NCBI GenBank assembly: GCA_963724945.1 | Contig: CAVRWL010000004.1 | Coordinates: 2,093-66,092 of the forward strand | Length of the DNA stretch: 64,000 bases | Direction: 5' to 3' | Origin: an uncultured Alphaproteobacteria bacterium | GTDB taxonomy: Bacteria > Pseudomonadota > Alphaproteobacteria > Rhizobiales > Hyphomicrobiaceae | Part shown: one piece after another, positions 1-64,000 of the stretch | Layout: every line of letters begins with the position of its first letter | Numbering within the stretch: position 1 is the first letter of the stretch | Position numbers and translations under genes: made by a program | The notes under the pieces: generated by a model | The model's input: the letters and a program-made list of their open reading frames with translations, nothing else | Database searches by the model: none | Told to the model about the DNA's origin: nothing

Positions 1-381
1 GCTCTCTTGGGGATACCCAACCCGCTCCTTTGGGGCGCTCTTGTTGCGGTGCTCAATTTTGTTCCCTACGTCGGAGCGCTCACCAGCATGGCTGTCCTTG
101 CGTTGGTGGGCATTCAGACCTTCGACAGCCTGCCGCAGGCGTTGGCTGCGCCAGCCATTCTGCTCGTACTGGTAGGTATCTCCGCCGAGGTCATCACGCC
201 TTTCGTCTTGGGGCGCGGGCTGCAACTCAATCCGGTTGCCATCTTTATCGCCATCCTGCTGTGGGGCTGGCTGTGGGGCATCGTCGGAGTGCTTCTTGCG
301 GTGCCGCTCTTGGCGAGTTTCAAGATCATCTGCGAGCGCGTCGAACCGCTGCACCCGATCGCTGAATTCTTGACGACATAA
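1..381 (+). CDS. AI-2E family (PerM-like) transporter, C-terminal part; 5' end lies outside the window
   Basis: Frame is open from base 1; hydrophobic ORF with NFVPYVGA and LNPVAIFIAILLWGWLWGIVGVLLAVPL motifs typical of AI-2E proteins. Confidence 0.85.
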   Translation, partial: ALLGIPNPLLWGALVAVLNFVPYVGALTSMAVLALVGIQTFDSLPQALAAPAILLVLVGISAEVITPFVLGRGLQLNPVAIFIAILLWGWLWGIVGVLLAVPLLASFKIICERVEPLHPIAEFLTT

Positions 382-395
382 ATCGATAGAGGAAC

Positions 396-1154
396 GTGAA
401 CATGGCAACGCAGCTAGCGATGCAGAACGATGACATCAGGGACACCTTCGCCCTACCGGTCGCTCAGGCGCCCGCTGAGATCAAGATCATCAGCCATTCC
501 AACATTTTCTACTGGTGGCCGGCTTGGGTTGCAGGGTTTGCCGTGGCGCTGCTCACCTACGTGCAGGGTCGCGACGTTGCCGTGGTGCCCGAATTCATCG
601 ACCGCGTTCATCCAAGCAACAATCCCGGGATCTTCTTCATAGCCGTTCTCGTTCTTCTCGTCGTCTTCACCACCACCAAGCTTCGCGGCATCTACTCTGT
701 CCTCACCGTCGTCAGCGTCGCCTTCTTCGGAGTTCTGTTCGCGTGGTTCGGGTGGTGGGATAATATCCTGCGCTTCATCCCCCATCTCTCAGCGCGCGCG
801 AACATGGGCTTTTATCTCCTGTTCTCGGCGGCCCTGCTGGCTATCTGGCTGCTTTCGTTTTTCGTGTTCGATCGATTGGTAATCTGGCGCGTGCGCCCGG
901 GCCAAATGATCGAGGAGCGCCGGATTGGCGGTCAAGCGCGCAGCTATGACACCAATGGACTGGTGTTCGAAAGACGCAGTCAGGACCTCTTCCATGACAT
1001 CGTTCTAGGAATGGGTGCAGGGGACATGATTGTCACGACCGGGGGCGCGAACAAGCAGACGATACAAATCCCCAATGTCCTGCTGGTGGGCCGAAGGATG
1101 ACGGCAATCGAACGTATGATCATCGTGAAGCCAGATCAGGTTGGCACCAACTAG
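396..1154 (+). CDS. hypothetical multi-pass membrane protein with a PH-like soluble C-terminus
   Basis: 252-aa ORF, RBS GAGGAA upstream, about 5 hydrophobic segments, motif SHSNIFYWWPAW; C-terminal LGMGAGDMIVTTGG...IPNV resembles bacterial PH domains. Confidence 0.75.
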   Translation: MNMATQLAMQNDDIRDTFALPVAQAPAEIKIISHSNIFYWWPAWVAGFAVALLTYVQGRDVAVVPEFIDRVHPSNNPGIFFIAVLVLLVVFTTTKLRGIYSVLTVVSVAFFGVLFAWFGWWDNILRFIPHLSARANMGFYLLFSAALLAIWLLSFFVFDRLVIWRVRPGQMIEERRIGGQARSYDTNGLVFERRSQDLFHDIVLGMGAGDMIVTTGGANKQTIQIPNVLLVGRRMTAIERMIIVKPDQVGTN

Positions 1155-1418
1155 GCTCTAGATCCGGGTCCGCCCGGACGATCGCTCTGCGCGAGCTCTA
1201 TCTCGGCAAGCACGTTGAGTAGTTTCCGAGTCTACCGCTATCGGTGACAAAGTTTATTATCAGATGGCAGCCGAAAGCCTCCCCGGACAATTCGGCCATC
1301 GTGCAGCCCCCATGCTGACGGCGGCCGGCTCATCGTGAACGCCCGCCGAGCGGAACGGGGCGAACGGCCAACAAAATCCGAGCGGCGACTAAGCCCTTTG
1401 GACTCGCAAAAAGGAAAT

Positions 1419-1802
1419 ATGACCATGAGCAAACTCACCAAGAAGCTACTGATCACGAGCGCCGCAGCTCTCTTCGCCTGCGCGGGGGCTTATGGTGCAG
1501 CCGCAGCCGAAAAGCATGAGCCGGCGGCCGCCGGCGGACAGAAGCACTCCCGCGTACAGCAGCACAGTAAAGTGCAGCAGCATAGTAACGTGCAGCAGCA
1601 CGGCAAGGGCGGGGTCCGCCACGCACAGCGTGGTAATGGGCGCGGCAACGGCAACGAGAGCCAGTTTGTCGGCCAAGTCATCCGCGGCATTCAGATTTTC
1701 GCCAACGATAGCGAAGGCAGTTGCGGTTATTCATATCAGAAGTGGCACGCGACCGGTAGCCGATACTGGCGTTCGCGCTACTACGATTGCCTCAACGGCT
1801 GA
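1419..1802 (+). CDS. small secreted protein with a Gln/His/Gly-rich linker and a C-terminal two-Cys motif
   Basis: RBS AAGGAAA then ATG at 1419; signal-peptide-like N-terminus (KKLLITSAAALFACAGAYGAAAA); followed by a terminator. Confidence 0.75.
   Translation: MTMSKLTKKLLITSAAALFACAGAYGAAAAEKHEPAAAGGQKHSRVQQHSKVQQHSNVQQHGKGGVRHAQRGNGRGNGNESQFVGQVIRGIQIFANDSEGSCGYSYQKWHATGSRYWRSRYYDCLNG
1554..1607 (+). repeat. three imperfect 18-bp tandem repeats encoding VQQHSK-VQQHSN-VQQHGK
   Basis: Units gtacagcagcacagtaaa / gtgcagcagcatagtaac / gtgcagcagcacggcaag. Confidence 0.9.
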
Positions 1803-1867
1803 TAATCACAGGCTTCCGGAAGGGGTCCTCCCTCGGCCCGATTTCGTCCCCCGAGAGCCCGGATCGC

Positions 1868-1901
1868 AGAGCCCCCACCGGAAACGGTGGGGGCTCTTTT
1901 T
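1868..1901 (+). terminator. rho-independent terminator
   Basis: 13-bp perfect stem agagcccccaccg-GAAA-cggtgggggctct followed by a T run. Confidence 0.9.
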
Positions 1902-2165
1902 GTTCAGCCGACGTTGGCAAGTAGCGAGCGTCAATACGCCGGCAGCCGATGGCTGAGTGCTGCTTGGGTCATGTCGAAACTCCAAGGGTGGTTCGCGACG
2001 ACCGTTCCTCACACGAAAGCCGACGTAGACGGCGCCAGCATCACCATCGCAAATACTGATACCTCGATGTCTGCAATTGGGACGAAGCGCTCATCCACGC
2101 GGAGAAGCGATGACGGGGAATGGAGACCGGATCGAGGTCGGCTTCTGTATAACTGCAGCCACCAC

Positions 2166-4103
2166 TTAGGTTACAGATCGGGTTTTTGATTCGCTCTCTT
2201 TAGGAGGTAAGTTAAGGCCCTCATATTCAATTTTCTGGACGGCTTTATTGAGGCTCTTCAGGTAATAGCCTGACCCATATTCTCGGGATACACCGCCCTC
2301 CGCATGGCCCTGTATGGCGTCGCGCACCTCCTTGCGAACGTCGGCGTTGCGCAGCGCATCTTCCACATTGTGACGAAGGCTATGAAACGTGACGCCCCTA
2401 CGCTTAACGGCGATCGAGGCTTGGAACCGCCTGAAGTACTTTGAGAACTGCTTCGACCAGGAGCCATCATCCTTTGCTCTATCAAAGTCGGGAAAAATCC
2501 GCTTTGCCCCTGAGGCTCGCCTGCGCTTAAGAAAATCTCCGAAGCCGAGATCGTACAGCGTCTGATGGATGGGAATAGCGCGCCGGCTTGCTGCCGTCTT
2601 GAGCGATTTCTTGTCTTCCGGGTCGTCCCCCTCGCTGCCATCGTTACCCAGCGCCGTGGGCGTGACGTCGAAGTAATCGATGTCATCGAGACGCTTCACG
2701 TCGGCAGTCTGCAATTGGATGATTTCGCCGAGCCGCAAGCCGGAAAACAGTGCTATTAGCGGCACCCAATACTTTGCTGATTCCTTGAGCACCGCCTGGC
2801 CGGGCAGTTGCCAATGGCGCTCCGATCGGCAGCCCGTAAAGATTGGTGCCGAGAGCATCGAATTGAGCTCATCGGTCGTCCACGGATGTCGCTTCTTTCC
2901 CTTGCGCTTGTTCTTGATGCGTTGAACGCGAAGACCTGCAACGGGATTAACGACGGAATTGTCGCGCGACTTGCCCCAATCGAAAAAGAGCGAGACCGTG
3001 CCGACCTTGTCGTTGATGGTAATCGGGTTGAGGAGTTCAACCTTTTCACCGTCGGTTCGCAGCTTCGTCGCTTTCGCCGCGGCCTCCACGAGCGACAGTC
3101 CTTTGAAAGCCGCCTTCTGACGGCGGACAGGGAGCGCGAGCTGTATGTCCTTGAATTTGACGCCATCGGCTTGCTGATACGTGTTGATCGGCTTGTCGCC
3201 TGCAATCTCGATGAACTCCCGCAGCTCTCCACGCTTGCGCAGCACCGTCTTGCTGGGCCAGTCGCGCTCGCGGCTTACGTCCTCAAGGTACTTTTCAACG
3301 ATCACGGACATAAGTTCCGCTGGCTCGGTAATCGAAACTGGCTCGACCGGCCTCTCTGCCGGCCCGTGCACCTCGAAGATCCGATCGAACGTGGCCTCGT
3401 TGCCGGTGGTGAGATCGTCGAGTGCCTTGATCTCGGCCTCCATGAGCTTGCGCAAGAGGCGGCGTCGATCACTGTCGGTTAGCGACACGTTCTTTACGTG
3501 CAAGAGAGCGTTTGTGGTCGCCTCTTGCCCGCGAGTATCGCCCAGCTGGTATTGCAGCTTGAGCTGCTCGAGCTTCGCCTTGCGCGCTCGGAATACCGCG
3601 TAGAGAAACACCTCTTCCAGCACCGGCTCTTCCATGAGGTACGCAAAGTAGCTGTGTTGCGTGCCCTTGAACTTCACCCAGTCATCGGCGGGGAGCTTGA
3701 TGATCTTGCCCTGCCAAAAGGCTTCCTCATCGGCGTGGACCTTCTTCCAAAGGTCACCGCGCCACTGGAAATCCTGATCGTAGACGTTGAGGTAGTGGGC
3801 ATCCACGAGGCGGCGCAGCAGCGCCGGGGTCAATGGAACTACCCCGGAAGCTCCATTGGGCAGTGACACGCCAAGCGGATAAGCCTGCGTACTCACATCG
3901 TCCTTGCGCCAAGTTTCCAGGAGCGCTTCGACCTTGGCATGCATGGCCCCGTAGGCGGCCTCGGCATTCTTCCGGTTCGAGGTCCTAAGCGACCGCCAGA
4001 TCTGGGAGGGCCGACCCGAGGTTCGAAGCTCGGGCGGAACGTCGCGCTTGTAGTAAAGGTTCCTGGTACCCCGGCGGCCAGTCAGATAGGGAAATTTAGC
4101 CAT
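2166..4103 (-). CDS. tyrosine recombinase/integrase with an N-terminal DUF6538-like domain
   Basis: N-terminus YLTGRRGTRNLYYKRDVPPELR; catalytic set GLRLGEI (R), FHSLRH (HxxR), QGH...EYG (H,Y); uninterrupted; codon usage less GC3-biased than neighbours; next to a tRNA 3' end. Confidence 0.92.
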   Translation of the reverse strand: MAKFPYLTGRRGTRNLYYKRDVPPELRTSGRPSQIWRSLRTSNRKNAEAAYGAMHAKVEALLETWRKDDVSTQAYPLGVSLPNGASGVVPLTPALLRRLVDAHYLNVYDQDFQWRGDLWKKVHADEEAFWQGKIIKLPADDWVKFKGTQHSYFAYLMEEPVLEEVFLYAVFRARKAKLEQLKLQYQLGDTRGQEATTNALLHVKNVSLTDSDRRRLLRKLMEAEIKALDDLTTGNEATFDRIFEVHGPAERPVEPVSITEPAELMSVIVEKYLEDVSRERDWPSKTVLRKRGELREFIEIAGDKPINTYQQADGVKFKDIQLALPVRRQKAAFKGLSLVEAAAKATKLRTDGEKVELLNPITINDKVGTVSLFFDWGKSRDNSVVNPVAGLRVQRIKNKRKGKKRHPWTTDELNSMLSAPIFTGCRSERHWQLPGQAVLKESAKYWVPLIALFSGLRLGEIIQLQTADVKRLDDIDYFDVTPTALGNDGSEGDDPEDKKSLKTAASRRAIPIHQTLYDLGFGDFLKRRRASGAKRIFPDFDRAKDDGSWSKQFSKYFRRFQASIAVKRRGVTFHSLRHNVEDALRNADVRKEVRDAIQGHAEGGVSREYGSGYYLKSLNKAVQKIEYEGLNLPPKESESKTRSVT

Positions 4104-4120
4104 CTCGCCCATGCCCGTTT

Positions 4121-4141
4121 CGTAGCAGAGAAACGTAGCAG
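4121..4141. repeat. 8-bp direct repeat CGTAGCAG x2, candidate integrase arm-type sites
   Basis: cgtagcag at 4121-4128 and 4134-4141, between the integrase start and the tRNA 3' end. Confidence 0.45.
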
Positions 4142-4203
4142 TCGAGTTAGCGAAGCCCTTGCAGAACAAGGACTTCTGGCACATCAATGGCTTATGGGTG
4201 AAG

Positions 4204-4279
4204 TGGCGCCCCGTAGGGGACTCGAACCCCTGTTCCCAACGTGAGAGGCTGGTGTCCTAGGCCACTAGACGAACGGGAC
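4204..4279 (-). tRNA. tRNA-Glu (anticodon CTC)
   Basis: Reverse complement GTCCCGTTCGTCTAGTGGCCTAGGACACCAGCCTCTCACGTTGGGAACAGGGGTTCGAGTCCCCTACGGGGCGCCA folds as a 76-nt cloverleaf with encoded CCA. Confidence 0.97.
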
Positions 4280-4367
4280 AGCGCAAGAGCGAACCTATAT
4301 GGGAGGCCGGCCCCCTCGATCAAGCCTTTCTTTGCGGCAGAGGCGTTTGCCGCCGCTTGCTTGACTG

Positions 4368-4772
4368 TTAACGGTCCGCCGGCTTCGGCTCGACCGCGAC
4401 GTTGGTGATCTTACGCCCCGTCTGCAGGTCGAAAACGGCGATGCTGGAGACCGCTCCCACCTCGTAGTGCACGGCCAGCCGATTGCCCGACATGGACATA
4501 GAGCGGACCTGGGCTCCCGCCGGCAGCTCGAGGGTCTGCTCAGGCCGAATGGCGAGCATCGGCGGTGCAGGCTGCGTCCTCTGGGACGCCGGCCCCGACG
4601 CGAGATAGATGACGCGGCCAACGACGAGCGCTAATCCTGCAAACAGAACGATCGCCAGGCCGACCACCACGATCTTGAGGATGCGCTGCAGCCGCATCTC
4701 GGGGGTAGCGCCCGTGCCCGCACCGGGTGATCGGCGTGGGGGAGCGGTGACGACACCATCCGAGGCTTGCAT
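4368..4772 (-). CDS. hypothetical single-pass membrane protein
   Basis: One TM helix (ILKIVVVGLAIVLFAGLALVVG) then a beta-rich domain; divergent from the RluA-family gene. Confidence 0.7.
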   Translation of the reverse strand: MQASDGVVTAPPRRSPGAGTGATPEMRLQRILKIVVVGLAIVLFAGLALVVGRVIYLASGPASQRTQPAPPMLAIRPEQTLELPAGAQVRSMSMSGNRLAVHYEVGAVSSIAVFDLQTGRKITNVAVEPKPADR

Positions 4773-4806
4773 AAAAGTCCCTCTCTTTAGAGATGTCGCA
4801 GAGACC

Positions 4807-5829
4807 ATGGCGCCAAGAGGCAAACATCAGACGACGGACCCGATCCGAATCCAAGCAATGCCCACAGACTCCGGAGCACGCCTCGACAAAGTCCTCTCCG
4901 CGCGCATCGTTGCGTTGAGCCGCGCGCAGGTGCAGGCGCTTATTCGCTCGGGCAACGTTACGGATTTTACCGGCGCGACCATAAGAGACACGAGCCGCCG
5001 GGTCAAACCAGGCGAGGTTTTTGCAATTGTTGTGCCCGAGCCGCAGCCGGCCGCGCCGGCGCCCGAGCAAATCGCGCTCGACGTCCGCTACGAGGACGAC
5101 CACCTCATCGTCGTCGACAAGCCGGCGCACCTCGTCGTGCATCCCGCCGCGGGGCATGCCACAGGCACCCTCGTCAATGCGCTCATCGCGCACTGCGGCG
5201 CGAGCCTGTCCGGGATCGGCGGCGTCAAGCGCCCCGGCATCGTGCATCGTCTCGACAAGGGCACGTCGGGGCTTCTGGTCGTGGCCAAGACCGACTTGGC
5301 GCACAAGGGGCTGAGCGCACAGTTTGCCGCACACGGAGCCGACGGGCGCTTGCAACGCACCTACCTCGCGCTCGTGTGGGGCAAGCCTCTGCGCCCGCGC
5401 GGCACGATCGACGCGCCGCTCTCCCGCAGCCCAGTCAATCGCAAGAAGATCGCCGTGGCGAAAGGCGACAGTGGGCGCCGCGCCGTGACCCATTACGAGG
5501 TCGTGCAGACGTACGCGCCCAAGACGAGCGCCGCGGTGAGCCTCGTGAGGCTGCGGCTCGAGACCGGACGCACGCATCAGATCCGCGTGCACCTAGCTCA
5601 TCTGGGGCATCCGGTGGTGGGTGATCCTGTCTACGCCAGCGGGTTCAAGGCTAAGGCGCTGACACTGCCTGCAGCGGCGCAAGTCGCCTTGCGCGACCTC
5701 GATCGCCAGGCCTTGCACGCGGCGGAGCTCGGCTTCGAGCATCCCGTTACGGGCAAGGCACTCCACTTCACGAGCCCGTTACCCGCCGACATCGCCGGTC
5801 TCGTCGCCGCGCTGAAGCCGCCGCATTAG
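4807..5829 (+). CDS. rluD: RluA-family 23S rRNA pseudouridine synthase (RluD-like, S4 domain)
   Basis: RLDKVL S4 start, GIVHRLDKGTSG catalytic motif, LETGRTHQIRVH, RQALHA; exact start uncertain. Confidence 0.9.
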   Translation: MAPRGKHQTTDPIRIQAMPTDSGARLDKVLSARIVALSRAQVQALIRSGNVTDFTGATIRDTSRRVKPGEVFAIVVPEPQPAAPAPEQIALDVRYEDDHLIVVDKPAHLVVHPAAGHATGTLVNALIAHCGASLSGIGGVKRPGIVHRLDKGTSGLLVVAKTDLAHKGLSAQFAAHGADGRLQRTYLALVWGKPLRPRGTIDAPLSRSPVNRKKIAVAKGDSGRRAVTHYEVVQTYAPKTSAAVSLVRLRLETGRTHQIRVHLAHLGHPVVGDPVYASGFKAKALTLPAAAQVALRDLDRQALHAAELGFEHPVTGKALHFTSPLPADIAGLVAALKPPH

Positions 5830-6262
5830 CGAAAAAGCCTCGCATTCCGCGAAAGCAAGCGTTAGCGCCGTTGCGGATTTGCGCGCGCCTCCTGTCGTCG
5901 CGTTAAGCAGTGCCGCGTTAGGGCGTCAGAGCTTCGGTCGGGGCACGAACGATGCTTGGCGGTACTCGAGGGCTTTCCTTTGCTGCGATTCCGGCGCCTG
6001 CCGCGCCGGCCCTGGGCGTCGGCAGAGCAGCCTTGACGGGTGCTCATAGGTCCCATGCAACAAGCAGGGCCCCTTTGACGTATAGTCTTAGAGACAAGCG
6101 GCCATGCGTGAGGCAGTAAGCAACGGAAACAGCCCGCCCCGCCCGTTAAGGGGTAGCGGGGCGCCTCGTGCCCGGCTTGCCCGGCCGCGGCGCGACCGCG
6201 ACGGGCCCAAGGATCAGAGGGACCGTTCCCCACCCAGACAGGGAACGGCAGTTGGTAGGGAT

Positions 6263-7141
6263 ATGGCGACGAAACTTCCCACACTTGCGCAAGGCTCGAT
6301 GGGCTTGGCGCGCTACCTGCAGGAAATCCGCAAGTTTCCCATGCTGGAGCCTGGCGAGGAATTCATGCTGGCCAAGAGCTGGCAGCAGCACGCCGATCAG
6401 GACGCAGCCGAGAAGCTCGTGACGTCGCACCTGCGTCTCGTCGCGCGCATCGCCATGGGCTATCGCGGCTACGGACTGCCGATCGGCGAGGTCATATCCG
6501 AGGGCAACGTCGGCCTGATGCAAGCGGTGAAGCGCTTCGATCCCGATAAGGGCTTCCGGCTCGCGACCTACGCGATGTGGTGGATCCGCGCCTCGATCCA
6601 GGAGTACATCCTGCGCTCGTGGAGCCTCGTGAAGATGGGCACCACGGCGGCGCAGAAGAAGCTGTTCTTCAATCTGCGGCGCGCCAAGAGCCAGTTGCAG
6701 GCGCTCGACGAGGGCGACCTGCACCCCGATCACGTCAAGACCATCGCCCATAGGTTCGGCGTGAGCGAGGCCGACGTCGTTTCGATGAACCGCCGGCTCG
6801 GCGGGGATGCCTCGCTCAATGCGCCCGTGCGCGCCGACGCCGAGGCCGGCGAGTGGCAGGACTGGCTCGTCGACGACGCGCCGAGCCAAGAGGATCAGCT
6901 GGGCGAGACGCAGGAGCTCGACCAGCGCAAGTCCTATCTGTCGCGCGCGCTATCCTCGCTCAACGACCGCGAGCGGCGCATCTTCGAGGCGCGCCGGCTG
7001 ACCGACAGCCCGGCAACGCTTGAGGACCTCTCCGCCGAGTTCGGCGTCTCGCGCGAGCGGATCCGCCAGATCGAGGTGCGTGCCTTCGAGAAGGTGCAGA
7101 AGGCCGTGCAGGGCGCCGCGAAGGCCGCGGAGGCGTCCTGA
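6263..7141 (+). CDS. rpoH: RNA polymerase sigma-32 factor
   Basis: RYLQEIRKFPML, LVTSHLRLV, RpoH box QKKLFFNLR, region 4 GVSRERIRQIE. Confidence 0.95.
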   Translation: MATKLPTLAQGSMGLARYLQEIRKFPMLEPGEEFMLAKSWQQHADQDAAEKLVTSHLRLVARIAMGYRGYGLPIGEVISEGNVGLMQAVKRFDPDKGFRLATYAMWWIRASIQEYILRSWSLVKMGTTAAQKKLFFNLRRAKSQLQALDEGDLHPDHVKTIAHRFGVSEADVVSMNRRLGGDASLNAPVRADAEAGEWQDWLVDDAPSQEDQLGETQELDQRKSYLSRALSSLNDRERRIFEARRLTDSPATLEDLSAEFGVSRERIRQIEVRAFEKVQKAVQGAAKAAEAS

Positions 7142-7180
7142 GCGCTCGTTCGTCCGGTTCGGGAGAGGTCTTTCCGCGAG

Positions 7181-8449
7181 CTACTGCGGCGCGCTCACCT
7201 TAAGGCCGCTGATCGACCACGTGTCGCCCTTGCGGCTCGAGGCGGAGGCGGCGAGCATGCCGATGTGGCTCGAGGCCTTGGGCGGCTCGCCCTTGAATTT
7301 CGCAACCTCTTTGCCGTTGACCGAGACCTCGACCTCGTCTCCCCTGGTCGCAACCCGCAGCGCATTCTTCTCCTTCGCGCCCTTCTTGACGACGTCGAGT
7401 TGCGTCCACTCCACCGGCCGCTTCGGCTCGATCTTGCCGTCGACGACGCGCGCCACCGTGAAGTAGCCGTTGGGCGCGATCACGGCCTGGTAGTAGTTGC
7501 GGTTGTCCTGGACCCAGAACATCAAGCCCGCATAGCTGGTGGTGGGATCGGCCGTCGCCTTTGCCAGGCGAACGGTGGCGCAGGCGTCGAAATCGTCGAA
7601 CACGAACGCGCGGTTCCACCGGAACGTGCTCGTGCCCGGCACCGGATTGAACACGGCCTCGCCCGAGGAGATCGTGAGCCGCCCATTCTTCGGACCCCAG
7701 GCCCGATCCTGCCGCGCAAAGGCGTCCTCGAAGAGAACCTTGCCGCCCGCACATCCGGAGGCGGAGGGGACGGTGCCGGTCGAAATATCGGAGCCTGCGC
7801 TTGACGCGGTGCTCACGGGAGAAGCGTTGTTGGTGACCTTGAGGTCCGACATGCGCCAGGTGTCGGTCGCATCGGGCGCAGATGCCGCCACCAGGCCGAT
7901 ATGGCTCGGCCCGTCCGGCGCCTGACCGCGAAAGTGGGCAACCTCGGTATCGTTGAGTTTTATAATCACGGACTGGCCTTGAAGCGTGACCCGTATCACG
8001 TTCTTGGCATCGGGGCCGAGCTTCAAGGCGTCCGCCTTGGTCCAGCGGACGGGAGGCGTCGCGGTGATCTTGCCGTCGACTTTGCGCGCGACGGAGAAGA
8101 GGCCGTTCGGCGCGACAACGACCTCGTAGAAGTTGTCCTTGTCCGTCAGCCAGAACAAAAGGCCCGCATATGTGCGCGATGTGTCGGTCGTGGTGGCCGG
8201 CATCGTCACGGTCACGCAGGCATCGGGGTCAGTGACGGAGACGACGGTGTCCCAGCGCGCGTTCTGCGTTCCCGGCTCGGGCGTGAGCACGGCCTCGCCG
8301 CCTTTCACGTGAAACCGTTGATCCTCTTGCCCCCAGCCCTGATCGCCCAACTTGAGGTCGCCCTCGAGATAGACCGACTGACCCGTGCACGCGAGCGCCG
8401 GCGAAGCGGCCAGCATCGCCACAAGAGCAATCGAGGCGTAGAGACTCAT
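7181..8449 (-). CDS. secreted protein with two tandem beta-sandwich (DUF1080/lectin-like) domains
   Basis: Signal peptide (MSLYASIALVAMLAASPALA); two ~185-aa internal repeats sharing DAC.TV, YAGL.FW..D..N.Y, APNG.F.VAR.VDGKI and SHIG. Confidence 0.75.
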   Translation of the reverse strand: MSLYASIALVAMLAASPALACTGQSVYLEGDLKLGDQGWGQEDQRFHVKGGEAVLTPEPGTQNARWDTVVSVTDPDACVTVTMPATTTDTSRTYAGLLFWLTDKDNFYEVVVAPNGLFSVARKVDGKITATPPVRWTKADALKLGPDAKNVIRVTLQGQSVIIKLNDTEVAHFRGQAPDGPSHIGLVAASAPDATDTWRMSDLKVTNNASPVSTASSAGSDISTGTVPSASGCAGGKVLFEDAFARQDRAWGPKNGRLTISSGEAVFNPVPGTSTFRWNRAFVFDDFDACATVRLAKATADPTTSYAGLMFWVQDNRNYYQAVIAPNGYFTVARVVDGKIEPKRPVEWTQLDVVKKGAKEKNALRVATRGDEVEVSVNGKEVAKFKGEPPKASSHIGMLAASASSRKGDTWSISGLKVSAPQ

Positions 8450-8986
8450 TGCGGGCTCTCCCATAAGTTTTGTGCGCACACGTTGCAGCAAGCCGCAGGC
8501 TAGGAAAAGTACGGGTCCTCACCGAGGGCTCGCCGCAAATCGTGCGCCACAGCCGGAGATGCAACCATTGTTTTGCGCGCTCGGGCCCACCAAAACTGTG
8601 GACGAATCACTTAGTGTGCAGTTGCGAGGGAGGCCGGACCTCTCTCGGCTCCATTGCGGGGCCGCGTTCACAAAGTGCGCGTCAGAGAAGGGAGGGCTCG
8701 AAGCCCTTGTCATCTCTGAGCCAGGACTTCAAAACGACTGGCGCCATTGGCTGGTCGGACGCGCGGCGGGCAAGGACAGGGCCGCCCGAGGGAGCGTCCG
8801 ACGGTCTCACCTTCCGGCCTCCGCCGAAACCTGTCCGCGACCACCGCATCCACCTGCATCCCCCGTTCACCATTGCCAGCGACCCGAACCTACCCGGGTC
8901 GGCGCGCTGGCGCGTCGTGGTGGAACGCAATTTGGTAGGGGCCTGCAGGCTTCGGGCGCGGCACACACTGGAAGATGGAGTGGCAA

Positions 8987-9127
8987 ATGCTGAAGCGCCT
9001 TCATCGAAAGAAGGTCCTACACGCCGTGTCTTCGGGTTCGTGCATCGCTCGCTCGCTTCGGCTCGAATTGGAATGGTTGCACCTGCTGTGGCGCCACAAA
9101 CAAATGCATCCTCCGAGTATTGCCTGA
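8987..9127 (+). CDS. candidate 46-aa small protein (MLKRLHRKKVLHAVSSGSCIARSLRLELEWLHLLWRHKQMHPPSIA)
   Basis: GGAG 6 nt before the ATG; ends 50 nt before a terminator; below the ORF-track size cutoff. Confidence 0.4.
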   Translation: MLKRLHRKKVLHAVSSGSCIARSLRLELEWLHLLWRHKQMHPPSIA

Positions 9128-9177
9128 CGGGGCACTAGCTGGCACGGGGGTGCGACCCAAGCTGGCCACGAAAATCG

Positions 9178-9206
9178 AGGCCGGTCCTGCTCGGACCGGC
9201 CTTTTC
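9178..9206. terminator. probably bidirectional rho-independent terminator
   Basis: Stem aggccggtcc-tgctc-ggaccggcct, with an A-run upstream (cgaaaa) and a T-run downstream (ttttcg). Confidence 0.8.
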
Positions 9207-9240
9207 GTTTGCTGCATACTTGGTGCGCGCTATCGCCGCC

Positions 9241-10578
9241 TTAGAGCGGCAGCTGCGCCAGCTGCGTGGAGAAGTAGTTCTCGATCGCCGTCAGGATCGA
9301 ACCCGACACCTTGTCGCGCCAGACATCCGACTGCAGGTTTTCGGCATCGTGCTTGTTGGTGACGTAGGCGAGCTCGATCAGGACCGAGGGGAACTGCGCC
9401 GTCTTCAAGACGCGGAAGCCCGCCTGCTGGTCGGGCTCGCTGCGCATGTTGGTTGAGGCACCCATTCCTTCGATGACGGAGTGGGCGAAGATCGAGGTGC
9501 GATCCTGCGTCACGTCGACCTCGCGGTCGGCGAGATCGGCGAGGATGCTGCGGACCGCGTCGACGTCGCCGCTGGCCTCTTTGACGGCGGCCACCTCGTT
9601 CTTCGATAGGAGATTGCCCGACAGCTCGCCCTTGGCAGCACGCCGCATGCTGCCAGCGAGCAAGTCGCGCAGCGAGTAGATCGTCGCGCCGTTGGCGACG
9701 GAGCCCGTATCGGCGTAGTCGCAGTGCACGGCGATGAAGAGGTTTGCCTTGTTGCGCTCGGCGAACGCCACGCGCTCTCCGAGCGGCACGAACACATCGG
9801 TGTCGCGCGTCATCAGGACCTTGTAGCGCCCGGTTGCCTTAAGCTTGGCGGCGAGGATCTTGCCGAAGGCGAGCACGATGTCCTTCTCGACTACGCCGTT
9901 CTTCTCCGCACCGAAATCGTGGCCGCCGTGGCCGGGGTCGATCACGATCACCGGCTTGAACGCCTTCTCCGCTAGAACGTCCGGCGGGACCGCGGGCCGC
10001 GGCAGAGGCGGCTGCAGGCCGGACGCGCCCAGCGCGTAGGTCGGCGGAGGAATGGGCTTGTCGTCATTTGTGGCGGCGGCAGCCTTGGCGGTAATGCTGC
10101 CGGTCACGGGACCGAATGGCTCGATATCGACGACGAGATCCTGGCTGCGCCCGTCCCTGGCCCTCTCGATCTTGGCGCTGGAGACGATGACAGGCTCGGT
10201 CACGCTGAGGATGATGCGCGTGCTGCTGTTGGACGAAAGGCCCGCGCGGAACGACCGGATGAGACCGACGGGCTTGCCGTCGGGGTGGGCCGGCAGACGC
10301 AGCCTGGTCTCGGCAACCTCAATGATCACCCGGTTCGGATTGTTGAGCGAGAACACCTCGAAATGCGCCGACTTTGGCAGTCCGATCAGAAAGCGCGTGC
10401 GCCGTTGGCTGGCGTGAGAGCTGTTGGCGGGCCGCGTGCCGCTCGGCGCGGACAAGAGCGCAGCTATCCCGTCCTGCGCCGCGGTCAGGCTTTGGGCCTG
10501 AACCGGCGCATGGGCGCAAACCAGGGCTAGTGCAACGAAAATCCCGCGGCTGACGAGCCGCGGCATACCGTGAACCAT
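9241..10578 (-). CDS. amiC: N-acetylmuramoyl-L-alanine amidase with AMIN domain
   Basis: Signal peptide; AMIN-like FSLNNPNRVIIEV; Amidase_3 motifs IDPGHGGHD, GVVEKD, FIAVHCD, SVLIELAY. Confidence 0.9.
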   Translation of the reverse strand: MVHGMPRLVSRGIFVALALVCAHAPVQAQSLTAAQDGIAALLSAPSGTRPANSSHASQRRTRFLIGLPKSAHFEVFSLNNPNRVIIEVAETRLRLPAHPDGKPVGLIRSFRAGLSSNSSTRIILSVTEPVIVSSAKIERARDGRSQDLVVDIEPFGPVTGSITAKAAAATNDDKPIPPPTYALGASGLQPPLPRPAVPPDVLAEKAFKPVIVIDPGHGGHDFGAEKNGVVEKDIVLAFGKILAAKLKATGRYKVLMTRDTDVFVPLGERVAFAERNKANLFIAVHCDYADTGSVANGATIYSLRDLLAGSMRRAAKGELSGNLLSKNEVAAVKEASGDVDAVRSILADLADREVDVTQDRTSIFAHSVIEGMGASTNMRSEPDQQAGFRVLKTAQFPSVLIELAYVTNKHDAENLQSDVWRDKVSGSILTAIENYFSTQLAQLPL

Positions 10579-10581
10579 GAC

Positions 10582-10597
10582 GTTAACCCCCGTTTAC
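10582..10597 (-). promoter_or_regulatory. CtrA-like box abutting the amiC start codon
   Basis: Minus strand GTAA-acggggg-TTAAC, one mismatch to TTAA-N7-TTAAC. Confidence 0.5.
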
Positions 10598-10698
10598 GCA
10601 GTACAGAGCCCAACTCGCGGGAAAGTCACAGCTTGCCTGAGAAGATGGCGGTTTCCGGGTCGTCTTCAGGCATTGTTAGGGTTTATGACAGCCTAACC

Positions 10699-10715
10699 GT
10701 TAACGCTTTGCTAAC
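10699..10715 (-). promoter_or_regulatory. second CtrA-like box upstream of amiC
   Basis: Minus strand TTAG-caaagcg-TTAAC, one mismatch to the consensus. Confidence 0.5.
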
Positions 10716-10760
10716 GCAGTTGACGATGCACCTCTCTGACGGAGGTCAGATTGCAGCGCC

Positions 10761-11207
10761 TCAGCGCCAACGCCCGGCCGCCGCCTCGTCGCTGCAGCGC
10801 GCCTCAACCCAAGTGCTTTCGCCCGAGCCAGCGGTCTCCTTCTTCCAGAACGGCGCCCGCGTCTTGAGGTAGTCCATCAAGAAGCCCGCCGCCTCGAAGG
10901 CCGCCTGCCGATGCGTCGACGCCGTGACGACGAGGACGATGTTGTCGCCAACGGCGAGCTCGCCCACCCGGTGAACGATCAGGCTCGCCTGCAGCGGCCA
11001 GCGCGCGTTGGCCTCGGCCTCGATCCGCTCAAGCTCCGCCTCCGTCATGCCGGGATAATGCTCAAGCGTGATGGCTTTGATGCGTCCCTCGTCTGCGCGC
11101 ACGGTCCCCGTAAAGGTGACGATCGCGCCGACTTCCCGTCGCCCGGCGGTCAGCGCCGCTACCTCTGCTGCAAGGTCAAAGTCCTCCCGCTGCACGCGAA
11201 CGGCCAT
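10761..11207 (-). CDS. moaE: molybdopterin synthase catalytic subunit
   Basis: GAIVTFTGTVR, LEHYPGM, HRVGEL, MDYLKTRAPFWKKE. Confidence 0.95.
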   Translation of the reverse strand: MAVRVQREDFDLAAEVAALTAGRREVGAIVTFTGTVRADEGRIKAITLEHYPGMTEAELERIEAEANARWPLQASLIVHRVGELAVGDNIVLVVTASTHRQAAFEAAGFLMDYLKTRAPFWKKETAGSGESTWVEARCSDEAAAGRWR

Positions 11208-11211
11208 GCGC

Positions 11212-11487
11212 TCAGCCTCCGGTCACGGGCGGGAAAAAGGCGATCTCGCGTGCGCCCGCAATGGGCGCGCTCGCCTTGACGTGGACCTTGTCGATGGCCG
11301 CCCGCACCACCTCGGGCCGCGCGAACGCCGCGTCGAACTCCGGTCCCCTCGTCTTCAGCCAGCCGACGACGTCGGCGACGGTCGCGAGGTTTGCGGGCAG
11401 CTCGATCTCCTCCGCGCCGCACCCGACTTTCTCGCGCACCCAGGCGAAGTAGAGAAGCTTCACGTATCGCGGACCGCTGCCGCTCAT
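11212..11487 (-). CDS. moaD: molybdopterin synthase sulfur carrier subunit
   Basis: YFAWVRE start and C-terminal FFPPVTGG. Confidence 0.95.
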   Translation of the reverse strand: MSGSGPRYVKLLYFAWVREKVGCGAEEIELPANLATVADVVGWLKTRGPEFDAAFARPEVVRAAIDKVHVKASAPIAGAREIAFFPPVTGG

Positions 11488-11524
11488 GGGCGCCTACCGC
11501 TGCCGCTCATGGGCGCCTACCGCT
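11473..11524. repeat. 23-bp tandem duplication of the moaD translation start region
   Basis: accgctgccgctcatgggcgcct at 11473-11495 and 11496-11518, then accgct. Confidence 0.95.
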
Positions 11525-12122
11525 CCATGGCATGAACTACACTGGCCTTCAGGTAGTCATAGCCCGTCCACAGCGTCAGCAGCGCGGCGATCCACAGGAT
11601 CACCAGGCCGCCGGTGGTTATCCCCGGCACGATCTTCTCGGCCGCCGGACCGGCGAGCAGCACGCCGAGCGCGATCATCTGCATCGTCGTCTTCCACTTG
11701 GCGAGCTGGGTGACGTGGACCTTGACGTTGAGCTCGGCCAGGAACTCACGCAGGCCCGACACGAGGATCTCGCGCACGAGGATGATGATGGCGGCCCAGA
11801 TCGACCAGCCGGTGATCGTGTTGTCATGAACGAGCATCATCAGCACGGCGCCGACCAGGAGCTTGTCCGCAATCGGATCGAGCATGCGCCCCAGCGTCGA
11901 CTGCTGCTCCCACATGCGGGCGAGGTAGCCGTCGAGCCAATCCGTGACGCCGGCGAGCACAAACAGCGCGAAGGCCGACCAGCGCGCCACGTCGCCCTGC
12001 AGGAAGAAGAGGCACGCCACCAGAGCCGGGACGGCGATAATCCGCCCATACGTCAGCACGTTCGGCAGGCTCATCGGCATCGGACGGGAGGCGGCTTGCT
12101 CCATCAGTCCTTGGTACACCAT
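11517..12122 (-). CDS. pgsA: CDP-diacylglycerol--glycerol-3-phosphate 3-phosphatidyltransferase
   Basis: LPNVLTYGRI, DWLDGYLAR...GRMLDPIADKLL CDP-alcohol motif, GKWKT-like AKWKT. Confidence 0.95.
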   Translation of the reverse strand: MVYQGLMEQAASRPMPMSLPNVLTYGRIIAVPALVACLFFLQGDVARWSAFALFVLAGVTDWLDGYLARMWEQQSTLGRMLDPIADKLLVGAVLMMLVHDNTITGWSIWAAIIILVREILVSGLREFLAELNVKVHVTQLAKWKTTMQMIALGVLLAGPAAEKIVPGITTGGLVILWIAALLTLWTGYDYLKASVVHAMER

Positions 12123-12255
12123 TCGTCCGATGGTCCGTCAATGGCGTTAGGGTCGCTGCATTAAAACCTCGGCGCAGAGCCCGTTTCAACGTTTTACGCG
12201 AAACGTCGAGAGCCGGGCGGGCGGATGCCCCGGTGTCGGCCCTCTGTACCCGGCC

Positions 12256-13359
12256 TCAGTGGCAGATCGGGCGTCCTTTGCGCTCCTTCATATCAAAATG
12301 GAGGTGGTCGTGGTGGGCCTCGTTCGCCTCGGGGCCCAAGACGGTCGTGAACATCGAGCAGGCACCGTGGTGGAGACGCCTCAAGAAGGCGGCTTCAGTG
12401 GTCTTGGCGGCGCTGAGGTTTGCGGTGGCGGCCACAACAGGCGCGTGCAAGCCGTTATGGCCCTTATCGCCCCCGAAACCAGCCTTATGCACATTGGTCT
12501 TTTCGCGGGCGGACTTTTTGCCGGTCTTATCCTCCGCCGCCGCCTCCGGCTTTTCTTTGGCGTCCGCCGTCTTGGCATCCCCTGCGCCGGACTTGGCGGC
12601 CTCGGCGATCCTCTTTTTCGCTTCGGCGATGTCGCGCTCGGTCGGCCCCCACCCCTTCGTGACGGTGACGGTGCGCCCGTCTGCGGTGACAAAGCCGGCG
12701 ATGTCGACCGCATTGCCGGTCGCATGCTCGCTCAAGGGTAGCTTCGGATTGCTGTACATGTTGCGGCATGCGTAGGACGAGGCGCCGATGATGCGCGTGA
12801 TGCGCGAGCCCAAGACCTCGCGCGCGGTTGGCTGCAGCACGGTGTCGACCCAGCGCGCGAGCCCGGCGGCGAGCCGGCAGTTCATCTCCGGGGCCGGATC
12901 GAAGACGACCTTCGAGGCCTCGCCGATGCTATGCAGGAGCAGAGGCGCCGGCGTCCCGCACTGGCCGTGCTTCATCGGCTCTTCAAGCGTGACCTCGACG
13001 TTGATGGGAGACAACAGCCGCAAGCACTCGCGCAGACCCTCTGCGAGCTGCGCCTCGGTCCAGACGTCCTCGGGCGGCTTGGCGGGCGCGGGCTCGCTCG
13101 CCGGGGCCGTGGGGGGCTCCTTTGCCGTCTCCACCTTTGCTGTCTCCGCCGTTGCCGTCTCCGCCATCGCTACGACCCGCGCGGGCGCGGCAACGTCATG
13201 GTGCGCCTGCGGCCGCACCGGAGCCTTGGCCGGTTCGCTATGGGCGGGCACCGTGTGCCGCCCAGGCAGGAACGGCAGGGCGACGAAACCCAGCAGCACC
13301 GCCACCGTGGACCAGGTCGAGATCCTGCCGAGCACCTTGTCTGTGGACGCCATGCGCAC
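12256..13359 (-). CDS. extensin-like C-terminal domain protein (possible LAS/M15-type Zn peptidase)
   Basis: N-terminal TM; SYACR..., [10 protein letters not shown] and C-terminal HHDHLHFD motifs. Confidence 0.8.
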
Positions 13360-13527
13360 CTGCCTCCCCTCGAGAACAGCGAGGGGCCCATCCGCGTTCC
13401 CATGTCGCGTTCCAATGCCAGCATCGGGACCGAGCGCGGCGGAATTGGGAATAACAGTCTAGCGGACACATATGAAAGTGCGGTTTGGCAACAGCGAACC
13501 GAGGCGCCCCCGCGGAGGAGGAAATCG

Positions 13528-14403
13528 ATGGATGATTTCGAGAGCGACCGGAACAGCCTGACGCCGAAGCGCAATATCGACCGCCGCGAAGCGCTCACCG
13601 TGAGCATAGCGGCCGGTTTCGCCGCCGCAGTGCGACCCGTCAGGGCGCAGACGGTGATCGTAACGGATGCCGCCGGGCTGGAGGCCGGCGCGGTGCGCAT
13701 TCCGGTCGCTGACGGCGAGATGCCCGCATATCGCGCCATGCCGGCAACGGGCGGCCCATTCCCCGTGATCCTCGTCGTGCAGGAGATCTTCGGCGTGCAC
13801 GAGCACATCCGCGACATATGCCGGCGGCTGGCGAAGGTGGGCTATATGGCGATCGCGCCCGAGCTCTATGCGCGCCAGGGCGATGTTGCGCACATGACAG
13901 ACATCCAAGAGATCGTCGCCAAGGTCGTGTCCAAGGTTCCCGACGCCCAGGTCATGTCCGACCTCGATGCGACGGCCGCGTACGCGAAAGCCTCGGGCCG
14001 CGGCAATACGGCCCGGCTTGGCATCACCGGCTTCTGCTGGGGCGGCAGGATCGTTTGGCTCTACGCCGCCCACAGCACCGCTCTCAAGGCGGGCGTCGCC
14101 TGGTACGGCCGCATCGTCGGCGAGCCGAACGCGCTCACGCCGCGCTACCCGATCGACCTCGTGGGCGACCTCAAGGCGCCGGTGCTGGGCCTCTACGGCG
14201 GTGCCGATCAAGGCATACCGGTCGCCACGGTCGAGCGCATGCGCACTGCGTGTAAAGCCGCTGGAAAGACGTGCGAACTCATCGTCTATCCGGATACTCC
14301 GCACGCCTTCAACGCCGACTACCGGCCGAGCTATCGCGCGGACGCCGCCAAGGACGGCTGGGCCCGCATGCTCGCCTGGTTCCGCGCGCATGGTGTCGCG
14401 TAA
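13528..14403 (+). CDS. dienelactone hydrolase family protein with a Tat-like leader
   Basis: RBS GGAGGAGG; DRREAL twin-arginine; [14 protein letters not shown] nucleophile, YPDTPHAF. Confidence 0.92.
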
Positions 14404-14572
14404 GACACTACGCCAGCACCATATTTCACAAGTTGGCTGTCACACGCGGGGTGAACTATACCCATTGCGCGCAAGGGCTTCGACACGTGTCTTGCATATG
14501 CGGCCGCGTTGACGGAGACTGAGCGCGCAAGAGAAACAGCCCATCAAGGGTGTCTCAAGGGGGGTCGTGCGC

Positions 14573-14794
14573 ATGCCCAATCTGCCGTTCGACTTGGCAA
14601 CCGTCGACTGGACGACCGTCGGCATCTTCTCGGGAATCGCATTCATCGCTGCACTCATCGGCAACGCCATCGCGTTCGGGAACAGGCTGATGGGGGCAAT
14701 CCTCACCGCCGTCTTCTTCGCGGTGCTGTACGTCGCTTGGGTCTACTGGCTCCACGCGATGGTGATGCCAGCCGCGACGCCGGCCACGCCGTAG
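14573..14794 (+). CDS. small two-TM membrane protein
   Basis: 73-aa hydrophobic ORF with GC3-biased codons. Confidence 0.65.
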   Translation: MPNLPFDLATVDWTTVGIFSGIAFIAALIGNAIAFGNRLMGAILTAVFFAVLYVAWVYWLHAMVMPAATPATP

Positions 14795-14878
14795 CCGCCG
14801 AAGCGAACGCGTTCGCTCCTACTGATCCCAGCGGGCCCCGGTCGAGCCGGGGCCGCGACGCGTTGGTGCATCCGCGCA

Positions 14879-16921
14879 TCAGCCTTCCCGCTCGTGAAAG
14901 TGATCGTAGATTCTCTGCGCCATCTCCGCGGAGATGCCCTCGACCGCCTTGAGGTCCTCCACGCCGGCGCGCGACACCGCCTTCGCCGAGCCGAAGTGGT
15001 TCATGAGGGCGCGCCGGCGCCGCTGGCCGATGCCGGCGATCTCGTCCAAGGGGCTCGCGCTCAAGCTCTTCGAGCGTTTGGCGCGGTGCGTGCCGATGGC
15101 GAAGCGATGCGCCTCGTCGCGCAGCCGCTGCACGAAATAGAGCACCGGATCGCGCGGCTCGAGCAGCAATGGCCGATCGCGGCCGGCAAAGTAGAAATGC
15201 TCACGCCCCGCGTCGCGCTCGGGGCCCTTGGCAACGCCAACCACGCAGAGGTCGTGCAGGCCGAGATCGGCTAGAACCTCACGCGCGATGGCAAGTTGCC
15301 CCATGCCGCCATCGATCAGCACGAGATCGGGACGGTCGGGAAAGAGATCGTCGTCGGGCTCCTCGAAAATGACGGTGCCTGACCCTCCGGGTCTGACACC
15401 GTTTGCACCAGTTGCGGCTTCGTCGACAGCTTCAAACCTAGAGGGTCTGACACTTATCTCCGTCTCATCCGCCACCAAGCGGCGAAACCGCCGCGACAGC
15501 ACCTCGCGCATCATCGCGTAGTCGTCGCCGGGGCTGAGCGTCTCCGACTTGATGTTGAACTTGCGGTACTGGCCTTTGACGAACCCTTCCGGCCCAGCGA
15601 CGATCATGGCGCCGACCGCGCTCGCGCCTTGGATGTGGCTGTTGTCGAACACCTCGATGCGGCGCGGCACGGCGGAAAGCGCAAACCGCTCGGCGAGCGC
15701 CTCCAACAGGCGGCGCTGTGAGGATCCTTCCGCGAGCTTGCGACCGAGCGCCTCGCGCGCGTTGGCGAGCGCGTGCTCGACCAGACCCGACTTGGTCCCG
15801 CGGTGCGGAACTCGGATCTCGATCTTACGCTCGGCCTTGGTCGACAGCGCCTCGGCGAGCAGCGCGCGGTTGGGCACGTCATGCGAGATAAGGATCAGGC
15901 GCGGCACCGGCTTGTCGTCGTAGAATTGCGCGATGAAGCTATCGAGCACGTCCTCGATCGGAAGCGATCGGTCCGCCTTCGGGAAGTAGGCACGGTTGCC
16001 CCAGTTCTGCCCCGTGCGGAAGAAGAACACCTCCACGCAGCTCTGCCCGCCCTCCTGCACGGCGGCGAAGACGTCCGCCTCCTCGATCCCTTCGGGATTG
16101 ATCGCCTGATCCGCCGTGACATGGGCGAGCGCCGCAAGACGGTCGCGGAGCTTAGCGGCGCGCTCGAACTCGAGCTTGGTGGCCGCATCCTCCATCAACC
16201 CCTGGTACATACGCCGCACGTGCTGGCTCTCGCCGCGCAGGAAGCGCACCGCCTCGTCGACGAGCCGGCCGTAGTCGTCAAGCGAGATCTCGCCGGTGCA
16301 CGGCGCCGAGCAGCGCTTGATCTGATAGAGCAGGCACGGCCGCGTGCGGCTCTCGTAGACGCTGTCGGAGCACGAGCGCAGAAGGAACGCGCGCTCGAGC
16401 ATGTTGATCGTGCGGTTGACGGCGCCGGCGGAGGCGAACGGCCCGAAATAGTCACCTTTGCGCTTGCGCGCGCCGCGGTGCTTCATGATCTGCGGCGCGG
16501 GCGTGTCGCGCGCGATCAGAATGTAGGGAAACGACTTGTCGTCGCGCATCAGCACGTTGAAGCGCGGGCGGAAGCGCTTGATGAGGTTTGCTTCCAGCAG
16601 CAGGGCTTCGGCCTCGGTGCGCACCGTGACGAACTCCATCGCCGCGGTGGCCGCGATCATGCGCGCGATGCGGTTGGTGTGCCCACCGAGGCGAGCGTAG
16701 TTGGAGACGCGCGCCTTGAGTGAGCGCGCCTTGCCGACGTAGATGACGGTGCCCTCGCTATCGAGCATGCGATAGACGCCCGGCGAGGAGGGCAAGAGCT
16801 TCAGATAGTGCGCGATGACATCCGGCCCGCTGACGCCAGCACGTTTGGCGGGCGCGTCCTCGGGCGGGGCCTCATTGGCGGGCGCCCCGGCGGGCATCTC
16901 GCGCGTGTCCTTCATTGGCAT
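14879..16921 (-). CDS. uvrC: excinuclease ABC subunit C
   Basis: GIY-YIG (PGVYRM...IYVGKA), [26 protein letters not shown] and HhH motifs; start approximate. Confidence 0.97.
15374..15453. repeat. REP-like palindromic element inside uvrC, in frame
   Basis: Hairpin ggtgcctgaccc-tcc-gggtctgacacc (15374-15400) plus a second gggtctgacac (15443-15453); encodes SVRP/GVRP peptides in an extended loop. Confidence 0.55.
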
Positions 16922-17023
16922 CGGTGGATAGATCGGCCCGCCGCCGCGCCCCGTCAAGCGACGCGCTGGCGGCACTCGCATTAAGACTTGCCCCACGCTG
17001 CGCGCGAAGGGCGTAAAGCCGCT

Positions 17024-17899
17024 CTACCAGACGAGATTCGCCATGGCCGCGACCGGTCGCGGCGCGCCGGGCCGAAACAAACTTTCGAGCGCGACGGCAT
17101 CGAGTCCGCCGGTGACGTGCACGCCACTTGCAACGAAGACCGAGCGGACGCCGGCAGCCGCGGCGCCGGCAATGTCGGTGTTGACCCCGTCGCCGATGGC
17201 GAGCAGGCGCGAGCGCTCGGCGCTTCCCGATCGCAAGGTCTCGAGCGTGGCGAAGGCGAGCTCGTAGATCGGCGGATAGGGCTTGCCGGCGTAGGCCACC
17301 TTGCCGCCCAGCTGCTCGTAGGCGCGCGCAATCGCGCCGGCGCAATAGACGATACGCCCACCCCGCTCCACCGCAATGTCCGGGTTGGCGCAAATCATGG
17401 GAAGGGCCCGTCGCGCGCACACCGTGAGCGTGTCAGTATAGTCATCGGGCGTCTCGCGCTCATCATCGAAGAGGCCCGTGCAAACGACGGCCGCAGCGCG
17501 CTCAGGGCCAACGCGCTCGACGTCGATCCCGGCAAAGATCGGCAGATCGCGCTCCGGCCCCAGGTGCACGATCGCCCGGCCCGCATAGGACCCGATCAGA
17601 GTGCGCGCCACGTCTCCCGAGCTGACGATCACATCCCAGCTCGAGCGGGGAACGCCGATGCGCTCGAGCTGCTCGGCGACGCTGTCGCGCGGGCGTGGCG
17701 AATTCGACAAGAGCAGCACCAGCCCGCCGCGTTGCCGGAAGCGCTCGCAGGCCTCGCAGGCCTCCGCAAACGGACGCACGCCGTTGTGAACGACGCCCCA
17801 GATGTCGACGAGCCAGCCCGTCGTCGCCTCCGCGAGCGGAGCAATCGAGCTGACGAGCGGAATGGCGCCGACGGCAGGGGAGGAGGATTGAGGCGGCAT
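17024..17899 (-). CDS. HAD-superfamily class IIA hydrolase (TIGR01459-like)
   Basis: DIWGVVHNG, LLSNSPR, CANPD, GKPY, AIGDGVNTDI. Confidence 0.92.
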   Translation of the reverse strand: MPPQSSSPAVGAIPLVSSIAPLAEATTGWLVDIWGVVHNGVRPFAEACEACERFRQRGGLVLLLSNSPRPRDSVAEQLERIGVPRSSWDVIVSSGDVARTLIGSYAGRAIVHLGPERDLPIFAGIDVERVGPERAAAVVCTGLFDDERETPDDYTDTLTVCARRALPMICANPDIAVERGGRIVYCAGAIARAYEQLGGKVAYAGKPYPPIYELAFATLETLRSGSAERSRLLAIGDGVNTDIAGAAAAGVRSVFVASGVHVTGGLDAVALESLFRPGAPRPVAAMANLVW

Positions 17900-17957
17900 C
17901 CCGCTTGCCTAAAGCGAGTTCCGCCTCATTGGAAGCAGGAAGCTTGTCGCAAAAGCC

Positions 17958-19637
17958 TCAGGCCGCGGCGTTGCCCGAGCCGGTCAGGACGTCGGCACCC
18001 ACAGGGCGTGGCGGCCCAAAGAGCGGCCCCTCGCCCAGCGGCACGCCGCAATCGAGGACCGCTGCGCGCGTCGCCTCGTCCCCGATGCCGCCGACAATCA
18101 CGGCAAAGCCGAGCTCGCCCAAGCGCCGGGAGACCTCTGCCCCGGGCGTGACCCCGGCGGGACCGGGGAGGCCGCGCAGCAACCTCGCCGCGTCGACCTT
18201 CAAGAATGCGAAGCCGGCGGCCCGCAATGCCGTGAACTCGTAGTCGACGTCGGTCACGTCCTCCAGGCCGAAACGGAAACCCAAGTCGCGCATGTCGGTG
18301 AGCGCGCTCCATTCCGTTCCGCCGAACGTTCTGACGTCGGCATGCGAGAAGGTCAGCACGAGCTCGCCGGCCAACGCCTCGCGCTGGCGGTATGTATTGG
18401 CGAGCTCATCGAGGAAGCGATCGGTTCCCAGCGCTTCGGCGCTCGTCGGCGAGAACACGCACTGCTTGTGGCCAGAATCGCTAAGCGAGCGGCATATCCG
18501 ACTGGCGCGCGTCAACCGGGCGACGTCGATCAACGGGTGCAGCCCCGTGCGTGCAAGCTGCGGATCGTGAACCACGAGCGGAAGCGCTGCACCCTTCTCA
18601 TCGCGCAGACAAATGGTCAGCTCGTAGTGATGCACCTGCTGGTCGGCGAGGCCGATGATGGATCGCAGAAGCACATCGATACGGCCGGCGGCGATCGCGG
18701 ATGCCACCGTGGAAAGTCGGGTATGCGATGGCGCGATCGGCGGCGGCATCGACGGCGGCTCACGGCGCGGCGCGGAGGCCGGTGGGGCGCCCCTCGTTGC
18801 CGCGCGCATGGTGTCGGCGGTCGTGTGCAAAGCATCGACCGATGCGCGCATGGCGGTCTCATGGCCCTGAGAGGCGCTGTCGCCGGGAGCGTCGATGCCG
18901 ACGCTCAACTCGTCGGCAAGCCTCTTGATCATGCCTTGCACGGCCTCAAGGTCGGTCTCCCGCTCCCCGCCTGCCGGCGCGGGCTCGGCGCGCCGCGGCG
19001 GCATTGCAGCGTCGGGAAGCGGCTGCTTCGTGGGGCGGAAAGACCAATAGTCGTGCATTTGCTCCGCGCCTGCGGCCTTGCCCGGCCGTGGCGCGGGCTG
19101 GGGCGGCATCTCCAGATGCGGCCCCGGATGTTGGACCTGGTGCGCAACCGGCTGGGATGCGGAGGGAAGAATGGGCGCCGGTTGCGGCGGTTGCGCGCCG
19201 CGCGCCGGCGCTTGCAGCCCCTTCTCGGCAGCCGGAGGCGACGGCCTGCGATCACCGCGAGCCGCGGCCGCGCCGGGGCGCATCGCAGTCGGCGGCTTTG
19301 CCGAAGCACTCGGAGCGGGAGCACGCGGCGGCGGGGTGCGCGCAGGCGGGGAATATTCCTCTTGCCCCTTCATGCGGGCAAGCTCGCCCTCGAGCCTGCT
19401 CACTTCGGAGACGAGCGAATCGACGCGCTCGGAGCGTCGCATCAGCGCGTGCAGCATCAGAAGCGTTATGTAGACCGACAGCGCTGCGATGAGCGCCAGC
19501 CAGAAGGTGACCTGAAACTGCAGATAGGCCCCGATGAAGAAGGCCGCGGTCACAAGCGCGATCGCCCCCTTCACGATTAAGTCGGCAATGCTCGTCTGGT
19601 TGCGCACGCCGGGTCTGCTGTCGTCGATGCTCGCCAT
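17958..19637 (-). CDS. membrane protein with a Pro-rich linker and a degenerate EAL domain (TipF-like architecture)
   Basis: Two N-terminal TMs, coiled coil, Pro/Ala-rich linker; C-terminal EAL fold (LVLTFS, FLKVD) lacking ExLxR and DDFGTGYSS. Confidence 0.7.
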   Translation of the reverse strand: MASIDDSRPGVRNQTSIADLIVKGAIALVTAAFFIGAYLQFQVTFWLALIAALSVYITLLMLHALMRRSERVDSLVSEVSRLEGELARMKGQEEYSPPARTPPPRAPAPSASAKPPTAMRPGAAAARGDRRPSPPAAEKGLQAPARGAQPPQPAPILPSASQPVAHQVQHPGPHLEMPPQPAPRPGKAAGAEQMHDYWSFRPTKQPLPDAAMPPRRAEPAPAGGERETDLEAVQGMIKRLADELSVGIDAPGDSASQGHETAMRASVDALHTTADTMRAATRGAPPASAPRREPPSMPPPIAPSHTRLSTVASAIAAGRIDVLLRSIIGLADQQVHHYELTICLRDEKGAALPLVVHDPQLARTGLHPLIDVARLTRASRICRSLSDSGHKQCVFSPTSAEALGTDRFLDELANTYRQREALAGELVLTFSHADVRTFGGTEWSALTDMRDLGFRFGLEDVTDVDYEFTALRAAGFAFLKVDAARLLRGLPGPAGVTPGAEVSRRLGELGFAVIVGGIGDEATRAAVLDCGVPLGEGPLFGPPRPVGADVLTGSGNAAA

Positions 19638-19985
19638 GAAAGGTGGTCTGCCGCCCCTTGCCGATTCGTTACCTGCCCAAGCTTTTCGTCCGCCTGTGAC
19701 GAGCGCAATGGCGGGGCGGCCACTTTCACCAGCTTTCTCGCCCCCGCTTCTGAACAAGCCGATGATTCGCAGGCCGGCCAGCCATGACGGGCCCCCGCCG
19801 CAGCCGCTTCGCCCTTTTTGCGCGCCCTGCCCGAGAATCGCCATGGGACGCCCCAATCGCGCCTTTGCGCGGCCCGCAGCAAACCAGAATCGGGGTGCTG
19901 TTTAGGTCTCGTTAGGCGAATCGACGTGGTATTGTTGTGTCCGGGCGTTCCCTTGGGTCCCGGCGTCAAATGAGGGGAAAGCCCG

Positions 19986-20732
19986 ATGCTGATGACTGTG
20001 GTTGGCAGAAATCCGAGTGCGTCGAATTATGGTGAGTTGGCGGGCATCCGCGTGCTCATCACCGGTGTTTCGCCAACGTGCGGCGTCGACGTCGCGCGCG
20101 CTTTTGCCGATCACCGCGGCCGACTGGTTGTGCATGCGGGCGCCCCTGCACCGGAAAACGACGTGGTGGCGGGGGTACTCGCAGAAACGGCGAGCGCGGT
20201 CGAACTCTTCACCGCAGCCTACACAGATTCCAAGACGGCGGTCCGCTTCGCGCAGACCGCGGTGCAGACCTTTGGCGGCCTCGATGCCGTCATCAATCTC
20301 ATCCCCATAACGGACGCCGAGCTGGCGAACCGGGTCAGCCTGACTGACGTCGAGGATCTCATTGCCCGCAAGCTCGAGCTTCCGCTCGTCGTCTCGCGCG
20401 TCGTCGCCAATCGCATGAAGGTGCTGCTCACCGAGGGGCTCGTGCTCAATGTGGTGACAATGCCGGTCCCGCGCACGGCGGGCGAAGCCGTCCTCGCCGG
20501 CGTGGTGCGGACCGCGCTCGCTGCGATGACACGCGGCGAGGCGGAAGCGCTGGCGCCGCAAGGTATCCGCGTCAATGCCATCGGCCCGCGGGCGGCGGCG
20601 CCAGAAGCGGGCGCGTGCCTCGCGAGCGAGCCGGACATTGCCGCACTCGCGCTCTACCTTGCCTCCAAGCACGGACGGACGCTCTCAGGTCACATCTTCG
20701 ATGCCGCGGGCGTTGCCGCACGGCGCTGCTGA
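19986..20732 (+). CDS. SDR-family oxidoreductase-like protein lacking the catalytic YxxxK
   Basis: Rossmann start VLITGVSPTCG, FGGLDAVIN, GIRVNAIGP. Confidence 0.8.
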   Translation: MLMTVVGRNPSASNYGELAGIRVLITGVSPTCGVDVARAFADHRGRLVVHAGAPAPENDVVAGVLAETASAVELFTAAYTDSKTAVRFAQTAVQTFGGLDAVINLIPITDAELANRVSLTDVEDLIARKLELPLVVSRVVANRMKVLLTEGLVLNVVTMPVPRTAGEAVLAGVVRTALAAMTRGEAEALAPQGIRVNAIGPRAAAPEAGACLASEPDIAALALYLASKHGRTLSGHIFDAAGVAARRC

Positions 20733-20758
20733 GCGGCGCCGCAAGGATCGGAGCGAGG

Positions 20759-21931
20759 CTAGAGGCGCCAACTCCTCGCTGCACCGCGCAAGCCTTGCAG
20801 CCACGGGATGGAGGAGCCGCTGAAGCCGACCAGATCCGCGCCGCGGTCGCGCAAGTCTTTGAGATTGGTGCCGAGCTGCGCCAGCGCGAAATCGAATGTC
20901 ATGAGGCGGATCACATCGTCCATGGACAGGGCGCGCAGGCCGCCCTTGGCGCGAAAGCCGCTCAGCTCCTGCTCGAGAGCGCCGAGCGCGCGCTCGACGG
21001 CGGCAGAATCGGTAGGAGCCTCCTCGCCTTCTAACGCCTGCGAACCGTAGCAGACGGACAAATCCCCGACCGCAAGACAAAGCCGCTCCAACCGCGGTTG
21101 CATGACGGCGAGCGCAGCGTCCGCGAACGGGGCGGAGACCGCGCGCAAAAGTATGACCTCGGTGTGCCAGAGGCGCCGCACCGCGCGCACGGCCGCATCG
21201 GGATCGGGATGATCGGCGAGATGGCCGGCGAGCTCGAGCTTGGTCTCATCGGCAAGCCCGCTCATCATTGCGATGGCGGAGCGAATCTTTGCGCCCATGA
21301 TGCCGATCTGCTGTTCGTCGTAGCGTCCGGTGAGCGCCGCGGTCAAAATTTCGCGGAGCAGCTCGAAATTGAGCGCCAGCGTCCGGCGGACGTGCTCGGC
21401 GAGCGCGGGCCCAGCCCGGGAGGGAAAGACGAGTAGCGAGGTCAGACTCGCGACGGCGGCGCCGATCATCACCTCGATCATACGATAGTAGGCCGACGAG
21501 ATCGGCGATCCCAGCCGCGGGTCGCCGAGAATGACGATGGCCGCCGTCACGCAAGCGATGCGCAGCGGCGGACGGCGGGCCGAGAAAAGGACCAGCACGA
21601 ACACGGTCGCGGCCAGGCCTGCGTATTTCAGCACATGGGCATCGGCAAGCACGATCGCGATGGCGCCGCCGAGGAGGACGCCGAGAAGGCTGCCGAGGAG
21701 ACGGTCGAACGCCTGGCCGAGCGAGGCGCCCACGTTGGCCTGCATCACCATTATGGCCGTCACCACCGCCCAGAAGCCCTGTGGCAACTGCAGGAGCTCG
21801 ACGGCGGCGTACGCAAGGCAGGCCGCGACGGCCGTCTGCAGCGCCCGACGGAGGTGCGGCCAGCTATCCCGCCAGCCGTCGATCCAATGTTCGCGATTGA
21901 TCAACGAATTGCCCCGAAACGTAGAGCGCAC
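20759..21931 (-). CDS. FUSC family (aromatic acid exporter-like) membrane protein
   Basis: [20 protein letters not shown]...DRLLGSLLG; YRMIEVMIG; start uncertain. Confidence 0.85.
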
Positions 21932-22004
21932 GAGCCTAGGCCGCCCGCCGTTACGTCCGGGTTACGCCGCGGCCAATCCTTAATGCCGTGCGGCCCTGCT
22001 TTCC

Positions 22005-22034
22005 TTGACAGCCGCCCCTTAGCCCGCGTATCAC
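22005..22034 (+). promoter_or_regulatory. candidate groESL promoter
   Basis: TTGACA -35 followed 17-18 nt later by (G)TATCAC. Confidence 0.55.
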
Positions 22035-22044
22035 CTCGACGCGT

Positions 22045-22071
22045 TTGGCACTCTCTTCATCGAAGTGCCAA
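22045..22071 (+). promoter_or_regulatory. CIRCE element (HrcA operator)
   Basis: TTGGCACTC-N9-AAGTGCCAA versus consensus TTAGCACTC-N9-GAGTGCTAA, directly upstream of groES. Confidence 0.85.
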
Positions 22072-22132
22072 ACATCCCCTCAAGATCGCCGCACCGCATC
22101 GGGTCAGGCCTTCAGCTGGAGCAATATTTCCC

Positions 22133-24189
<2,057 letters not shown>

Positions 24190-24283
24190 GCCCATGATCT
24201 AGGCTCGGGCCCGACAGCAATATACGAGCTAAAGACGCCGCGCGCGGGATACCGGGCGCGGCGTTCTCACTTTCAGGCCGGCT

Positions 24284-25084
24284 TCACCTGCGCTGCGCGT
24301 TCCAACCTGGTGCGCCAAGGTAGGGGGGAAAGACTTCCCGGTGCTCGTTTTCGACGCGCGGCGCCGCTATCGGGCTCGTTGCGCGGCGGCTGCGGTGCAC
24401 CACTGGGGCCCGCACCTCCGCCGCGGCGGTGGCCTTGTGCGGCGCGCGTACCGGAAGCGGCGGTATGCCGACGTTCAAGCGTGCGCTTGCGCCGCCCGAA
24501 TGCTTCTTTGCGGGCGCCTGCTTCTTGTCCGCGGGGTCGGGTAGAGCTGCTGTCGTGGTGTCGGTGCCGACGGGTGCCGCAACGGGCAAGGCAGCGCCCA
24601 CGTGCGACGGCGCCGGAGTGTCTGCCGGCAGATCTACGCCGCTACGATCGGTCGAAGGCGAAGGCGCTACGCCGAGGGCAAACGGCGGCGGCGTCGGTTC
24701 TGAGGCTTTCGCGGTGGTTGCCGCCTTGACGGATGCTCCGCCGGAACTGAAGCGCCGGCTCAACTCCTCGGCCCGCTGCCGCACCGCGGCGGCCTCGCGT
24801 CCTTCTGGCTTAAGGCGTTTCGTCACCGGCGCGTCAGCCGGAGGCGCGTCGAAACCCGGAAGCGGCGGGACCACCGTCGGTTTGTCCTGCGCGCGCCAAG
24901 CCTCCTGCAAATTGAGCAACCGCGCACTGTCGAGAAACGCAGGCAGTGAGAAAGTCGGCGGCGAGCCCGACCGCAGGTCGGTCTGATCCGACTCGAATGC
25001 AGCGGCACCGGGGATCAGACAGCACATCGCCAGCAGCGAGCCGCCGACGATCGCGCTTTCGCGGATACCCATCACGCTCATCAC
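24284..25084 (-). CDS. hypothetical secreted Pro/Ala-rich protein
   Basis: Signal-like N-terminus, low-complexity body; only substantial ORF filling the gap. Confidence 0.5.
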   Translation of the reverse strand: MMSVMGIRESAIVGGSLLAMCCLIPGAAAFESDQTDLRSGSPPTFSLPAFLDSARLLNLQEAWRAQDKPTVVPPLPGFDAPPADAPVTKRLKPEGREAAAVRQRAEELSRRFSSGGASVKAATTAKASEPTPPPFALGVAPSPSTDRSGVDLPADTPAPSHVGAALPVAAPVGTDTTTAALPDPADKKQAPAKKHSGGASARLNVGIPPLPVRAPHKATAAAEVRAPVVHRSRRATSPIAAPRVENEHREVFPPYLGAPGWNAQRR

Positions 25085-25517
25085 TCAAAACTCCCAAACT
25101 CAGCCGTTCGTACTCGAACTCATGCACTCAACGCCCGCTCGGACCTTTCCGAGCGCCGACACCTCGTGCACGTGCTAGCGGGGGCCCCCGGACTGCAGAC
25201 GGCAAAGGGACCTAGGGACTGCGCGCGCCGGCGGGACGATCACGCCTGAGGCCTCGCCTATGGTGCATCACATGACGCACATGACTTGCAGAGGCCTCTC
25301 GGGCTGCGCTCAGCCCCCATATACTATCAATGCTCCAGCAGGCATCAACAAGGCGTTATCAAGTGGCGCTTTTCAGCATGAATGCGCCTTGCAGCGGGGC
25401 TCGATTGCCTTTCTTTGGCGGACGGCAGATGATTGATTAACGACGGGCCGCGCCACCCCCGGGCCTCCATTTCCGCGCACGTCAAGGGCCAGGACCGCTT
25501 GCCTCGGGAGGGGCTCG

Positions 25518-26429
25518 ATGGACATCCGACAGCTGCAATATCTCGCCGCGCTCGCCCGCGAGAAGCACTTCACGCGCGCCGCTGCCGCCTGCAACGTGAC
25601 GCAACCGACGCTCTCCGGGCGCATCCGCCAGCTCGAGCTCGAGCTCGAGGTTCCGATCGTGGAGCGCGGCCAGCGCTATCGCGGGCTGACGCCGGAAGGC
25701 GAGCGCGTCCTCAAGTGGGCGCACGTCATCCTCAAGAACTGGCAGGCGATGCAGGAAGAGCTCGGCCACCTCAAGGACCACGAGAGCGGGCTGATGGGTC
25801 GCGTGGTGCTCGGCGGCATCCCCTCCTCGCTGCCGATGATCCCGCTCCTGACGAAAAAAATCAGAACCCTTCACCCCGGCATCGACTTCACGGTGCTGTC
25901 GCAAAGCTCCGAGGAGATCCTACGCGGGCTTGCCGATTTCTCGCTCGACGTCGGCATTACCTATCTCGACAACGAGCCGATCGAGGGCCTGCTCTCAACG
26001 CCGCTCTATGTCGAGCGCTATTGCCTGTTCGTTCCCGAGACGCACGCCTACGCCAAGCGCGGGTCGGTGACGTGGCAGGAGGCGTCCGAGGAGCCGCTGT
26101 GCCTTCTCACCTCCAACATGCAGAACAGGCGCATCATCGACCGTGCGTTCGAAACGGCGCAATGCCACCCCGTCCCGCGGCTGGAGACCAATTCCGTCAT
26201 CAATCTGTGCTCCAACGTGCGTCTGATGGGTCTTGCCAGCATCATGCCGCAGTACGTGCTTGAGGTGCTGGGGAATGTCTCCGACATTCGCGCGATCCCG
26301 CTCGACCATCCGACGGTCGAGCACAGCGTCGGGCTGGTCGTGACGGACCGCGATCCGCTCTCGCCGCTGATCGAGGCGCTGCGCGAGGCGGCGGCCGCGC
26401 TCGCGCCCGTCACTTTCGGGGGTCAATAA
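25518..26429 (+). CDS. LysR-family regulator, probably FdsR-like
   Basis: HTH HFTRAAAACNVTQPTLSGRIRQLE; immediately upstream of the fds operon. Confidence 0.9.
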   Translation: MDIRQLQYLAALAREKHFTRAAAACNVTQPTLSGRIRQLELELEVPIVERGQRYRGLTPEGERVLKWAHVILKNWQAMQEELGHLKDHESGLMGRVVLGGIPSSLPMIPLLTKKIRTLHPGIDFTVLSQSSEEILRGLADFSLDVGITYLDNEPIEGLLSTPLYVERYCLFVPETHAYAKRGSVTWQEASEEPLCLLTSNMQNRRIIDRAFETAQCHPVPRLETNSVINLCSNVRLMGLASIMPQYVLEVLGNVSDIRAIPLDHPTVEHSVGLVVTDRDPLSPLIEALREAAAALAPVTFGGQ

Positions 26430-26587
26430 GATGACAGTGCATAGCTGGAAGCCCGCGGCATAAAACAGTCATTTGTGCAATGCAGCATTGGCCGCCTCGA
26501 TTGCCGCATCGAGAGCGCCGATTTGATCCCGCGGGCGCAACTTGGGACAAGGCAGTTTGCCGCAGGCGAGGCCACCGAGGCATAGGA

Positions 26588-27100
26588 ATGTCACGACCAA
26601 TGACCCCCACCGTTGCGAGCGAAGCACCGCCCGCAAGCGAAGAGCGTTCCCGTACGATCTGCGAGGCTCACGGCAATCGTCCCGACGAGCTTTTGGAGAT
26701 CTTCCACGCGGTGCAGGCCGAGCTCGGCTTCGTGCCCGAGGCGGCGCTGCCCGTCATTGCCGGCGCGCTCAATCTGTCGCGCGCCGAGGTCTACGGCGTG
26801 TTGAGCTTCTATCATGATTTCCGGCGCGCGCCGCCGGGGCGCCACGTGGTCAAGATCTGCCGCGCCGAGGCCTGCCAGGCGATGCACACCGAGGAGGTGT
26901 GCCGCCATGCCGAGCAGCGGCTCGGCACGCATTTCGGCGAGACGAGCGCCGACGGAGAGTTCACGCTGGAGGCCGTCTACTGCCTCGGCAATTGCGCGCT
27001 CTCGCCGGCCATGATGATCGATGACGTCCTCTATGGTTGCGTCGACAAGAAGCGCTTCGACGCGATCATTGCCGACCTCGACAAGGAGGCCGCTGCATGA
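26588..27100 (+). CDS. fdsG: NAD-dependent formate dehydrogenase gamma subunit (NuoE-like, 2Fe-2S)
   Basis: CRAEAC and CLGNC ligands; AEVYGVLSFYHDF. Confidence 0.93.
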   Translation: MSRPMTPTVASEAPPASEERSRTICEAHGNRPDELLEIFHAVQAELGFVPEAALPVIAGALNLSRAEVYGVLSFYHDFRRAPPGRHVVKICRAEACQAMHTEEVCRHAEQRLGTHFGETSADGEFTLEAVYCLGNCALSPAMMIDDVLYGCVDKKRFDAIIADLDKEAAA

Positions 27101-28652
27101 GCAAGGTTTTCGTCCCGTGCGATGCAGCCGCCCTCTCGATGGGCGCGGACGCGGTCGCCAACGCGATCGCCGCGGAAGGCAAGAAACGAAAAAAGGACGT
27201 CGAGATCGTCCGCAACGGCTCGCGCGGCATGCTGTTCCTCGAGCCGCTCGTCGAGGTGGAGACCGAAAAGGGCCGGATCGCCTACGGCCCGGTCACCGCC
27301 GCGGATGTCCCTGACCTGTTCAAGGCCGACTTCCTGGCCGGTGGATCCCACAAGCTTTCGCACGGCCTCACCGAGGAGATTCCCTATTTCAAGAAGCAGG
27401 AGCGCCTCACGTTCGCGCGCTGCGGCATCATCGATCCCTTGTCGATCGAGGACTACCGCGCGCACGCGGGCTTCGAGGGCCTGACCAAGGCGCTCGACAT
27501 GGATCGGGCCGACATCGTCGCCGAGGTCACCACATCGGGCCTGCGCGGTCGCGGCGGCGCGGGCTTCCCCACCGGCATCAAGTGGAAGACCGTCCTCGAC
27601 GCCAAGGCCGACCAGAAATACATCTGCTGCAACGCGGACGAAGGCGACAGCGGCACCTTCGCCGACCGCATGCTGATGGAGGGCGATCCCTTCTGCCTGA
27701 TCGAGGGCATGATCATCGCCGGCATCGCCGTCGGCGCGACCAAGGGCTACATCTACATCCGCTCCGAGTACCCCCAGGCCGTCAAGACCTTCCGCGAGGC
27801 GATCAAGGTCCTGACCGAGGCCAATTGGCTCGGCCGCACGATCCAGGGCTCGCCTTACGATTTCGAGCTTTTCGTGCGTGTCGGCGCCGGCGCCTACATC
27901 TGCGGCGAGGAGACCTCGATGCTCGACAGCCTCGAGGGCAAGCGCGGCATCGTGCGCTACAAGCCGCCGCTGCCGGCGATCGAAGGCCTCTTCGGCCAGC
28001 CGACCGTCATCAACAACGTCGTGAGCCTGGCCTCCGTCCCGATCATCATCGCCAAGGGCGGGGAGTACTACGCGACTTCGGCGTCGGGCGCTCGCGCGGC
28101 ACGCTCGCCTTCCAGCTCGCCGGCAACATCAAGCAGGGCGGCCTCGTCGAGAAGGCGTTCGGCATCACCGCGCGCGAGCTGGTCGAAGGGTTCGGCGGCG
28201 GCACGCTGTCGGGGCGGCCCGTGCGCGCCGTTCAGTTCGGCGGCCCGCTCGGCGCCTATCTTCCAGAGTCGAAGCTCGACTACCCGATGGACTATGAGGC
28301 CTTCATCAAGGCGGGGGCGATGGTCGGCCACGGCGGCGTCGTCGTGTTCGACGACACGGTCGACATGGCCCAGCAGGCACGCTTCGCCATGGAGTTCTGC
28401 GCCGAGGAATCGTGCGGCAAGTGCACGCCCTGCCGCATCGGGTCGGTGCGCGGCGTAGAGGTGATCGACCGCATCATCGCCAACGTCGACCGCGCAGGCG
28501 AACCTCGAGCTCTTGAAGGATCTCTGCGCGACCATGACCGACGGCTCGCTGTGCGCCATGGGCGGACTGACGCCGATGCCGGTCATGCAGCGCGCTCGAG
28601 CACTTCCCCGAGGATTTCAACCGCCCGGCGCCGCGCCGAGGCGGCCGAATGA
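27097..28652 (+). CDS. fdsB: formate dehydrogenase beta subunit (NuoF-like), broken by about 4 indels
   Basis: SGLRGRGGAGFPTG, CNADEGDSGT, GAYICGEET, ESCGKCTPCR, SLCAMG; frame changes near 28073, 28498, 28588, 28636. Confidence 0.9.
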
Positions 28653-28691
28653 CCAAGCGAGGCCACGCTATGACCAGCGAGAACCCAGCCG

Positions 28692-31599
28692 ATGACGCTG
28701 ATCAAGGAACAGGACTACGGCACCCCCGCCAAGCATCCGCACTGCGAACGCGACGGTGACGCTTGAGATCGACGGCCAGGCCGTGACGGTCCCTGAGGGC
28801 ACCTCGATCATGCGGGCGGCCGCCGATGCTCGGCATCAGGTGCCGAAGCTGTGTGCCAGCGACAACCTCGACCGCCTTCGGGTCGTGCCGGCTCTGCCTC
28901 GTCGAGATCGAGGGGCGCAAGGGCACGCCCGCCTCCTGCACCACGCCGGTGGCGCCGGGGATGCAAGGTTGCGACCCAGACCGACCGCCTTGCGCGCATC
29001 CGCAGGGGCGTGATGGAGCTTTACATCTCCGACCATCCGCTCGACTGCCTGACCTGCGCCGCCAACGGCGACTGCGAGCTGCAGGACATGGCGGGCGCAG
29101 TGGGCCTGCGCGACGTCCGCTACGGCTACGACGGCGACAACCATGTGTTCGCGCGCTCCAACGGCGAGACGAACCCGCTGTGGCAAGGCAAGGACAAGTC
29201 CAACCCCTACTTCCAGTTCGAGCCGTCGAAGTGCATCGTGTGCTCGCGCTGCGTGCGCGCGTGCGAGGAGGTGCAGGGCACCTTCGCGCTGACCATCGAC
29301 GGGCGCGGCTTCGCCTCGAACGTCGCTGCCAGCATGGACGAGGACTTCCTGCAATCGGAGTGCGTCTCCTGCGGCGCCTGCGTGCAGGCCTGCCCGACGG
29401 CGACGCTGATCGAGAAGTCCATCGTCGACCACGGCCAGCCCGAGCACTCCGTGGTGACGACGTGCGCCTACTGCGGCGTCGGCTGCTCGTTCAAGGCCGA
29501 GATGCAGGGCGACGAAGGTCGTGCGCATGGTGCCCTACAAGGACGGCGGGCGCCAACGAGGGCCACTCGTGCGTCAAGGGCCGCTTCGCGTTCGGCTACG
29601 CGACGCACAAGGACCGCGTGCTGGACCCGATGATCCGCGAGAAGATCACCGATCCCTGGCAGGTCGTGACCTGGGACGAGGCGATCAAGTTCGCCGCCGA
29701 CCGCTTCATGGCCATCCAGAAGAAGCACGGGCGCGGCTCGATCGGCGGCATCACGTCCTCGCGCACGACCAACGAGGAGGTCTACGTCGTGCAGCGCATG
29801 GTGCGCGCGGCCTTCGGCAACAACAACGTCGACACCTGCGCGCGCGTCTGCCACTCCCCGACCGGCTACGGCCTGAAGCGACGTTCGGCACCTCCGCCGG
29901 CACCCAGGACTTCCGCAGCGTCGACAAGTCCGACGTCATCCTGGTGATCGGCGCCAATCCGACCGACGCCCACCCCGTCTTCGCCTCGCGCATGAAGAGG
30001 CGCCTGCGTGAGGGCGCCAAGCTCATCGTCGTCGACCCGCGCCGCATCGACCTCGTGCAAGCACGCCCGCACGTCAAGGCCGACTATCATCTGCAGTTGC
30101 GGCCCTCGACCAACGTCGCGGTCCTCAACGCGCTGAGCCACGTCGTCGCCGCCGAGGGCCTCATCGATCGTTGCATTCGTCGCGGCGCGCTGCGAGAAGC
30201 ACGATTTCGAGCAGTGGGAGGCCTTCATCAAGGCCGGAGAGAACCGCCCGGAGGCGCTCGAGCCCATCACGGGCGTGCCGGCAGCCGAGATTCGGGCCGC
30301 CGCGCGCCTCTTCGCCACTGGCGGCAACGGCGCGATCTACTACGGCCTCGGCGTCACCGAGCACAGCCAGGGCTCGACCATGGTGATGGCGATGGCCAAC
30401 CTCGCCATGGCGACCGGCAACATCGGCCGCGAGGGCGTGGGCGTGAACCCGCTGCGTGGGCAGAACAACGTGCAGGGCTCCTGCGACATGGGCTCGTTCC
30501 CGCACGAGTTCCCGGGCTACCGCCACGTCTCGGGCGACGCGGTACGCGCAAGCTGTTCGAGAAGGTGTGGGGCAAGAAGCTCGATCCCGAGCCCGGGCTG
30601 CGCATCCCCAACATGTTCGACGCGGCCATCGAGCGGCTCGTTCAAAGGCCTCTTCGTGCAGGGCGAGGACATCGCCCAGTCCGACCCCAACACCCAGCAC
30701 GTGACGCACGCGCTCGACTCGCTGGAGCTCCTCGTCGTGCAGGACCTCTTCCTCAACGAGACGGCCGCCTTCGCGCACGTCTTCCTGCCGGGCACCTCGT
30801 TCCTGGAGAAGGACGGCACCTTCACCAACGCCGAGCGGCGCATCAACCGCGTGCGCCCGGTGATGAAGGAGCCGCAGCGGCAAGGCGGAGTGGGAGATCG
30901 TGTGCCGCATCGCTACGGTGATGGGCTATCCCATGAGCTATCCATCAGCGCCGGCGATCATGGACGAGATCGCCGCTACTGACGCCGACCTTCAAGGGCG
31001 TGAGCTTCGCCAAGCTCGACGAGCTCGGCAGCGTCCAGTGGCCGTGCAACGACGACGCGCCGATCGGCACGCCGGTCATGCACGTCGACGAGTTCACGCG
31101 CGGCAAGGGCCGTTTCAGTTGAGCCGACGTTCGTGCCGACGAACGAGCGCACCAACCGCAACTTCCCGCTCATCCTGACGACGGGCCGCATCCTCTCCCA
31201 GTACAACGTCGGCGCGCAGACGCGGCGCACCGAGAACGTCGTCTGGCACACGGAGGACATCCTCGAGATCCACCCCTCCGACGCAGAGGTTCGCGGCATC
31301 AAGGACGGCGCGCTTCGTCTCGCTCACGAGCCGCGTCGGCGGCACGACGATGCGCGTCCAGATCACCGACCGCATGCCGCCGGGCGTCGTCTACACGACG
31401 TTCCACTATCCCCGCCAGCGGCGCCAACGTGATCACGACGGAGAACTCCGACTGGGCGACCAACTGCCCCGAGTACAAGGTCACGGCCGTGCAGGTCATG
31501 CCGTCGAACCACCCCGCCGAATGGCAGACGGAGTGGGAGGAGCGTGACCGCGAGAACAAGCGCATCGCCGACAAGAAGACGCTGGTTGCGGCCGAGTGA
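28692..31599 (+). CDS. fdsA: Mo-bis-PGD formate dehydrogenase alpha subunit, broken by a dozen or more indels
   Basis: Fragments across frames: PKLCASD..GSCRLCLVEIEG, HPLDCLTC, CIVCSRCVRAC, CVSCGACVQACP, TCAYCGVGC, ARVCHSPT (Cys ligand), LTTGRILSQYNVG. Confidence 0.9.
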
Positions 31600-31658
31600 A
31601 CGAGCGCAGCCACTTTGCTTTGAGCGTTGTGTTGCTTTGAGCGTTGAGCGCCGCCATC

Positions 31659-32483
31659 ATGACCGCCATGGCAAAGAAGTCCGATCTCGTCGCGGCGCCC
31701 TCCGCGGCGCTGTGCTCGCAGCCGGTCGACGCCACGGCCTATGATGCGGGAGGAGAGGGCTCGCCGGTCACCTGGCAAATCCCCGACGAAGTCCCCGTTG
31801 CCATCCAGATCAACTCGGCGCCCTACACGGTGATGATGGCGACGCCGGCGAACCTCAACGAGTTCGGCGTCGGCTTCGCGCTCGCCGAAGGCATCGTGCC
31901 GAGGCGCTCCGATATCCGCGGCGTGCTCGCCATGCCTGTCGAGAGCGGCTTTGCCGTCGATATCGCCATCGATGAGGCGGCGCTCGAAGCAGCGCGTATG
32001 CCGCGCCGCTCCATCGAGGGCCGCTCGGGCTGCGGCCTGTGCGGCGTGGAGAACATCGCCGACGTCGTGCGCGTGACGGCGCCGGTTGAGCGCCAGGTCC
32101 GTCCCGACGCCGCCGCGATCCTGAAGGCCGCCACGGAGCTGCCGCAGCGCCAGCCGATGAACCGGCTCAATCACACCGTGCACGGCGCGGCGTGGGTCTC
32201 GCTTAAGGGCGAGGTTTTGATCGTGCGCGAGGACGTCGGCCGCCACAACGCGCTCGACAAGCTGATCGGCGCGCTTTTCGAGACGGGGACGGACCTCTCC
32301 TCCGGCTTCGTCCTGATGACGAGCCGCTGCTCTTTCGAGCTCGTGCAGAAGGCCGCCACCGTCGGCATCGGCGCGCTCGTAACCGTCTCGGCGCCGACCG
32401 CGCTCGCCCTCAAGATCGCCCGCAACGCCCACCTCTTTCTAGCCTCGCTCGGCGACCGTGGCGTCGTCGTCGTCAACACGTAA
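31659..32483 (+). CDS. fdhD: formate dehydrogenase sulfurtransferase FdhD/FdsC
   Basis: MMATPANL, SGCGLCG, REDVGRHNALDKLIG, TSRCSFELVQKA. Confidence 0.95.
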   Translation: MTAMAKKSDLVAAPSAALCSQPVDATAYDAGGEGSPVTWQIPDEVPVAIQINSAPYTVMMATPANLNEFGVGFALAEGIVPRRSDIRGVLAMPVESGFAVDIAIDEAALEAARMPRRSIEGRSGCGLCGVENIADVVRVTAPVERQVRPDAAAILKAATELPQRQPMNRLNHTVHGAAWVSLKGEVLIVREDVGRHNALDKLIGALFETGTDLSSGFVLMTSRCSFELVQKAATVGIGALVTVSAPTALALKIARNAHLFLASLGDRGVVVVNT

Positions 32484-32518
32484 CGCGCCCTCGGGAGCAA
32501 TCGGGAAAGCCTCGCCTC

Positions 32519-32755
32519 ATGGAAAACCGTGACATGACCCGCATGGCCAATCAGATCGCGGCCTTCTTCGAGGCGTATCCGCGCTCGGAGGCACTCGAGG
32601 GGATCGCAAAGCACGTCAAGAGCTTCTGGGACCCCAGAATGCGCAAGCAGCTCGACGCCTACATCGCCGCGGGGGCCGAAGGCCTGTCGCCTCTCGTCGT
32701 CGCCGCGCTGGCGCCAAAAGGCGGCTCACAACCCAAAGCTAAAGCCAAGGCCTGA
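32519..32755 (+). CDS. fdsD: formate dehydrogenase delta subunit
   Basis: RMANQIAAFF...HVKSFWDPRMR. Confidence 0.93.
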   Translation: MENRDMTRMANQIAAFFEAYPRSEALEGIAKHVKSFWDPRMRKQLDAYIAAGAEGLSPLVVAALAPKGGSQPKAKAKA

Positions 32756-32969
32756 TCGGCAATTCTTGGTTAGCCAATCGCAGCGCGGCCCCGCTTGCAG
32801 CGGCTCCCGGCGAGGCATAGATTCCTCTTATTGCGAAGTTGCGAAGGCCGCGCCGGCGAGAGGCTTTTAGTGGCCCACGGTCCCTTTGCCGTGGGATGCT
32901 CACGCCAGCGATCTTGCTCTCTATGCGCGGCCGATGAAATGGCAGGAGGACCGCCACAGGAGGACCGTC

Positions 32970-33440
32970 ATGGGACTCGCATTGACGCTGCAGCAATACC
33001 TCGATGACAAGCACATCGACTACGATGTCCTGAAGCACAAGCGCACGCACTCATCGGAAGGCACCGCGCGCGCGAGCCACGTGCCCGGCGAGCGTCTCGC
33101 CAAAGCCGTGGTGCTGACGCGCGAGGGCGGCTTCGTCGTCGCCGTCGTTCCCGCCTGCGCCAAGGTCCGGCTCGATAGCATCGAGAGGATCCTCCATTGC
33201 CCCGTGAGCATAGCGAGCGAGGACGAGATCGCGGAGCTGTTCCCCGACTGCGATACGGGCGCGGTGCCGCCGATCCCGGAGGCCTACGCCGTCGAAGCCT
33301 TCATCGACGAGAGCCTGGATGCGCAGCCCGACGTCTATCTGGAGGGCGGTGACCATCGCAGCCTCGTCCACATCTCGGGCGAGCAGTTCCGCGCTCTGAT
33401 GAAGGACGTGCGTCACGCGCGCATTGCCGCGAGCCACTGA
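32970..33440 (+). CDS. YbaK/EbsC family aminoacyl-tRNA deacylase
   Basis: LAKAVVL, FPDCDTGAVPP, GGDHRSLV; RBS CAGGAGG. Confidence 0.9.
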   Translation: MGLALTLQQYLDDKHIDYDVLKHKRTHSSEGTARASHVPGERLAKAVVLTREGGFVVAVVPACAKVRLDSIERILHCPVSIASEDEIAELFPDCDTGAVPPIPEAYAVEAFIDESLDAQPDVYLEGGDHRSLVHISGEQFRALMKDVRHARIAASH

Positions 33441-33470
33441 GGCAACCCACTGAGACCTAGGCGCGCCGGC

Positions 33471-36400
33471 TCACACGACCGCCGTCTTGTCGAGGTGCGC
33501 CACCATGAGCGGGTAGACGTCGCGGGCTGCATTCTTTCCGAAGATGCAGTCGATGTGGCCATACCCGGGGATTACCCGGCGCTCGTAGAGCTGGCGGCCG
33601 TTCGCTGCGGCGAGCCGCTCAAGCGTCCGCTCCGTGCTCGCGGGAAGGAAGCACGCGTTCTTGGCCCCGTGGATGAACAGGATCGGCAGCGCCAGGCGCC
33701 CGATATGGGGCAGGTAGACGTCGTTGCCGTTTCTGTCGAGCACGTGTCCTCTCCGCGTAAAGAGGGCGAGCTCTTTGAAGGCGTCGATGTTGGCCTCCCC
33801 GAACATCTCGGCAAGGCCCGAGGTGACGGTCGCCTCGTTGAGCTGCTCGAGCTGGTAGAGCCGCCCGTAGAGCGCGGTGATGCGGTTCGAGGTGGCGTCA
33901 CGCGTGCGTTCCGAGCGCGGCACCGCAACGATGAGCTGCAGCACCTTGTCGAGCGCGCGCTCGAGGAGCCCGTCGGAGGTGGTCGCGCGCGCGTCCACGA
34001 CGTCTATCCCCATCAGATCGAAGACATCCGGCGCGTGCAGGTACGCGAGCATCCGCTGCGGGAACAACGGCACGACGTAGTCGGTGGCGATTTGCGATAT
34101 GACGGCCGAGCGCACGCCTTCCAGGCCCGCCAACATCGCCATGGAGAAGGTGGTCGCGCCGAAGCAATGGGCGAGCATCTGCACCGTGGCAGAGCCGGTA
34201 ACGGCGCGCACCTTGGCGAGCGCGGCCGGATAGTCCTTGGTGGCGACGTCGTCGCCGGTCCACAGCTCGCGCGCGTAAGGCAGATCGACGCTGGCGCGGT
34301 AGTCGAGCAGCCAGCAGTCGTAGTCCGCCGCGACCAGGAACTCGATGAGGTTGGTCTCGATGGTATCGATCGCATAGATGAGGCTCGAGACGCCGAGCCC
34401 GTGCGAGAGCACGACGGGGCCCTTGCCGCCGCCGCGATAGCGCGTGAGCTTGAGGACCTTGCCGTCGCTCGTCTTGGCGAGATGAAACTCGGGCTCCGGC
34501 ACGCGCAGCGTCCGCTTCTTGCGCGGATTGACGGTATCGTAGCGGCCTGGGCGTGACAGCACGCCTCCGTAGGTGTCGAACAGCTCGCGGCTGAAGAAGC
34601 GTCCGAACTTGGCGACGGCCCGCAGACGATCGGCGGAATCCCGCCCGCCGAAGCCCTTAAGCGTCTGCATTTGCACGTAGAAATCAGATGGCGCGATCTC
34701 CAGCATGCCACGCGCGATATGCCCCGTCTGGGCCTTGGCGCCCATGCCGAGGTCGACATAAAGCCGCGTGGTGTCGCGCCAAAGGTCGAGATCGGCGTCC
34801 GAGCGCACGATCTTGTAGCCCTCGAAGTAGAACTCGCGGCCGTCACGCGCGCCGAAGGAGAAGCGGTAGTCGAAATGCTTGGTCTCCACCTCGTCCTCGT
34901 CCAACCGCAGCAGATTGAAGACGCCGTCAAAGATGTCCATGGGTTCCGGCGACAGCGAGGGACACTCGACGGAGCCGATGATGCGGCCGTTGTGGCTCTT
35001 CTCGTCGACGAAGCGGTCGACGTCGTCGATGATTACCGTGACGGTGAAGCTTAAGGGCGTTCCGGCGTCGCGCCCGCGCCGCGCCGCCGTCTCGTGCGGC
35101 AACGTCACGTCGGGGGAGACGTAGCCCGCCATGCGCTCGGTGAACTCGACGCCGGCGGGCGCGAGCTTCTCGCGTCCATCCGGGCCGGCGTAGAGTGCCG
35201 GTGCATCCGTCTTCGGCGCATCCGAGAAGGTCAGGCCGTAGTCGCGGGCGAGATGGATCATCGCGCGCTCGGCGAGCGCCGTTATCGTCAGCAAGGGATT
35301 GACGCCCAAGGGGCGCGGAATGACCGAGCCGTCGCACACGTAGAGCCCGGCGTGCACCGCGCCATCGGCTGCGTCGGGATGCGCGTCAAACACCTGGCAT
35401 TTGTGGTCCACGACGCCGCGCGTTCGATCCTGCCCCATCACGCAGCCTCCGAGCGGATGCACGGTGATGAGGCTGTTGCCGAGGATCGTATCGGTCAGCG
35501 GATTGCGCACGAAGGTGCCGCCGGTCGCTCTCGTCGCCCGCTTCAGGTTGCGCTCGGCGGCAGCGAAGATCGGCTGCTCGGCGACGCCCGGCCACGACAC
35601 CTCGAGGCCGCCCGTCGTCGAGCCCGATGCGGCCCCGGCCGTCGTCATGGCTCATGACGAGATACGTCTGCGTGCGGTGGATAGCGCCCTGATAGGGGCC
35701 GAACAGCAGGCTCTGGCGCTCGCGCGCCTGCTCCTCGAGCGCGTCGAGAAGGCCTTTGTCCATGTCCTCCCCGAAGCGCGCCGCGCCGGCGGCCATGAGT
35801 GCCGGCAGCACAGGCGCGAGGCCCGACGGGATCGATCCTTCCTCGATCACCATGCCGTCCTCGAGCCGCTCTGCGTCGCGCAGATCGATGAGGCCAGTGA
35901 TGCAGGGCCCGACGGGTCCCGTCTCGGCAGTGGGCGGCGCGCCGACGCCGATGCCGTTGACGGGCACGTCGTTGTTGTAGGCGAAGGCGAGCACGTCGCC
36001 GTTGCCGGTGAAGCGCTCGCCCAATTGATCGGAGACGGCGAGGCCCGCCGCGCGCGAGCGCAAGAGGATCTCGGTGGAACCGAGCGTGCCGGCGGCGAGC
36101 ACGACGATATCGGCGGTGATCGACTGGTCGGCGGCGGCGAACTTCTCGCGCTCGAGCCCCAAGGGCTCGAAATAGACGCGCCAGCGCCCGCGCTCGGGCA
36201 AGACGTGCGTGACGCGCAGCTCGGTGAAGATCTCGGCGCCGTGATTGTAGGCGTCCGCGATATAGGTCACCTGCACCGTGTTCTTCGCGCCGACATTGCA
36301 GCCCGCGCAGCAATCGCCGCACAGCGTGCATGCCGGCTGCTCGACGCCCGCGTAGTTGACCTGGCGCTCGAAGGTGACGTTGATCGGCGGGCGCACCACG

Positions 36401-36909
36401 TCGCGGCCGAGCAAGTTGCCGCTCACCTCCAGCGCCTTCAGCTTGGCGAGTGGCGGCGCGTCGGGATAGGGCGTGGGGCGCAGCACCTCTTGCGCGCGCG
36501 CAAAGCCCTCCTGGCGCGTCTCGTCGCCGGCGATCTCCTTGGGCCAGACGGGATCGTCCCAAACGCGCGGATCGGGGGGCAGCGAGACGTTGGCGTTGAT
36601 GAGCGAGCCGCCGCCCAGCCCGCAGCCGAGCAGCACGTGAATGTCGTTGCCGAGGCGGAGATCATAAAGCCCGAGCCGCGAGCCGGCGATGTGGGTGCCG
36701 TCCTTGGCGACCTGAAACTGCTCCTGCGCCTCGATCAAGCGGTCGGGAAAGTCGCCGATCGCAAACTCGCGGCCGCGCTCGAGCACGGCGACGCGCTTGC
36801 CGCAACGGGCGAGCCGCGAGGCGGCGACGCCGCCGCCGTAGCCCGAGCCGACCACGACGACATCGTAGCGCAGCTTCAGATCGGCGATGGACTTGGACAG
36901 CCGCCGCAT
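33471..36909 (-). CDS. cholesterol-oxidase-like GMC oxidoreductase fused to an alpha/beta hydrolase (~1145 aa; one extra base near 35612)
   Basis: VVVVGSGYGGGV FAD motif, GCGLGGGSLINANV, TVHPLGGC, GVNPLLTITALAER; C-terminal hydrolase with AHCFG and GYGHID. Confidence 0.88.
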
Positions 36910-36913
36910 CGCC

Positions 36914-38720
36914 TCAGTCTCCTCCTGCGCCCATCAAGTCGCGCCGCCAATGCCCGAACCACACGGGCTCTTTCTTGTCCGCGGCTGCAGCCTTGGGCGG
37001 CGCAATGACGGGACGCTCAGGCGCGTCCTCCCCCTTCATCTCCCAGCCGTAGTCGCGGGCGAGATGGATCATCGCGCGCTCGGCGAGCGCCGTGATGGTC
37101 AACAGCGGGTGGATGCCGAGCGGGCACGGGATGACGGCGCCATCGCAGACGTAGAGGCCGGCATGCACGGCGCCTGCGTCGCGATCCTCGCTCGTGTCGA
37201 ACACCTGCCCCTTGTGATTGACGACCCCCATCGTGCGGTCGGCGCCCATGGTGCACCCGCCGAGCGGGTGCACGGTCATGAGGTTGCCGCCGAAGATGCG
37301 CTCCGTCGCCGGATTGCGCATGTAGGTGCCGCCCGTCGCCGCCGCCGCGGCCATGAGCACGCTCTCGATGCGTTGGAACACACGCTGGCGCGGACCGTTG
37401 GACCATTCGATGGCTATGCGATCGTCTTGCAGCCGCATCAGGCCGTTGCCGGCATCGTGGCCGACCGCGAGGAACGTCTGCGTGTTGTGGACGGCGCCGT
37501 CGTAAGCGCCCTTGATCAGACTTTCGGTCGCGCGACCCAAAGCGTCGAGACCGTCGGAAAGCGATCGAGCCTCGCTCTCGCCGAACAGCGCGGCGCCAGG
37601 TGCCAAGAGCGCCGGCAGTAGCGGCGCGAAGGCGCTCGGCAACGCGCACTCGACGATCGCCAGGCCGTTCGCGCACATCGGGGTCGTCGCGCAGATCGAT
37701 GAGGCCGTTGACGGCCTGCCCCACCGGCGGCACGTGCACCTTCGCCGGGTAGCCGACGCCGACACCATTGACGGGGACGTCGTTGTTGTAGGCGAGCGCG
37801 ATTGCGTCGCCGTTGCTGGTGAAGCGGGCCCCGAGCCATTCCGAGAGCTTGAGGCCTTTCGCCTGCGAGCGCAGCAGGATCTCGGTGGAGCCGAGCGTGC
37901 CCGCCCCGAGCACGACGATGTCGGCTTTGATCTCGTCCCTGAAGGAGCGGTGCCGGCTACCATCGCCGCCGCGTATCCAGACGCGCCACGCGCCGTCCGC
38001 CTCCTTGGCAAGCGCGTAGACGCACGTCTCGGTGAAGATCTCCGCGCCGAAGCTCTCCGCGTCCGCGAGGTAGGTCGAGGCGACCGTGGTCTTGGCGCCG
38101 ACGTTGCAGCCGCCGCAGCAGTCCCCACACTGCGTGCAGCCCTCCTGGTAGACGCCGGCGGCGTTGGGAGCCGGACGCTTGGGCGACATGCAAAGGCACC
38201 GGCGAAACACTGCGCCCCAAGGCCGACGCGGCGAGGCGGAGCGCGCGCACTTTTTCAAACGAAGATGTGTCGGCGCACGGCTCAGGGCGCAGCATGTGGC
38301 GCGCGCGCACGAAGCCCTCGGCCAGCAGCCGGTCGCGGCGCACCTGCCGGCGGCCAGGCGCGATCATCGAACACGCGCGCATCGGGCGACAGGCAGACGT
38401 TGGCGTTGATGAGGGACGTGCCGCCGAGACCGCAGGCCATCATGACATTGACGTCTTCGCCGAGACGCACGTCGAACAACGCGGTGCGCTGAGCCCATGC
38501 GCACGTGCGCGCCGCTCACCTGCACCTCCTTCGCCGCGGCGGTCGCGCGATCGGGGAATTCGCCGGGGAGGAACTCGCGACCGCGCTCGAGCACGGCGAC
38601 GCGCTTGCCGCAACGGGCGAGCCGCGCGGCGGCGACCCCGCCGCCATAGCCCGAGCCGACCACGACGACGTCGTAATCCGCTTTGAGCTCGGAAGCTGGC
38701 TTCGATAGCCGCGCCTGCAT
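36914..38720 (-). CDS. second cholesterol-oxidase-like GMC oxidoreductase, multiple indels and a garbled stretch
   Basis: DVVVVGSGYGGGV, CGLGGTSLINANV, CTQCGDCCGGCNVGAK, TVHPLGGC, GIHPLLTITALAER recovered from several frames. Confidence 0.85.
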
Positions 38721-38729
38721 GATTCCCTC

Positions 38730-40710
38730 AAGCTCCCTCCGGACGGGCTTTCGCGACGTTTGATGTCCCCAACGCGTATCTCGATCGGGCCCTCGATGAG
38801 GATCGGCCGCAAGGGCCGCAGCGGCACGATGGCCGGGCCCGCGGAGACTTCATCGCCGCCGCGCTGCTTGGCGCGGCGCCACGCCCAGCGCCGCGGCGTC
38901 CGGCGCAGCCCTACGGGAAAGATCGTCAGCTTGTTCGGCTCGATCTTGAGGCGAAGAAAATTCTTGTAGTCGGGAATGCCCATCGACGCGAATGCCTGAT
39001 CGCAGTGCAGCCCGATGAGACAAGCAGATCGTCAGGTAGGCGCCCCAGACGAAGCCCGCGGCGATACCGCCGAGGAAGATCAGCTCGAGCGGAAAGACCA
39101 CGATGGCGCGGATGAGACCTTTCACCGTGCCCGGGGTGTCGATCTGCATCTGCTGCAGCGTCGTCACCGCGCGCGGCCACAGCCAGTCGACGCTCACCCT
39201 CGAGGTCCACGATATGAAGGCGTAGAGCGCGAGCATCATCGCAATGTGCGCGAGCCCAGTGCAGGCAGGCGAGCGCCACGCGCACCCGGTTGCCGTAGGC
39301 GGGGTCCGCATAGATGAACAGCACGACCCACAGGCCCAAGCACAACAACCCCAGCATGACGTTGTTCGCCGCAGCCAACGGGGCAATGATGAAGATGTGC
39401 GGGAACCAGTGGAAATCGGGGTCCTTGTTCAGGATGTCGCCCACCTCCTGGAAGCGCCAGTTGCTCCCCTCGAGCCGCGTCGTGGCGAAGAACCAGGTGA
39501 TCAGCCAGTAGAAGAAGCCCAAAGCGACGGCAAAACCGTAGTTCTTGAAGGGAAACGCGAGCGTCCAAAGGCTCAAGCGGCGGCTCGTCATGCGCGAGGG
39601 CCAGCACGACGGCTTGTCCGTGCTCTTGCCGTTCTTGATCTTGCAGCGAAGCGTGAGATCGATGTCCTGCCCAAGCCACGTGAACTTGCGCACGCTTTTC
39701 AAATAGTGCGTGGGCGAGAAGTAGGCGCCGCCGCCGCCCGCGGTGAAGAAGCTTGTGCCGCCGCCACCGTCTTTCGCGACAAAGCGGCTGTAATGATGCA
39801 GGTCGCCGGAGAGAACGGCACAGATGCGCGCGCCAGCGTCATCGGCAATCTTGGTGATCTGGCTGAGGTTGTCCTCGCCCTGCTGCGTGTCGCCTTTGTC
39901 GTAGTTCCACGTGGGCTCAGGCGTGCACAAGATCAGCTTGGGGGCTTCGGTCGGGTGCTGCTTCATCGCCTCGGCGACGCCCTCGAAGTAGAGCACCTGG
40001 CCGGCGTCGAGGTATTGCGCGAGCTGGATGTCGGCGCCCCAGATCCACCAGTTGTGCGGCAGCCGTATCGCGAAGTAGCTGCGGTGCTGCGGGCACAGCC
40101 AGCCGCCGATGTGGTTCTGGGTGTCGTGCCCGAAGCGGGCCTTGCAGAACATGTAGTCGAAGGAGCTGAGACCGTCGTACCAGTCATGGTTGCCGGGCAG
40201 CACGAACAAGAGCCGGCGCCAGTTGCCGTCGGAGGCCGCAGGCAGCGCCGTCTTGTAAGGGAATTCAAATCGCTCGCGGTAGGCCTTGCGCGTCGGGTAG
40301 GGATAGACCTGGTCGCCGCCCATGACGAGCAGCTTGGCGGCGGGAAGCTTGCCGACCCCGTCGATCTCGACCGACGGCGCACTGATCAGCGAGGCCATCG
40401 CGAAGGTGGAATCGAAGCCGTCGCCCAGGTCGGCGACATAGTCGACCCAAACCGTATTGCCGTCGCCGAGCTGGGGTAGGTCGGAGTAATTGTAGCGTCC
40501 GACGACGGTCTTCATCACCTCGGGCGTAAAGCCGTCGATCGTCGCCTGCATGATGCGCTGGTCGGCATATTGGCCGAAGAGCTCGGAGACGACGGAGCGC
40601 CAGCCCGTAGAGACGAGATGGCCCGGGCTGTACCAGCGGACCATGCGCGGCAGCGCATTGATGTCGACGGGCTCCCCCCGGCCTGAGGCCATGTGCCGAA
40701 CTCCCCCCAT
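38730..40710 (-). CDS. membrane-bound calcineurin-like metallophosphoesterase (indels near 39290 and 39015; 3' end approximate)
   Basis: DYVADLGD, MGGDQVYP, PGNHDWYDG, SGDLHHY, then several TM helices and YKNFLRLKI. Confidence 0.8.
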
Positions 40711-41019
40711 GCGACTGAAATAACGACGTTTCTTGGCGGCCGGAGTCCCGCAGTCCGTCCTCGCCCGAGTTTAGGTTGGTGCGCCAACGATGTCCAGGAT
40801 GGCACCCAGGGATGCCCGGCAGCTGTTGCAGCCGGCCGATCGGCGGCAACCATTGGGCCGCAATGGCGGGATGGAGGCGCGCCCCACCCGGTTGACGCCG
40901 GTCATAGGCCGGCCGGCGGCGCCGCCCTAGGATGCTTCTCAACCAGGGCTTAACCCGCATCCGCTTGGCTTGCCTTACCCGACCAGTTGGCCCTGCAGCA
41001 GCACTCAAGGGGAACGACG

Positions 41020-41257
41020 ATGGCAGACATGCAGAAGTACACCGAAGACCTGAAGCGCATGCGCGACGAGATCAAGCTCAAGATCCATCTGGGCTCGAAG
41101 GAGGCTCAGGAGGAATGGGCGGATCTGGAGAAGCGCTGGAAGGCCTTTCGCGAGAAGGCCGAGCTCAACCGCACTGCCGGCGAGATCGGGTCAACCGTCA
41201 AGCAGCTCGGCTCCGACCTGAAGAGCCGCCTACGAGCGCATCCGCAAGGCGATGTGA
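41020..41257 (+). CDS. small helical hypothetical protein (78 aa; one extra base near 41227)
   Basis: RBS AAGGGG; LKRMRDEIKLKIHLGSKEAQEEW...; corrected frame ends SAYERIRKAM*. Confidence 0.7.
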
Positions 41258-41322
41258 GGGCTGCGCTCCCGCGCTGAGATTTGGCGCCGCGCGAGCGCCG
41301 TTCCGATGACGCTGCATTGGCC

Positions 41323-41655
41323 TCAGGAAGAGGAGCGCTTTGGCGGCGTCTGCGACCAATGGCGGCCGATGTCCCTGAAGAACTTGTACCAATACCAGAT
41401 GAGGAAGATCGGCACGCCGATGTCGTAGACCGCATCAAGGCCGGGGATCGGCTCGACAGGAATTGCCAACGCTCCTGCCGCCGCCGTCGCGCCGACGCGA
41501 TAGCTCAGCGCCGTCAAAACGCGCTTCAGAGGGTTTGTCGGCGGCAGCAGCGACACGATAACAATAAGAGCGATGAGCAGCACGACCATCACGCCCACGA
41601 AAATGAGAAGGTCGCGCACGATGCCTTCGATCGCAGTTAGCGAGTCAGCGCTCAT
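41323..41655 (-). CDS. small membrane protein
   Basis: 110 aa, 2-3 TM helices, RBS GGAGA upstream. Confidence 0.65.
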   Translation of the reverse strand: MSADSLTAIEGIVRDLLIFVGVMVVLLIALIVIVSLLPPTNPLKRVLTALSYRVGATAAAGALAIPVEPIPGLDAVYDIGVPIFLIWYWYKFFRDIGRHWSQTPPKRSSS

Positions 41656-41818
41656 GGGAGATTTCTCCGGCCTCGGTCGCGGACGTCTCAGCGGCACCCA
41701 CGCTGAGCGTGCAAGCCGCATTATAGGCGCCATCGACACAGGCGGCGCGATTATTGGAGACTGGGCCGCGAGCAGCCGAGAGAGGTCTCGCTCTCTGCCG
41801 CAGCAAGTGGCGACGGGA

Positions 41819-42100
41819 TCAACGGCCAGTGCAGGCCTGGTACCGGTCCCACCAAACCTGAGCGCCCGTTGCGAGCGCATAGCTGCGAATGCACCCACAA
41901 TCGCCGTAGCCGCAGACATTGGCCCTGTAATAGCGAATGTGCGGCCGATAGTACCTTCTGGCGTAGAGGCGAGGCTGCACCACCCAGCCCCTTTGGCACC
42001 CGCGCGCGCGCGAGCACGCGCTGGCTGGATCTGCCAGTGCCGCGAGAGCTCCCGCGCAGGCGACCGCCGCGACAAGAGCAGCCAAGCTCGGCTTCGTCAT
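41819..42100 (-). CDS. small secreted Cys/Arg/Tyr-rich protein
   Basis: RBS CAGGAGG; signal peptide; C-terminal CGC...ATG..VWWDRYQAC. Confidence 0.72.
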   Translation of the reverse strand: MTKPSLAALVAAVACAGALAALADPASACSRARGCQRGWVVQPRLYARRYYRPHIRYYRANVCGYGDCGCIRSYALATGAQVWWDRYQACTGR

Positions 42101-42296
42101 GAAAGCCTCCTGATCCACCGCCGCCTCGTTGGCGCAAATGCGTCTTCGTGAGAAGAGGCCAAGCGAGGGTGCGGCATGCGGCCGTCCGCGTAATGGCGAC
42201 CGCCGGCGCTCCTATACTCAGTGCGATCACCTTTACGCTGGCTTAACAACGACTTGCAGATGCGGTCGTGCCGTACGCTACCAGCGACCGAGCCCG

Positions 42297-42834
42297 TCAG
42301 CGGAGACGGCTCCAAACAAACTTGCCGTGCTTCCAGTACAGTATGAAATCGCAGCTACCGCCATCCGGATCTGGACAGCGATCCTGCAGCTTGCGACTGA
42401 CCGATAACGCGAGGAGCCGGAAATACCCTTTCTCCGATGCGCTCAGAAACCAGTCGGGATCAGCCACCTCATCCAAGACCTTTTCCCACCGATGCGCCCC
42501 GACCTGCTTGAATACCCTCAGCTCGCAGCCTGCGGTGTTGCACGCGCCAAAACTCTTCATCTGGCCGCTGCACGCTCTCCAGCTATCGAGAAGAATGTCC
42601 TTTGAGCCGTCGCGATCGAGATCGATGATCGTCACGCCGGCCTTAGGATCTTCTGTCGGCTGGCTCCCCTGCTCCCGACACTCGCTCCGTACCTGAGCCA
42701 GAATTCTTGCTAACCTGGGCAGGATATTCGGAGGCCTCAAGATCTAGGTACGAGTAAGCCGACGCGCCAAAGGGATAAAAAGCGGCCGCGCACGCGACCG
42801 CCGCGATCATGAAGTTCCGCGCAATCGATCCCAT
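42297..42834 (-). CDS. secreted hypothetical protein (one extra base near 42714)
   Basis: Signal peptide in ORF 42643-42834 joins ORF 42297-42740 (DLDRDGSKD, CNTAGC); lower GC3. Confidence 0.6.
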
Positions 42835-43011
42835 CCCATATGCTCCCTAAACTTCGTCACGCCCGAGGGATTCGGTACGCCACGCACCGCCGCCCATTCC
42901 ACCGCGCTTTCCGCTTCTTCGTAAGCCTGCCGAGCTCGCGGCCGATCGAGGCCGAATGCGAGTGGGAGCGCAGAGTGGGAATGGAACGACTGCGTAACAC
43001 ACTGAAGTAGT

Positions 43012-43086
43012 TGGCTGGGGCGGGAGGACTCGAACCTCCGAATGGCGGAATCAAAATCCGCTGCCTTACCACTTGGCTACGCCCCA
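43012..43086 (-). tRNA. tRNA-Gln (anticodon TTG)
   Basis: Reverse complement TGGGGCGTAGCCAAGTGGTAAGGCAGCGGATTTTGATTCCGCCATTCGGAGGTTCGAGTCCTCCCGCCCCAGCCA, 75-nt cloverleaf with CCA. Confidence 0.97.
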
Positions 43087-43271
43087 GTGGGAAAGCGCGT
43101 CTCTAACGTGTTCCCGCGGGGCCCGCAAGGTGGGGCGGGTAGACGGTGGGTGGTGACCTCACGGGAGACCAAATCGCCGTTCCCAAAGCTCCCCATTGGC
43201 CCAGGCCGGCGTTTTGGTGCTCCGGCGGTGGCGGCAAGGTGACCGTCGTCTTCGTCGAAGCCGACGTGCCG

Positions 43272-45044
43272 CTAGCGCGAAGGCTCGAGAACTTTCAGTG
43301 CCTCCGCCAGATCGCGTACCGGTCGCGTCTTGATCTCTTGCAGGTGGAATCGGTCTTCGATCATCTTGATGATTGACGTCGTGTCGAAGTCCTCGTGGGC
43401 CACGCCGGATTTCGCGAAGGCGCTAGAGACGAGCAGGGTCGGTATGCGGGTGCCGGGGCCCCACGCATCGGCAGCCGCCTTGTCGGAGCCATGCCGACCA
43501 TGTGGTGGAGGCGGCACGTGATCCCACGCGCCGCCGAACTCGTCGTACGTGACCACGATCAACGTGTCCTTGCCATCCGGCCCATTCACGATAGCCTTGA
43601 TCAGATCGACGAGATGGCTGCTGCCTTCCAACTCGCTGGTGTAGCCGGGATGCTCGTTCTCCTCGCCGACCGGCTTAATGAAGCTGACCGGCTTGAGCCT
43701 GCCCTCGTGCGCGGCCTTGATGAACTCCGCCTCGTCGAGCAAGTGGGCGGCGCGGGCCGCTGCGTGTGGCTGGGTATCGGCTGCGAAATTCGCGAAGTAG
43801 TTGAACGGCTGGTGGTGATACTGGAAATTCTTGTCCGGACAATGCGGGAAGCCCAGGCCCTGCAGCGGCACGAGCGGACTGTTGGCATCGGCGGGATCGG
43901 CATGAGTGGCTCTGGTGTCGGCATTCGGGTCGCTGCAGGCGGGGCCGCTACCGTTGGTCCAGCCGGGTGCACCGACAATGCCATTGGCATTCGACCAGCC
44001 GCCCGAATACCAGGCCCAGTCCACGTGCTCGGCCGTAAGCCGGTCACCGATCGTGGGGTTGGTGAGCAAAGGCAGGCGCTTTGCAGCGGCAGTGCCGGGC
44101 TGATACGGCCAAGAGATCGGCTGGATCGTGTTGACGGCGTAGTCGCCACACACGATGCCCTGCGGGGTCGCGGGCCGCCCCGCGGGCGGATTGCACGCAG
44201 CCGTCAGCGACCTTGGCTTCGCCGCAGCCCCCAGCGGGCTCGCGTAGAGTGGCGTGCTCATCGGCATGCCGTTGGCGTCGACGACTGAGTGAAGATCATT
44301 GGCGCCGCCATCGTTGGCCGCACCGGCGAATACCGGCGCAGCGCCTGCGATCAGCCATTGATGGTTGAGAAAGGATCCGCCGAAGGCTCCCTGAAAGAAG
44401 TGATCGGCTATCACGTAGTTAGGGGCACCATGGCTGTTGAGATACTTGTAGATCGGCAGATTCGTCGTGTCGTAGTAGCCCATCGAGAGGCCGGCCGCGT
44501 CGCTGCCAGTCACGTATCGGTTCTGCTTGCCCCCGTTGATCTGGTACTGCTCGATGTAATAGCGATGCACGAGGTCCCTCGTGCAGCCGCCAGGCAGACC
44601 CGTACCCTTCGCTTTTCCGTTGCCGGTGCGCTCACCCGGCGCAGGGCAGGTCGCGTCGCGCGAGGAGATGTAGGCGTCGATCTTGAAGGGCTTGTTGTCG
44701 AACGCACTCTCAAAGGGAGTTGCACCTGTGTTGTCCGTGCAGGTGGTCGCTAGCGGTGGCGCGGACGTGAGATTCACATCGTCCTGCAGCAGGCAGGTGT
44801 ACGGCGTGGTCCCGTCCTGGCGGACCTGTGGCGAATGCGCGGCGGCCGTCTCGGCATTGGCGAAGCCGTCGACCGGCTCCCCATCTACCTTGCCCCACAG
44901 GCCGAAGAGATTATCGAAGCTGTGGTTCTCCTGGTAGATGACGACGATGTGCTTGAAGTCGTCCAGACCAGCAGCATCGGCGAATGATGACGGCACCGCC
45001 GCACCGATGATCGCCGCAAGTGCGCACACGCCTTGAAACCGCAT
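43272..45044 (-). CDS. secreted acid phosphatase / phosphoesterase family (AcpA/PLC-like)
   Basis: Signal peptide; KHIVVIYQENHSFDNLFG, FGGSFLNH, NEHPG, TYDEFGGAWDHV. Confidence 0.9.
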   Translation of the reverse strand: MRFQGVCALAAIIGAAVPSSFADAAGLDDFKHIVVIYQENHSFDNLFGLWGKVDGEPVDGFANAETAAAHSPQVRQDGTTPYTCLLQDDVNLTSAPPLATTCTDNTGATPFESAFDNKPFKIDAYISSRDATCPAPGERTGNGKAKGTGLPGGCTRDLVHRYYIEQYQINGGKQNRYVTGSDAAGLSMGYYDTTNLPIYKYLNSHGAPNYVIADHFFQGAFGGSFLNHQWLIAGAAPVFAGAANDGGANDLHSVVDANGMPMSTPLYASPLGAAAKPRSLTAACNPPAGRPATPQGIVCGDYAVNTIQPISWPYQPGTAAAKRLPLLTNPTIGDRLTAEHVDWAWYSGGWSNANGIVGAPGWTNGSGPACSDPNADTRATHADPADANSPLVPLQGLGFPHCPDKNFQYHHQPFNYFANFAADTQPHAAARAAHLLDEAEFIKAAHEGRLKPVSFIKPVGEENEHPGYTSELEGSSHLVDLIKAIVNGPDGKDTLIVVTYDEFGGAWDHVPPPPHGRHGSDKAAADAWGPGTRIPTLLVSSAFAKSGVAHEDFDTTSIIKMIEDRFHLQEIKTRPVRDLAEALKVLEPSR

Positions 45045-45123
45045 TCGAGCCTCCACATGACAAGTGCGTGCACGATTTAACGGCGCTGTGCGACGCTCTT
45101 ACGTCGTAGGATGCTCGCAGCGG

Positions 45124-45141
45124 TTGTAATTCGACTGTCAT
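45124..45141 (+). promoter_or_regulatory. Pho-box-like direct repeat
   Basis: TTGTAAT-tcga-CTGTCAT, 11-bp periodicity, about 80 bp from the phosphatase start. Confidence 0.5.
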
Positions 45142-45173
45142 CAGTCATCGGCACGACTTGATCGTAGCCGCCA

Positions 45174-45199
45174 CGCTATATCCGATTGCATACAACGAT
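45174..45199 (+). promoter_or_regulatory. ModE/Mo-box-like operator
   Basis: CGCTATAT-N8-ATACAACG(AT), close to the CGnTATAT-N8-ATATAnCG(AT) consensus. Confidence 0.6.
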
Positions 45200-45369
45200 G
45201 TCGGAGTTGCGACAATCGACGCCGCCGGCGGCGCGCGGAAACGGCTGTTTTCACGCCGCAAATGGCGTCCGTTCCGGGCCGTGGCCGTCCCGGCATGAGG
45301 ATTGCTAGAGCTATTGCCAGGTGCTCTTGATCAGGCGAATGCCCAACACACAAATTCCGGAGAATTGCT

Positions 45370-45981
45370 ATGCCACGGCAGCTTCTCGACCTCGATCCAA
45401 ACAAGCTGGCCGCCGTCCTCTACCGGTCCGAGGACGACGTCGACGCCCTGCTCTATGAGTTCGCAAATGATCGCATGCGCGCCGGTGAGCGCGTCGGCGG
45501 CGTCGTGCAGCAGAACCTCAAGGATGCCGGCGGGCGGCGCGTCGGTATGCAACTCATCGACTTGATGACCAGCGGGGAGATCCCTATGGGGCAGTCGCTC
45601 GGCAGCGGCGCGAGCGGCTGCTCGCTCGACCCTGCGGGTCTCGCCGAGGCGTCGCTCGCCGTGACCCGCGCCATCGAGAGCGAGGTTGCGCTGATCGTCG
45701 TCAATAAGTTCTCCAAGCAGGAGGCGGCGGGCCAGGGACTGCGCAATGAGCTTGCGGATGCGGTCATTGCCGGACTGCCGGTGCTCACGGCGGTGCCCGA
45801 GACTTGCTTGCAAGCCTGGACGGACTTCACCGGCGATCGCGGCACGACGCTCTTCTGCGCGCGCCGCGTGATCGACGCATGGTGGCAAGAGGTGTCGACG
45901 CGTGAGGCTCTTATGCGCAATAGCCAGCCGCCGCGGGCCAAGCTGAATGCGGATCGCTTGGCTTCGACTTGGCGAGCATGA
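45370..45981 (+). CDS. DUF2478 family protein
   Basis: GGVVQ, QSLGSGASGCSLDP.GL, IVVNKFSKQEAAGQGLR, GLPVLTAV. Confidence 0.8.
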   Translation: MPRQLLDLDPNKLAAVLYRSEDDVDALLYEFANDRMRAGERVGGVVQQNLKDAGGRRVGMQLIDLMTSGEIPMGQSLGSGASGCSLDPAGLAEASLAVTRAIESEVALIVVNKFSKQEAAGQGLRNELADAVIAGLPVLTAVPETCLQAWTDFTGDRGTTLFCARRVIDAWWQEVSTREALMRNSQPPRAKLNADRLASTWRA

Positions 45982-46060
45982 CGTCCGACGACTTGATCAC
46001 GGTGGGCGCGCTGTCCCTTGCCTTGAGGCCTGGCGGCTCAAAGACCGCATGGAGGCGGCC

Positions 46061-46985
46061 TTGAACGACAATATTCCGAAATTGCTGGTCGGGCGGCGTC
46101 GCTTGCCGCTCGCTGTGATCCTCGGCACCAACGAGATCGCGTCGGCCGTCGCCGTGCATCTGCGCAAAGTCGGCTTCGGGGTCGTGCTGTCGCACGATCC
46201 GATGCCCCCGGTCATGCGTCGCGGCATGGCGTTCCATGACGCCCTGTTCGGCGAAGACTCCGATGATCGAGGGGGTTGCCGGATATGGTGTCGACCGCGC
46301 GTTCGACGTGATCGCCGTGATCAACGCTTCTGACCGGATGCGGGTCGCGATCACGCGGCTCGGTCTCTGCGACCTCCTGGCGATCCGCAGCATCACCGTG
46401 CTGGTCGATGCCCGCATGCGGAAGCACATGGTGACACCAGACCTCAGCCACCTCGCCGGCATCACCGTAGGGCTCGGGCCCGGATTCGAGGTCGGCGGCA
46501 ACTGCGATGTCGCGGTCGAGACGCGTCCGGCGCGCATCGGCCAGGTGGTGCAACAGGGTGCAACAGACGAGGCAGACGGCAAACCGCCTTCGCTCGGCGG
46601 CGCGGGCCGTGAGCGCTTCGTCTACGCGCGCAGCTCCGGGCTATGGCGCACGGCGTTCGACATCGGAGCCCAGGTCCGCGCCGGTGCAGCTCTAGGCTAC
46701 CTTGCGGATCGCGCTGTGATGGCCCCTATAAACGGAACACTGCGCGGCATCGTGCGTGACGCGACCACGGTGCCATCTGGCGTCAAGCTGCTCGAGGTCG
46801 ACCCGCGCGGGCAAGCCTGCTGGATCGGCATCGACGAGCGCGGACGCCGGATTGCGCTTGCGGCGATGCGAGCAATTGCGGTGCAGGCAAACCGTTATGA
46901 GGGCCGCGAGGACTTGAAGCAATTGCACTGGAATAGCGCACACCTGAAGGAAAAGGTGGCACGCGTTGGCCGCGACCGGCTGTAG
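46061..46985 (+). CDS. YqeB-like molybdenum hydroxylase accessory protein (one extra base near 46256)
   Basis: VILGTNEIASAVAVHL, RRGMAFHDA, LVDARMRK, VGLGPGFEVG.NCDVAVET, GRERFVYA, GTLRGIVRD, KLLEVDPR; TTG start with GGAGG. Confidence 0.75.
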
Positions 46986-47271
46986 CAGCCTCGGCTTACG
47001 CGGATTTGTCGCATTGAGCCAGATGTGCTAGGCACTGCGGCGACCAGCGTTTCGCACTCCACCATACGGCGATAAACGAGCCCCCGGGTGTCCAGAAGCC
47101 GGGACTCGCAATTTTACGCGTATCGCATTATCTCCGATCAAACCCACTATGGTTGGAGCCTGCCGCGGGGGACTCGACGGTCCCCATCACGGGCGCTCCC
47201 AGCTTGGGCTCGGACCGCGGTCCCAGTGCCCAATGTGCTCTCTGCTTATCGACCTCGAAAGGAGGCCCCTT

Positions 47272-47517
47272 CTGATAGTTCTCGTTCGCGAAAACAACGT
47301 CGACCAAGCCCTCAGGGTCCTGAAGAAGAAGCTCCAGCGCGAAGGCGTTTTCCGAGAGATGAAGCGCCGGCGGTCCTATGAAAAGCCGTCCGAGAAAAGA
47401 GCCCGAGAGAAGGGTGAGGCCGTGCGTAGGGCAAGAAAGGCTGCGCGCAAGCTAGCCCAACGCGAAGGCTTGCTCCCAAAGCCGGCTGCCAAACGGCCTG
47501 TATTCGGCCGCCGGTAG
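47272..47517 (+). CDS. rpsU: 30S ribosomal protein S21, apparent CTG start
   Basis: [29 protein letters not shown]...YEKPSEKR; GGAGG 6 nt before CTG. Confidence 0.92.
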
Positions 47518-47565
47518 GCATCCGCCGGCTCAGCTTGCGGCGATTGTTTCGGCCGCGAAGCGAGG

Positions 47566-47826
47566 TCAGAAATCGGAGGCGATCAGGGCGTATGAGCCCT
47601 GGCGGCGCCCCGAGTAGACTTTGCGCGCAACCTTGATGATGCGCTCGCGGTTGTTATCGAAGCTCTGCAGCATCGCGTCTTGATTGTGTCTCGTCTCCGG
47701 AGCAATCCGAAACAGAGCTGCCTCCTCGACGAAGAACGATACCTCGAGCGCGCCGTCATAGCCCCAGAAGCGCACGCAATGGCGCGTAGCATCGTAGCTG
47801 CGGCTGACGTTCGGGAAATTCAGCAC
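47566..47826 (-). CDS. DUF1488-like small protein
   Basis: NFPNVSRSYDATRHCVRFWGYDG..EVSFFV pattern. Confidence 0.75.
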   Translation of the reverse strand: MLNFPNVSRSYDATRHCVRFWGYDGALEVSFFVEEAALFRIAPETRHNQDAMLQSFDNNRERIIKVARKVYSGRRQGSYALIASDF

Positions 47827-47860
47827 CGATTATGTCCTGTTCGATCGGTCGCCAAGCGAT

Positions 47861-48100
47861 CTACTTTCCTGTCGTCTTTGCGGTTGCCCGCGCGATGAGC
47901 TTGATGGCGCCTCGCGCTTGCCCCGACCGCTTTGCAATCTCCTGATCTTGAACCTCGATGATCGCCTGAGCGGGCGCATCGCCCTCAAGCCCCCCGAGGG
48001 CGGCGCTTGGGACCTTGCGGTTGGACGTGCGCGTGCCGTCCTCATAATGCACGTCGAATAGTATGAACTCGGCTTGGGCCTTCGGTTTTCTGCGCGCCAT
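47861..48100 (-). CDS. small conserved hypothetical protein
   Basis: FILFDVHYEDGTRTSNRKVP...AIIEVQD; co-oriented with its neighbours. Confidence 0.75.
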   Translation of the reverse strand: MARRKPKAQAEFILFDVHYEDGTRTSNRKVPSAALGGLEGDAPAQAIIEVQDQEIAKRSGQARGAIKLIARATAKTTGK

Positions 48101-48182
48101 TGTCCGTCTCTTGGGTGAAAGGTTTTCGAGCCTGCCGATAACAGATCGTCACGCGAGCTGAGCGGGAAGCTCCGCCGGGCGA

Positions 48183-48464
48183 TCAGTGGCCCTTTCCAGG
48201 CAGGTCCCTGCCCCTGATGCACACCGTGCCATCCTGCTCGATGAGCCCCTTGTCATACTTGTCGCTGGCGATCTGCTCGAACTGCATCCTGAACTCATTG
48301 AATTGCTCGATGTGCTCCTCGCCGTGCGCCGGCGGATCTATGTCCTCAAGAGCATGGAGAGACACGAGGACGCTGATCGTGCGACCGCCGTCACTCATGG
48401 CGAACAGCACGCCCTCATGGGCATTATCCAACGTGCCCGGTTGCGCAACCGGCGTGAGCGGCAT
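48183..48464 (-). CDS. second DUF1488-like small protein
   Basis: GVLFAMSDGGRTISVLVSLHALED...FEQIASDKY pattern. Confidence 0.7.
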   Translation of the reverse strand: MPLTPVAQPGTLDNAHEGVLFAMSDGGRTISVLVSLHALEDIDPPAHGEEHIEQFNEFRMQFEQIASDKYDKGLIEQDGTVCIRGRDLPGKGH

Positions 48465-48706
48465 GATCGAACCTGTTTTCATTTGGATGGCACAACCGGC
48501 AGTTGCCCGTGACGCATGCCGGTCTTCGCGACAATAGGCCGCCGGATTGCCGTCGCTTTTATCACGTTCCTGCATCCGGGCGGCGTTAATTCCTCGACAG
48601 CCCACAAAACGGAGCGCAAAGTGCCGCGATCATCGGTTTGTTCGGTCCAGGCACCGGTGGCTGAGAGACAGCGCTGCGCTCCCGCCTGCCAACAAGGAGG
48701 GAGTTC

Positions 48707-48982
48707 ATGTGTCCGTTTTTCGGGACCCCCGAGGGGTTGTCGCCTGAGGCGCTGGAGTTGCTCGACCGAACGTTTGCAGCAACGTGGAACGATCTGCAAA
48801 TGAGGAAGAGTTCCTCCACGTCGCCGGTGAACGAAGCAGAGACACAATTGGCAATCGCCAAGGCCATCATGGACCTGGCGGCCACAGGCGTGCGCGAGCC
48901 GGAGCGTCTGAAGCGTCACGCGCTTCATGCCGCCGAACGCGCAAGACCGCGCACGCGGACCATAATTCACTTGCCCGACTAG
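48707..48982 (+). CDS. small hypothetical protein
   Basis: RBS AAGGAGG; helical PEALELLDRTF...LAKAIMDLAATGVREPERLK-like pattern. Confidence 0.7.
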   Translation: MCPFFGTPEGLSPEALELLDRTFAATWNDLQMRKSSSTSPVNEAETQLAIAKAIMDLAATGVREPERLKRHALHAAERARPRTRTIIHLPD

Positions 48983-49143
48983 CCGCCGCGCATCGCCCGA
49001 GTGGCTGAGCATCCGCTGTAAGCTGGCAATCGAGTCGTGCTATTCCACGTGGCGTCTGAGCGTCCGTGCACGGTCAGCACCATCGCCATAAGGGCACGCT
49101 ACCCGAGGCTGCCGACAGAGGCCCGCTAACAGGGGGGAATTGA

Positions 49144-50196
49144 ATGCAACATCCCGGTTTCTTTGAAAGGGCGGGACCTTTTCCGCTGCGCCTCATTGCT
49201 GCGAAGCTGGGCGCGGAGCTCGAAGGGCTCCCCGAGGAGGAATTGGTCGATATCGAAGATATAAAACCTCTCGGTAACGCTGGTCCGCACGATCTCGCGT
49301 TCTTCGACAATCCAAAGTACCTGGAGCAGCTCACCAAGACCCGCGCGGGCGGTTGTCTCGTGGCGCCGGCATTTGCCGTGCGCGTACCGGCGAGCACCGC
49401 GGTGCTCAAAACGAAATCGCCCTACAATGCCTTCGCTCTGGCGCTGCGCCTATTCTACGTTGACGCCCTGCGCCCCGTTGGCGCCAAATGCGGGGACGAG
49501 CACGGCGGCGGACGCCTCGTTCATCCCAGCGCGCAGATCGACGAGGGTGTGATCATCGAGCCCGGCGCGGTCATCGGCAGGGAGGCGAAGATCGGCGGCG
49601 GCACTACGGTCGCTGCCGGTGCTGTTGTCGGCTACCGCGTGTCGCTTGGCCGCGATTGCTATGTCGGCCCGAGCGCGACCATCACCCACGCGATCGTCGG
49701 CGAGCGGGTCATCCTGCATGCGGGTGTGCGAATCGGGCAGGACGGCTTCGGGTTTGCGATGAGCGCCAATGGGCACCTGAAGGTGCCGCAGGTGGGCCGC
49801 GTCATCATCGGCAACGACGTCGAGATCGGAGCCAACTCGACCATCGATCGCGGCGCACTCAACGATACCGTCATCGGCGAAGGAACAAAGATCGATAACC
49901 TCGTTCAAATCGGCCACAACGCCGTCATCGGGCGCCACTGCGTCATCGTCGCGCAGACTGGAATTGCCGGCTCGGCGGAGCTTGGCGATTTCGTCGTCAT
50001 GGGAGGTCACTCCGGCGTCGTCGGCCACGTCAAGATCGGCGCCCGCGCGCAAATAGCGGGCATGGCGCACGTGAAGGAGGACGTCGTGGCCGGAGCTCGG
50101 ATGGGGGGGACGCCGGCAGTGCCTTTCAACGAATGGGCACGCGAGGTTGCAACCCTGAAGCGGCTCGCCGCACGCAATGGCAAGCGCAACGCCTGA
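49144..50196 (+). CDS. lpxD: UDP-3-O-(3-hydroxyacyl)glucosamine N-acyltransferase, stand-alone copy
   Basis: FFDNPKY, hexapeptide repeats, [42 protein letters not shown]. Confidence 0.95.
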
Positions 50197-50209
50197 TTCC
50201 GACGCAGCG

Positions 50210-50416
50210 CTAGAGCAGCCCGGTGAGCGGCGTGAGCTCGCTCTCCTTGGCAACCCGCTCAAACGTCTCCGCGGCGGACTTGATGCGGTAAAGCAGATCG
50301 CCGCCCTCGAAGGGCATCAGCTTCAGAACCTTGTACTCCCTGGAGGAAGCGGGCAGCCCCCAGCGACCGGGCGTGAAATCGACCGCCTGCCCGACTTTGA
50401 ATCTGTGCCGTGGCAT
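50210..50416 (-). CDS. small SH3-like hypothetical protein downstream of cspA
   Basis: HRFKVGQAV...YRIKS..E.FERVAKESEL; 17 nt after the cspA stop. Confidence 0.75.
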   Translation of the reverse strand: MPRHRFKVGQAVDFTPGRWGLPASSREYKVLKLMPFEGGDLLYRIKSAAETFERVAKESELTPLTGLL

Positions 50417-50433
50417 CCAGCAATTCCTCGCTG

Positions 50434-50646
50434 TTAGGCGAGCTCGATCTGACCGGCCTTCTTGCCGCGCCCCTTAGGGTCGTCCTCGAGCACGAAGCTG
50501 ATCTTGTCGCCCTCATTGAGCGTGGCGATGCCAGCAGCCTCGAGCGCGCTGGCGTGGACAAACACGTCTTTGCTGCCGTCGGCCGGGGCTACGAAGCCAA
50601 AACCCTTGGCGCCGTTATAAAACTTCAAAGTGCCGGTGATGCGCAT
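50434..50646 (-). CDS. cspA: cold-shock protein (CSD)
   Basis: KGFGFV (RNP1) and DVFVHAS (RNP2). Confidence 0.96.
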   Translation of the reverse strand: MRITGTLKFYNGAKGFGFVAPADGSKDVFVHASALEAAGIATLNEGDKISFVLEDDPKGRGKKAGQIELA

Positions 50647-50807
50647 AAATTCGAGCCTTCCCTTGCGCGAGCTAAGCTGGCCATGAAAAGGCCGCGCGCT
50701 CGGCCTGACAGCTCAGTCATGGGAAAGGCGAACGACCGCAGCGGGCCAGTAGGCGAAACCGCAAACACCGAGGGCGCGCTCCTGCTTGGGGCGCGCCGGC
50801 TCAGCGG

Positions 50808-50836
50808 TGTATGGGCCCCATACAGAGTGATAGCAA
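50808..50836 (-). promoter_or_regulatory. candidate cspA promoter, implying a ~155-nt 5' UTR
   Basis: Minus strand TTGCTA-N17-CATACA. Confidence 0.5.
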
Positions 50837-50870
50837 GCACTATCGGGCCGCTCTTTAGTTTACGACTGCT

Positions 50871-51122
50871 TTACGCCATGTCGCGCCGCTGCAGCGGATA
50901 AGCTTCGCTGTCATAGAGCTTGCGGATAGTGGCGGCATCAAATCGTTGGTCGTTCGCCTCGAGCACGGTGCCGAACAGAACCTCGGAGGGAAGCTCCTCG
51001 ATGGCGAAACGGATCGCCTCTGCGCCCGAATCGAATCGGCGGTAGGTCACCGGGCGCGGGCTAGAGCCTCGACTCCTGCAGGCGTAAATCTCGGCCGGAG
51101 CCGTATAGTCGAAATCATTCAT
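50871..51122 (-). CDS. small conserved hypothetical protein
   Basis: FDYTAPAEIY...YRRFDSGAEAIRFAIEEL...LYDSEAYPL. Confidence 0.75.
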   Translation of the reverse strand: MNDFDYTAPAEIYACRSRGSSPRPVTYRRFDSGAEAIRFAIEELPSEVLFGTVLEANDQRFDAATIRKLYDSEAYPLQRRDMA

Positions 51123-51456
51123 GATCAAAGATATGGGGTCTCGGGCTGCCGATTGCATCGGGCGGCGCTTCCCGAAGTTTCTTGCTATTTGCGCAGCACT
51201 ATGAAATAAGCCCGCATCGCTTGAGCGAAGCTTGAGCGAACATCGGCGCTCCAGCCGCGTGAAAAGGACTTGGGTTCGGGCCCTTTACGAATACCGTAGG
51301 CCCCTCGTTCGTCCTCCTGTTGAGCGCCTCTGACACTTCCTCACATGACAGCCCAGGCCACGCGGGGCGTCCCCCGGATCAGCCGCGTTCATTCGCGCTC
51401 GGTCGACGCTGATGTCGGCCAGTCTTGTCGCGCGGCCACATAAGAAAGACTATCAA

Positions 51457-52740
51457 TTGACCACCTTTTCCCAACTCGGGCTCAACGCAGCCCTTTTGAA
51501 ATCGCTCGAAGCCGAAGGCTACACGACGCCAACGCCGATCCAGGCGCAGGCCATTCCGCACGTGCTGGGCGGCAAGGACCTGCTCGGCATCGCCCAGACA
51601 GGCACCGGCAAGACGGCGGCGTTCGCGCTGCCGATCCTGCATCGGCTCGCCGCCGATCGCCGTCCGGCGCTGCGCCACGGCGCGCGCGCGCTCATACTGT
51701 CGCCGACACGCGAGCTCGCGACGCAGATCGCGCAGAGCTTCAAGACCTACGGGCGCCACGTGAACTTGACCGTCGCACTCATGTACGGCGGCGTCCCGCA
51801 CCGGCCGCAGGTTGCCGCGATGATCCGCGGCGTCGATATCCTCGTCGCCACGCCCGGCCGGCTGATCCAGCACATCGAGGAGCGCAGCGTCGTTCTGTCG
51901 GGAACCGAGATCCTCGTTCTCGACGAGGCTGACCAGATGCTCGACATGGGCTTCATCCGGCCGATCCGCCAGATCCTGTCCAAGCTTTCCGCCAAGCGCC
52001 AAAGCCTGTTCTTCTCCGCGACTATGCCCAAGGAGATCGGTGCGCTCGCCGCGGAAATGCTGCGTAACCCAGAGCGCGTCGCCGTGACGCCCGTCGCCAA
52101 GACGGCCGATCGCGTCAGGCAAAGCGTCATCCACGTCGAGCCGCAGAGAAAGCAATCGCTGCTCGTTGAGCTGTTCGCCGATCCGGCGATGCGGCGCACG
52201 CTCGTCTTCACGCGCACCAAGCGCGGCGCCGACAAGGTTGCGCGCCACCTGGAGGCGGCAGGCATCAAGGTCGCCGCAATCCACGGCAACAAGAGCCAGG
52301 TCGCACGCGAGGCCGCGCTGCGCGCGTTCCGTGCCGGCCACATTCGCGGGCTCATCGCCACCGACATCGCCGCTCGCGGCATCGACATCGACGAGGTGAC
52401 ACACGTCGTCAACTTCGACCTGCCGCACGTGCCTGAGAGCTACGTCCATCGCATCGGCCGCACGGCACGCGCCGGCGCGGAAGGCATCGCGATCTCGCTG
52501 TGCGGGCGCGAGGAGCGCCCGCTCCTGCGCGACATCGAGCGCCTGACGCGGCAGTCGATCGCGAGTATCGACCGCCACGAGAGCAGGGAGGGCGAGGAGC
52601 CCGAGAGCAACCGGCATGGGCTGGTCGAGCGGCGCAGCGGCCCTCCGGCGAAGTTCCGCCACGCCCACAACGGCAAGAGACAAGGTGTGAGCACCTCCAA
52701 GCAGCAGCGCCGCCATCGTGGCGCAGCAATTGCTCGTTAA
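51457..52740 (+). CDS. DEAD-box RNA helicase (RhlE-like)
   Basis: AQTGTGKT, PTRELA, DEAD, SAT, ARGID, HRIGRTAR; TTG start. Confidence 0.96.
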   Translation: MTTFSQLGLNAALLKSLEAEGYTTPTPIQAQAIPHVLGGKDLLGIAQTGTGKTAAFALPILHRLAADRRPALRHGARALILSPTRELATQIAQSFKTYGRHVNLTVALMYGGVPHRPQVAAMIRGVDILVATPGRLIQHIEERSVVLSGTEILVLDEADQMLDMGFIRPIRQILSKLSAKRQSLFFSATMPKEIGALAAEMLRNPERVAVTPVAKTADRVRQSVIHVEPQRKQSLLVELFADPAMRRTLVFTRTKRGADKVARHLEAAGIKVAAIHGNKSQVAREAALRAFRAGHIRGLIATDIAARGIDIDEVTHVVNFDLPHVPESYVHRIGRTARAGAEGIAISLCGREERPLLRDIERLTRQSIASIDRHESREGEEPESNRHGLVERRSGPPAKFRHAHNGKRQGVSTSKQQRRHRGAAIAR

Positions 52741-53836
52741 AGAGGAGGGTTCCCGGGACACGCGGCCGGCACAGCCGGCCGCCATCGCACAAGGATCCAT
52801 CGTGCAACAGGCTGAAACCGCCAATTCCAATGTCACCGCCCGCGATTGGGCCTCGCTGCTGAGCCGCTATCGCGAGCCGAGCCCGCGACGCAGCGCGTTC
52901 GAGCTGGCAATCACCGCCGTAGCGTTCGTCCTGACGTGGGTCCTGATGTGGATCACCCTCGGGTTCGGCTATTGGCTCACGCTGCTGATCGCGGTTCCGG
53001 CCGCCGGCTTCCTCGTGCGGCTTTTCATGATCCAGCACGACTGCGGCCACGGAACACTCTTCCGCAACCGGGCCACCAACGACTGGATCGGGCGCGTGCT
53101 CGGCACGTTCACGCTGACGCCTTATGACTGCTGGCGGCGCAGCCACAACATCCACCACGCCAGCTCGGGCAATCTGCAAGAGCGCGGAATTGGCGACATC
53201 GAAACCTTGACGGTGCGCGAATATCTGGCGTTGCCGAGATGGCGGAGGTTTCGCTACCGGCTCTACCGGCATCCGCTCGTCATGTTCGGGCTCGGGCCGG
53301 CCTATCTGTTCATCCTGCAGCATCGCTTGCCCGTCGGACTGATGCGCAAGGGCTGGCGGCCGTGGGTCAGCACCATGGCGACGAATGCGGCGATCGCGGT
53401 CGTCGCCGGCGCCATGATTTGGCTGATCGGATTGGGCCCATTCCTGCTGGTGCACCTGCCGATCACGCTGCTCGCCGCATCGATCGGCGTGTGGCTGTTC
53501 TACGTGCAGCATCAGTTCGAGGAGACCACGTGGGCAGACGCCTCTTCGTGGAACCCGCACGATGCGGCGCTGCACGGCAGCTCGCATTACGCCTTGCCGG
53601 GCGTGCTGCGCTGGTTCACGGCCAACATCGGCATCCACCACGTGCACCATCTGTGCAGCCGCATTCCGTTCTATCGTCTCTCGCAGGTGCTGCGCGACCA
53701 TCCGGAGCTTGCGACGATCGGGCGTATCACGCTCATCGACAGCTTGCGCTGCGTGCGCTTCGCGCTTTGGGACGAGACGCGCCGGCGCTTGATCTCGTTT
53801 GGCGAGCTCCGCCGCCGGCTCTCGTGCCCTGCATGA
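52718..53836 (+). CDS. membrane fatty acid desaturase (Des/DesA-like)
   Basis: Three His boxes HDCGH, HNIHH, HHVHH; overlaps the helicase stop. Confidence 0.93.
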   Translation: MAQQLLVKEEGSRDTRPAQPAAIAQGSIVQQAETANSNVTARDWASLLSRYREPSPRRSAFELAITAVAFVLTWVLMWITLGFGYWLTLLIAVPAAGFLVRLFMIQHDCGHGTLFRNRATNDWIGRVLGTFTLTPYDCWRRSHNIHHASSGNLQERGIGDIETLTVREYLALPRWRRFRYRLYRHPLVMFGLGPAYLFILQHRLPVGLMRKGWRPWVSTMATNAAIAVVAGAMIWLIGLGPFLLVHLPITLLAASIGVWLFYVQHQFEETTWADASSWNPHDAALHGSSHYALPGVLRWFTANIGIHHVHHLCSRIPFYRLSQVLRDHPELATIGRITLIDSLRCVRFALWDETRRRLISFGELRRRLSCPA

Positions 53837-53914
53837 CAGCCGCGCTGCGCACATTTATTGCCCAGTTGAGATCCTGACCCCGGAGAGCCCGCAGTGACTT
53901 AAACAAGATCTGTC

Positions 53915-54133
53915 GTGCTCATGCTGGTGCTTGGTGCGCTCGGCGCCGTCATGGCGGTCGCCTTCCTGCTCATGGCCGATGGCGGCGCCCCGCATGGCTA
54001 CGGCGCGTTGATCGCCAATGAGCTCCCCGTCCTCATCGTTGCCGCGGGGATGGGATTTGGCGTGGGAATGCTGATCGCGCTTCTGTGGTCGGTCTTGCAG
54101 CGGCTCTTGGCTGTGAACGCCCCGCCGGCTTAG
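53915..54133 (+). CDS. small two-TM membrane protein
   Basis: 72-aa hydrophobic ORF; start uncertain. Confidence 0.5.
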   Translation: MLMLVLGALGAVMAVAFLLMADGGAPHGYGALIANELPVLIVAAGMGFGVGMLIALLWSVLQRLLAVNAPPA

Positions 54134-54156
54134 CGCGCTGCTCTTTGCGCCGAAGC

Positions 54157-55413
54157 TCAAACGGGCAGCACTAGCGGCTTCCCGCTGGGAAACTGAGCGA
54201 CCGTCATCGGATCGATGTGGAGGGTCTGGGCCACCATCGCGCGCGGGGTATGGCTCAACCAGTCGGACAGCGATACGTCGGCGACGTACGGGGCTCTGAA
54301 CACCTCGAGGTAGACGAGATCGGTCGAGCCGGTGTTGCGCAGATAATGCCCAAACGCTCTTTTGATGTAGCCGATATCGCCCGGATTGAAGTTCTGCGTC
54401 ACGGCGTTGGGCCCGGTATTGAACACGGTCGCCTCGCCCTGGCCGGCGATGACGTAGAGCCACTCGTCGGCGTTCGGGTGCCAGTGCATTTCGCGCATGC
54501 CGCCGGGGTGGATCGTCACGAGCGCCGCCGCGATGGTTTTCGCGATCTCGAAGTTCGTGCTGTCGGCGATGCGTACCTCGCCGCCGCGCGTTTTGCGAAT
54601 GGGCGCGACCTCGTTGAGCTGAAACGCCGAGCGCAGCTTGGGCAGCCCTGCATCGCCCGCCGCCTGTTGCTGCGCGGCCTCGATCGGCCCCGGCATTTCG
54701 CCCTGGAAGATGTAGAGATCGTGCAGCGGGATCTTGCTGAAGGTCTCGGCGGGAACGCCGAAGTTCATCGCCAGCACGTCGGGCTGCGTATGCGCCATCC
54801 AATCGGTGAGCAGTAGCGTGTTGAACTCGGACGCCTTGCCCTCATCGAAGCAAAGGATGAACTCGCAGCCGTCCTCGCCGATGCCTTGCAGGGAGTGCGG
54901 TAGCCCGGCGGGGAAGTACCAGAGCCCGCCCTGGTGCACGTCCTCGACGTTGGCGCGGCCCTGCTGGTCGATGGTGGTGATGCGGCACGAGCCGGCCGTC
55001 ACGTAGGCCCATTCCGCGAAGAGATGCCAGTGCAGCTCGCGGATGCCGCCGCGCGTCAAGCGCATATTGACGCCGGCGATCTCGGAGGCGATCTGGAAGT
55101 CGTATTGCGTGACCTGGCGCGCCCAGCCGCCGTCCTGGATGCGGCGCGGCGCATTGTTGAAGGACGCCCAGAACATCGGCAGCTCGCCCACATCGGTCGC
55201 CGGTGGCGAGAGGGCGCCGGGAAACTGACGGGAGAGAGCCGGGTTGTTCGGGCCCAGCACCGAAGTGCTCGACGGGTTGGTGCGCGTGTTGATCGCGCCT
55301 TGCGGCGGCTCGTCCGGATTGCCGTAGGAGGCCGCGCGTGCGGCGGTAGCAGCCGTGACAAGGCCGCCCGCGGCGGCGGCTGCGAGGACGTGGCGGCGTG
55401 ACAGCGGCTGCAT
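54157..55413 (-). CDS. oxdC: bicupin oxalate decarboxylase with Tat signal
   Basis: SRRHVL twin-arginine leader; RELHWH..AEW and REMHWHPNADEW Mn sites; lid Glu in SEFNT. Confidence 0.88.
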   Translation of the reverse strand: MQPLSRRHVLAAAAAGGLVTAATAARAASYGNPDEPPQGAINTRTNPSSTSVLGPNNPALSRQFPGALSPPATDVGELPMFWASFNNAPRRIQDGGWARQVTQYDFQIASEIAGVNMRLTRGGIRELHWHLFAEWAYVTAGSCRITTIDQQGRANVEDVHQGGLWYFPAGLPHSLQGIGEDGCEFILCFDEGKASEFNTLLLTDWMAHTQPDVLAMNFGVPAETFSKIPLHDLYIFQGEMPGPIEAAQQQAAGDAGLPKLRSAFQLNEVAPIRKTRGGEVRIADSTNFEIAKTIAAALVTIHPGGMREMHWHPNADEWLYVIAGQGEATVFNTGPNAVTQNFNPGDIGYIKRAFGHYLRNTGSTDLVYLEVFRAPYVADVSLSDWLSHTPRAMVAQTLHIDPMTVAQFPSGKPLVLPV

Positions 55414-55581
55414 CTTTTTGTTCCTTCCGGCCTCCTCAGAGCACCCGAATTGAGCACGCTTTGATTGAGAAGGTGCTGACGCACGTCGTGGCGTCTTAAG
55501 GTTGCGTTGCGCGCGCGCTGGCAAATCGACAAAAATCCGGCGCGCGCGGGCTTGTTAACGATCAGCGCGGCTGTCGGCCCG

Positions 55582-55607
55582 GGAACGACGGCGGCCAGTT
55601 GCGTGTT
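55582..55607 (+). promoter_or_regulatory. possible EcfG promoter
   Basis: GGAAC-N17-TGTT upstream of the Fet4-like gene. Confidence 0.45.
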
Positions 55608-55642
55608 GTCTGTCGCCATTCTGCGCCTTCCGGTGTGCTCCA

Positions 55643-56062
55643 ATGCTGATCGGCAAGAAAAAAGCTTCCTGGTTTTCCCTCTTCGCGCGCCGGGCCGCTA
55701 CCGTCGCCGGCCGTCCGGTCGCATTTGCGGCGGCGCTCGGCGCCCTCTTCGCGTGGGGTCTGAGCGGCCCCTTCTTCGGCTTCAGCGACACCTGGCAGCT
55801 CATCATCAACACCGGCACGACGATCGTGACGTTCCTGATGGTGTTCGTCATTCAGAACTCGCAGAACCGCGACTCGGAGGCGATCCAGGTGAAGCTCGAC
55901 GAGCTCATCCGTGCCATCGAGGGCGCGCAGAACAAGCTGCTCGATCTAGAGGAGCTGGGGCAAGAGGAGATCTCGGGCATCCGCAAGGAGTACAGTCGGC
56001 TCGCCGCCGATGCCCGCAACGGCAGCGGCCACGACAGCGATTGCCCGCCCGCTCCCGCGTAA
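55643..56062 (+). CDS. low-affinity iron permease (Fet4-like) family protein
   Basis: FSDTWQLIINTGTTIVTFLMVFVIQNSQNRD...KLDELI. Confidence 0.9.
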   Translation: MLIGKKKASWFSLFARRAATVAGRPVAFAAALGALFAWGLSGPFFGFSDTWQLIINTGTTIVTFLMVFVIQNSQNRDSEAIQVKLDELIRAIEGAQNKLLDLEELGQEEISGIRKEYSRLAADARNGSGHDSDCPPAPA

Positions 56063-56069
56063 TGGACGG

Positions 56070-57914
56070 CTATGTCGGTGCGCGGGCGGCGCTCGCCGGC
56101 GCGCTGCGCCAGCGCACGATGAAGTCGGCAGGGATGGCGATCGACCAGCGCACACCCTCCTGGGGAAACTCATATGCGACGGTCGCGTTGAGGGCCTGCG
56201 CGGCGACCCGCTCGATGACGATATGGCCGAAGCCCTTGACCGCCGGCGGCGCCACGGCGGGGCCGGCCCGCTCCCGCCAATTGAGGCTCAAGCGCGGCTT
56301 GCCATCGCCGTTGGATGCAACCGACCACATCACGCGCACCCGCCCTTCGCTCGTGGACAATGCGCCGTACTTCGCCGCGTTGGTGGCGAGCTCGTGCAGC
56401 GCCAGTCCGAGGTTCTGCGCCGCGGTCGCGTTGACGAAGACGCTCGGCCCCTCGCATTCGAGCGCTTCGGATTCGCTGCCGATGAAGGGTTGCAGCACCG
56501 CGCGGATGAGCTCTTCGAGGGAGGCGCCCGCCCAATCCTCCGCGACAAGCAGGTCATGGGAGGCCGAAAGGCCCTGCAGGCGCTGGATCAGCTCCGATTG
56601 CAGCACGGCGACGTCGCTGCTCGCGCGCGCGGTCTGGCGCACCATCGCCATGATGACGGCGAGCAGGTTCTTGGTGCGGTGCGATAACTCGCGCATGACG
56701 ACGCGCAGGTGCTTGTCGACCCGCGTTCGCTCGGAAATGTCGCGCAGCACGGCAGAGAAGCCGATGATGCGTCCATCGGGACGGCGCATCGGCGCCGCAT
56801 TGATCGCGACATCGATCAACGTTCCGTCCTTGCGCCGCCGCACCGCGTCGCGCAGCACGTGCTCGCCGTGGCGCAAGTGCTGATACTTCTCCTCGAATTC
56901 CTGGCCGGCGCCCTCCGTGAACAGGATCCGCTCCGACGTGCCGATGATCTCATCGGCCGTGTACCCGAACATCTGCTCCGCACCGGGATTCCACGACAGC
57001 ACCGTGCCGTCCTCCGCGAGGGAGATGATGGCGTCGGGCGACATTCCGACGATCGTCGCCAGCTGGGCGTTGCGCTCGGCCTCCTCAAGATGCTCGGTGA
57101 TGTCCGTGTTGGTCCCGAACCAGCGCACGACCTTGCCGCTCTCGTCGCGGATCGGCATGGCTCTCGACAGAAACCAGCGATAGGTGCCGTCGCGTCCGCG
57201 CAGCGGGAAGGTGTCCTCCCACACCTCGCCCGTCTTAAAGTGACGGGAAATCTTCTCGACGACGCGATTGACGTGATCGGGATGATGCACCTTTTGCCAG
57301 CCCCATCCCTTCATCTCCTCGAGGCTCGTGCCCGTGTAGTCGAACCAGCGCTTGTTGTACCAGAAGATGGATCCCGTCTCGTCGGCCATCCAGGCGAACT
57401 GCGCGATGTTGTCGGCGAGCGTGCGAAAGCGCGACTCGCTTTCCCGTTGCGCGCGCGCAGCGTACACCCACGGCGTCGTCTCCACGACGATGGCGAGCAC
57501 GCCCGCGGGCGCGCCCGTCTCGTCGCGCACCGGGCTGTAGTCGAGGTTCATCCATGCATCCTCGGGCGCGCCACGGCGATTGAGGAGGAAGTGCTTGTCC
57601 TTGAACGACAGCATCTCTCCGGCAAGCCCGACTTGCATCACCTGTCGGTTGAAGTCAGCAACCTCGGGCCATCCCTGCAGAACCGGCGAGCCGAGGATCT
57701 GCGGATGGCGGCTTCCGGCAAAGCCCGCATAGGCATCGTTGTAGATCATGATGCCGTCCTTCCCCCACAGCAGCACCATCGGCAGGGGCGAAGCCGTGAC
57801 GATGTCGACGGCAGTCCGCAAGCTCTGCGGCCAAGTCTCGATCGCGCCGAGACTGGTCGCCGACCAATCGAACGCTTGGATGTGCGATTTCATTTCGCTG
57901 GCAGGGGGTGACAT
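56070..57914 (-). CDS. cytoplasmic multi-PAS HWE histidine kinase
   Basis: FDWSATSLG PAS-like N-terminus, PAC motifs, RELSHRTKN, HELATNAAKYG, WRE. Confidence 0.93.
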   Translation of the reverse strand: MSPPASEMKSHIQAFDWSATSLGAIETWPQSLRTAVDIVTASPLPMVLLWGKDGIMIYNDAYAGFAGSRHPQILGSPVLQGWPEVADFNRQVMQVGLAGEMLSFKDKHFLLNRRGAPEDAWMNLDYSPVRDETGAPAGVLAIVVETTPWVYAARAQRESESRFRTLADNIAQFAWMADETGSIFWYNKRWFDYTGTSLEEMKGWGWQKVHHPDHVNRVVEKISRHFKTGEVWEDTFPLRGRDGTYRWFLSRAMPIRDESGKVVRWFGTNTDITEHLEEAERNAQLATIVGMSPDAIISLAEDGTVLSWNPGAEQMFGYTADEIIGTSERILFTEGAGQEFEEKYQHLRHGEHVLRDAVRRRKDGTLIDVAINAAPMRRPDGRIIGFSAVLRDISERTRVDKHLRVVMRELSHRTKNLLAVIMAMVRQTARASSDVAVLQSELIQRLQGLSASHDLLVAEDWAGASLEELIRAVLQPFIGSESEALECEGPSVFVNATAAQNLGLALHELATNAAKYGALSTSEGRVRVMWSVASNGDGKPRLSLNWRERAGPAVAPPAVKGFGHIVIERVAAQALNATVAYEFPQEGVRWSIAIPADFIVRWRSAPASAARAPT

Positions 57915-58028
57915 GGCCGGCTCGGAAGCGCTTTGCGACAGTCTACGTGAGGAGCACGTGGCACGGTATGTCATTTGACATATCTGCGTTATGAGGTCAT
58001 TGCGGACGCCCGGCGCGCTCGACGCACT

Positions 58029-58054
58029 GGAACCGAACCGCGCGCGCCGGAGTT
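58029..58054 (+). promoter_or_regulatory. EcfG promoter of the DUF1328 gene
   Basis: GGAAC-N17-AGTT. Confidence 0.65.
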
Positions 58055-58097
58055 GGGGAAGACGAGCGAATGCCAATCCCCTCAGCGCGAGGCAGCC

Positions 58098-58274
58098 ATG
58101 GGCAACCTTCTCTCCTGGGCCGTCGTCTTTCTCATCATCGCTCTCATCGCCGCCTTCCTGGGCTTCGGCGGCGTCGCCGGCGTGGCGACCAATGGGGCGC
58201 GAATGCTGTTCTGGGTCGCCATCATCCTCGTGGTTCTCTCTTTCATCGGCGGCATGTTGCGACGTGGCTCTTGA
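58098..58274 (+). CDS. DUF1328 small membrane protein
   Basis: [22 protein letters not shown]. Confidence 0.9.
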
Positions 58275-58392
58275 AGGCGCGGCCGAAGGCATCGAGGAAG
58301 CTTAGCCTCCGCAGCAAGGCCGAAAAAACGACGTATTTTCCATGAGATAGGCGGGAACCAGCTGTCGGGGGGTGGCAAATCTCTGCTATGGT

Positions 58393-58418
58393 GGAACTTT
58401 CCCCGTTGCCCATGCGTT
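58393..58418 (+). promoter_or_regulatory. EcfG promoter of phyR
   Basis: GGAAC-N17-CGTT. Confidence 0.85.
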
Positions 58419-58456
58419 AGCGCGCATCGCGGCCCACCGTGAGAGAAGGGGAGACC

Positions 58457-59272
58457 ATGTCGATCTCAGAGGTTATCGCACCGCAGCTGCCGTACTTAAG
58501 GCGGTTCGCGCGCGTGTTGTCGGGCAGCCAGGCAAGCGGCGACGCCTACGTCGTCGCGATGCTCGAAGCGCTCGCGGCCGAGCCCGACCTATTTCCCACC
58601 GATCTCAATCCGCGGGTCGCAACATATCAGACCTTTCTCAAGGTCTGGAACACGGTGCGCCTCAACCAGAAGGCCGCCGAGACCGCGGTCTCCGAGCGGC
58701 TCGCGGCGGCCGACCGCAAGCTCGAAGCCATAACGCCGAGAGCGCGCCAAGCGTTTCTGCTGATTGCGGTCGAGGAGTTCACGACCGAGGAAGCCGAACA
58801 GACTCTCGAGACCGACGAGATGGGCATCAAATCGCTCGTCGACCAGGCTGCTTCGGAGATCGCCGAGCAAGTGGCGACGAACGTTCTCATCATCGAGGAC
58901 GAGCCGATGATCGCCATCGACCTTGCCGATCTCGTCACCGGCCTCGGCCATGACGTCTGCGAGACGGCACGCACCCACAAGGAAGCCGTGGCGGCCTTCG
59001 GCCGGCACAAGCCGGGCTTGGTTCTCGCCGACATCCAACTTGCCGACGGCAGCTCCGGCTTGGATGCGGTCAATGAGATTCTGGGATCGTTCGATGTGCC
59101 GGTGATCTTCATCACGGCTTATCCCGAGCGGCTGTTGACCGGCAGCCGTCCGGAGCCGACGTTCCTTGTCAACAAGCCGTTCCGGACAGAGACCGTGCAG
59201 GCCGTCATCAGCCAGGCGCTGTTTTTCGACTACAGAGCGCGCCGCCCGAATGCCCGGGTCGCCTCGGCCTGA
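58457..59272 (+). CDS. phyR: anti-anti-sigma response regulator PhyR
   Basis: Sigma-like N-terminus LPYLRRFAR.LSGSQASGDAYV; receiver IIEDE, ADIQLADG, FITAYPERLLTG. Confidence 0.96.
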   Translation: MSISEVIAPQLPYLRRFARVLSGSQASGDAYVVAMLEALAAEPDLFPTDLNPRVATYQTFLKVWNTVRLNQKAAETAVSERLAAADRKLEAITPRARQAFLLIAVEEFTTEEAEQTLETDEMGIKSLVDQAASEIAEQVATNVLIIEDEPMIAIDLADLVTGLGHDVCETARTHKEAVAAFGRHKPGLVLADIQLADGSSGLDAVNEILGSFDVPVIFITAYPERLLTGSRPEPTFLVNKPFRTETVQAVISQALFFDYRARRPNARVASA

Positions 59273-59340
59273 AGTCGCACGCAGATTGTCAGGAGGAGCC
59301 GACGCGGGTGCGGAGCGAGGCGCGCTGCTGCACGTCCTTC

Positions 59341-59871
59341 TCACCTGTGTCGTCCCCGGCAAGCACCCTCCGCCGGATCGCGCGACATCAACTGGGCGAG
59401 CTTCGTGCGCGCGCGATTGACACGGCTCTTGACCGTGCCGACCGCGCAGCCGCAGATGCCGGCTGCGTCCTCGTAGGAGAACCCTTCCGCCCCGACGAGG
59501 ATCAACGCCTCGCGCTGGTCGGCCGGCAACTTGGCTAGCGCATTGTTGAGGTCGATGAGGTCGAGATGGCCATGCTGCTCGGGGGCGACCGCCTGGCGCG
59601 CGGCAAACTGGCCGTCGGCGTCGGGAACCTCGCGCTTCGTCTTGCGCAGCTCTGAGAAGTAGGCGTTGCGCAGGATCGTGAACAGCCACGCCTTGAGGTT
59701 GGTGCCCTGCTGGAAGGATTCCAGGTGATTCCAGGCCTTCACGAGGGCCTCCTGGACGAGATCGTCGGCGCGATCGCGGTTGCCGCACAGCGAGATGGCG
59801 AACGCCCGCATGTTCGGGATCGCCGCCACCAGATCGTCTCGGAGCGAGGTATCCTGCGCCCGCACGGTCAC
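59341..59871 (-). CDS. ecfG: general stress ECF sigma factor EcfG
   Basis: IPNMRAFAISLCG.RDRADDLVQE, AWLFTILRN, GTVKSRVNRAR; overlaps the nepR stop. Confidence 0.93.
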   Translation of the reverse strand: MTVRAQDTSLRDDLVAAIPNMRAFAISLCGNRDRADDLVQEALVKAWNHLESFQQGTNLKAWLFTILRNAYFSELRKTKREVPDADGQFAARQAVAPEQHGHLDLIDLNNALAKLPADQREALILVGAEGFSYEDAAGICGCAVGTVKSRVNRARTKLAQLMSRDPAEGACRGRHR

Positions 59872-60185
59872 TGACCACCCTCCTCGGGCTCGTCAGCCTT
59901 CTGCGGGCGGGGCTCGTTGCGTTCGAGCTCCTTGATGAGCTGCGTGATCGCGTCGGGAACAGGCGCGTTGAGAAGCTCGCTGTAGGCGGCCTTCAATTGC
60001 TTGCCGAGGATGCCGGGAAGCACATCCTGGTTGCGTGCGCGTGTGCGTCCTAGCCGCTTACCTCGTCCATCGCTCTGGGGTGCCTTGCTTGAGGAGGGGT
60101 CTTTCAAATCCGGCGCCGCGTGCTGCGCTTGCAAGCTCTCATCGCATGACTTGCCGCCAAGCGCCTTCTTCTCCTCGGACATCAA
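59868..60185 (-). CDS. nepR: anti-sigma factor NepR
   Basis: Core LGKQLKAAYSELLNAPVPDAITQLIKEL; directly upstream of ecfG. Confidence 0.88.
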   Translation of the reverse strand: MMSEEKKALGGKSCDESLQAQHAAPDLKDPSSSKAPQSDGRGKRLGRTRARNQDVLPGILGKQLKAAYSELLNAPVPDAITQLIKELERNEPRPQKADEPEEGGQ

Positions 60186-60330
60186 TCAGACCCTCCCCCG
60201 TCCCGCCGCGACGTCGTGCACGCGAGGCTCCTTATTCTGCAGAGCGCACGCCATCTCATTTCTCCGGGGGCTCCCTCGCCGGAGCAAGATCGTCCGGCTG
60301 CACCTTAACATCGGACCTATAGGCTTCAGC

Positions 60331-60355
60331 AACGGCCGGCCGCGGGAAAGGTTCC
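60331..60355 (-). promoter_or_regulatory. EcfG promoter of nepR-ecfG
   Basis: Minus strand GGAAC-N16-CGTT. Confidence 0.85.
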
Positions 60356-60512
60356 CTTAGGGGAATAGATTTTTTGCTCGGCCGCTCCATCTGATGGTGC
60401 TGCAGCGCAAAAAGAAGCCCGCGACCCAAGGGCGAGCCCGGGTCGCGGGCTGGAAACGTGCCGGCTGGAGGCGAGGGAGGTGCCGGCTCGCCCGACTTGC
60501 GTGGTCAGGGCC

Positions 60513-60710
60513 TCACCAGCGGCGCATGGCCTCGTCGACCTGCTTCTTAACTGCGTCCTTGGCGATGCCGTAGTGCTCTTGGATCTTGCCCTCGAGCTGC
60601 TCACGGTTGCCGGCGATCTGGTTGAGCTCGTCGTCCGTGAGCTTGCCCCACTGCTCCTTAACCTTTCCTCTGAACTGCTTCCAGTTGCCACTCACGCGAT
60701 CCCAATTCAT
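60513..60710 (-). CDS. CsbD family stress protein
   Basis: MNWDRVSGNWKQFRGKVKEQWGKLTDDEL. Confidence 0.95.
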   Translation of the reverse strand: MNWDRVSGNWKQFRGKVKEQWGKLTDDELNQIAGNREQLEGKIQEHYGIAKDAVKKQVDEAMRRW

Positions 60711-60749
60711 CGTTCTTCTCCTTGAGTTGCGTTGTGCAATCGGCGTGAA

Positions 60750-60774
60750 AACGAGTGCCTCCGGGATTAGTTCC
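60750..60774 (-). promoter_or_regulatory. EcfG promoter of csbD
   Basis: Minus strand GGAAC-N16-CGTT. Confidence 0.85.
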
Positions 60775-60834
60775 GGCGGCGGTTGCAGCTTCCTGCCGAT
60801 GATTCACGAGGGCATTAACGTGCACGGCGAAATG

Positions 60835-60859
60835 GGAACTTCTTTTACGGAGCTGCGTT
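60835..60859 (+). promoter_or_regulatory. EcfG promoter of the membrane HWE kinase
   Basis: GGAAC-N16-CGTT. Confidence 0.8.
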
Positions 60860-60947
60860 TAGGCTAACCCGTTCGGGATAGCTCTCGCGCGGCGACGGGC
60901 GCTGCTCGCTGCCTCCGGGGAGGCTTAACCGAGAAGATCATCTTGCG

Positions 60948-63038
60948 ATGCTCAACCGCCCAAGACAGCGCACTTGGTCGATCCAGGCGCACTTCCTGCT
61001 CTACAGCCTCGCCCTCCTGGTGCCGGCGCTGATCTTCAGCGGCTTGATGATCCTGCGGTCCGCCTCCTTGGAGCGGGCGACGATGGAGCTCGAGACAACC
61101 GACGTGGTGAGGACCGTCGCCATCGCCATCGATCGCGAGCTCGCGGCCATGACGACGACGCTCAAGGCGCTCGCCTCCTCTCCGTCACTCGCCGAAGGCG
61201 ACCTCGAGGCGTTCCATCGCCAGACCATGGCGGCACAGGAGGTCGGCGGCGATCACTTCTTCCTGACGAGCCGGACGGGCAAGCAGCTGGACAATACGCG
61301 CGTCTCCTGGGGCAGCCCCTTGCCGCCCGTCTCGGCCAACGATTGGAAGGAGGTCGTGGACACCGGCAAGCCGCAGGTATCCAACATCTACCAGGGCATC
61401 CTCGCCAAAGGGCCGGTCTTCAGCGTCAGCGTGCCGGTCCAAAAGCGGGGAAGGACCGTATATGTCTTGAGCGCCTCGATCTCTCCCGAGCGCATCCTTG
61501 AAATCCTGAAAAGCGAGAAGCTCGACGAGGGCTGGGTCGCCACCGTGACGGATCGCGCCGGCGTCGTCATCGCCCGATCCAAAGACTCAAACGCGTACGT
61601 CGGTCGCGCGGTCGACAATCAGCCCTTGCAAGGCGAGCCGATGCGACCGGGGCTGTGGCGCACGACGGACGCGGACGGAGCGCAGGTGCTGCGCGCCACG
61701 ACCTACTCGCAACAGTCGGGTTGGCTCATCTCGACGACGGTCCCTCTGGCGATCGCCAATCGGCCGATTATCCATTCCTGGGTGCTCGTGGTTACGCTCG
61801 CCCTGAGCTTCACGCTACTCTCCGCGCTGCTCGCCGTCGTCTTCGGCCGCAGGATCTCCCGTCCCGTGCGGCAGCTCGCACAAGGCGCGCGCGCGCTCGG
61901 TCGTGGCGAGGAAATTGCGCCGATCGAGTCCTCCATTCGCGAGGTGCAGGCCGTCGGCGCGGCCTTAGCACGCGCCTCGGAGACGCGGCGTTACATGGAG
62001 CACTCGCTGCGCGAAAGCGAGGATCGCCTGCGTCTTGCGCTTGCCTCCGCCGACACTGGCACGTGGGACTGGGATCTCACGACCGGCGCGTTCGCGTGGG
62101 ATGCCCGTATGCGCGCGTTGTGGGGGCTCGGTGCGGACGACCCGGTCACGTACGATACCTTCATCTCGGCAATCCACCCTCGCGACCGTCAATCGACGCT
62201 TTCCGCCATCAAGAGGGCGCAAGAGCCCGGCGGTCCCATCGAGTACGACGTTGAGCACAGGGTGAGAGGAGCTCACGACGGTGTGGAGCGGTGGGTCGCG
62301 GTGAAAGGCAAGGCGCATTTCGCCGATGACGCGCCCGTGCGTATGACCGGCACCGCGCGCGACATCACCGCGTATAAGAATTGGGAGGAGCACACCAACC
62401 TCCTGATGCGCGAGGTTACGCACCGCTCCAAGAATTTGCTCGCCGTGATCCAAGCGATGGCGCGCCAGAGCAAGGTCGGAAGCAAGACGGTCGCCGAGTT
62501 CGAGGTGCGCTTCTCCGGCAGGCTGCAGGCGCTTGCTGCATCCCATGATCTTCTGGTGCAGCGCGACTGGCACGGCGTCTCCATCGTCGATCTCGTCAAA
62601 TCGCAGCTCGGGCATTATCTCGACGCGCACGCGAGCCAGATCGAGATCGCGGGCGAGGAGATGATCGTGACGCCGGAGGCGGCGCAGAACATCGGCCTCG
62701 CGGTGCATGAGCTTTCGACGAACGCGGCAAAGTACGGCGCGCTGTCCGTGCCGCAGGGCCGCGTGGAGGTCCACTGGACATGCGCCGGCAACGGGTCCGA
62801 AGGGCCTCGATTTCAGATGGTGTGGATCGAGCACGACGGCCCCAAGGTCGCGCCGCCCTCGCACAAAGGCTTCGGCCAGGTCGTCATGGAACAGCTCGTC
62901 GCACGCGCCCTGCGCGGCGAGGCGACGCTGGATTTCAGGGCCGAGGGTGTCCGTTGGGCGCTCGATATCCCGACAAGCCATATTCTCTGGAGCGGTTCGA
63001 GCGCGGGCGAGCCGACAGACGCACCGATCACGCCCTGA
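60948..63038 (+). CDS. membrane HWE histidine kinase (Cache-like sensor, HAMP, PAS)
   Basis: Two TMs flanking a periplasmic domain, HAMP, PAS, REVTHRSKN, HELSTNAAKYG, WIE. Confidence 0.93.
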   Translation: MLNRPRQRTWSIQAHFLLYSLALLVPALIFSGLMILRSASLERATMELETTDVVRTVAIAIDRELAAMTTTLKALASSPSLAEGDLEAFHRQTMAAQEVGGDHFFLTSRTGKQLDNTRVSWGSPLPPVSANDWKEVVDTGKPQVSNIYQGILAKGPVFSVSVPVQKRGRTVYVLSASISPERILEILKSEKLDEGWVATVTDRAGVVIARSKDSNAYVGRAVDNQPLQGEPMRPGLWRTTDADGAQVLRATTYSQQSGWLISTTVPLAIANRPIIHSWVLVVTLALSFTLLSALLAVVFGRRISRPVRQLAQGARALGRGEEIAPIESSIREVQAVGAALARASETRRYMEHSLRESEDRLRLALASADTGTWDWDLTTGAFAWDARMRALWGLGADDPVTYDTFISAIHPRDRQSTLSAIKRAQEPGGPIEYDVEHRVRGAHDGVERWVAVKGKAHFADDAPVRMTGTARDITAYKNWEEHTNLLMREVTHRSKNLLAVIQAMARQSKVGSKTVAEFEVRFSGRLQALAASHDLLVQRDWHGVSIVDLVKSQLGHYLDAHASQIEIAGEEMIVTPEAAQNIGLAVHELSTNAAKYGALSVPQGRVEVHWTCAGNGSEGPRFQMVWIEHDGPKVAPPSHKGFGQVVMEQLVARALRGEATLDFRAEGVRWALDIPTSHILWSGSSAGEPTDAPITP

Positions 63039-63112
63039 CAAAGCGCCATGAAACTTTTCGGGCAAATTTGGGTTGAGCGTTCAAATGACGATCAGCACCG
63101 GGACTTTGCAAC

Positions 63113-63340
63113 GTGCCAACGAGGAAAACGAAAGAACTCATTAAGACCCTGGGGCGGCAACTGCGGGACCGTGCGCCCGTTGCAGGGACGGAGCTGCCCG
63201 AGATCATCGAAGTCCGCATGGCGCAGCTCAAGCGCATCGAATGGGAGCGCGCTCACGCGGAACCGCGAGCCGCACACGAAAACGATGGACCCGGCGCAGA
63301 CGCACAACCCGTCTCGACGGATACCTCCATACCCGAATGA
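63113..63340 (+). CDS. possible divergent NepR-like protein
   Basis: LGRQLRDRAPVAGTELPEIIEVRMAQLKR aligns by eye with the NepR core; TGAAAC-N16-GGTT upstream (63049-63074). Confidence 0.5.
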   Translation: MPTRKTKELIKTLGRQLRDRAPVAGTELPEIIEVRMAQLKRIEWERAHAEPRAAHENDGPGADAQPVSTDTSIPE

Positions 63341-63529
63341 GCTCGGCGCGCCACTGATTTCGGGCCTTTCACCATTCTCGCGTGTCGCGCGCACCACGGC
63401 CCCCACGCCCGATTTGGGGCCCATCACGAGCCGGCGAGCGCGCAAGAAGCCACTACCGCAAATTCCAATTGGCAATATATAGTTGGGGGGTTGAGATCGT
63501 CTTTTCCGAGCATCGACGTGGAGAACGCC

Positions 63530-63727
63530 ATGGGTGCGATCATGATCCGCTGCCCGACGACGCAGCAGCTGGTTCCGGTCGGCATCGACACGGACAAGGA
63601 CAGCTTCAACAGTCTGCCGAACGTTGCAGCAACGCCGGTGCGCTGCCCCCATTGCGGGCAAGAGCATGCCTGGTCGAAGGCCGACGCCGTGCTCGATACG
63701 ACGGGCCGGCCGGCGCGGCGAAGCTGA
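63530..63727 (+). CDS. small putative Zn-binding protein
   Basis: RBS GGAGA; IRCPTT...CPHCGQEHAW. Confidence 0.75.
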   Translation: MGAIMIRCPTTQQLVPVGIDTDKDSFNSLPNVAATPVRCPHCGQEHAWSKADAVLDTTGRPARRS

Positions 63728-63827
63728 CAGGGCACGCCAAGAACACGGCATGATTGTCAACGCGACGCGGGCCATGCACGGCCCGCGCTCGACGCTTTGC
63801 GCCGCCACGACTAACGGCGGCGACACG

Positions 63828-63852
63828 GGAACCGCGTCCTCGCGAGATCGTT
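63828..63852 (+). promoter_or_regulatory. EcfG promoter
   Basis: GGAAC-N16-CGTT. Confidence 0.8.
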
Positions 63853-63918
63853 CTTGAGGGCAGTTGCCCGAAGCGGGCAGCGAGACTTGAAGTCAGCAAC
63901 AAAAGGAAAGTGCTCATC

Positions 63919-64000
63919 ATGAAGACGTTCCTCACAACGGCATCGGTCGTTGCTCTGATGGCCGGTCCGGCCATCGCGCAGAACACCACCATGCCGAAGA
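63919..64000 (+). CDS. secreted protein, N-terminus only (runs off the window)
   Basis: RBS AAGGAAAG; signal peptide MKTFLTTASVVALMAGPAIA. Confidence 0.7.
   Translation, partial: MKTFLTTASVVALMAGPAIAQNTTMPK

Follow-up and report, generated by a model that had tools for sequence, protein, structure and literature searches.

The window analysed here is a 64,000-nucleotide stretch of contig DNA from an uncultured alphaproteobacterium of the Hyphomicrobiaceae. Between positions 33471 and 40710, its minus strand carries three co-oriented genes, which encode a membrane metallophosphoesterase (MPE), a stand-alone GMC flavoenzyme (GMC1) and a fusion of a GMC domain, a β-barrel domain termed MID and an α/β hydrolase (Table 1). 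Pfam searches of the open reading frame pieces matched Metallophos, GMC_oxred_N, GMC_oxred_C and Abhydrolase_1, in agreement with the gene arrangement and domains given in a preliminary description of this DNA. The 4-nt gap which that description placed between the two GMC genes was also found, separating the stop codon of GMC1 (36914-36916) from the start of the fusion gene (36909). The MPE stop codon and the GMC1 start are ~7 nt apart, provided that the last MPE frame is corrected, and GGAGG precedes the GMC1 ATG at 38720. At the 3′ end the operon is delimited by a convergent YbaK/tRNA_edit gene, a gene found downstream of the trio in other Hyphomicrobium genomes too. The region upstream of MPE contains one weak sigma-70-like site, against 0.8 expected by chance, which provides no evidence for function. 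None of the three N-termini shows an apparent signal peptide by inspection, as had been noted before, and in each GMC protein the FAD motif DVVVVGSGYGGG begins at residue 16.

Table 1. Positions of genes, gene parts and frame breaks in the window.
Feature	Position	Strand	Remarks
MPE gene	38728..40692	-	~650 aa after frame correction; tblastn with the intact L002 protein
MPE, metallophosphoesterase domain	~40692-39600	-	
MPE, four TM helices	~39555-39021	-	
MPE, soluble β-rich C-terminal tail	~39020-38728	-	
GMC1 gene	36914..38720	-	~600 aa, cholesterol-oxidase-like GMC flavoenzyme without MID; Pfam, tblastn
Fusion gene	33471..36909	-	1145 aa without the extra base at 35607; Pfam, homologue length
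Fusion, GMC domain	36909 to ~35200	-	
Fusion, MID β-barrel	~35153-34506	-	
Fusion, Cys-nucleophile α/β hydrolase	~34505-33474	-	
YbaK/tRNA_edit gene	32886..33440	+	Convergent downstream neighbour; marks the operon 3′ end
Sigma-70-like site, weak	40768..40796	-	TGGACA-17-TAAACT, upstream of the MPE start
MPE frameshift 1	39253 (+/-2 nt)	-	Extra base inside TM3; gap in window/L001 alignment; frame -2 to -3
MPE frameshift 2	39025	-	One extra base; tblastn and window/L001 alignment
Possible MPE indel, last ~12 codons	38740..38760	-	Uncertain; uncorrected frame continues into GMC1
GMC1 frameshift	38486	-	One extra base; tblastn and window/L001 alignment
GMC1 frameshift	38348	-	One extra base; tblastn and window/L001 alignment
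GMC1 frameshift	38169	-	One extra base; tblastn and window/L001 alignment
GMC1 frameshift	37669	-	One extra base; tblastn and window/L001 alignment
Fusion frameshift	35607	-	Extra C in GGGCGGCCTCGAG; tblastn and window/L001 alignment

The trio had been presented as readable genes, a point that did not hold: none of the three is intact in the window, where they are split into ~10 pieces and become legible only by jumping frames. Using a GC3 frame plot, three-frame translation and tblastn with intact Hyphomicrobium proteins, we located seven one-base insertions and a possible eighth indel. In the alignment of the window with the related contig L001, each of the seven is a single extra base relative to the intact frame. 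The intact MPE of the related genome L002 aligned to the window in three pieces (frames -2, -3 and -1; 54-72% identical), and GMC1 was recovered by tblastn in five, with GMC_oxred_N and GMC_oxred_C falling on two separate pieces. A one-base shift at 38740-38760 yields the MPE ending ...KARPEGA followed by TGA at 38730-38728. The joined fusion protein has the length of its homologues, one of which, P0001, covers 100% of the query at 96% identity.

Seven or eight independent breaks within 7.2 kb would fit a truly decayed pseudogene cluster in which the frameshifts are real mutations, and two further observations count against an artefact: the extra bases lie outside long homopolymers, and other genes of the window run in one frame, several of them being unbroken. 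However, the adjoining formate dehydrogenase genes fdsA and fdsB are likewise split, into at least five and at least three pieces (tblastn). Contig L001, from a second, 93.5%-identical strain, and the window are separated by ~60 indels, mostly of one base, over 14.3 kb; L001 is broken in different genes and at different sites, and its fusion gene is unbroken. The corrected pieces contain no in-frame stops, GC3 holds at ~0.9 and the catalytic motifs are all intact. At the first, second and third codon positions, 3.9%, 1.8% and 12.7% of sites differ between the window and L001; the third position is highest in 10/10 corrected pieces, and third-position substitutions prevail downstream of every break. 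The trio is unbroken in five related Hyphomicrobium-type genomes (L002, L005, L006, L008 and L009), and the metagenome-assembled genome L007, with contig_-type sequence names, has both its fusion gene and fdsA broken. Gene decay is thus very unlikely, and the pattern of substitutions and indels indicates that indel errors in the assembly most probably caused the breaks. Because other genes of the window run in single frames, such sequence noise would be regional. Taken together, a real conserved operon interrupted by artefactual frameshifts is in our estimate highly probable.

The metal-binding motif set of the Metallophos family (PF00149: DxxD/GD, GDxxY, GNH[DE], H, GxHH) is complete in the MPE pieces of the window. 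Against a cut-off of 21.5 bits, the model scored 19.6 on the window piece, 21.0 on the L002 protein and 25.0 on a Pedobacter homologue. The motifs DLGDGFD, GGDQVYP, GNHDWYDG and GDxHHY are invariant in our alignment of the family (A1), where the invariant residues comprise D83, D87, G89, D90, G125, D126, Y129, G166, N167, H168, D169, H202, G295, D296, H298 and H299. A PDB sequence search with MPE returned no match. Its AF2 model (pLDDT 71) matched the metallophosphoesterase sandwich fold in Foldseek, with purple acid phosphatase (7.5e-5) and PhoD (8.1e-4) at a probability of at least 0.99 each, followed by SMPDL3A (1.6e-3), yet the TM-scores were low (0.22-0.41). The C-terminus, previously described as multi-TM, consists of four TM helices predicted from hydropathy and the AF2 model and, beyond them, a conserved soluble tail of ~90 aa. 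Given the even number of TM helices in MPE and the lack of signal peptides in the trio, all catalytic domains are predicted to be cytoplasmic.

Both GMC_oxred_N and GMC_oxred_C scored above their Pfam cut-offs, and the best PDB sequence match of the GMC domain was cholesterol oxidase 1B4V (2e-24). The fusion protein carries the equivalents of the catalytic His447 and Asn485 of cholesterol oxidase in HPLGGC and GVNPLLT. GMC1 shows, besides the FAD motif, C..C..C...C, HPLGGC and GIHPLLT, the last with His replacing the catalytic Asn. Four cysteines are invariant in the GMC domain (CxxCxxCxxxC) and lacking in the solved cholesterol oxidases; they may be ligands of a metal or an Fe-S centre. Matches to Fer4 Pfam models were weak (E 2e-3 to 7e-3). 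The class I cholesterol oxidase equivalog (NF058674, ChoA/ChoB) was not matched at its curated level, as intact Hyphomicrobium orthologues scored 156.5 and 169.4 bits against a cut-off of 850. In the tree, the clade of GMC1 paralogs is sister to the fusion clade (support 97/95) and has the longer stem (0.28 vs 0.10). Judging from this topology, the second GMC gene is a Hyphomicrobiaceae-specific tandem duplicate of the GMC domain of the fusion.

Residues ~585-800 of the fusion protein form MID, which aligns with 31 MID domains (A2). Its AF2 model (pLDDT 86) had no significant structural match, the best being lipocalin PGDS (E 7.7e-3, TM ~0.2-0.3). MID is an uncatalogued β-barrel domain of ~200 aa common to the enzymes of a wider cluster. 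The C-terminal part of the fusion matched the fold model PF00561 with 32.5-41 bits (cut-off 25.8) and contains the catalytic His. Its nucleophile elbow reads A-H-C-F-G (H-C-x-G), and the Cys nucleophile, the histidine of Y-x-H-x-D and the Asn that occupies the place of the catalytic acid are all invariant in 29/29 sequences, sampled across phyla in the case of the nucleophile. A serine-lipase type was rejected, the G-x-S-x-G elbow with its Ser being absent. The same was true of a PHA synthase identity: the class III PhaC model (TIGR01836), with its cut-off of 365 bits, gave a score of 19.6, and the Cys nucleophile is the sole shared trait.

Both the fusion and the MPE belong to large families. 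The fusion family gave 3174 matches, with full-length members of 1142-1150 aa and 55% to 96% identity, and the MPE family 2347, every one named 'hypothetical', from at least 571 species among GTDB representative genomes. The preliminary description had made its proposal depend on the genes co-occurring elsewhere, and they do. At 45 MPE loci from ~eight phyla, each flanked by 6 kb or more on either side, MPE is adjacent to a member of the GMC clade in 25, to MID in 24 and to a Cys-type hydrolase in 21, in several fusion combinations and with differing gene order; GMC is missing within 10 kb in ~45% of these loci. Some fusion genes have a GMC partner only (L086, L087), and others, in Ralstonia and on Rhizobium plasmids, stand alone. 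A profile search with MID yielded 2614 clusters at 50% identity. Depending on lineage, MID is joined to GMC, hydrolase, MPE or patatin, in the architectures GMC-MID, MID-hydrolase, GMC-MID-hydrolase, MID-GMC, patatin-MID, MPE-MID-hydrolase and PLAT-GMC-MID-hydrolase.

Larger versions of the cluster frequently include patatin, ADC-like and small membrane proteins, as in the Pedobacter operon (hydrolase, ADC-like, DUF1772, unknown, DUF4345, patatin, MPE, GMC-MID); an ADC-family gene is present in 17 such loci. Neither in the window nor in L002 does a patatin, ADC-like, DUF1772 or DUF4345 gene adjoin the trio, which therefore represents a reduced form. In the trio, MID is fused to a cluster enzyme and the GMC, Cys-hydrolase and MPE modules are adjacent; it is a Hyphomicrobiaceae-specific compact form of a multi-phylum, MID-joined lipid-enzyme cluster. 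Synteny places it beside the fds operon across Hyphomicrobium species. The three-gene operon is real, and Hyphomicrobium-type Alphaproteobacteria inherit it at a constant chromosomal position. NCBIfam, Pfam, PADLOC, PDB and the literature searched contained no characterised pathway or assigned function for the cluster, in line with the earlier statement that none was described for the trio.

The trio is best read as processing lipids on the cytoplasmic side of the membrane. A lipid-type substrate had been proposed before, with sterols and hopanoids among the candidates; the general proposal is indirectly supported by the patatin and PLAT fusion partners and by the similarity to acid lipases and cholesterol oxidases, while the sterol or hopanoid part found no specific support. 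We propose that the proteins would cooperate at the inner membrane face on one hydrophobic substrate held in the MID barrel. MPE would release a phosphate or a phospho-head group, and the Cys hydrolase, by way of an acyl-thioester, would cleave off an ester-linked acyl chain or pass it on (in the larger cluster, patatin would do so as well). The exposed hydroxyl would finally be converted to a carbonyl by the GMC enzymes. This three-step scheme is tentative. To the whole explanation, comprising a reduced conserved operon, artefactual breaks and joint lipid processing at the inner membrane face, we assign a probability of roughly 0.6.

Among other functions, a route for 3-hydroxyacyl lipids or polyesters seems rather unlikely. 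Here the Cys hydrolase and patatin would release or carry a 3-hydroxyacyl chain as a PHA-synthase-type thioester, the GMC enzyme would convert it to the 3-ketoacyl form, and the ADC-like protein of the larger cluster would decarboxylate this to a methyl ketone. The invariant Cys nucleophile, as in PHA synthases and depolymerases, the weak class III PhaC match, the 17 loci with an ADC-family gene and the oxidation of secondary alcohols by GMC enzymes are consistent with such a route. However, the PhaC score lies far below its cut-off, an ADC-like gene is missing from the Hyphomicrobium form, ADC-family proteins can also be aldolase-dehydratases (PDB titles), and the role of MPE is left without explanation.

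A sterol or hopanoid pathway, in which a steryl- or hopanoid-ester hydrolase would act with a 3-hydroxy oxidase as an orthologue of the cholesterol oxidase and cholesterol esterase pair, would account for the class I cholesterol oxidases as nearest solved structures and for the 'cholesterol oxidase' label given by JGI to family members. It would also suit the resemblance of the hydrolase to acid lipases, among which cholesteryl-ester hydrolases are found. We nevertheless regard it as unlikely: ChoA-type cholesterol oxidases are secreted, whereas the trio lacks signal peptides; ChoA has no Cys4 insertion; the NCBIfam equivalog scores (156-169 bits against 850) are far too low; the cluster spans phyla that differ greatly in polycyclic-lipid contents; and genes for sterols or hopanoids were absent from the neighbourhoods examined. 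A conflict or defence module, with patatin and phosphoesterase as membrane-damaging effectors triggered on infection, would accord with the occurrence of both domains in known defence systems and with copies on plasmids and megaplasmids, but is highly improbable in view of the fixed chromosomal position by the fds operon across Hyphomicrobium species, protein trees that follow the species, the absence of matches to PADLOC models and the absence of adjacent sensor, nuclease or mobile-element genes.

Each module of the trio can be set beside characterised enzymes. The GMC proteins share with ChoA and ChoB (PDB 1B4V, 1COY) the two-domain GMC fold, the N-terminal GxGxGG FAD motif and the catalytic His in HPLGG, and the fusion also shares the Asn in GVNP...TITALAER. 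Unlike ChoA, they have the invariant CxxCxxCxxxC insertion where ChoA has a Cys-free loop, and unlike both enzymes they include a GMC domain fused to MID and hydrolase and have no signal peptide. The hydrolase resembles gastric and lysosomal acid lipases (PDB 1HLG, 1K8Q) in fold, with a weak match to the acid-lipase N-terminal region, but has an invariant Cys for Ser and an invariant Asn at the canonical acid position. Its elbow and C-terminal His lie at the places expected from acid lipases and from Cys-nucleophile enzymes such as PHA synthases and dienelactone hydrolase, although its scores with PhaC models stay below family level. MPE has the fold and the PAP-type GDxxY and GNHD motifs of purple acid phosphatase, PhoD and SMPDL3A, and differs from them in its predicted intracellular orientation, its unique module of four TM helices, whose TM3 carries an invariant HWxAH, and its conserved C-terminal tail. 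In B. subtilis, the cytoplasm-facing, membrane-anchored metallophosphoesterase UpsH (YpbG) and the α/β hydrolase UshA (YqjL) cleave lipid-linked phosphoesters (PMC11898649). Although UpsH, compared here at superfamily level, belongs to the COG1408 subfamily with a single TM helix, and the system includes neither a GMC partner nor a MID domain, UpsH and UshA give the steps proposed for MPE and the hydrolase a functional precedent.

The coding signal runs unbroken across 33471-40710 of the minus strand, yet a GC3 frame plot shows the best frame switching about nine times. Three genes had been described here, and their domains were recovered by Pfam; the open reading frames (ORFs) themselves proved to be overlapping pieces rather than three genes, with GMC_oxred_N and GMC_oxred_C matched on separate pieces.

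Open reading frame pieces of the operon in the window
Feature	Position	Strand	Source	Pfam match
ORF piece	38926-40710	-	ORF list	Metallophos
ORF piece	38516-38983	-	ORF list	
ORF piece	37017-38258	-	ORF list	
ORF piece	36914-38128	-	ORF list	
ORF piece	35386-36909	-	ORF list	
ORF piece	33471-35648	-	ORF list	GMC_oxred_C + Abhydrolase_1

Frames were mapped by tblastn of the intact proteins of L002, a complete genome (source name Hyphomicrobium sp. 1Nfss2.1), against the window. The membrane metallophosphoesterase (MPE) was recovered in three pieces, the stand-alone cholesterol-oxidase-like GMC flavoenzyme (GMC#1) in five, and the fusion protein, in which a GMC domain is followed by an unnamed domain (MID) and a Cys-type alpha/beta hydrolase, in two. 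Once one C at 35607 is skipped, the fusion reads through 1145 aa, the same length as its homologues, and it matches the homologous protein P0001 at 96% identity over its full length. Given correction of the last MPE frame, about 7 nt separate MPE from GMC#1, and the 4-nt spacing claimed for the two GMC genes is borne out in the sequence. An Rfam scan of the window found two tRNAs only, with no riboswitch near the operon, and a promoter and terminator scan gave nothing beyond chance.

All seven breaks consist of one extra base each relative to the intact frame, and none lies in a long homopolymer. Read as real pseudogenisation, they would record decay of the operon, which we consider very improbable. 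Similar breaks interrupt the adjoining fdsA and fdsB, which encode formate dehydrogenase, in the window (tblastn). L001, a contig from a separate assembly with 93.5% DNA identity, carries ~60 indels relative to the window over 14.3 kb, mostly of one base, and is broken at other positions, in MPE, GMC#1, fdsA, fdsB and fdsG, while its fusion gene is intact. In the corrected frames, the two contigs mismatch at 3.9% of first, 1.8% of second and 12.7% of third codon positions, and the third position is the highest in 10/10 corrected pieces, including those downstream of breaks. Finally, the trio is intact in L002 and in four further compared loci (L005, L006, L008 and L009). Because of these four lines of evidence, we argue that the apparent gene breaks are assembly noise. 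The corrected pieces contain no internal stops and keep every catalytic motif; in L007, whose assembly uses 'contig_' names, the fusion and fdsA are each broken.

The formate dehydrogenase operon (fdsG, fdsB, fdsA, fdhD, fdsD; 26600-32700, plus strand) is itself cut by many one-base indels, with fdsA in at least five pieces and fdsB in three. The indel-rich part of the window spans ~14 kb (26.4-40.8 kb), and genes such as those at 14899-17824 and 60950-62941 are single-frame. At a density of ~1 indel per 1-2 kb in this stretch, ORF-based annotation of the assembly will yield false pseudogenes, a caution for users of this genome.

In Hyphomicrobium the site of the operon is fixed: upstream lie EipA, a 508-aa protein and bactofilin, and downstream lie YbaK-like, fdsD, fdhD and fdsA genes; the window matches this synteny on the downstream side. 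A maximum-likelihood tree of GMC domains places GMC#1 and the fusion GMC domain as sister clades (support 97/95) with the same species order in both, the stem being 0.28 for GMC#1 and 0.10 for the fusion. The catalytic Asn of the fusion is replaced by His in GMC#1. The pair thus goes back to a tandem duplication in the ancestor of the Hyphomicrobiaceae, after which the copy lacking MID and hydrolase diverged. This form of the cluster is minimal, comprising MPE, one fusion protein and a duplicate oxidase, and reveals which parts stay together when all others are gone. It is this minimal form, the tandem GMC duplication and the case for assembly noise that the window adds. Relatives that can be grown in culture carry the trio too, which puts knock-outs and lipidomics within reach.

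A PF04185 phosphoesterase gene at 43272-45056 (minus strand) was rejected as a fourth operon member: it encodes a signal peptide, a tRNA gene and small ORFs intervene, and it is missing at the same place in L001. This gene, of phospholipase C/acid phosphatase type, adjoins the tRNA at 43015-43086 (minus strand), and L001 also lacks ~1.1 kb at 41.7-43.0 kb of the window; together, the two regions look like a variable islet beside the tRNA.

MPE comprises four predicted transmembrane (TM) helices, the third of which (TM3) carries an invariant HWxAH, and a beta-rich tail that is conserved. As the preliminary description had it, export signals are absent from the trio, and since MPE has no signal peptide, both of its soluble parts are predicted to lie on the cytoplasmic side. 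The fuller L-H-W-x-A-H motif (HxxxH) is invariant within TM3 (~39280-39250 in the window; H470-H474 of the MPE alignment), and a His just past TM4 is invariant too, which suggests a separate binding or catalytic site in the membrane module. The first frameshift of the window sits exactly at this HxxxH. Searching the MPE profile against PDB sequences returned a chance PilC match only.

In an alignment of 32 MID sequences, positions with Glu, Gly, Phe, Tyr and Trp are invariant, those with His, Lys and D-T-T are nearly so, and there is an FTExMxG motif. AF2 models MID with confidence (pLDDT 86) as an antiparallel beta-barrel that carries a long C-terminal helix. MID has no Pfam match, and Foldseek against the PDB gave none below E 1e-3, the weak similarities being the lipocalin PGDS and the ADC-like MppR (TM ~0.2-0.3). 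A relationship to the ADC-like protein encoded in larger versions of the cluster was rejected (hhalign probability 0.3%). A profile search recovered 2614 representative clusters, whose architectures connect each enzyme type of the gene cluster. Unusual ones, seen among P0285, P0352, P0308 and P0277, are an MPE-MID-hydrolase single chain, PLAT-GMC-MID-hydrolase, GMC-MID-hydrolase-hydrolase and DAO-type flavoprotein-MID. Three features of the hydrolase are invariant (29/29 sequences): H-C-x-G, the His of Y-x-H-x-D, and an Asn where the acid residue usually sits.

The cluster GMCs also share an invariant C-x2-C-x2-C-x3-C, where the cholesterol oxidase ChoA has a Cys-free loop. It matches Fer4 Pfam models weakly and may constitute a metal or Fe-S site. 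The fuller motif, C-x2-C-x2-C-x3-C-[NQ]-x2-[AS]-K-N, has ferredoxin-like spacing and occurs in all cluster GMCs of loci L005-L084; it lies at ~38200 (GMC#1) and ~36330 (fusion) in the window and is absent from solved cholesterol oxidases.

The MPE family occurs in at least 571 species (alignment scan, one genome per GTDB species), and its hosts include Alpha-, Beta- and Gammaproteobacteria, Bacteroidota, Rhodothermota, Balneolota, Acidobacteriota, Myxococcota, Gemmatimonadota, Actinomycetota and Nitrospirota. All 2347 matches of the family search are labelled 'hypothetical'; the fusion search gave 3174, labelled 'cholesterol oxidase' or 'alpha/beta fold hydrolase', with an architecture of 1142-1150 aa being common. 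Neighbours were surveyed by tblastn with the separate modules on 80 kept MPE loci, 45 of which are flanked by 6 kb or more on each side. Co-occurrence of the trio was not rare: among these 45, GMC lies beside MPE in 25, MID in 24 and hydrolase in 21.

GMC, MID and hydrolase are fused in Hyphomicrobiaceae and in L048, L053 and L079; Bacteroidota have GMC-MID with a separate hydrolase; and in Rhodothermota, Acidobacteriota, Myxococcota and Actinomycetota GMC stands alone and MID is on a patatin protein. ADC-like genes were found in 17 surveyed loci and patatin genes in 18. In Pedobacter westerhofensis the operon order is hydrolase, ADC-like, DUF1772/Anthrone_oxy, unknown, DUF4345, patatin, MPE and GMC-MID. 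This full eight-gene cluster is in the cultured type strain DSM 19036 (L081, 4423-14123), which is convenient for genetics, with a divergent LuxR/GerE-type regulator upstream. In Methyloligellaceae a 752-aa MPE paralog lies directly upstream of the fusion, two other Alphaproteobacteria have the GMC and fusion pair only, and the fusion is alone on Ralstonia and Rhizobium replicons. Given these varied arrangements on the fusion side, the linkage is strong yet not obligatory. Lone 1145-aa fusions, without MPE or second GMC, include those of a Ralstonia megaplasmid (L088) and a Rhizobium leguminosarum plasmid (L089); such fusions are found on secondary replicons in Ralstonia (127 records), Ensifer, Rhizobium and Azospirillum and are 47-52% identical. 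A second four-TM MPE clade (~730-750 aa, ~36% identity) occurs in Hyphomicrobiaceae and Methyloligellaceae (L011-L021, L024) with no GMC within 10 kb, so some genomes hold two MPE paralogs in different contexts.

The operon is built from known enzyme kinds, and the searches of NCBIfam, PADLOC, the PDB and the literature returned neither a curated model nor a solved structure or paper that describes the cluster, and no characterised pathway matching the trio. NCBIfam has no equivalog for the trio proteins, and the lipocone paper (PMC12419801) makes no mention of GMC. That hundreds of species from many phyla carry a cluster of lipid-type enzymes and a domain without Pfam or PDB match, with no pathway assigned to it, suggests a gap in the understanding of bacterial membrane-lipid metabolism.

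The analysis establishes the superfamilies of the enzymes, their conserved catalytic residues, the linkage of genes and domains, and the absence of export signals. We infer that the proteins cooperate on one hydrophobic substrate on the cytoplasmic side of the membrane. MPE would cleave a phosphoester, and the Cys hydrolase would cut or transfer an ester-linked acyl group via a thioester, as patatin would elsewhere; the hydroxyl thus freed would be oxidised by the GMC enzymes, with MID as a common binding or docking module. Tentatively, at roughly three chances in ten, the fusion and four-TM MPE would be the smallest core of a membrane-bound assembly so far unrecognised (about eight or more phyla), with MID as a lipid-holding hub and the Cys site making the GMC enzyme a metal- or Fe-S-containing dehydrogenase rather than an oxidase; the assembly would remodel or turn over a common membrane lipid by an undescribed route. 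A sterol- or hopanoid-specific pathway and a 3-hydroxyacyl/methyl-ketone route are possible but less supported, as is a defence module, for which PADLOC gave no match save a chance FAD one.

Among known systems, class I cholesterol oxidases are the best solved relatives of the GMC enzymes (2e-24), with the catalytic His and Asn conserved, although the scores of 156-169 bits fall far below the cholesterol-oxidase NCBIfam equivalog cut-off of 850. The hydrolase has weak similarity to gastric lipase. Fold matches of MPE are purple acid phosphatases, PhoD and SMPDL3A, and its motif set includes a GDxxY of purple acid phosphatase type. A precedent for the proposed arrangement is found in B. subtilis, where UpsH and UshA, a cytoplasm-facing metallophosphoesterase and an alpha/beta hydrolase, act on lipid-linked phosphoesters (PMC11898649).

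Follow-up and report, generated by a model that had tools for sequence, protein, structure and literature searches.

A DUF2478 and YqeB-like gene pair preceded by a predicted sigma-54 promoter with adjoining NifA-type and ModE-type sites: candidates for molybdenum handling in Alphaproteobacteria

In a 64-kb stretch of alphaproteobacterial DNA (hereafter the window), the genes for DUF2478 and a YqeB-like protein stand side by side behind a control region made of a ModE-type dyad, a NifA-type activator site and a sigma-54 promoter element. Observed in the window and in related loci are the motifs and how they are conserved, the families to which the genes belong and the genes around them. We lean towards a two-gene operon that would be activated by NifA/sigma-54 and modulated, probably repressed, by ModE-molybdate, and whose products would traffic molybdenum or a molybdenum cofactor. 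Because the three-part switch is conserved and the unit lies among molybdate-uptake and nitrogenase genes in relatives, the pair are good candidates for molybdenum handling.

Predicted control region upstream of DUF2478

The control region and the two genes comprise the following features.

45174-45197, no strand assigned: putative ModE-type dyad (Mo-box-like), CGCTATAT-N8-ATACAACG
45199-45214, no strand assigned: predicted NifA-type upstream activator site, TGTCGGAGTTGCGACA (TGT-N10-ACA, perfect)
45291-45306, plus strand: predicted sigma-54 -24/-12 promoter, CGGCATG-AGGA-TTGCT
45370-45981, plus strand: DUF2478 gene (PF10649), 203 aa, with ribosome-binding site GGAG at 45359-45362
46049-46985, plus strand: YqeB-like or 'xanthine dehydrogenase accessory factor'-like gene (TIGR03309), frameshifted in the window

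The sequence at 45174-45197 is CGCTATATCCGATTGCATACAACG; the version given in an earlier note on this DNA, which ended in ...GAT, extends to 45199. That note had placed a ModE-like dyad about 170 bp before DUF2478, and indeed 172 nt separate the end of the dyad from the downstream ATG at 45370, while a motif search permitting three mismatches returned this single match in 64 kb for 0.05 expected. Compared with the E. coli ModE consensus, atCGnTATATA-N6-TATATAnCGat (PMC545781), 15 of the 20 specified positions are identical, the host regulator not being among the window genes.

Only 1 bp lies between the dyad and the NifA-type site. The activator-site pattern alone is not above chance (1.98 expected in the window with one mismatch permitted); the exact TGTCGG-N5-CGACA occurs once, at 45199-45214. 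Its centre is 86 bp from the -24 GG, within the usual ~ 80-150 bp upstream, and the homologous site at B. japonicum modABC has been predicted as a NifA site (PMC4999443 supplement).

In the sigma-54 element (cGGCAtG-AGGA-TTGCT) the GG is found at 45292-45293 and the GC at 45304-45305, which would put the transcription start near 45317, and 10 of the 12 positions of the consensus TGGCACG-N4-TTGCW (PMC4999443) are matched. GGCAYG-N4-TTGCW occurs once in the window against 0.17 expected, and its end is 63 nt from the ATG (45307-45369). Bradyrhizobium DOA9 has the same element ahead of modA, where it was reported as an RpoN site (PMC13207237). Box, activator site and -24/-12 element are thus each a single occurrence in the window, and their order and spacing are compatible with an activator-dependent sigma-54 promoter. 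No sigma-70-like promoter or intrinsic terminator was found across 44900-47300. Likewise, no leader RNA element, Moco riboswitch included, was detected by Rfam at the gathering threshold, the whole window giving two tRNAs only, and a permissive Rfam scan of 45000-46100 gave a chance snoRNA match only. Of the ModE-regulated operon proposed earlier, the conserved ModE-type dyad stands, although it precedes a sigma-54 promoter with an abutting NifA-type site and does not overlie a sigma-70 promoter in the manner of a classical operator. Such an arrangement would make the unit as much a part of a nitrogen-fixation regulon as of a molybdenum regulon.

Conservation of the control region in related loci

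A scan upstream of orthologues for ModE boxes, as the earlier note had suggested, found 20 related loci with a box at the equivalent position, and in these box, activator site and promoter were footprinted together. In the alignment of 21 upstream regions these three elements are the only conserved parts. When 959 kb from related loci were scanned with a relaxed box pattern, 21 of the 24 matches fell at the equivalent position. Almost every related locus keeps the NifA-type site, ~ 85-110 bp ahead of the -24/-12 element. Of 81 loci, 53 carry a -24/-12 element no more than 160 nt ahead of DUF2478, compared to 0.023 expected per site.

The relatives also suggest that the box could be the upstream one of two NifA sites in tandem, in which case the operon would be purely NifA/sigma-54-controlled and blind to molybdenum. 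Indeed, of the 20 related loci with a box, 19 have TGT-N10-ACA inside it, exactly 20 bp from the downstream site where the latter fits the consensus; Bradyrhizobium has TGTCGGCTTGCCGACG at the position of the window box, and two NifA sites 20 bp apart were predicted upstream of modABC by Tsoy et al. (PMC4999443 supplement). However, the window copy reads TAT instead of TGT, without the core NifA triplet, and yet it fits the ModE consensus better than the copies of the relatives. The outer CGyTA...nCG positions of the box are conserved across genera although NifA sites do not require them. Furthermore, canonical palindromic boxes of the TATAT type without TGT (GCTATAT-N8-ATATAGC) hold the same place ahead of YqeB-like genes and a sigma-54 promoter in other alphaproteobacteria (loci L081 and L084-L087), and in L085 such a box lies 23 nt ahead of a modA-like gene. 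Finally, ModE genes (TIGR00637) are present at most 6 kb away in 5 of the 21 loci with a box but in none of the 60 loci without one. A tandem NifA pair is unlikely in light of these results, and the dyad is, on sequence grounds, a conserved ModE-type box and a putative ModE site.

The genes around the control region differ between relatives. With modD (TIGR01334, 270 bits) upstream and divergent, the conserved region separates modD either from DUF2478 itself or from modABC-DUF2478. In Bradyrhizobium, modABC is followed by DUF2478 and adjoins fixABCX. Mop and the nitrogenase-associated ArsC-like protein TIGR01616 are encoded downstream in relatives. The pair of YqeB-like and DUF2478 genes is also observed in Azospirillum and two other lineages, within mod, mop, modE or nifH-nifA contexts. 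Judged by gene neighbourhood, the two genes are a recurrent pair in molybdate-homeostasis contexts of relatives (modD, modABC, modE, mop), which bears out the suggestion that DUF2478 offers a testable molybdenum lead.

The DUF2478 and YqeB-like proteins

The identity of DUF2478 was confirmed by a match to the full PF10649 model (E = 4e-54, 183 bits where the cutoff is 22.3, model positions 1-159 of 159). The closest PDB folds to its AlphaFold model (pLDDT 86) are those of THEP1/NTPCR (2i3b, 1ye8; Foldseek E = 7e-6, TM ~ 0.55), and weak profile matches lead to Pfam NTPase_1. Walker A (GxxxxGK[ST]) is absent from DUF2478, where the beta1-loop-alpha1 segment is LYRSEDDVD with no G-K-S/T, and so is Walker B (hhhhDE), for which all 28 aligned members have VNKFSKQE instead. 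With YRxEDDVD and NKFSKQE in place of the two Walker motifs, DUF2478 appears unlikely to hydrolyse NTPs. Cysteines C84, C146 and C163 are conserved in the DUF2478 clade. A sequence search for solved structures close to DUF2478 or the YqeB-like protein gave nothing meaningful, and a literature search for DUF2478 yielded one incidental mention only. A TOBE+DUF2478 'fusion' (P0093) on a 1.3-kb contig is a possible gene-calling artefact and was not counted as evidence.

The YqeB-like gene reported earlier next to DUF2478 is present, TIGR03309 matching both of its pieces, but its frameshift in the assembly had been overlooked. The gene is broken into ORFs 45947-46333 and 46236-46985, which match TIGR03309 positions 2-49 and 52-253 respectively. 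The source of the break is one extra A at 46254/46255, and intact 290-aa orthologues align through it. Since contigs of two public soil-metagenome runs are without the extra A (that of run X1 reads TGTTCGGCG followed by AGACT and that of run X2 has one letter fewer at 46254), the gene is probably intact in reality. For the read-supported product of 311 aa the TIGR03309 score is 155 bits (model positions 2-253 of 256), compared to a cutoff of 220, and intact orthologues score 148-152 bits against the same cutoff. Pfam XdhC_CoxI and XdhC_C match neither window piece nor an intact orthologue. Fold matches of the YqeB-like protein are weak, among them a weak Foldseek match to XdhC-like 2we7, and its homologues are named 'xanthine dehydrogenase accessory factor' in databases.

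The earlier note had linked this gene to selenium-dependent molybdenum hydroxylases, and a pair maturing such enzymes would agree with TIGR03309, the YqeB model, as the best NCBIfam model. The score nevertheless lies under the family cutoff, and the surroundings point elsewhere: no selD, yqeC or Mo-hydroxylase genes were found in the window or beside the YqeB-like gene in the related loci examined, and neither selD nor genes for selenium-dependent hydroxylases occur with it in the window or in 86 related loci. The nearest Mo-hydroxylase to the pair is ~ 5 kb away, in locus L085 only, and the actual neighbours are mod, nif and fix genes. Maturation of selenium-dependent hydroxylases is hence highly improbable.

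Gene neighbourhood in the window

Beyond the pair, the window holds the following features of interest.

43272-45045, minus strand: acid phosphatase/phosphoesterase
45968-46030, minus strand: relic of the 3' end of a mop (molbindin, TOBE) gene
47149-47517: rpsU
10764-11222, minus strand: MoaE
25437-26429: LysR gene of an NAD-type formate dehydrogenase (FDH) operon
26435-27100: FdsG (FDH operon)
27025-28458: FdsB (FDH operon)
28797-31432: FdsA pieces (FDH operon)
31641-32483: FdhD (FDH operon)

The immediate neighbours of the pair, which further include DUF1488, LpxD-like and DEAD-helicase genes, are unconnected with molybdenum. As reported earlier, modABC, selD and Mo-hydroxylase genes are missing next to the pair, and none was found in the window; MoaE and the FDH operon (LysR-FdsG-FdsB-FdsA-FdhD, 25437-32483) were located elsewhere in it. 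By tblastn, modA, modB, modC, modD and modE are all absent from the window, the sole mod-related remnant being the mop relic, and no nifA, rpoN or nif genes are found within the 64 kb. The relic spans 20 codons, and its minus-strand translation, ending in LKARDSAPTVIKSSDVMLAK and a stop, aligns with the Mop C-terminus LKVGDSVSAVIKSSDVMIGK and its stop. In many relatives Mop is encoded convergently just after DUF2478. Because the window holds this relic and relatives have modD upstream, the isolation of the pair from mod genes is, to judge by gene content, a derived state, so that the pair is not 'stand-alone' in the sense first proposed.

Such losses could mean that what is left of a nif/mod cluster, control region and operon alike, is in decay and no longer regulated or needed: modD is absent, mop is down to its 20-codon relic, the window is without nif or mod genes, the YqeB-like gene is frameshifted in the assembly and DUF2478 departs from several otherwise highly conserved positions, e.g. 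K85S and R48Q. However, all three motif cores are intact although the window proteins are ~ 30-40% diverged from their nearest relatives and the flanks are rearranged, and the DUF2478 ORF is full-length. The frameshift is missing from the contigs of both public runs; moreover, FdsA and a GMC oxidoreductase gene are also split in the same assembly, which points to assembly errors. We therefore regard decay as very unlikely.

Proposed regulation and function

In the model that we infer for the proteins occupying the sites, the direction of molybdenum control and the biochemical role of the products, DUF2478 and the YqeB-like gene would be transcribed as one operon from the sigma-54 promoter at 45291-45306. 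A NifA-type enhancer-binding activator on TGT-N10-ACA (45199-45214) would turn the promoter on under nitrogen-fixing conditions, and molybdate-loaded ModE on the dyad at 45174-45197 would most likely hinder activator binding. Expression would then be expected when nitrogen fixation is on and molybdenum is scarce, like that of modABC, modD, mop and R. capsulatus morAB. For the functions of the two proteins, gene context and fold are the guides. DUF2478 would have a THEP1 fold, with the nucleotide-binding motifs lost but three conserved cysteines retained, and the YqeB-like protein would pair a Rossmann-like N-domain with a barrel-hybrid C-domain. The two may jointly bind molybdate, or else a Mo or Mo-cofactor intermediate, and hand it on.

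The classical position of a ModE repressor overlaps the transcription start, and some promoters are activated by ModE. Given that the ModE site near -120 is not at the classical repressor position, the direction of molybdenum control is uncertain. ModE at the box could act positively by aiding the activator, with induction by molybdenum as for E. coli ModE at moaABCDE. The position of the box upstream of the activator site, clear of the core promoter, would suit such a role, as would the annotation of YqeB- and XdhC-type proteins as cofactor-maturation factors; a cofactor-maturation role would then fit, rather than molybdenum scavenging. Nonetheless, Mo-starvation genes (modABC, modD, mop) make up the conserved neighbourhood, and molybdenum represses R. 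capsulatus morAB, the sole studied precedent combining NifA and a Mo-box (PMC6925177). Positive control by ModE thus seems rather unlikely, and we retain probable repression by ModE-molybdate.

More tentatively, the pair might form a new Mo-trafficking module of diazotrophic Alphaproteobacteria, routing molybdenum from ModABC to FeMo-cofactor and/or molybdopterin, with ModE acting by anti-activation; we see this as possible but doubtful. If correct, the module would often be accompanied by Mop, ModD and the ArsC-like 'nitrogenase-associated protein', would be induced only while nitrogenase is made and molybdenum is scarce, and would perform a task hitherto attributed to NifQ- and NifO-type proteins alone. 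Control by ModE would in that case be exerted at a sigma-54 enhancer site and not by promoter blocking.

DUF2478 and the YqeB-like clade are widespread (> 250 and > 1500 clusters in public data respectively), and neither has been studied functionally or has a solved structure close to it. The window locus and its relatives place both families in a testable setting of NifA/sigma-54 plus ModE-type regulon. Molybdenum routing in diazotrophs (uptake, storage, FeMo-cofactor, molybdopterin) is poorly understood, and the pair are reasonable candidates for missing steps. A ModE-type site abutting the enhancer site, not the core promoter, would furthermore be a useful case of metal and nitrogen signal integration at a sigma-54 promoter.

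Comparison with known systems

The closest functional parallel is R. capsulatus morAB, which is activated by NifA/RpoN and repressed by the ModE-like MopA/MopB through a Mo-box (PMC6925177). Both systems combine sigma-54 nitrogen-fixation activation, predicted here, with a ModE-type site, and both promoters precede Mo-related accessory genes with unproven function. However, morAB encodes ModAB-like transporter parts whereas the window operon encodes DUF2478 and a YqeB-like protein, and the putative box of the window abuts the activator site at ~ -120 and not the core promoter.

The region is homologous to the Bradyrhizobium modABC promoter, where NifA and RpoN sites have been predicted (PMC4999443) and where rpoN mutants express modABC and modD at a lower level, with an RpoN site CGGCACGCCGATTGC at modA (PMC13207237). 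There too the upstream sites are 20 bp apart and are followed ~ 90 bp downstream by CGGCACG-N4-TTGCT, and DUF2478 is the gene after modC in these operons. In contrast, modABC and modD are gone from the window, and the upstream site of the window has ModE-type half-sites TATAT/ATACA with CG flanks where Bradyrhizobium has TGTCGG/CGACG. With the E. coli ModE operators the window dyad shares geometry, 15 of 20 positions and the association with molybdenum genes, but the E. coli sites overlap sigma-70 promoters while the dyad lies upstream of a sigma-54 promoter.

As for the proteins, the nearest fold to DUF2478 is that of the THEP1/NTPCR nucleoside triphosphatases, from which it differs by having neither Walker A nor Walker B and by C84, C146 and C163, which are features of the DUF2478 clade. 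The YqeB-like protein aligns over the full YqeB model (TIGR03309) and in this resembles YqeB/XdhC-type factors, but it differs from them in its score under the cutoff, in the absence of a Pfam XdhC domain and of selenium or hydroxylase genes nearby, and in its gene neighbours, which are mod and nif genes, DUF2478 and the ArsC-like nitrogenase-associated protein.

Control elements upstream of the DUF2478 gene

In the window, the DUF2478 gene and the YqeB-like gene behind it are preceded by a ModE-type dyad (hereafter the box), a NifA-type activator site and a predicted sigma-54 promoter, and the region is arranged as follows:

43272-45045, minus strand: acid phosphatase/phosphoesterase gene (PF04185, TIGR03397-like), divergent, upstream of the box
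45174-45197: box, CGCTATATCCGATTGCATACAACG
45199-45214: NifA-type site, TGTCGGAGTTGCGACA
45291-45306: predicted -24/-12 sigma-54 promoter, CGGCATG-AGGA-TTGCT
45370-45981, plus strand: DUF2478 ORF, 203 aa (PF10649, E = 4e-54)
45947-46333 and 46236-46985, plus strand: YqeB-like gene in two frames (TIGR03309 positions 2-49 and 52-253)
3' of the YqeB-like gene: rpsU, two DUF1488 genes, an LpxD-like gene and a DEAD-box helicase gene

Allowing up to 3 mismatches, the box is the sole match in the 64-kb window (0.05 expected), and of the 20 positions specified in the E. coli ModE consensus (as given in PMC545781) its motif matches 15. One base past it lies a perfect TGT-N10-ACA site, which occurs a single time in the window. 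The -24/-12 element, 86 bp further on, is also the sole one in the window (0.17 expected) and agrees with the TGGCACG-N4-TTGCW consensus of PMC4999443 at 10 of its 12 positions; no sigma-70-like promoter was found in the region of the operon. A GGAG is located seven nt 5' of the DUF2478 ATG.

Conservation of the elements was examined in 80 loci with genes for DUF2478 relatives; they come from Bradyrhizobium, Rhodopseudomonas, Hyphomicrobium, Afipia, Tardiphaga and several MAGs. Relaxed to CGNTATNT-N8-ATANANCG (up to 1 mismatch), the box pattern gave 24 matches in 959 kb, 21 of them at the equivalent position 5' of DUF2478 or modA-DUF2478. Aligning these 21 upstream regions showed conservation confined to the box, the TGTCGG-N5-CGAC site and the -24/-12 element, with freely varying spacers. 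In 53/81 loci a -24/-12 element lies no more than 160 nt from the start of DUF2478 (0.023 expected per site).

In Bradyrhizobium modABC-DUF2478 operons (L009, L021, L024-L026, L029, L030, L033, L039 and others) a constant 59 nt separates a well-conserved sigma-54 -24/-12 element, TCGGCAYGGAGATTGCTC, from the downstream DUF2478 start. The element lies at the modC 3' end or inside it (near position 5942), an arrangement that suggests a separate internal promoter for DUF2478 there.

ModE-type or NifA-type box

A real rival is that the box is itself a NifA site, the upstream one of two. Most relatives carry CGyTATGT-N8-ATACAnCG, which includes TGT-N10-ACA, the box and the downstream site are exactly 20 bp apart where the latter also fits the consensus, and Tsoy et al. 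predicted two NifA sites at this spacing upstream of B. japonicum modABC (PMC4999443). However, four observations speak against it. The window box has TAT in place of TGT, and the outer CGyTA...nCG positions are kept across genera. Canonical palindromes lacking TGT, GCTATAT-N8-ATATAGC, stand at the equivalent place 5' of YqeB-like genes in four related loci (L081, L084, L086 and L087), followed by a sigma-54 promoter. Locus L085 has CGCTATAT-N8-ATATGTCG, then TGTCGG-N5-CGACA, and a second box 23 nt 5' of a modA-like gene. Finally, aldehyde dehydrogenase genes in locus L003 are preceded by two canonical boxes. Given these observations and the match to the E. coli consensus, the window box is read from its sequence as a ModE-type operator abutting a NifA-type site, the two overlapping in relatives.

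The L003 boxes, CGTTATATTCCTATGTATATCACG and CGTTATGGCCATGGACATATAGCG (within 8190-12609), lie ~ 40 bp 5' of two genes for NAD-type aldehyde dehydrogenases. The operon led by one of these genes also encodes DUF779 and a second paralogue of DUF2478. The boxes may reflect Mo-dependent repression of Mo-independent isoenzymes.

Gene neighbourhoods

Neighbouring ORFs were clustered and scanned against families. The divergent upstream gene in relatives is modD (TIGR01334, 270 bits). Most Bradyrhizobium loci have modD facing away from modA, modB, modC and DUF2478, adjoining fixABCX and ahpCD. In Rhodopseudomonas, divergent modD is separated by the box, activator site and promoter from DUF2478, which precedes either a TIGR01616 gene (ArsC-like 'nitrogenase-associated protein') or a YqeB-like gene. 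Many loci also have a small convergent Mop/TOBE gene 3' of DUF2478. A ModE gene (TIGR00637, the Mop domain present or absent) is found no more than 6 kb away in five loci, L007, L018-L020 and L080. Each of the five bears the box; the 60 loci without it have no such gene.

YqeB-like homologues number more than 1500 and are often named 'xanthine dehydrogenase accessory factor'. Among six sampled loci, three have DUF2478 directly 3' of the YqeB-like gene: Azospirillum (mop-modA-modB-YqeB-like-DUF2478-modE), L086 (with mop and modD) and L087 (with draTG, nifH and nifA); the other three pair the YqeB-like gene with an ArsC-like gene. In Hyphomicrobium and related MAGs (L054, L043, L049, L051, L057), an LRV-FeS protein gene and a sufBCDS-type Fe-S assembly operon come 3' of DUF2478, a neighbourhood that would further tie DUF2478 to metal-cluster biogenesis.

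The earlier note described a stand-alone pair, and modA, modB, modC, modD and modE are indeed all missing from the 64-kb window. This state is derived from a mod/mop-type cluster, since a relic of the Mop C-terminus (~ 20 codons, 45968-46030, minus strand) persists between DUF2478 and the YqeB-like gene; as a sequence remnant it indicates deletion of mop in this lineage. A tRNA gene (43015-43086, minus strand) just past the acid phosphatase gene, which stands in modD's place, may mark a rearrangement boundary. The MoaE gene (10764-11222, minus strand) and Mo-dependent formate dehydrogenase operon (fdsGBA-fdhD, with a LysR gene ahead) noted earlier were both recovered, and an RNA-element search of the window returned no Moco riboswitch. 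Also in the window, at 56070-63038, is a general stress response locus that encodes PhyR (58421-59272), an ECF sigma factor of the EcfG type (59341-59892) and two HWE histidine kinases carrying PAS or Cache domains.

The YqeB-like reading frame

Intact 290-aa orthologues align continuously over the frame break. The window reads GGCGAAGACT at 46250-46259. Nearly identical sequence occurs in two public soil-metagenome runs: a contig from run X2 omits one letter at 46254 and otherwise has no mismatches, and a contig from run X1 reads TGTTCGGCG and then AGACT across this point. Read with only one A here, the gene forms an uninterrupted ORF (46049-46985, 311 aa) whose product scores 155 bits over positions 2-253 of 256 of TIGR03309, below the cutoff of 220 bits. 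The frame break probably arose in the assembly. FdsA (28797-31432) is split over at least three ORFs in differing frames, and a GMC oxidoreductase (35386-38254) is split across frames too, as would fit an error-prone assembly; taken with the additional A at 46254, these splits suggest assembly frameshifts and not pseudogenes.

The two proteins

The DUF2478 structure is predicted confidently (pLDDT 86), and its closest PDB folds are the THEP1/NTPCR NTPases (2i3b, 1ye8; TM about 0.55). The sequence is YRSEDDVD at the P-loop position and VNKFSKQE at that of Walker B, the latter in 28/28 aligned members and in a paralogous clade, and DUF2478 probably lacks NTPase activity. Its C84 is invariant, its C146 and C163 almost invariant. 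The YqeB-like model (pLDDT 81) combines a Rossmann-like N-domain with a barrel-hybrid C-domain and has only weak PDB matches, among them XdhC-like 2we7. Sequence searches detected no solved relatives of either protein. From gene context, we infer that the two proteins would act in trafficking of Mo or the Mo cofactor.

Proposed regulation and known systems

In the best-supported model, a NifA-type activator bound at 45199-45214 would drive sigma-54 RNA polymerase at 45291-45306, with transcription starting near 45317 and one transcript spanning both genes, and molybdate-loaded ModE on 45174-45197 would hinder the activator. The sign of this Mo control is itself inferred, and an activating role of ModE at the box is the rival.

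A literature search found DUF2478 mentioned in a single paper, incidentally, and its pairing with the YqeB-like gene is uncharacterised. A useful functional lead is that the pair lies consistently among mod, mop, modE and nif genes. The components of the proposed control have precedents. In R. capsulatus, NifA activates morAB and MopA/MopB repress it (PMC6925177), Bradyrhizobium modABC and modD are RpoN-dependent (PMC13207237), the reported RpoN site CGGCACGCCGATTGC being the same element as in the fetched loci, and modABC is a predicted NifA regulon member (PMC4999443). As the control logic has such precedents and Bradyrhizobium NifA sites were predicted before, the regulatory part is a further member of known regulons. 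Its unusual feature would be the predicted ModE-type site standing beside the enhancer site and not over the promoter.

Follow-up and report, generated by a model that had tools for sequence, protein, structure and literature searches.

A stand-alone lpxD paralog associated with cold-shock-type genes in Hyphomicrobiaceae

Background

Do the genes for ribosomal protein S21, a cold-shock protein, an RNA helicase, a fatty-acid desaturase, and a lipid A acyltransferase, gathered with six tiny genes within 6.6 kb, form one cold-adaptation module? A preliminary description of this locus (47272-53836 of the 64,000-nucleotide stretch of DNA analyzed here, the window) had read it as a compact island adjusting ribosomes, RNA structure, inner membrane, and lipid A together. 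Our analysis supports this interpretation in part. We tentatively read the neighborhood as a lineage-specific set of separately transcribed cold-shock-type genes, neither one operon nor an acquired island. On comparison of related sequences, its evolutionarily stable core is cspA, sm68 in a predicted operon with cspA, sm95, and the stand-alone paralog lpxD2. The window organism is an uncultured alphaproteobacterium from soil or wetland.

Gene content and organization of the locus

Profile searches against Pfam and NCBIfam, together with reading of the open reading frames, identified all 11 of the 11 listed genes; the count of six tiny genes was right, and each has protein-level relatives elsewhere. 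No further copies of any cluster gene were found within the window. The genes are arranged on both strands in at least 6 transcription units, convergent and divergent, and no sequence or RNA motif common to the upstream regions of cspA, lpxD, helicase, and rpsU was found in the window, which goes against a coordinated module. Nor does the locus resemble acquired DNA, with a GC content of 0.61-0.67 vs 0.63-0.68 in the flanks and mobility genes not adjacent. Neighborhood conservation was found for lpxD2-cspA-sm68-sm95, which recurs across the family, but for the rpsU, helicase, and desaturase part it is limited to close relatives, whose LpxD is 79% or more identical, with the full rpsU-to-desaturase arrangement complete in loci L003, L085, and L091, partial in L084, L086, L088, and L124, and missing around 70 more distant helicase orthologues.

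The stand-alone LpxD paralog

The lpxD2 gene (49144..50196, + strand) encodes a 350-aa UDP-3-O-acylglucosamine N-acyltransferase paralog (TIGR01853, 347 bits against a cutoff of 242.5; PF04613; hexapeptide repeats). LpxD proteins from 82 Hyphomicrobiaceae loci separated in a neighbor-joining tree into a canonical clade of 66, in which lpxD is followed by fabZ-lpxA-lpxB, and a stand-alone clade of 16, without fabZ, lpxA, or lpxB neighbors, into which the window copy falls, as its description as a lone lpxD had anticipated. Using E. coli queries, we identified FabZ downstream in 64 of 66 canonical loci and LpxB in 51 of 66, vs 0 of 16 stand-alone loci for either. Two MAGs contain both copies, namely Hyphomicrobium sp. 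12-62-95 (L021 and L063) and MFD09779.bin.1.317 (L013 and L072, whose contigs measure 478 kb and 1.18 Mb), and the identity of ~60-65% between the clades points to duplication within Hyphomicrobiaceae. These sequence comparisons identify the stand-alone copy as a true lpxD paralog; judging from relatives, the window organism's housekeeping lpxD would lie in an lpxD-fabZ-lpxA-lpxB cluster elsewhere in the genome.

The catalytic His is kept in LpxD2, where it aligns with E. coli H239. The ruler loop, aligned to E. coli G287-M292, differs systematically between the clades, reading IAGMAHVK in LpxD2 and IAG[GAST]SH[PAV]K in the canonical proteins. According to PMC13595139, citing Bartling & Raetz 2009, M290 is the chain-length determinant of E. 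coli LpxD. Since the column aligned to M290 holds His in both clades, and only two columns of the whole protein are strictly clade-discriminating, an acyl-chain difference between LpxD2 and LpxD1 is speculative. The lpxD2 upstream region showed no conservation across the stand-alone clade.

Linkage of lpxD2 to cspA, sm95, and sm68

CspA (50434..50646, - strand) is a 70-aa cold-shock-domain protein (PF00313, E = 1.2e-18) with the motifs KGFGFV (RNP1) and VFVHA (RNP2). The sm68 gene (50210..50416, - strand; 68 aa) starts 17 nt past the cspA stop and is probably co-transcribed with it. None of its 176 homologues is named, and its five-stranded AlphaFold2 model (pLDDT 85) matched chromo-barrel, Tudor, and KOW domains and YorP in Foldseek with TM 0.6-0.72 at E values of only 0.1-0.2, suggesting an SH3-like, Tudor-like, or KOW-like beta-barrel as the predicted fold. 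The sm95 reading frame extends to 51158 (50871-51158), and the ~200 homologues, mostly of 83 aa, place the probable true start at 51122, for an alpha/beta protein of 83 aa (50871..51122, - strand). It has no Pfam family, and its model (AlphaFold2 pLDDT 84) found no fold match in the PDB (best E = 0.43).

We identified cspA near lpxD in 10 of the 16 stand-alone loci but in 0 of 66 canonical loci (Fisher p = 3.7e-9), with corresponding counts of 9 and 0 for sm95 and 7 and 0 for sm68. The combination of lpxD with cold-shock-type genes, singled out earlier as the unusual part, is thus also the conserved part, and its recurrence suggests, but does not prove, temperature-dependent outer-membrane remodelling. 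Could it instead be synteny without function, inherited by chance within a single genus-level lineage, with lpxD2 a redundant duplicate and csp genes merely numerous? The confinement of the complete arrangement to close relatives, the lack of a common cis-element, and the orientation of the units would fit, as would the 5 of 16 stand-alone (clade-B) loci with none of cspA, sm95, and sm68 nearby; rpsU is near lpxD in only 3 of the 16. We nevertheless consider this unlikely, as the association outlasts rearrangement into at least 6 different gene orders and orientations at LpxD identities down to 63%, is absent from the 1.17 Mb compared around the 66 canonical lpxD genes, and involves a paralog clade kept intact across the family.

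Conserved leaders, the helicase, and the desaturase

Long conserved leaders were identified on three units: cspA, sm91-lpxD, and the helicase. The cspA leader (50647..50837, - strand), with a promoter-like CTTGCT element at 50837-50832, was recovered by nhmmer in L003, L085, L088, L091, and L124 (E = 1e-21 to 3e-34), and in other genomes ten cspA copies linked to lpxD2 share a second, different leader of ~170 nt; no Rfam match was found for the cspA leaders. The sm91 gene (48707..48982, + strand; 91 aa) has a strong Shine-Dalgarno sequence and lies directly 5' of lpxD on the same strand, with no terminator predicted in the 161-nt gap. It has no family match in Pfam or NCBIfam, and relatives occupy the same position in L003 (79%), L085 (58%), and L091 (63%). 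In these loci and the window, its leader or promoter region (48581..48706, + strand) is conserved beyond the sm91 coding sequence, with a core motif at 48647-48691 (CAGGC-N..-CTGAGAGA-N..-GCGCTCCCGCCTG) that also occurs 5' of other small ORFs in L015 and four times in L001.

The helicase leader (51208..51420, + strand; ~210 nt) has a promoter-like CTTGCT-N18-GATAAG at ~51181-51214, and its final hairpin encloses the ATG at 51412. A covariance model matched 40 of 84 sources, every time directly 5' of the helicase gene, with 92.4% of cells paired vs ~42% in slid controls and compensatory changes in 37 of 50 pairs; Rfam 15 gave no match at E <= 1. This strong covariation across 40 orthologous loci supports a structured RNA. 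The 442-aa DEAD-box RNA helicase (51412..52740, + strand; PF00270, E = 4.6e-50; PF00271, E = 2.7e-31) carries AQTGTGKT, DEAD, SAT, and HRIGRTARAG motifs and is RhlE-like, its best NCBIfam models being RhlE2 and RhlE, with scores under their equivalog cutoffs.

The membrane fatty-acid desaturase (52718..53836, + strand; PF00487, E = 1.8e-34) has the His boxes HDCGH, HNIHH, and HHVHH, and its nearest NCBIfam model is Delta5 DesA (355 bits, under the 500 cutoff). Its described 23-nt overlap with the helicase gene hangs on GTG 52718, which lacks a Shine-Dalgarno sequence; since the alternative GTG 52802 is preceded by AAGGA, and the first in-frame start in L003 lies 59 nt past the helicase stop, the overlap is probably a longest-ORF artefact and GTG 52802 the likely true start. 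Overlap or not, the genes remain same-strand neighbors, and the desaturase appears to be carried on the helicase transcript. It adjoins the helicase only in the close relatives L003 and L084-L086.

Other small genes and alternative explanations

Two DUF1488 family genes flank sm79. The first (47566..47826, - strand; 86 aa; PF07369, E = 9e-17) is 92% identical to its L003 copy. The second (48183..48464, - strand; PF07369, E = 3.7e-7), of 93 aa from its ATG, has a reading frame extending to GTG 48605 and is missing from the closest relative, L003. The 79-aa sm79 ORF (47861..48100, - strand), without a Pfam or NCBIfam family, has relatives beside cspA in L001 (73%) and beside sm68 and the helicase in L127 (49%).

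Sites of the EcfG type (GGAAC-N15-18-CGTT) are enriched in the window, 10 vs 1.5 expected. One (GGAAC-N18-CGTT, 48814..48788, - strand) lies upstream of the second DUF1488 gene, and another drives a CsbD gene at ~60.5-60.7 kb. These sites raise the possibility of a general-stress or stationary-phase neighborhood, in which PhyR-NepR-EcfG or starvation would control the small proteins, perhaps along with cspA and lpxD2, and the envelope would change for dormancy or desiccation. A GlsB/YeaQ-like stress gene adjoins lpxD2 in L004, and alphaproteobacterial Csp paralogs can respond to stationary phase instead of cold, Caulobacter cspD being starvation-induced (PMC8552747). We regard this explanation as improbable: the in-cluster site is conserved in no relative, a site inside lpxD sits in conserved coding sequence, and a sigma-70-like promoter and a long leader precede each of cspA, sm91, and the helicase, the architecture of cold-shock mRNAs (PMC5472812).

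Very unlikely is a role for LpxD2 unrelated to temperature, for example in making a lipid A variant for a developmental stage of these budding, prosthecate bacteria or in acylating another amino sugar, with neighbors coincidental or joined only by growth-rate control. In its favor, conditions governing the two Leptospira LpxD copies are unclear (PMC10248169), and in L001, from the cultivable Hyphomicrobium sp. 1Nfss2.1, sm95 and sm68 are separated by a fragment of a GcrA-family cell-cycle regulator, beside lpxD2. Against it, the GcrA-like gene was seen in that genome alone, and LpxD2 resembles LpxD over its full length, including the N-terminal UDP-binding domain and catalytic His, so another substrate is not indicated.

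Proposed mechanism and comparison with known systems

For separately transcribed cold-shock-type genes, we propose that a temperature downshift would stabilise the cspA, helicase, and sm91-lpxD2 mRNAs, or improve their translation, via the long structured leaders, as leader-dependent stabilisation or translation does for Caulobacter cspA and rhlE after cold (rhlE: PMC5472812). CspA and the RhlE-like helicase would hold RNA unfolded and S21 would aid initiation, while the co-transcribed desaturase would put double bonds into phospholipids. LpxD2 would compete with LpxD1 for UDP-3-O-acyl-GlcN and add an N-linked hydroxyacyl chain unlike that from LpxD1, probably a shorter one; both envelope leaflets would therefore stay fluid, as in Francisella. 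For each of these families, cold induction of a relative has been published, whether from Alphaproteobacteria or from other groups (PMC8552747, PMC5472812, PMC3545938), in line with the preliminary description. By analogy with Caulobacter CspA, RhlE, and the desaturase, and with Francisella LpxD2, we infer that the cluster may be cold-induced and its genes co-regulated.

In the Francisella thermostat, temperature switches between LpxD1 and LpxD2, which add C18 vs C16 chains (PMC3545938, PMC10248169). As here, one paralog lies in the canonical lipid A cluster and the other elsewhere, and the extra copy is tied to low temperature, with N-acyl chain length setting outer-membrane fluidity, which for the window is our proposal by analogy. 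The Francisella paralogs share only 34% identity and are regarded as having distinct origins (PMC3545938; PMC10248169), in contrast to the Hyphomicrobiaceae clades; their temperature regulation and chain selectivity were measured, whereas Hyphomicrobiaceae lpxD2 is known from sequence alone, and no physical linkage of a second lpxD to cspA features in the system as described (PMC3545938; PMC10248169). Leptospira genomes, of a different phylum, likewise have two annotated lpxD genes, one needed for thermal acclimatisation (the available part of PMC10248169, citing Eshghi et al. 2015, a part that does not report csp linkage).

Caulobacter cspA, cspB, and a desaturase (CCNA_03535) are cold-induced (PMC8552747). 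Caulobacter crescentus RhlE is cold-induced, mainly post-transcriptionally, through a 186-nt 5' UTR that is required for full expression, and there are signs that the protein autoregulates its mRNA (PMC5472812). Compared by description, that leader resembles ours: both are ~200 nt with several stem-loops, before an alphaproteobacterial RhlE-like helicase. For the window family, our comparison shows conserved structure, covariation, and a spread over 40 orthologous loci; its helicase scores below the RhlE equivalog cutoffs. The desaturase shares its three-His-box membrane type with Bacillus Des, Delta5 DesA acyl-lipid desaturases, and CCNA_03535, a family with known cold induction (PMC8552747); unlike Bacillus Des, it adjoins no DesK/DesR-type sensor, and it falls short of the Delta5 DesA cutoff.

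PMC3557214, citing O'Connell & Thomashow 2000, gives cspA-rpsU of Sinorhizobium meliloti, which also belongs to the Hyphomicrobiales, as a cold-shock operon; there as here, a cspA homologue has an S21 gene nearby. In the window, sm68 follows cspA, and rpsU (47272..47517, + strand; 81 aa; PF01165, E = 1.6e-19; TIGR00030, 70.7 bits, cutoff 29) lies 2.9 kb away. Five genes separate it from cspA, and it is read from the other strand; the two therefore do not form such an operon. The Met1 position of rpsU is CTG instead of ATG, 6 nt past AAAGGAGG, and this start position is kept in two relatives, L003 and L001.

Gene content of the cluster

ORF listing and profile searches of the window recovered every gene that the preliminary description had named between 47272 and 53836, and no second copy of any cluster gene was found within the 64-kb window. 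Small unnamed products are designated here by the length of their ORF in amino acids. The cluster runs from rpsU (47272-47517, +) through DUF1488a (47566-47826, -), sm79 (47861-48100, -), DUF1488b (48183-48464, -), sm91 (48707-48982, +), lpxD (49144-50196, +), sm68 (50210-50416, -), cspA (50434-50646, -), sm95 (50871-51122 or 51158, -), and a DEAD-box helicase gene (51412-52740, +) to a fatty acid desaturase gene (52718 or 52802-53836, +). The six small ORFs are taken as real genes because all have protein-level relatives elsewhere.

The CspA protein has a single cold-shock domain (PF00313, E = 1.2e-18), with RNP1 (KGFGFV) and RNP2 (VFVHA) in the translation. The helicase matched PF00270 and PF00271 and carries core motifs Q, I, II (DEAD), III (SAT), and VI; its best NCBIfam matches were RhlE (449 bits, equivalog cutoff 743) and RhlE2 (488 bits, cutoff 925), and it is therefore called RhlE-like, though it is below both cutoffs. 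The desaturase (PF00487, E = 1.8e-34) has 3 His boxes (HDCGH, HNIHH, and HHVHH) and scored below the Delta5 DesA equivalog cutoff (355 vs 500 bits). The reported overlap of the helicase and desaturase genes depends on a GTG without a ribosome-binding site. The genes probably do not overlap, because AAGGA precedes the GTG at 52802 and because in the closest relative (locus L003) the first desaturase start lies 59 nt past the helicase stop; they are adjacent and probably cotranscribed. At rpsU, a CTG occupies the S21 initiator-Met position, 6 nt past AAAGGAGG (window 47272-47274; also L003 8390 and L001 4382, the latter from Hyphomicrobium sp. 1Nfss2.1), and in all 3 of these csp-neighborhood rpsU genes a strong Shine-Dalgarno sequence stands directly before it. 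This CTG may be a noncanonical start codon with regulatory meaning.

The sm68 family comprises about 176 unnamed proteins, and its structural model (pLDDT 85) is a 5-stranded SH3-like barrel whose fold resembles chromo-barrel, Tudor, and KOW domains and Bacillus subtilis YorP (TM 0.6-0.72, E 0.1-0.2), a likeness of the predicted fold that we treat as resemblance, not membership. SH3-like barrels often serve in binding to nucleic acids, RNA polymerase, or ribosomes. The sm95 family numbers about 200 unnamed members that are ~83 aa long and lack a Pfam domain, and a confident model of sm95 (pLDDT 84) had no fold match in the PDB (best E = 0.43). Further, sm79 recurs beside cspA in L001 and beside sm68 and the helicase in another fetched locus, L127. 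In L001 (11362-11607, -), and in that genome only, sm95 and sm68 are separated by an 81-aa GcrA-family (PF07750) ORF adjoining lpxD2.

A stand-alone lpxD paralog

The window LpxD is full length and scored above the cutoffs of TIGR01853 (346.9 vs 242.5 bits) and NF002060 (397 bits, cutoff 207). A uridine-binding domain (PF04613, residues 36-103) is accompanied by 4 hexapeptide stretches (beta-helix), and His258, invariant in 6 of 6 aligned sequences, aligns with the catalytic H239 of Escherichia coli. By family model, domains, and catalytic His, the protein is assigned to the LpxD family, with N-acyltransferase activity predicted. The lpxD-fabZ-lpxA(-lpxB) context is typical of this family without defining the enzyme.

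We sorted 80 lpxD loci, obtained from a scan of species-representative genomes, by tblastn with window proteins. At 66 canonical loci, fabZ, lpxA, and usually lpxB come after lpxD (LpxD1); E. coli queries detected FabZ at 64 and LpxB at 51 of the 66. The stand-alone type comprises 15 loci plus the window (clade B), among which FabZ or LpxB was found in 0 of 16, and neither FabZ, LpxA, nor LpxB adjoins the window gene or any other of the 16 clade-B genes. A neighbor-joining tree separated the two kinds completely, into a stand-alone and a canonical clade. One lpxD of each kind is carried by the Hyphomicrobium sp. 12-62-95 MAG (L021 and L063) and by MAG MFD09779.bin.1.317 (L013 and L072, on a 478-kb and a 1.18-Mb contig); because 2 MAGs hold one of each, the stand-alone gene is read as a second copy, lpxD2, which would have originated within or before Hyphomicrobiaceae and been retained since. 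An exact-sequence search gave no record for the window LpxD. Its nearest named relative is that of Hyphomicrobium sp. 1Nfss2.1 (77%), and the nearest matches overall come from MAGs of uncultured Alphaproteobacteria and Hyphomicrobiaceae. Three contigs titled as other organisms, namely JBNOAI010000008.1 (L022, Leptospira interrogans), JBLNBZ010000147.1 (L023, Bacteroidota), and CAMDPA010000009.1 (L071, Devosia equisanguinis), carry Hyphomicrobiaceae-type lpxD-fabZ-lpxA loci whose LpxD is 64-65% identical to that of the window, and are probably contaminant or misbinned.

In the loop aligned to the E. coli hydrocarbon-ruler segment G287-M292, the stand-alone clade reads IAGMAHVK and the canonical clade IAG[GAST]SH[PAV]K, the clades differing at the positions aligned to M288, G289, and V291. 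The residue aligned to M290 is His in both; M290 of E. coli LpxD is described as the chain-length determinant in a statement quoting Bartling & Raetz 2009 (PMC13595139). That LpxD2 might differ from canonical LpxD in chain selectivity is a lead from the alignment, not evidence.

Conserved linkage of lpxD2 to cspA and small genes

The unusual placement of lpxD singled out in the preliminary description is real, and its linkage to cspA, sm95, and sm68 is conserved as a core. Among the fetched loci, cspA lies near lpxD in 10 of 16 stand-alone vs 0 of 66 canonical loci (Fisher P = 3.7e-9), sm95 in 9 of 16 vs 0 of 66 (P = 3.9e-8), and sm68 in 7 of 16 vs 0 of 66 (P = 3e-6), P values that overstate independence because the loci are phylogenetically related. 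The lpxD2 neighborhood occurs in at least 6 different gene orders and orientations (sm91>lpxD> <sm68<cspA<sm95; sm95>lpxD>cspA>; <sm95<sm68 cspA>lpxD>; cspA>cspA>lpxD>; sm95>lpxD> <sm68 cspA>; and helicase>sm68>lpxD>), which argues that proximity of lpxD2 to its partners has been kept through rearrangement. None of these partners was found at 5 clade-B loci (L004, L014, L029, L030, and L040), where neighbor ORF lists are noisy in GC-rich DNA.

Conservation of the wider neighborhood stood for the cspA-sm68, sm95, and lpxD2 core and failed for rpsU, the helicase, and the desaturase, which are confined to close relatives: they accompany lpxD2 only in L003, L085, and L091, with fragments in L084, L086, L088, and L124. 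None of these neighbors was found around 70 more distant helicase orthologues.

Transcription units and promoters

Strand and spacing suggest at least 6 transcription units, namely rpsU; DUF1488b-sm79-DUF1488a; sm91-lpxD; sm95; cspA-sm68 (17-nt gap); and helicase-desaturase. We searched the upstream regions of cspA, lpxD, the helicase, and rpsU for a common regulatory element with blastn-short, the helicase-leader covariance model, and nhmmer, and found none. The lpxD2 upstream region is itself not conserved, and no conserved element was visible directly 5' of lpxD2 across clade B. An RpoH-type promoter pattern gave zero matches. We rejected an EcfG promoter as the driver of the cluster, as only a single site was present and it was not kept in relatives; this promoter-like site belongs to one DUF1488 gene, itself absent from L003.

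Conserved leader RNAs

Long conserved leaders were identified at 3 units: the helicase, cspA, and sm91-lpxD. The helicase leader (window 51208-51420, +) spans 210 nt before the ATG, is conserved in 13 close loci, and has a multistem fold whose last hairpin encloses the start codon. Searched against 84 sources, its covariance model gave 40 instances, every one immediately before a helicase orthologue. In the alignment, 92.4% of cells were paired, vs about 42% with slid partners, and 37 of 50 pairs had compensatory changes; no shuffle reached the observed covariation values, which come from an alignment fitted to the model. No Rfam 15 match to the helicase, cspA, or sm91 leaders was found at E <= 1 in window 44000-57000, nor any gathering-score match in L001, L011, L012, and L017. 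The helicase leader is a well-supported candidate for a new cis-regulatory RNA family missing from Rfam. An alternative-pairing switch within it (GCCGCGTG / CACGCGGGGC / GCCGCGT) and a possible pseudoknot were unsupported, because the variant sequences instead lengthen the local hairpin and, apart from them, the segments show no variation. The 186-nt 5' UTR of Caulobacter rhlE is needed for full expression, and cold induction of this gene is mainly posttranscriptional, with apparent autoregulation (PMC5472812); the helicase leader could explain posttranscriptional cold induction of RhlE-type helicases.

Cold inducibility of the CspA family typically acts via a long 5' UTR. The window-type cspA leader (50647-50837, -; about 150-190 nt) is conserved in 5 relatives. 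A different ~170-nt leader, ATCGACTTTGGCCGGAC...GGCC...CGTTCAGA.CCC.TCCAAA..ATCGA (e.g., L017 about 11090-11266), lies behind a CTTG-N17-CTATAT-like promoter and is common to 10 lpxD2-linked cspA copies elsewhere, in L001 (2), L011 (2), L012, L013, L015, L017, L021, and L028. Rfam contains neither of the two cspA leaders.

Further, the 125-nt stretch 5' of sm91 is better conserved than the sm91 coding sequence and contains the motif CAGGCG-N-CTGAGAGA-N-GCGCTCCCGCCTG, which at several small ORFs near cspA and lpxD2 stands 15-25 nt ahead of the Shine-Dalgarno sequence and start codon. Copies were located in the window (48647-48691, +), L003 (9527-9571), L085 (1825-1868), L091 (1028-1072), and L015 (12010-11969, -), where the motif precedes other small ORFs, and 4 lie within 21 kb of the Hyphomicrobium genome of L001 (1374-1416; 9651-9692; 2957-2917, -; and 12040-12001, -), one of them 330 nt before lpxD2. 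A sigma-54 reading of this motif was ruled out, as the -12 GC is not conserved.

Possible relation to cold acclimation

The best-supported reading is a lineage-specific neighborhood of independently transcribed, leader-controlled cold-shock-type genes, with cspA-sm68, sm95, and lpxD2 as its durable core. The coordinated cold island proposed earlier is partly supported, in that its genes are all present and the unusual lpxD is genuine, with conservation at the core. Coordination and induction by cold stay hypothetical, and the full extent of the island is not conserved beyond close relatives. The cold assignment of the cluster is by homology only. In Caulobacter, cspA, cspB, and a desaturase are cold induced (PMC8552747), as is RhlE (PMC5472812). 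Francisella uses temperature-dependent switching between LpxD1 and LpxD2 to alter chain length (PMC3545938, PMC10248169). For the Hyphomicrobiaceae copies, such switching is hinted at only indirectly, by linkage of lpxD2 to cspA. Leptospira needs LpxD1 for thermal acclimatization, and according to this 2023 paper, duplicate-LpxD function has been studied in only 2 bacteria, both pathogens (PMC10248169). A conserved LpxD clade linked to cold-shock genes in Hyphomicrobiaceae that are common in soil and wetland would extend temperature-driven lipid A remodeling to free-living bacteria.

Three other explanations are less probable: that the arrangement is inherited synteny without function, that the cluster has a general-stress or stationary-phase role, or that the role of LpxD2 is unrelated to temperature. 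All 3 account less well than the cold-shock-type neighborhood for why lpxD2 has repeatedly come to lie beside cspA and for the cold-shock-like architecture of the leaders.

A tentative and rather improbable extension is that the neighborhood represents an undescribed Hyphomicrobiaceae cold-acclimation core. Besides a cspA-sm68 operon and sm95, this core would include a dedicated LpxD paralog that adjusts the N-acyl chains of lipid A in the cold and a new structured leader RNA that would let the RhlE-like helicase sense temperature or its own activity. Together with CspA, sm95 and sm68, the latter with its barrel of SH3-like, Tudor-like, or KOW-like type, would act on RNA or ribosomes as new cold-shock factors. 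If true, it would be the first LpxD system of this kind among free-living Alphaproteobacteria and would bring the number of lineages to 3. Literature searches gave no report of free-living Alphaproteobacteria in which a conserved clade of LpxD paralogs is physically linked to cspA. The genes lpxD2, cspA, sm68, and sm95 would form a concrete testable set with cultivable carriers, such as Hyphomicrobium sp. 1Nfss2.1.

Flanking regions and occurrence

Reading the "island" as a horizontally acquired block found no support, with a GC content of 0.61-0.67 inside vs 0.63-0.68 in the flanks, no integrase or transposase among the neighbors, and the nearest tRNA (43012-43086) 4 kb away. The window DNA was found only in DNA metagenomes from soils, marshes, wetlands, and caves, and in no RNA run.

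Upstream of the cluster by 2.2 kb, a 594-aa secreted phosphoesterase/phospholipase C family protein (PF04185; 43272-45056, -) is possibly another membrane-lipid remodeling enzyme and is unlinked to the cluster in relatives. Downstream (54157-58292) lie genes for an oxalate-decarboxylase-like bicupin with two PF00190 matches and for a low-affinity iron permease (PF04120), as well as a 740-aa ORF that by eye only is a putative PAS-type histidine kinase; none of these neighbors recurs with the cluster in relatives. EcfG-type motifs (GGAAC-N15-18-CGTT) occur 10 times in the window vs 1.5 expected, with 5 of them within 58.4-63.9 kb (58393-63852). One of these motifs (60774..60750, -) lies just upstream of a CsbD-family gene (60510-60710, -), and a divergent motif follows at 60835-60859 (+).

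Follow-up and report, generated by a model that had tools for sequence, protein, structure and literature searches.

The stretch of DNA analysed here (the window, 64,000 nucleotides, C4:2093-66092) belongs to a 3.67 Mb assembly of four contigs with 65% G+C. The host is a soil or water bacterium, assigned to the Hyphomicrobiaceae on the strength of related loci. At 49144..50196 on the + strand, the window carries an intact open reading frame (ATG at 49144, stop codon at 50194-50196) for a protein of 350 amino acids, which we call an orphan, or 'LpxD2-type', LpxD. The ATG is preceded, at 5 nt, by the purine-rich ribosome-binding site GGGGGGAA, and the 13 residues at the N-terminus align with MEHPGFYERAGPF of the housekeeping copy. 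The protein scores 346.9 bits against TIGR01853, the NCBIfam LpxD equivalog (EC 2.3.1.191; cut-off 242.5), and 397 bits against NF002060 (cut-off 207). Pfam places the LpxD N-terminal domain (PF04613) at residues 36-103 and hexapeptide repeats (PF00132) in four stretches, so that a uridine-binding N-terminal domain is followed by a left-handed β-helix of hexapeptide repeats.

The window LpxD is 32% identical to E. coli LpxD and aligns end to end with the solved chains 2IU8, 6UEC, 3PMO and 3EH0 (E = 3.6e-56 for 2IU8), the enzymes matched being those of C. trachomatis, P. aeruginosa, A. baumannii and E. coli. Domain order and fold family are those of housekeeping LpxD as seen in E. coli (PDB 3EH0/4IHF) and C. 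trachomatis (2IU8), and so are the oxyanion Gly, the UDP-binding Phe and the catalytic His. Residue numbers below follow E. coli LpxD, in a sequence that differs from PDB 3EH0 solely at residue 2. The catalytic and substrate residues F41, D232, Q236, H239, G257 and H276, whose roles are described in PMC6286764, occur unchanged in the window copy and 24/24 orphans. An earlier note on this DNA had described a complete LpxD with a QIGHN histidine region; the histidine of that motif is window residue 258, which corresponds to the catalytic H239, and together with the intact frame and the profile scores it bears out the description. The window gene is thus predicted to encode a true LpxD, a UDP-3-O-acylglucosamine N-acyltransferase.

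Three lpxD copies in the genome score above the TIGR01853 cut-off. The housekeeping copy (C1:114720-115781, - strand) sits in the order tsf-pyrH-frr-uppS-...-rseP-bamA-lpxD-fabZ-lpxA-lpxI-lpxB and is 65% identical to the window copy. A third copy (C3:1185031-1186065, + strand), 47% identical to the window copy, has unrelated neighbours, a permease gene and one for an L,D-transpeptidase-like protein. BamA, FabZ, LpxA and LpxB each have a single homologue in the genome, all on contig C1, and no homologue of any of them occurs on the whole 77-kb contig C4. The window copy, unlike housekeeping LpxD, therefore stands outside the bamA-lpxD-fabZ-lpxA operon. Its lack of the usual neighbours, as well as its being a second LpxD beside a canonical operon copy, had been proposed earlier, and both points agree with what we find. 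Because the genome holds three lpxD genes, the window gene is not the only one, and the reading of it as a second LpxD stands.

In place of the operon partners, the window lpxD is flanked by cspA and small open reading frames, with rhlE and a desaturase gene further on. A second rpsU, for ribosomal protein S21, lies at 47272..47517 (+; TIGR00030), its other copy being on C3 and 75% identical. It is followed on the - strand by a DUF1488 small protein of 86 aa (47566..47826; Pfam), the small ORF s79 (47861..48100), which has no family match, and a second DUF1488 protein (48183..48605; Pfam). The region upstream of lpxD (48983..49143, +) spans 161 nt with its own ribosome-binding site, and we recognised no promoter in it, with no EcfG-type, sigma-70 or Rfam match. 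Downstream, again on the - strand, are the small conserved ORF s68 (50210..50416, 68 aa), which begins 17 nt downstream of cspA and also stands beside orphan lpxD in other genomes, and the cspA-family gene itself (50434..50646), which encodes a 70-aa cold-shock-domain (CSD; Pfam) protein and is convergent with lpxD. Next comes s95 (- strand), called as an ORF at 50871-51158 and probably starting at MNDFDY, which would give 50871..51122 and about 83 aa; s95, for which there are at least 200 database matches and no Pfam family, is the gene immediately 5' of orphan lpxD in several genomes. Divergent from s95 is a DEAD-box RNA helicase gene of the RhlE type (51412..52740, +, 442 aa), 47% identical to a second copy in the genome. 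Directly 3' of rhlE is a membrane fatty-acid desaturase gene (PF00487; 52718..53836, +), DesA-like but under the equivalog cut-off and with an uncertain start codon, which is the genome's only copy.

CspA, DEAD-box helicases, extra S21 and desaturases are classic cold-response genes. To our knowledge, however, not all CSD paralogs are cold-induced, which counts against a cold reading, and the genome contains seven CSD genes. The block rpsU-DUF1488-s79-s91-lpxD-s68-cspA-s95-rhlE-desaturase, through the small gene after the desaturase, occurs in the same order in a related MAG locus (L009), where the LpxD is 85% identical to the window copy, s79 is kept (also 85% identical) and the flanks of the block differ from those in the window.

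The window gene belongs to a conserved orphan LpxD paralog group that is separate from the operon clade. The best 80 related loci in reference genomes comprised 65 operon copies (with bamA, fabZ, lpxA and lpxB) and 15 copies without these partners; one of the latter, L031, groups with operon copies in the tree and was counted among them. Among 61 Hyphomicrobiaceae species genomes, sampled evenly, 46 carry a single lpxD, 13 carry two copies and two carry three. Orphan-type copies occur in 11 of the 61 (the window genome included), 12 copies in all, one genome having two that are near-identical, and the orphan-type clade covers many genera. Hyphomicrobium zavarzinii ATCC 27496 has a single lpxD, and we identified no cultured carrier of the orphan gene. 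Maximum-likelihood trees recover operon LpxD as one clade (SH-aLRT 98-99) with the orphans outside it, and the extra copy goes back to a duplication that predates the Hyphomicrobiaceae lineages sampled.

The position of the window protein within this scheme is less simple. It forms a tight pair with the L009 protein (support 100), which a quick tree search placed beside the operon clade, weakly (85). Constraining all 24 orphans to one clade raises the log-likelihood by 8.7 relative to the free search, and the AU test does not reject the resulting tree (p-AU 0.75). The pair has orphan-type residues at positions 204, 221, 288, 105 and 164 as well as a small insertion, and the operon-type residue at 238, 253, 269 and 169. 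It either branched off early within the orphan group or is a member that has been partly homogenised.

A duplicate that is decaying or silent, with no role, could in principle look like this: two other genomes of the genus, G009 and G048, do not have the gene, and its GC3 of 0.76 is somewhat below the 0.83 and 0.89 of the other two copies. Because those two genomes lack the orphan copy and the desaturase of G009 stands alone, no empty insertion site can be defined. The frame is intact, however, although the assembly has indel errors elsewhere, and dN/dS between the window gene and its L009 ortholog is 0.11 (0.15 for both rhlE and the desaturase), which indicates purifying selection. Since the catalytic residues are retained throughout the 24 orphans and the clade extends across many genera, selection and conservation together exclude decay, and we give this explanation almost no chance.

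The earlier note had remarked on cspA beside lpxD, and this link proves to be conserved. A CSD gene lies within 2 kb of lpxD in 14/24 orphans and in 0/66 operon copies, for which 6-kb flanks were checked (Fisher p = 2e-10, a value that overstates independence, the loci being related by descent). With seven CSD genes in 3.67 Mb, chance adjacency would be about 1%. The remaining 10/24 orphans have no csp gene nearby. Where the two genes do occur together, they take at least five arrangements, several of them co-directional and 250-430 nt apart. In the window genome and L009, lpxD faces s68 and cspA, both on the opposite strand; in several Hyphomicrobium genomes, s95, lpxD and cspA follow one another on one strand, with lpxD and cspA 250-330 nt apart. 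Elsewhere cspA precedes lpxD on the same strand at 330-430 nt, or s68 faces lpxD with cspA beyond it pointing the same way as lpxD, or one gene separates an upstream cspA from lpxD, all three co-directional. In several Hyphomicrobium genomes the s95-lpxD-cspA group stands directly after groES-groEL. The small hypothetical proteins s95 and s68 accompany the lpxD-cspA pair. A linkage kept through several rearrangements argues for selection on proximity.

This proximity does not translate into a shared transcript in the window genome, where lpxD and cspA are convergent and so are not co-transcribed. The stop codons of lpxD and s68 are 13 nt apart, and the junction folds into no stable hairpin (z = +1.2 against shuffled sequence). 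A scan of 47-54 kb for promoters and terminators matched no sigma-70 consensus and placed no terminator in the lpxD-s68 interval. Given the 13-nt spacing and the lack of a terminator or hairpin there, the cspA-s68 transcript may run antisense into lpxD. Strong cspA transcription could therefore oppose lpxD expression instead of accompanying it, a caveat for any simple co-induction.

Scans for a regulatory signal common to the locus were negative within their range. An Rfam scan of 46.5-54.5 kb (E <= 1) returned no match, and a search for a leader or 'cold box' shared by the regions upstream of lpxD, cspA, rhlE, rpsU and the small genes gave scattered 9-mers only. The regions upstream of orphan lpxD are poorly conserved, and the ribosome-binding site is the only conserved block that they share. 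A GCTAT-like -10 candidate ahead of the window lpxD was rejected, being absent from L009.

The surroundings of lpxD also invite the explanation that it is an enzyme of general stress or stationary phase, not of cold, with a stationary-phase-type CSD partner. A general-stress locus (PhyR, NepR, EcfG and an HWE kinase) and a CsbD-like gene lie 5-10 kb beyond the lpxD block, so that these and the DUF1488 genes all fall within 10 kb, and the placement after groESL in several Hyphomicrobium genomes points the same way. The window has more EcfG-type motifs than expected (10 against 1.5); one of them, GGAAC-N18-CGTT at 48788-48814(-), is upstream of the second DUF1488 gene and about 330 nt upstream of lpxD, on the strand opposite to it. 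Another match, inside lpxD (49882-49905), falls in the conserved GTKIDNLVQ coding stretch and was taken as chance. Nevertheless, in a check of 15 orphan lpxD genes, none has the motif GGAAC-N15-18-CGTT within 300 nt upstream, and cspA, a second rpsU, rhlE and a desaturase make up a classic cold set. On balance we find a role confined to stress or stationary phase improbable.

The earlier note had suggested a different chain selectivity, to be sought in the hydrocarbon-ruler residues. According to PMC6286764, M290 closes the E. coli acyl pocket at a depth of about 13 Å, the M290A variant accepts C16 and C18, and the C20-specific LpxD of C. trachomatis has G298 at the ruler position. Here the predicted change at the ruler is not seen: this position, Met in E. 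coli and Gly in Chlamydia, is His in the window copy (His309) and in the housekeeping copy alike, as it is in 23/24 orphans and 74/80 operon copies. In a left-handed β-helix, residues 18 apart stack. Position 236, whose Gln binds the 3-hydroxyl, should then form the pocket floor together with 254, 272 and 290, and three coils of 4.8 Å would fit the depth of 13 Å. This ladder reads Q-G-G-H in the orphan and operon groups alike. With the same ruler residue in both copies, the case for a different selectivity has to come from neighbouring pocket positions.

Several such positions do separate the groups, and they are concentrated at the substrate cleft. At 288, 19/24 orphans have Met, among them the window copy (Met307), and operon copies have Ala, Gly, Thr or Ser; 270 is His in orphans and Gln in operon copies; position 256 is Ala as opposed to Ser; and positions 238 and 269 are Ala in most orphans and Gly in operon copies. 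Positions 204 and 221, along with 188/189 in the long loop of repeat 5, also distinguish the groups. Met288 is present in the LpxD of E. coli and of P. aeruginosa, enzymes selective for C14 and C12, respectively. Bulkier residues beside the ruler would fit a narrower or shorter pocket in the orphans, as far as side-chain size allows us to infer. Gly occupies 290, as it does in the Chlamydia enzyme, in the third copy and in a further divergent type seen in genomes G010 and G049, which suggests that these two are long-chain enzymes.

The unchanged ladder makes an isozyme with unaltered specificity a serious rival. Such a copy, which could be a cold-adapted or a dosage one, would keep the same acyl selectivity and use its own promoter to maintain lipid A flux when the long essential operon loses expression or activity in the cold, in slow growth or under stress. 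Besides the shared ladder, the 65% identity between the copies, the retention of all catalytic residues and the presence of a separate upstream region with a ribosome-binding site in 15/15 orphans examined speak for this explanation. The Francisella precedent can be read in its favour too, as a commentary on it (PMC3545938) describes LpxD activity itself, besides expression, as temperature-dependent. However, the residues that separate the groups are not scattered over the surface but concentrated next to the ruler, to the catalytic His and to the acceptor-chain loop. A copy kept for dosage alone should also have disappeared or been homogenised, yet a distinct clade has been retained. We regard the isozyme as possible rather than probable.

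The changes at 188/189 raise a further alternative, namely that the orphan acts on a different acceptor or makes a different product, such as a lipid A backbone with a 2,3-diamino sugar (GlcN3N) or another amide-linked glycolipid. Leptospira lipid A has a backbone of the diamino-sugar kind. [quoted passage not shown] Against this, the genome has a single LpxA and no adjacent pair resembling GnnA and GnnB, the single Gfo/Idh/MocA match lying away from the DegT-type aminotransferases (two loci). The uridine- and glucosamine-binding residues of the window LpxD are likewise unchanged. A change of acceptor or product strikes us as very improbable.

The window LpxD is a further alternative LpxD paralog, pairs being already known from Francisella and Leptospira. 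Pairs have been studied functionally in two bacteria only, Francisella and Leptospira interrogans, both pathogens (PMC10248169). The temperature switch between LpxD1 and LpxD2 of Francisella novicida was described by Li et al. (2012, PNAS); a commentary on that work (PMC3545938) describes LpxD2 as the enzyme that is induced at 25 °C and attaches shorter chains, and gives 34% identity for the two enzymes, which are believed to have arisen independently. The earlier note had invoked this system as a parallel. In layout and plausible purpose the parallel holds, since each bacterium has two or more LpxD, one in the essential lipid A operon and one alone that is the proposed low-temperature enzyme. 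It does not extend to origin, because the pair described here is 65% identical and stems from an old duplication. In Francisella, moreover, expression, chain length (C16 versus C18) and phenotype were measured, whereas the present case is known from genome sequence and its ruler residue does not change between the copies. Conversely, a physical linkage of lpxD to cspA is found here and is not reported for Francisella in the papers cited here.

Other systems offer partial comparisons. Leptospira interrogans also has more than one LpxD, two being annotated, and LpxD1 aids adaptation to temperature change (Eshghi et al., 2015, as summarised in PMC10248169); unlike our host, it is a spirochaete and a pathogen. 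A literature search on lpxD and cold shock and on Hyphomicrobium lipid A found nothing specific, and the best 15 of 70 matches for Hyphomicrobium and lipid A included no study of lipid A structure. E. coli LpxP, the subject of work by Carty, Sreekumar and Raetz in 1999, is reportedly a cold-induced paralog of the late acyltransferase LpxL. It resembles our proposal in principle, as a paralogous lipid A acyltransferase that switches at low temperature and changes an acyl chain, but it belongs to an unrelated family (a lauroyl/palmitoleoyl late acyltransferase) and acts on a secondary, not a primary, acyl chain. Sinorhizobium meliloti has a cspA-rpsU cold-shock operon. Both loci thus join an alphaproteobacterial cspA with an extra S21 gene, that of S. 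meliloti being cold-responsive; in the window, by contrast, rpsU and cspA are 3 kb apart on opposite strands, and we know of no lipid A gene in the S. meliloti locus.

Taking this evidence as a whole, we tentatively favour the explanation that the orphan is a functional second N-acyltransferase, from an old Hyphomicrobiaceae paralog group, that remodels lipid A under cold or stress; we put its chance of being right a little short of even. In this model, the operon LpxD would supply lipid A synthesis in ordinary growth. The orphan gene, with its own promoter and leader, would be co-expressed with the adjoining cold-shock and stress genes, which in the window genome would be cspA, the second S21 gene, rhlE and the desaturase gene. 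Its product would compete with or replace the housekeeping enzyme at the N-acylation step, so that lipid A of cold-grown cells would carry different N-linked 3-hydroxyacyl chains, probably somewhat shorter ones. The outcome would be a homeoviscous adaptation of the outer membrane, parallel to the desaturation of phospholipids. We count against the cold-remodelling model the unchanged ruler, the operon-type residues that the window copy and L009 keep at 238, 253, 269 and 169, the lack of a recognisable promoter or cold box in the regions scanned, the convergent cspA, the groESL context, the 10/24 orphans that are csp-less and the two same-genus genomes without the gene. The orphan LpxD is nonetheless a good, if unproven, candidate for remodelling of the outer membrane in cold or stress.

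A more ambitious version of the remodelling model takes s95-lpxD-cspA(-s68) as a conserved cold-response module of free-living Alphaproteobacteria that couples a dedicated primary lipid A N-acyltransferase to the CspA system. The coupling could be achieved, for example, by read-through or by CspA-dependent antitermination in the co-directional arrangements, whether cspA precedes lpxD or follows it. The third LpxD, with Gly at the ruler, would then add a long-chain option, giving a palette of three enzymes for tuning the outer membrane. We consider the module rather doubtful.

The pair of copies is of use in its own right, as two natural enzymes that are 65% identical could serve to map the pocket residues, besides the known ruler, that set acyl-chain preference. 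If the orphan clade of these environmental Alphaproteobacteria is indeed tied to cold, exchange of the primary N-acyltransferase would count as a general means of keeping the outer membrane fluid and not as a pathogen-specific one, and a single non-essential gene beside an essential operon copy would provide a simple genetic handle on the homeoviscous adaptation of lipid A. Should the module also prove real, it would be the first direct link between a cold-shock regulon and primary lipid A acylation, and the first such case outside pathogens.

Comparison of the window with L009, a lpxD locus in a related MAG, shows that positions 47272-54133 of the window are syntenic with L009 4279-10959. This block, ~6.7 kb long, is shared in full with the related MAG and carries rpsU, DUF1488, small ORFs, lpxD, the small ORF s68, cspA, s95, rhlE, a desaturase gene and a small membrane ORF. 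The genes that flank the block differ on both sides between the window and L009, and the block is missing from two same-genus genomes. No integrase was seen. The block behaves like a portable accessory island.

Within the block, an EcfG-type motif (GGAAC-N18-CGTT) lies at 48788-48814 on the minus strand, where it faces the DUF1488 gene at 48183-48605(-). This motif falls within the small ORF s91 (48707-48982, plus strand), which has a counterpart in L009 with 79% identity. Either the motif and s91 are both real and overlap, or s91 is not a real gene. Across the window, EcfG-type motifs are enriched, with 10 observed compared to 1.5 expected. A further pair of a cold-shock domain gene and a DUF1488 gene is found in the source genome at C2:461136-462376, and its DUF1488 protein is 64% identical to that of the window. 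This second pairing suggests that the csp-DUF1488 association is recurrent.

The conserved hypothetical protein encoded by s95 (50871-51158, minus strand; ~83 aa) has no Pfam family. Database matches to it number at least 200, and metagenomes predominate among those listed. The usual place of s95 is immediately 5′ of the orphan lpxD, which it adjoins in L018, L019, L021, L023, L027, L034, L128 and L129. In the Hyphomicrobium MAG loci L023, L027 and L034, groES-groEL is followed directly by s95-lpxD-cspA and then by a polyphosphate kinase 2 gene, so that one and the same lpxD has a heat-shock chaperone operon on one side and a cold-shock gene on the other.

L028 and L029 come from public records under the titles Leptospira interrogans strain LS0056 and a Bacteroidota MAG. 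Both records have a typical Hyphomicrobiaceae bamA-lpxD-fabZ-lpxA-lpxB cluster, which nests among sequences from that family, and contamination or mis-binning of the contigs is the probable cause. Separately, L109 and L111, from genomes G010 and G049, represent another divergent, stand-alone LpxD type with glycine at the ruler position, which branches outside both the operon clade and the cspA-linked clade.

The third lpxD of the source genome lies outside the window, at C3:1185031-1186065 (L003/L118; TIGR01853, 339.5 bits), among genes with no relation to lipid A. Upstream, a permease-like ORF (C3:1183249-1184709) has an Arg/Gly-rich nonsense tail beyond ~290 residues, which looks like a frameshift through an assembly indel. 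The third LpxD and the window copy share 47% identity, and in the tree the third LpxD sits on a long branch together with second copies from G009 and G003. Its uracil-stacking Phe41 is replaced by valine, and its ruler position is glycine, a residue shared with the C20-specific Chlamydia enzyme. The third LpxD may be a long-chain LpxD.
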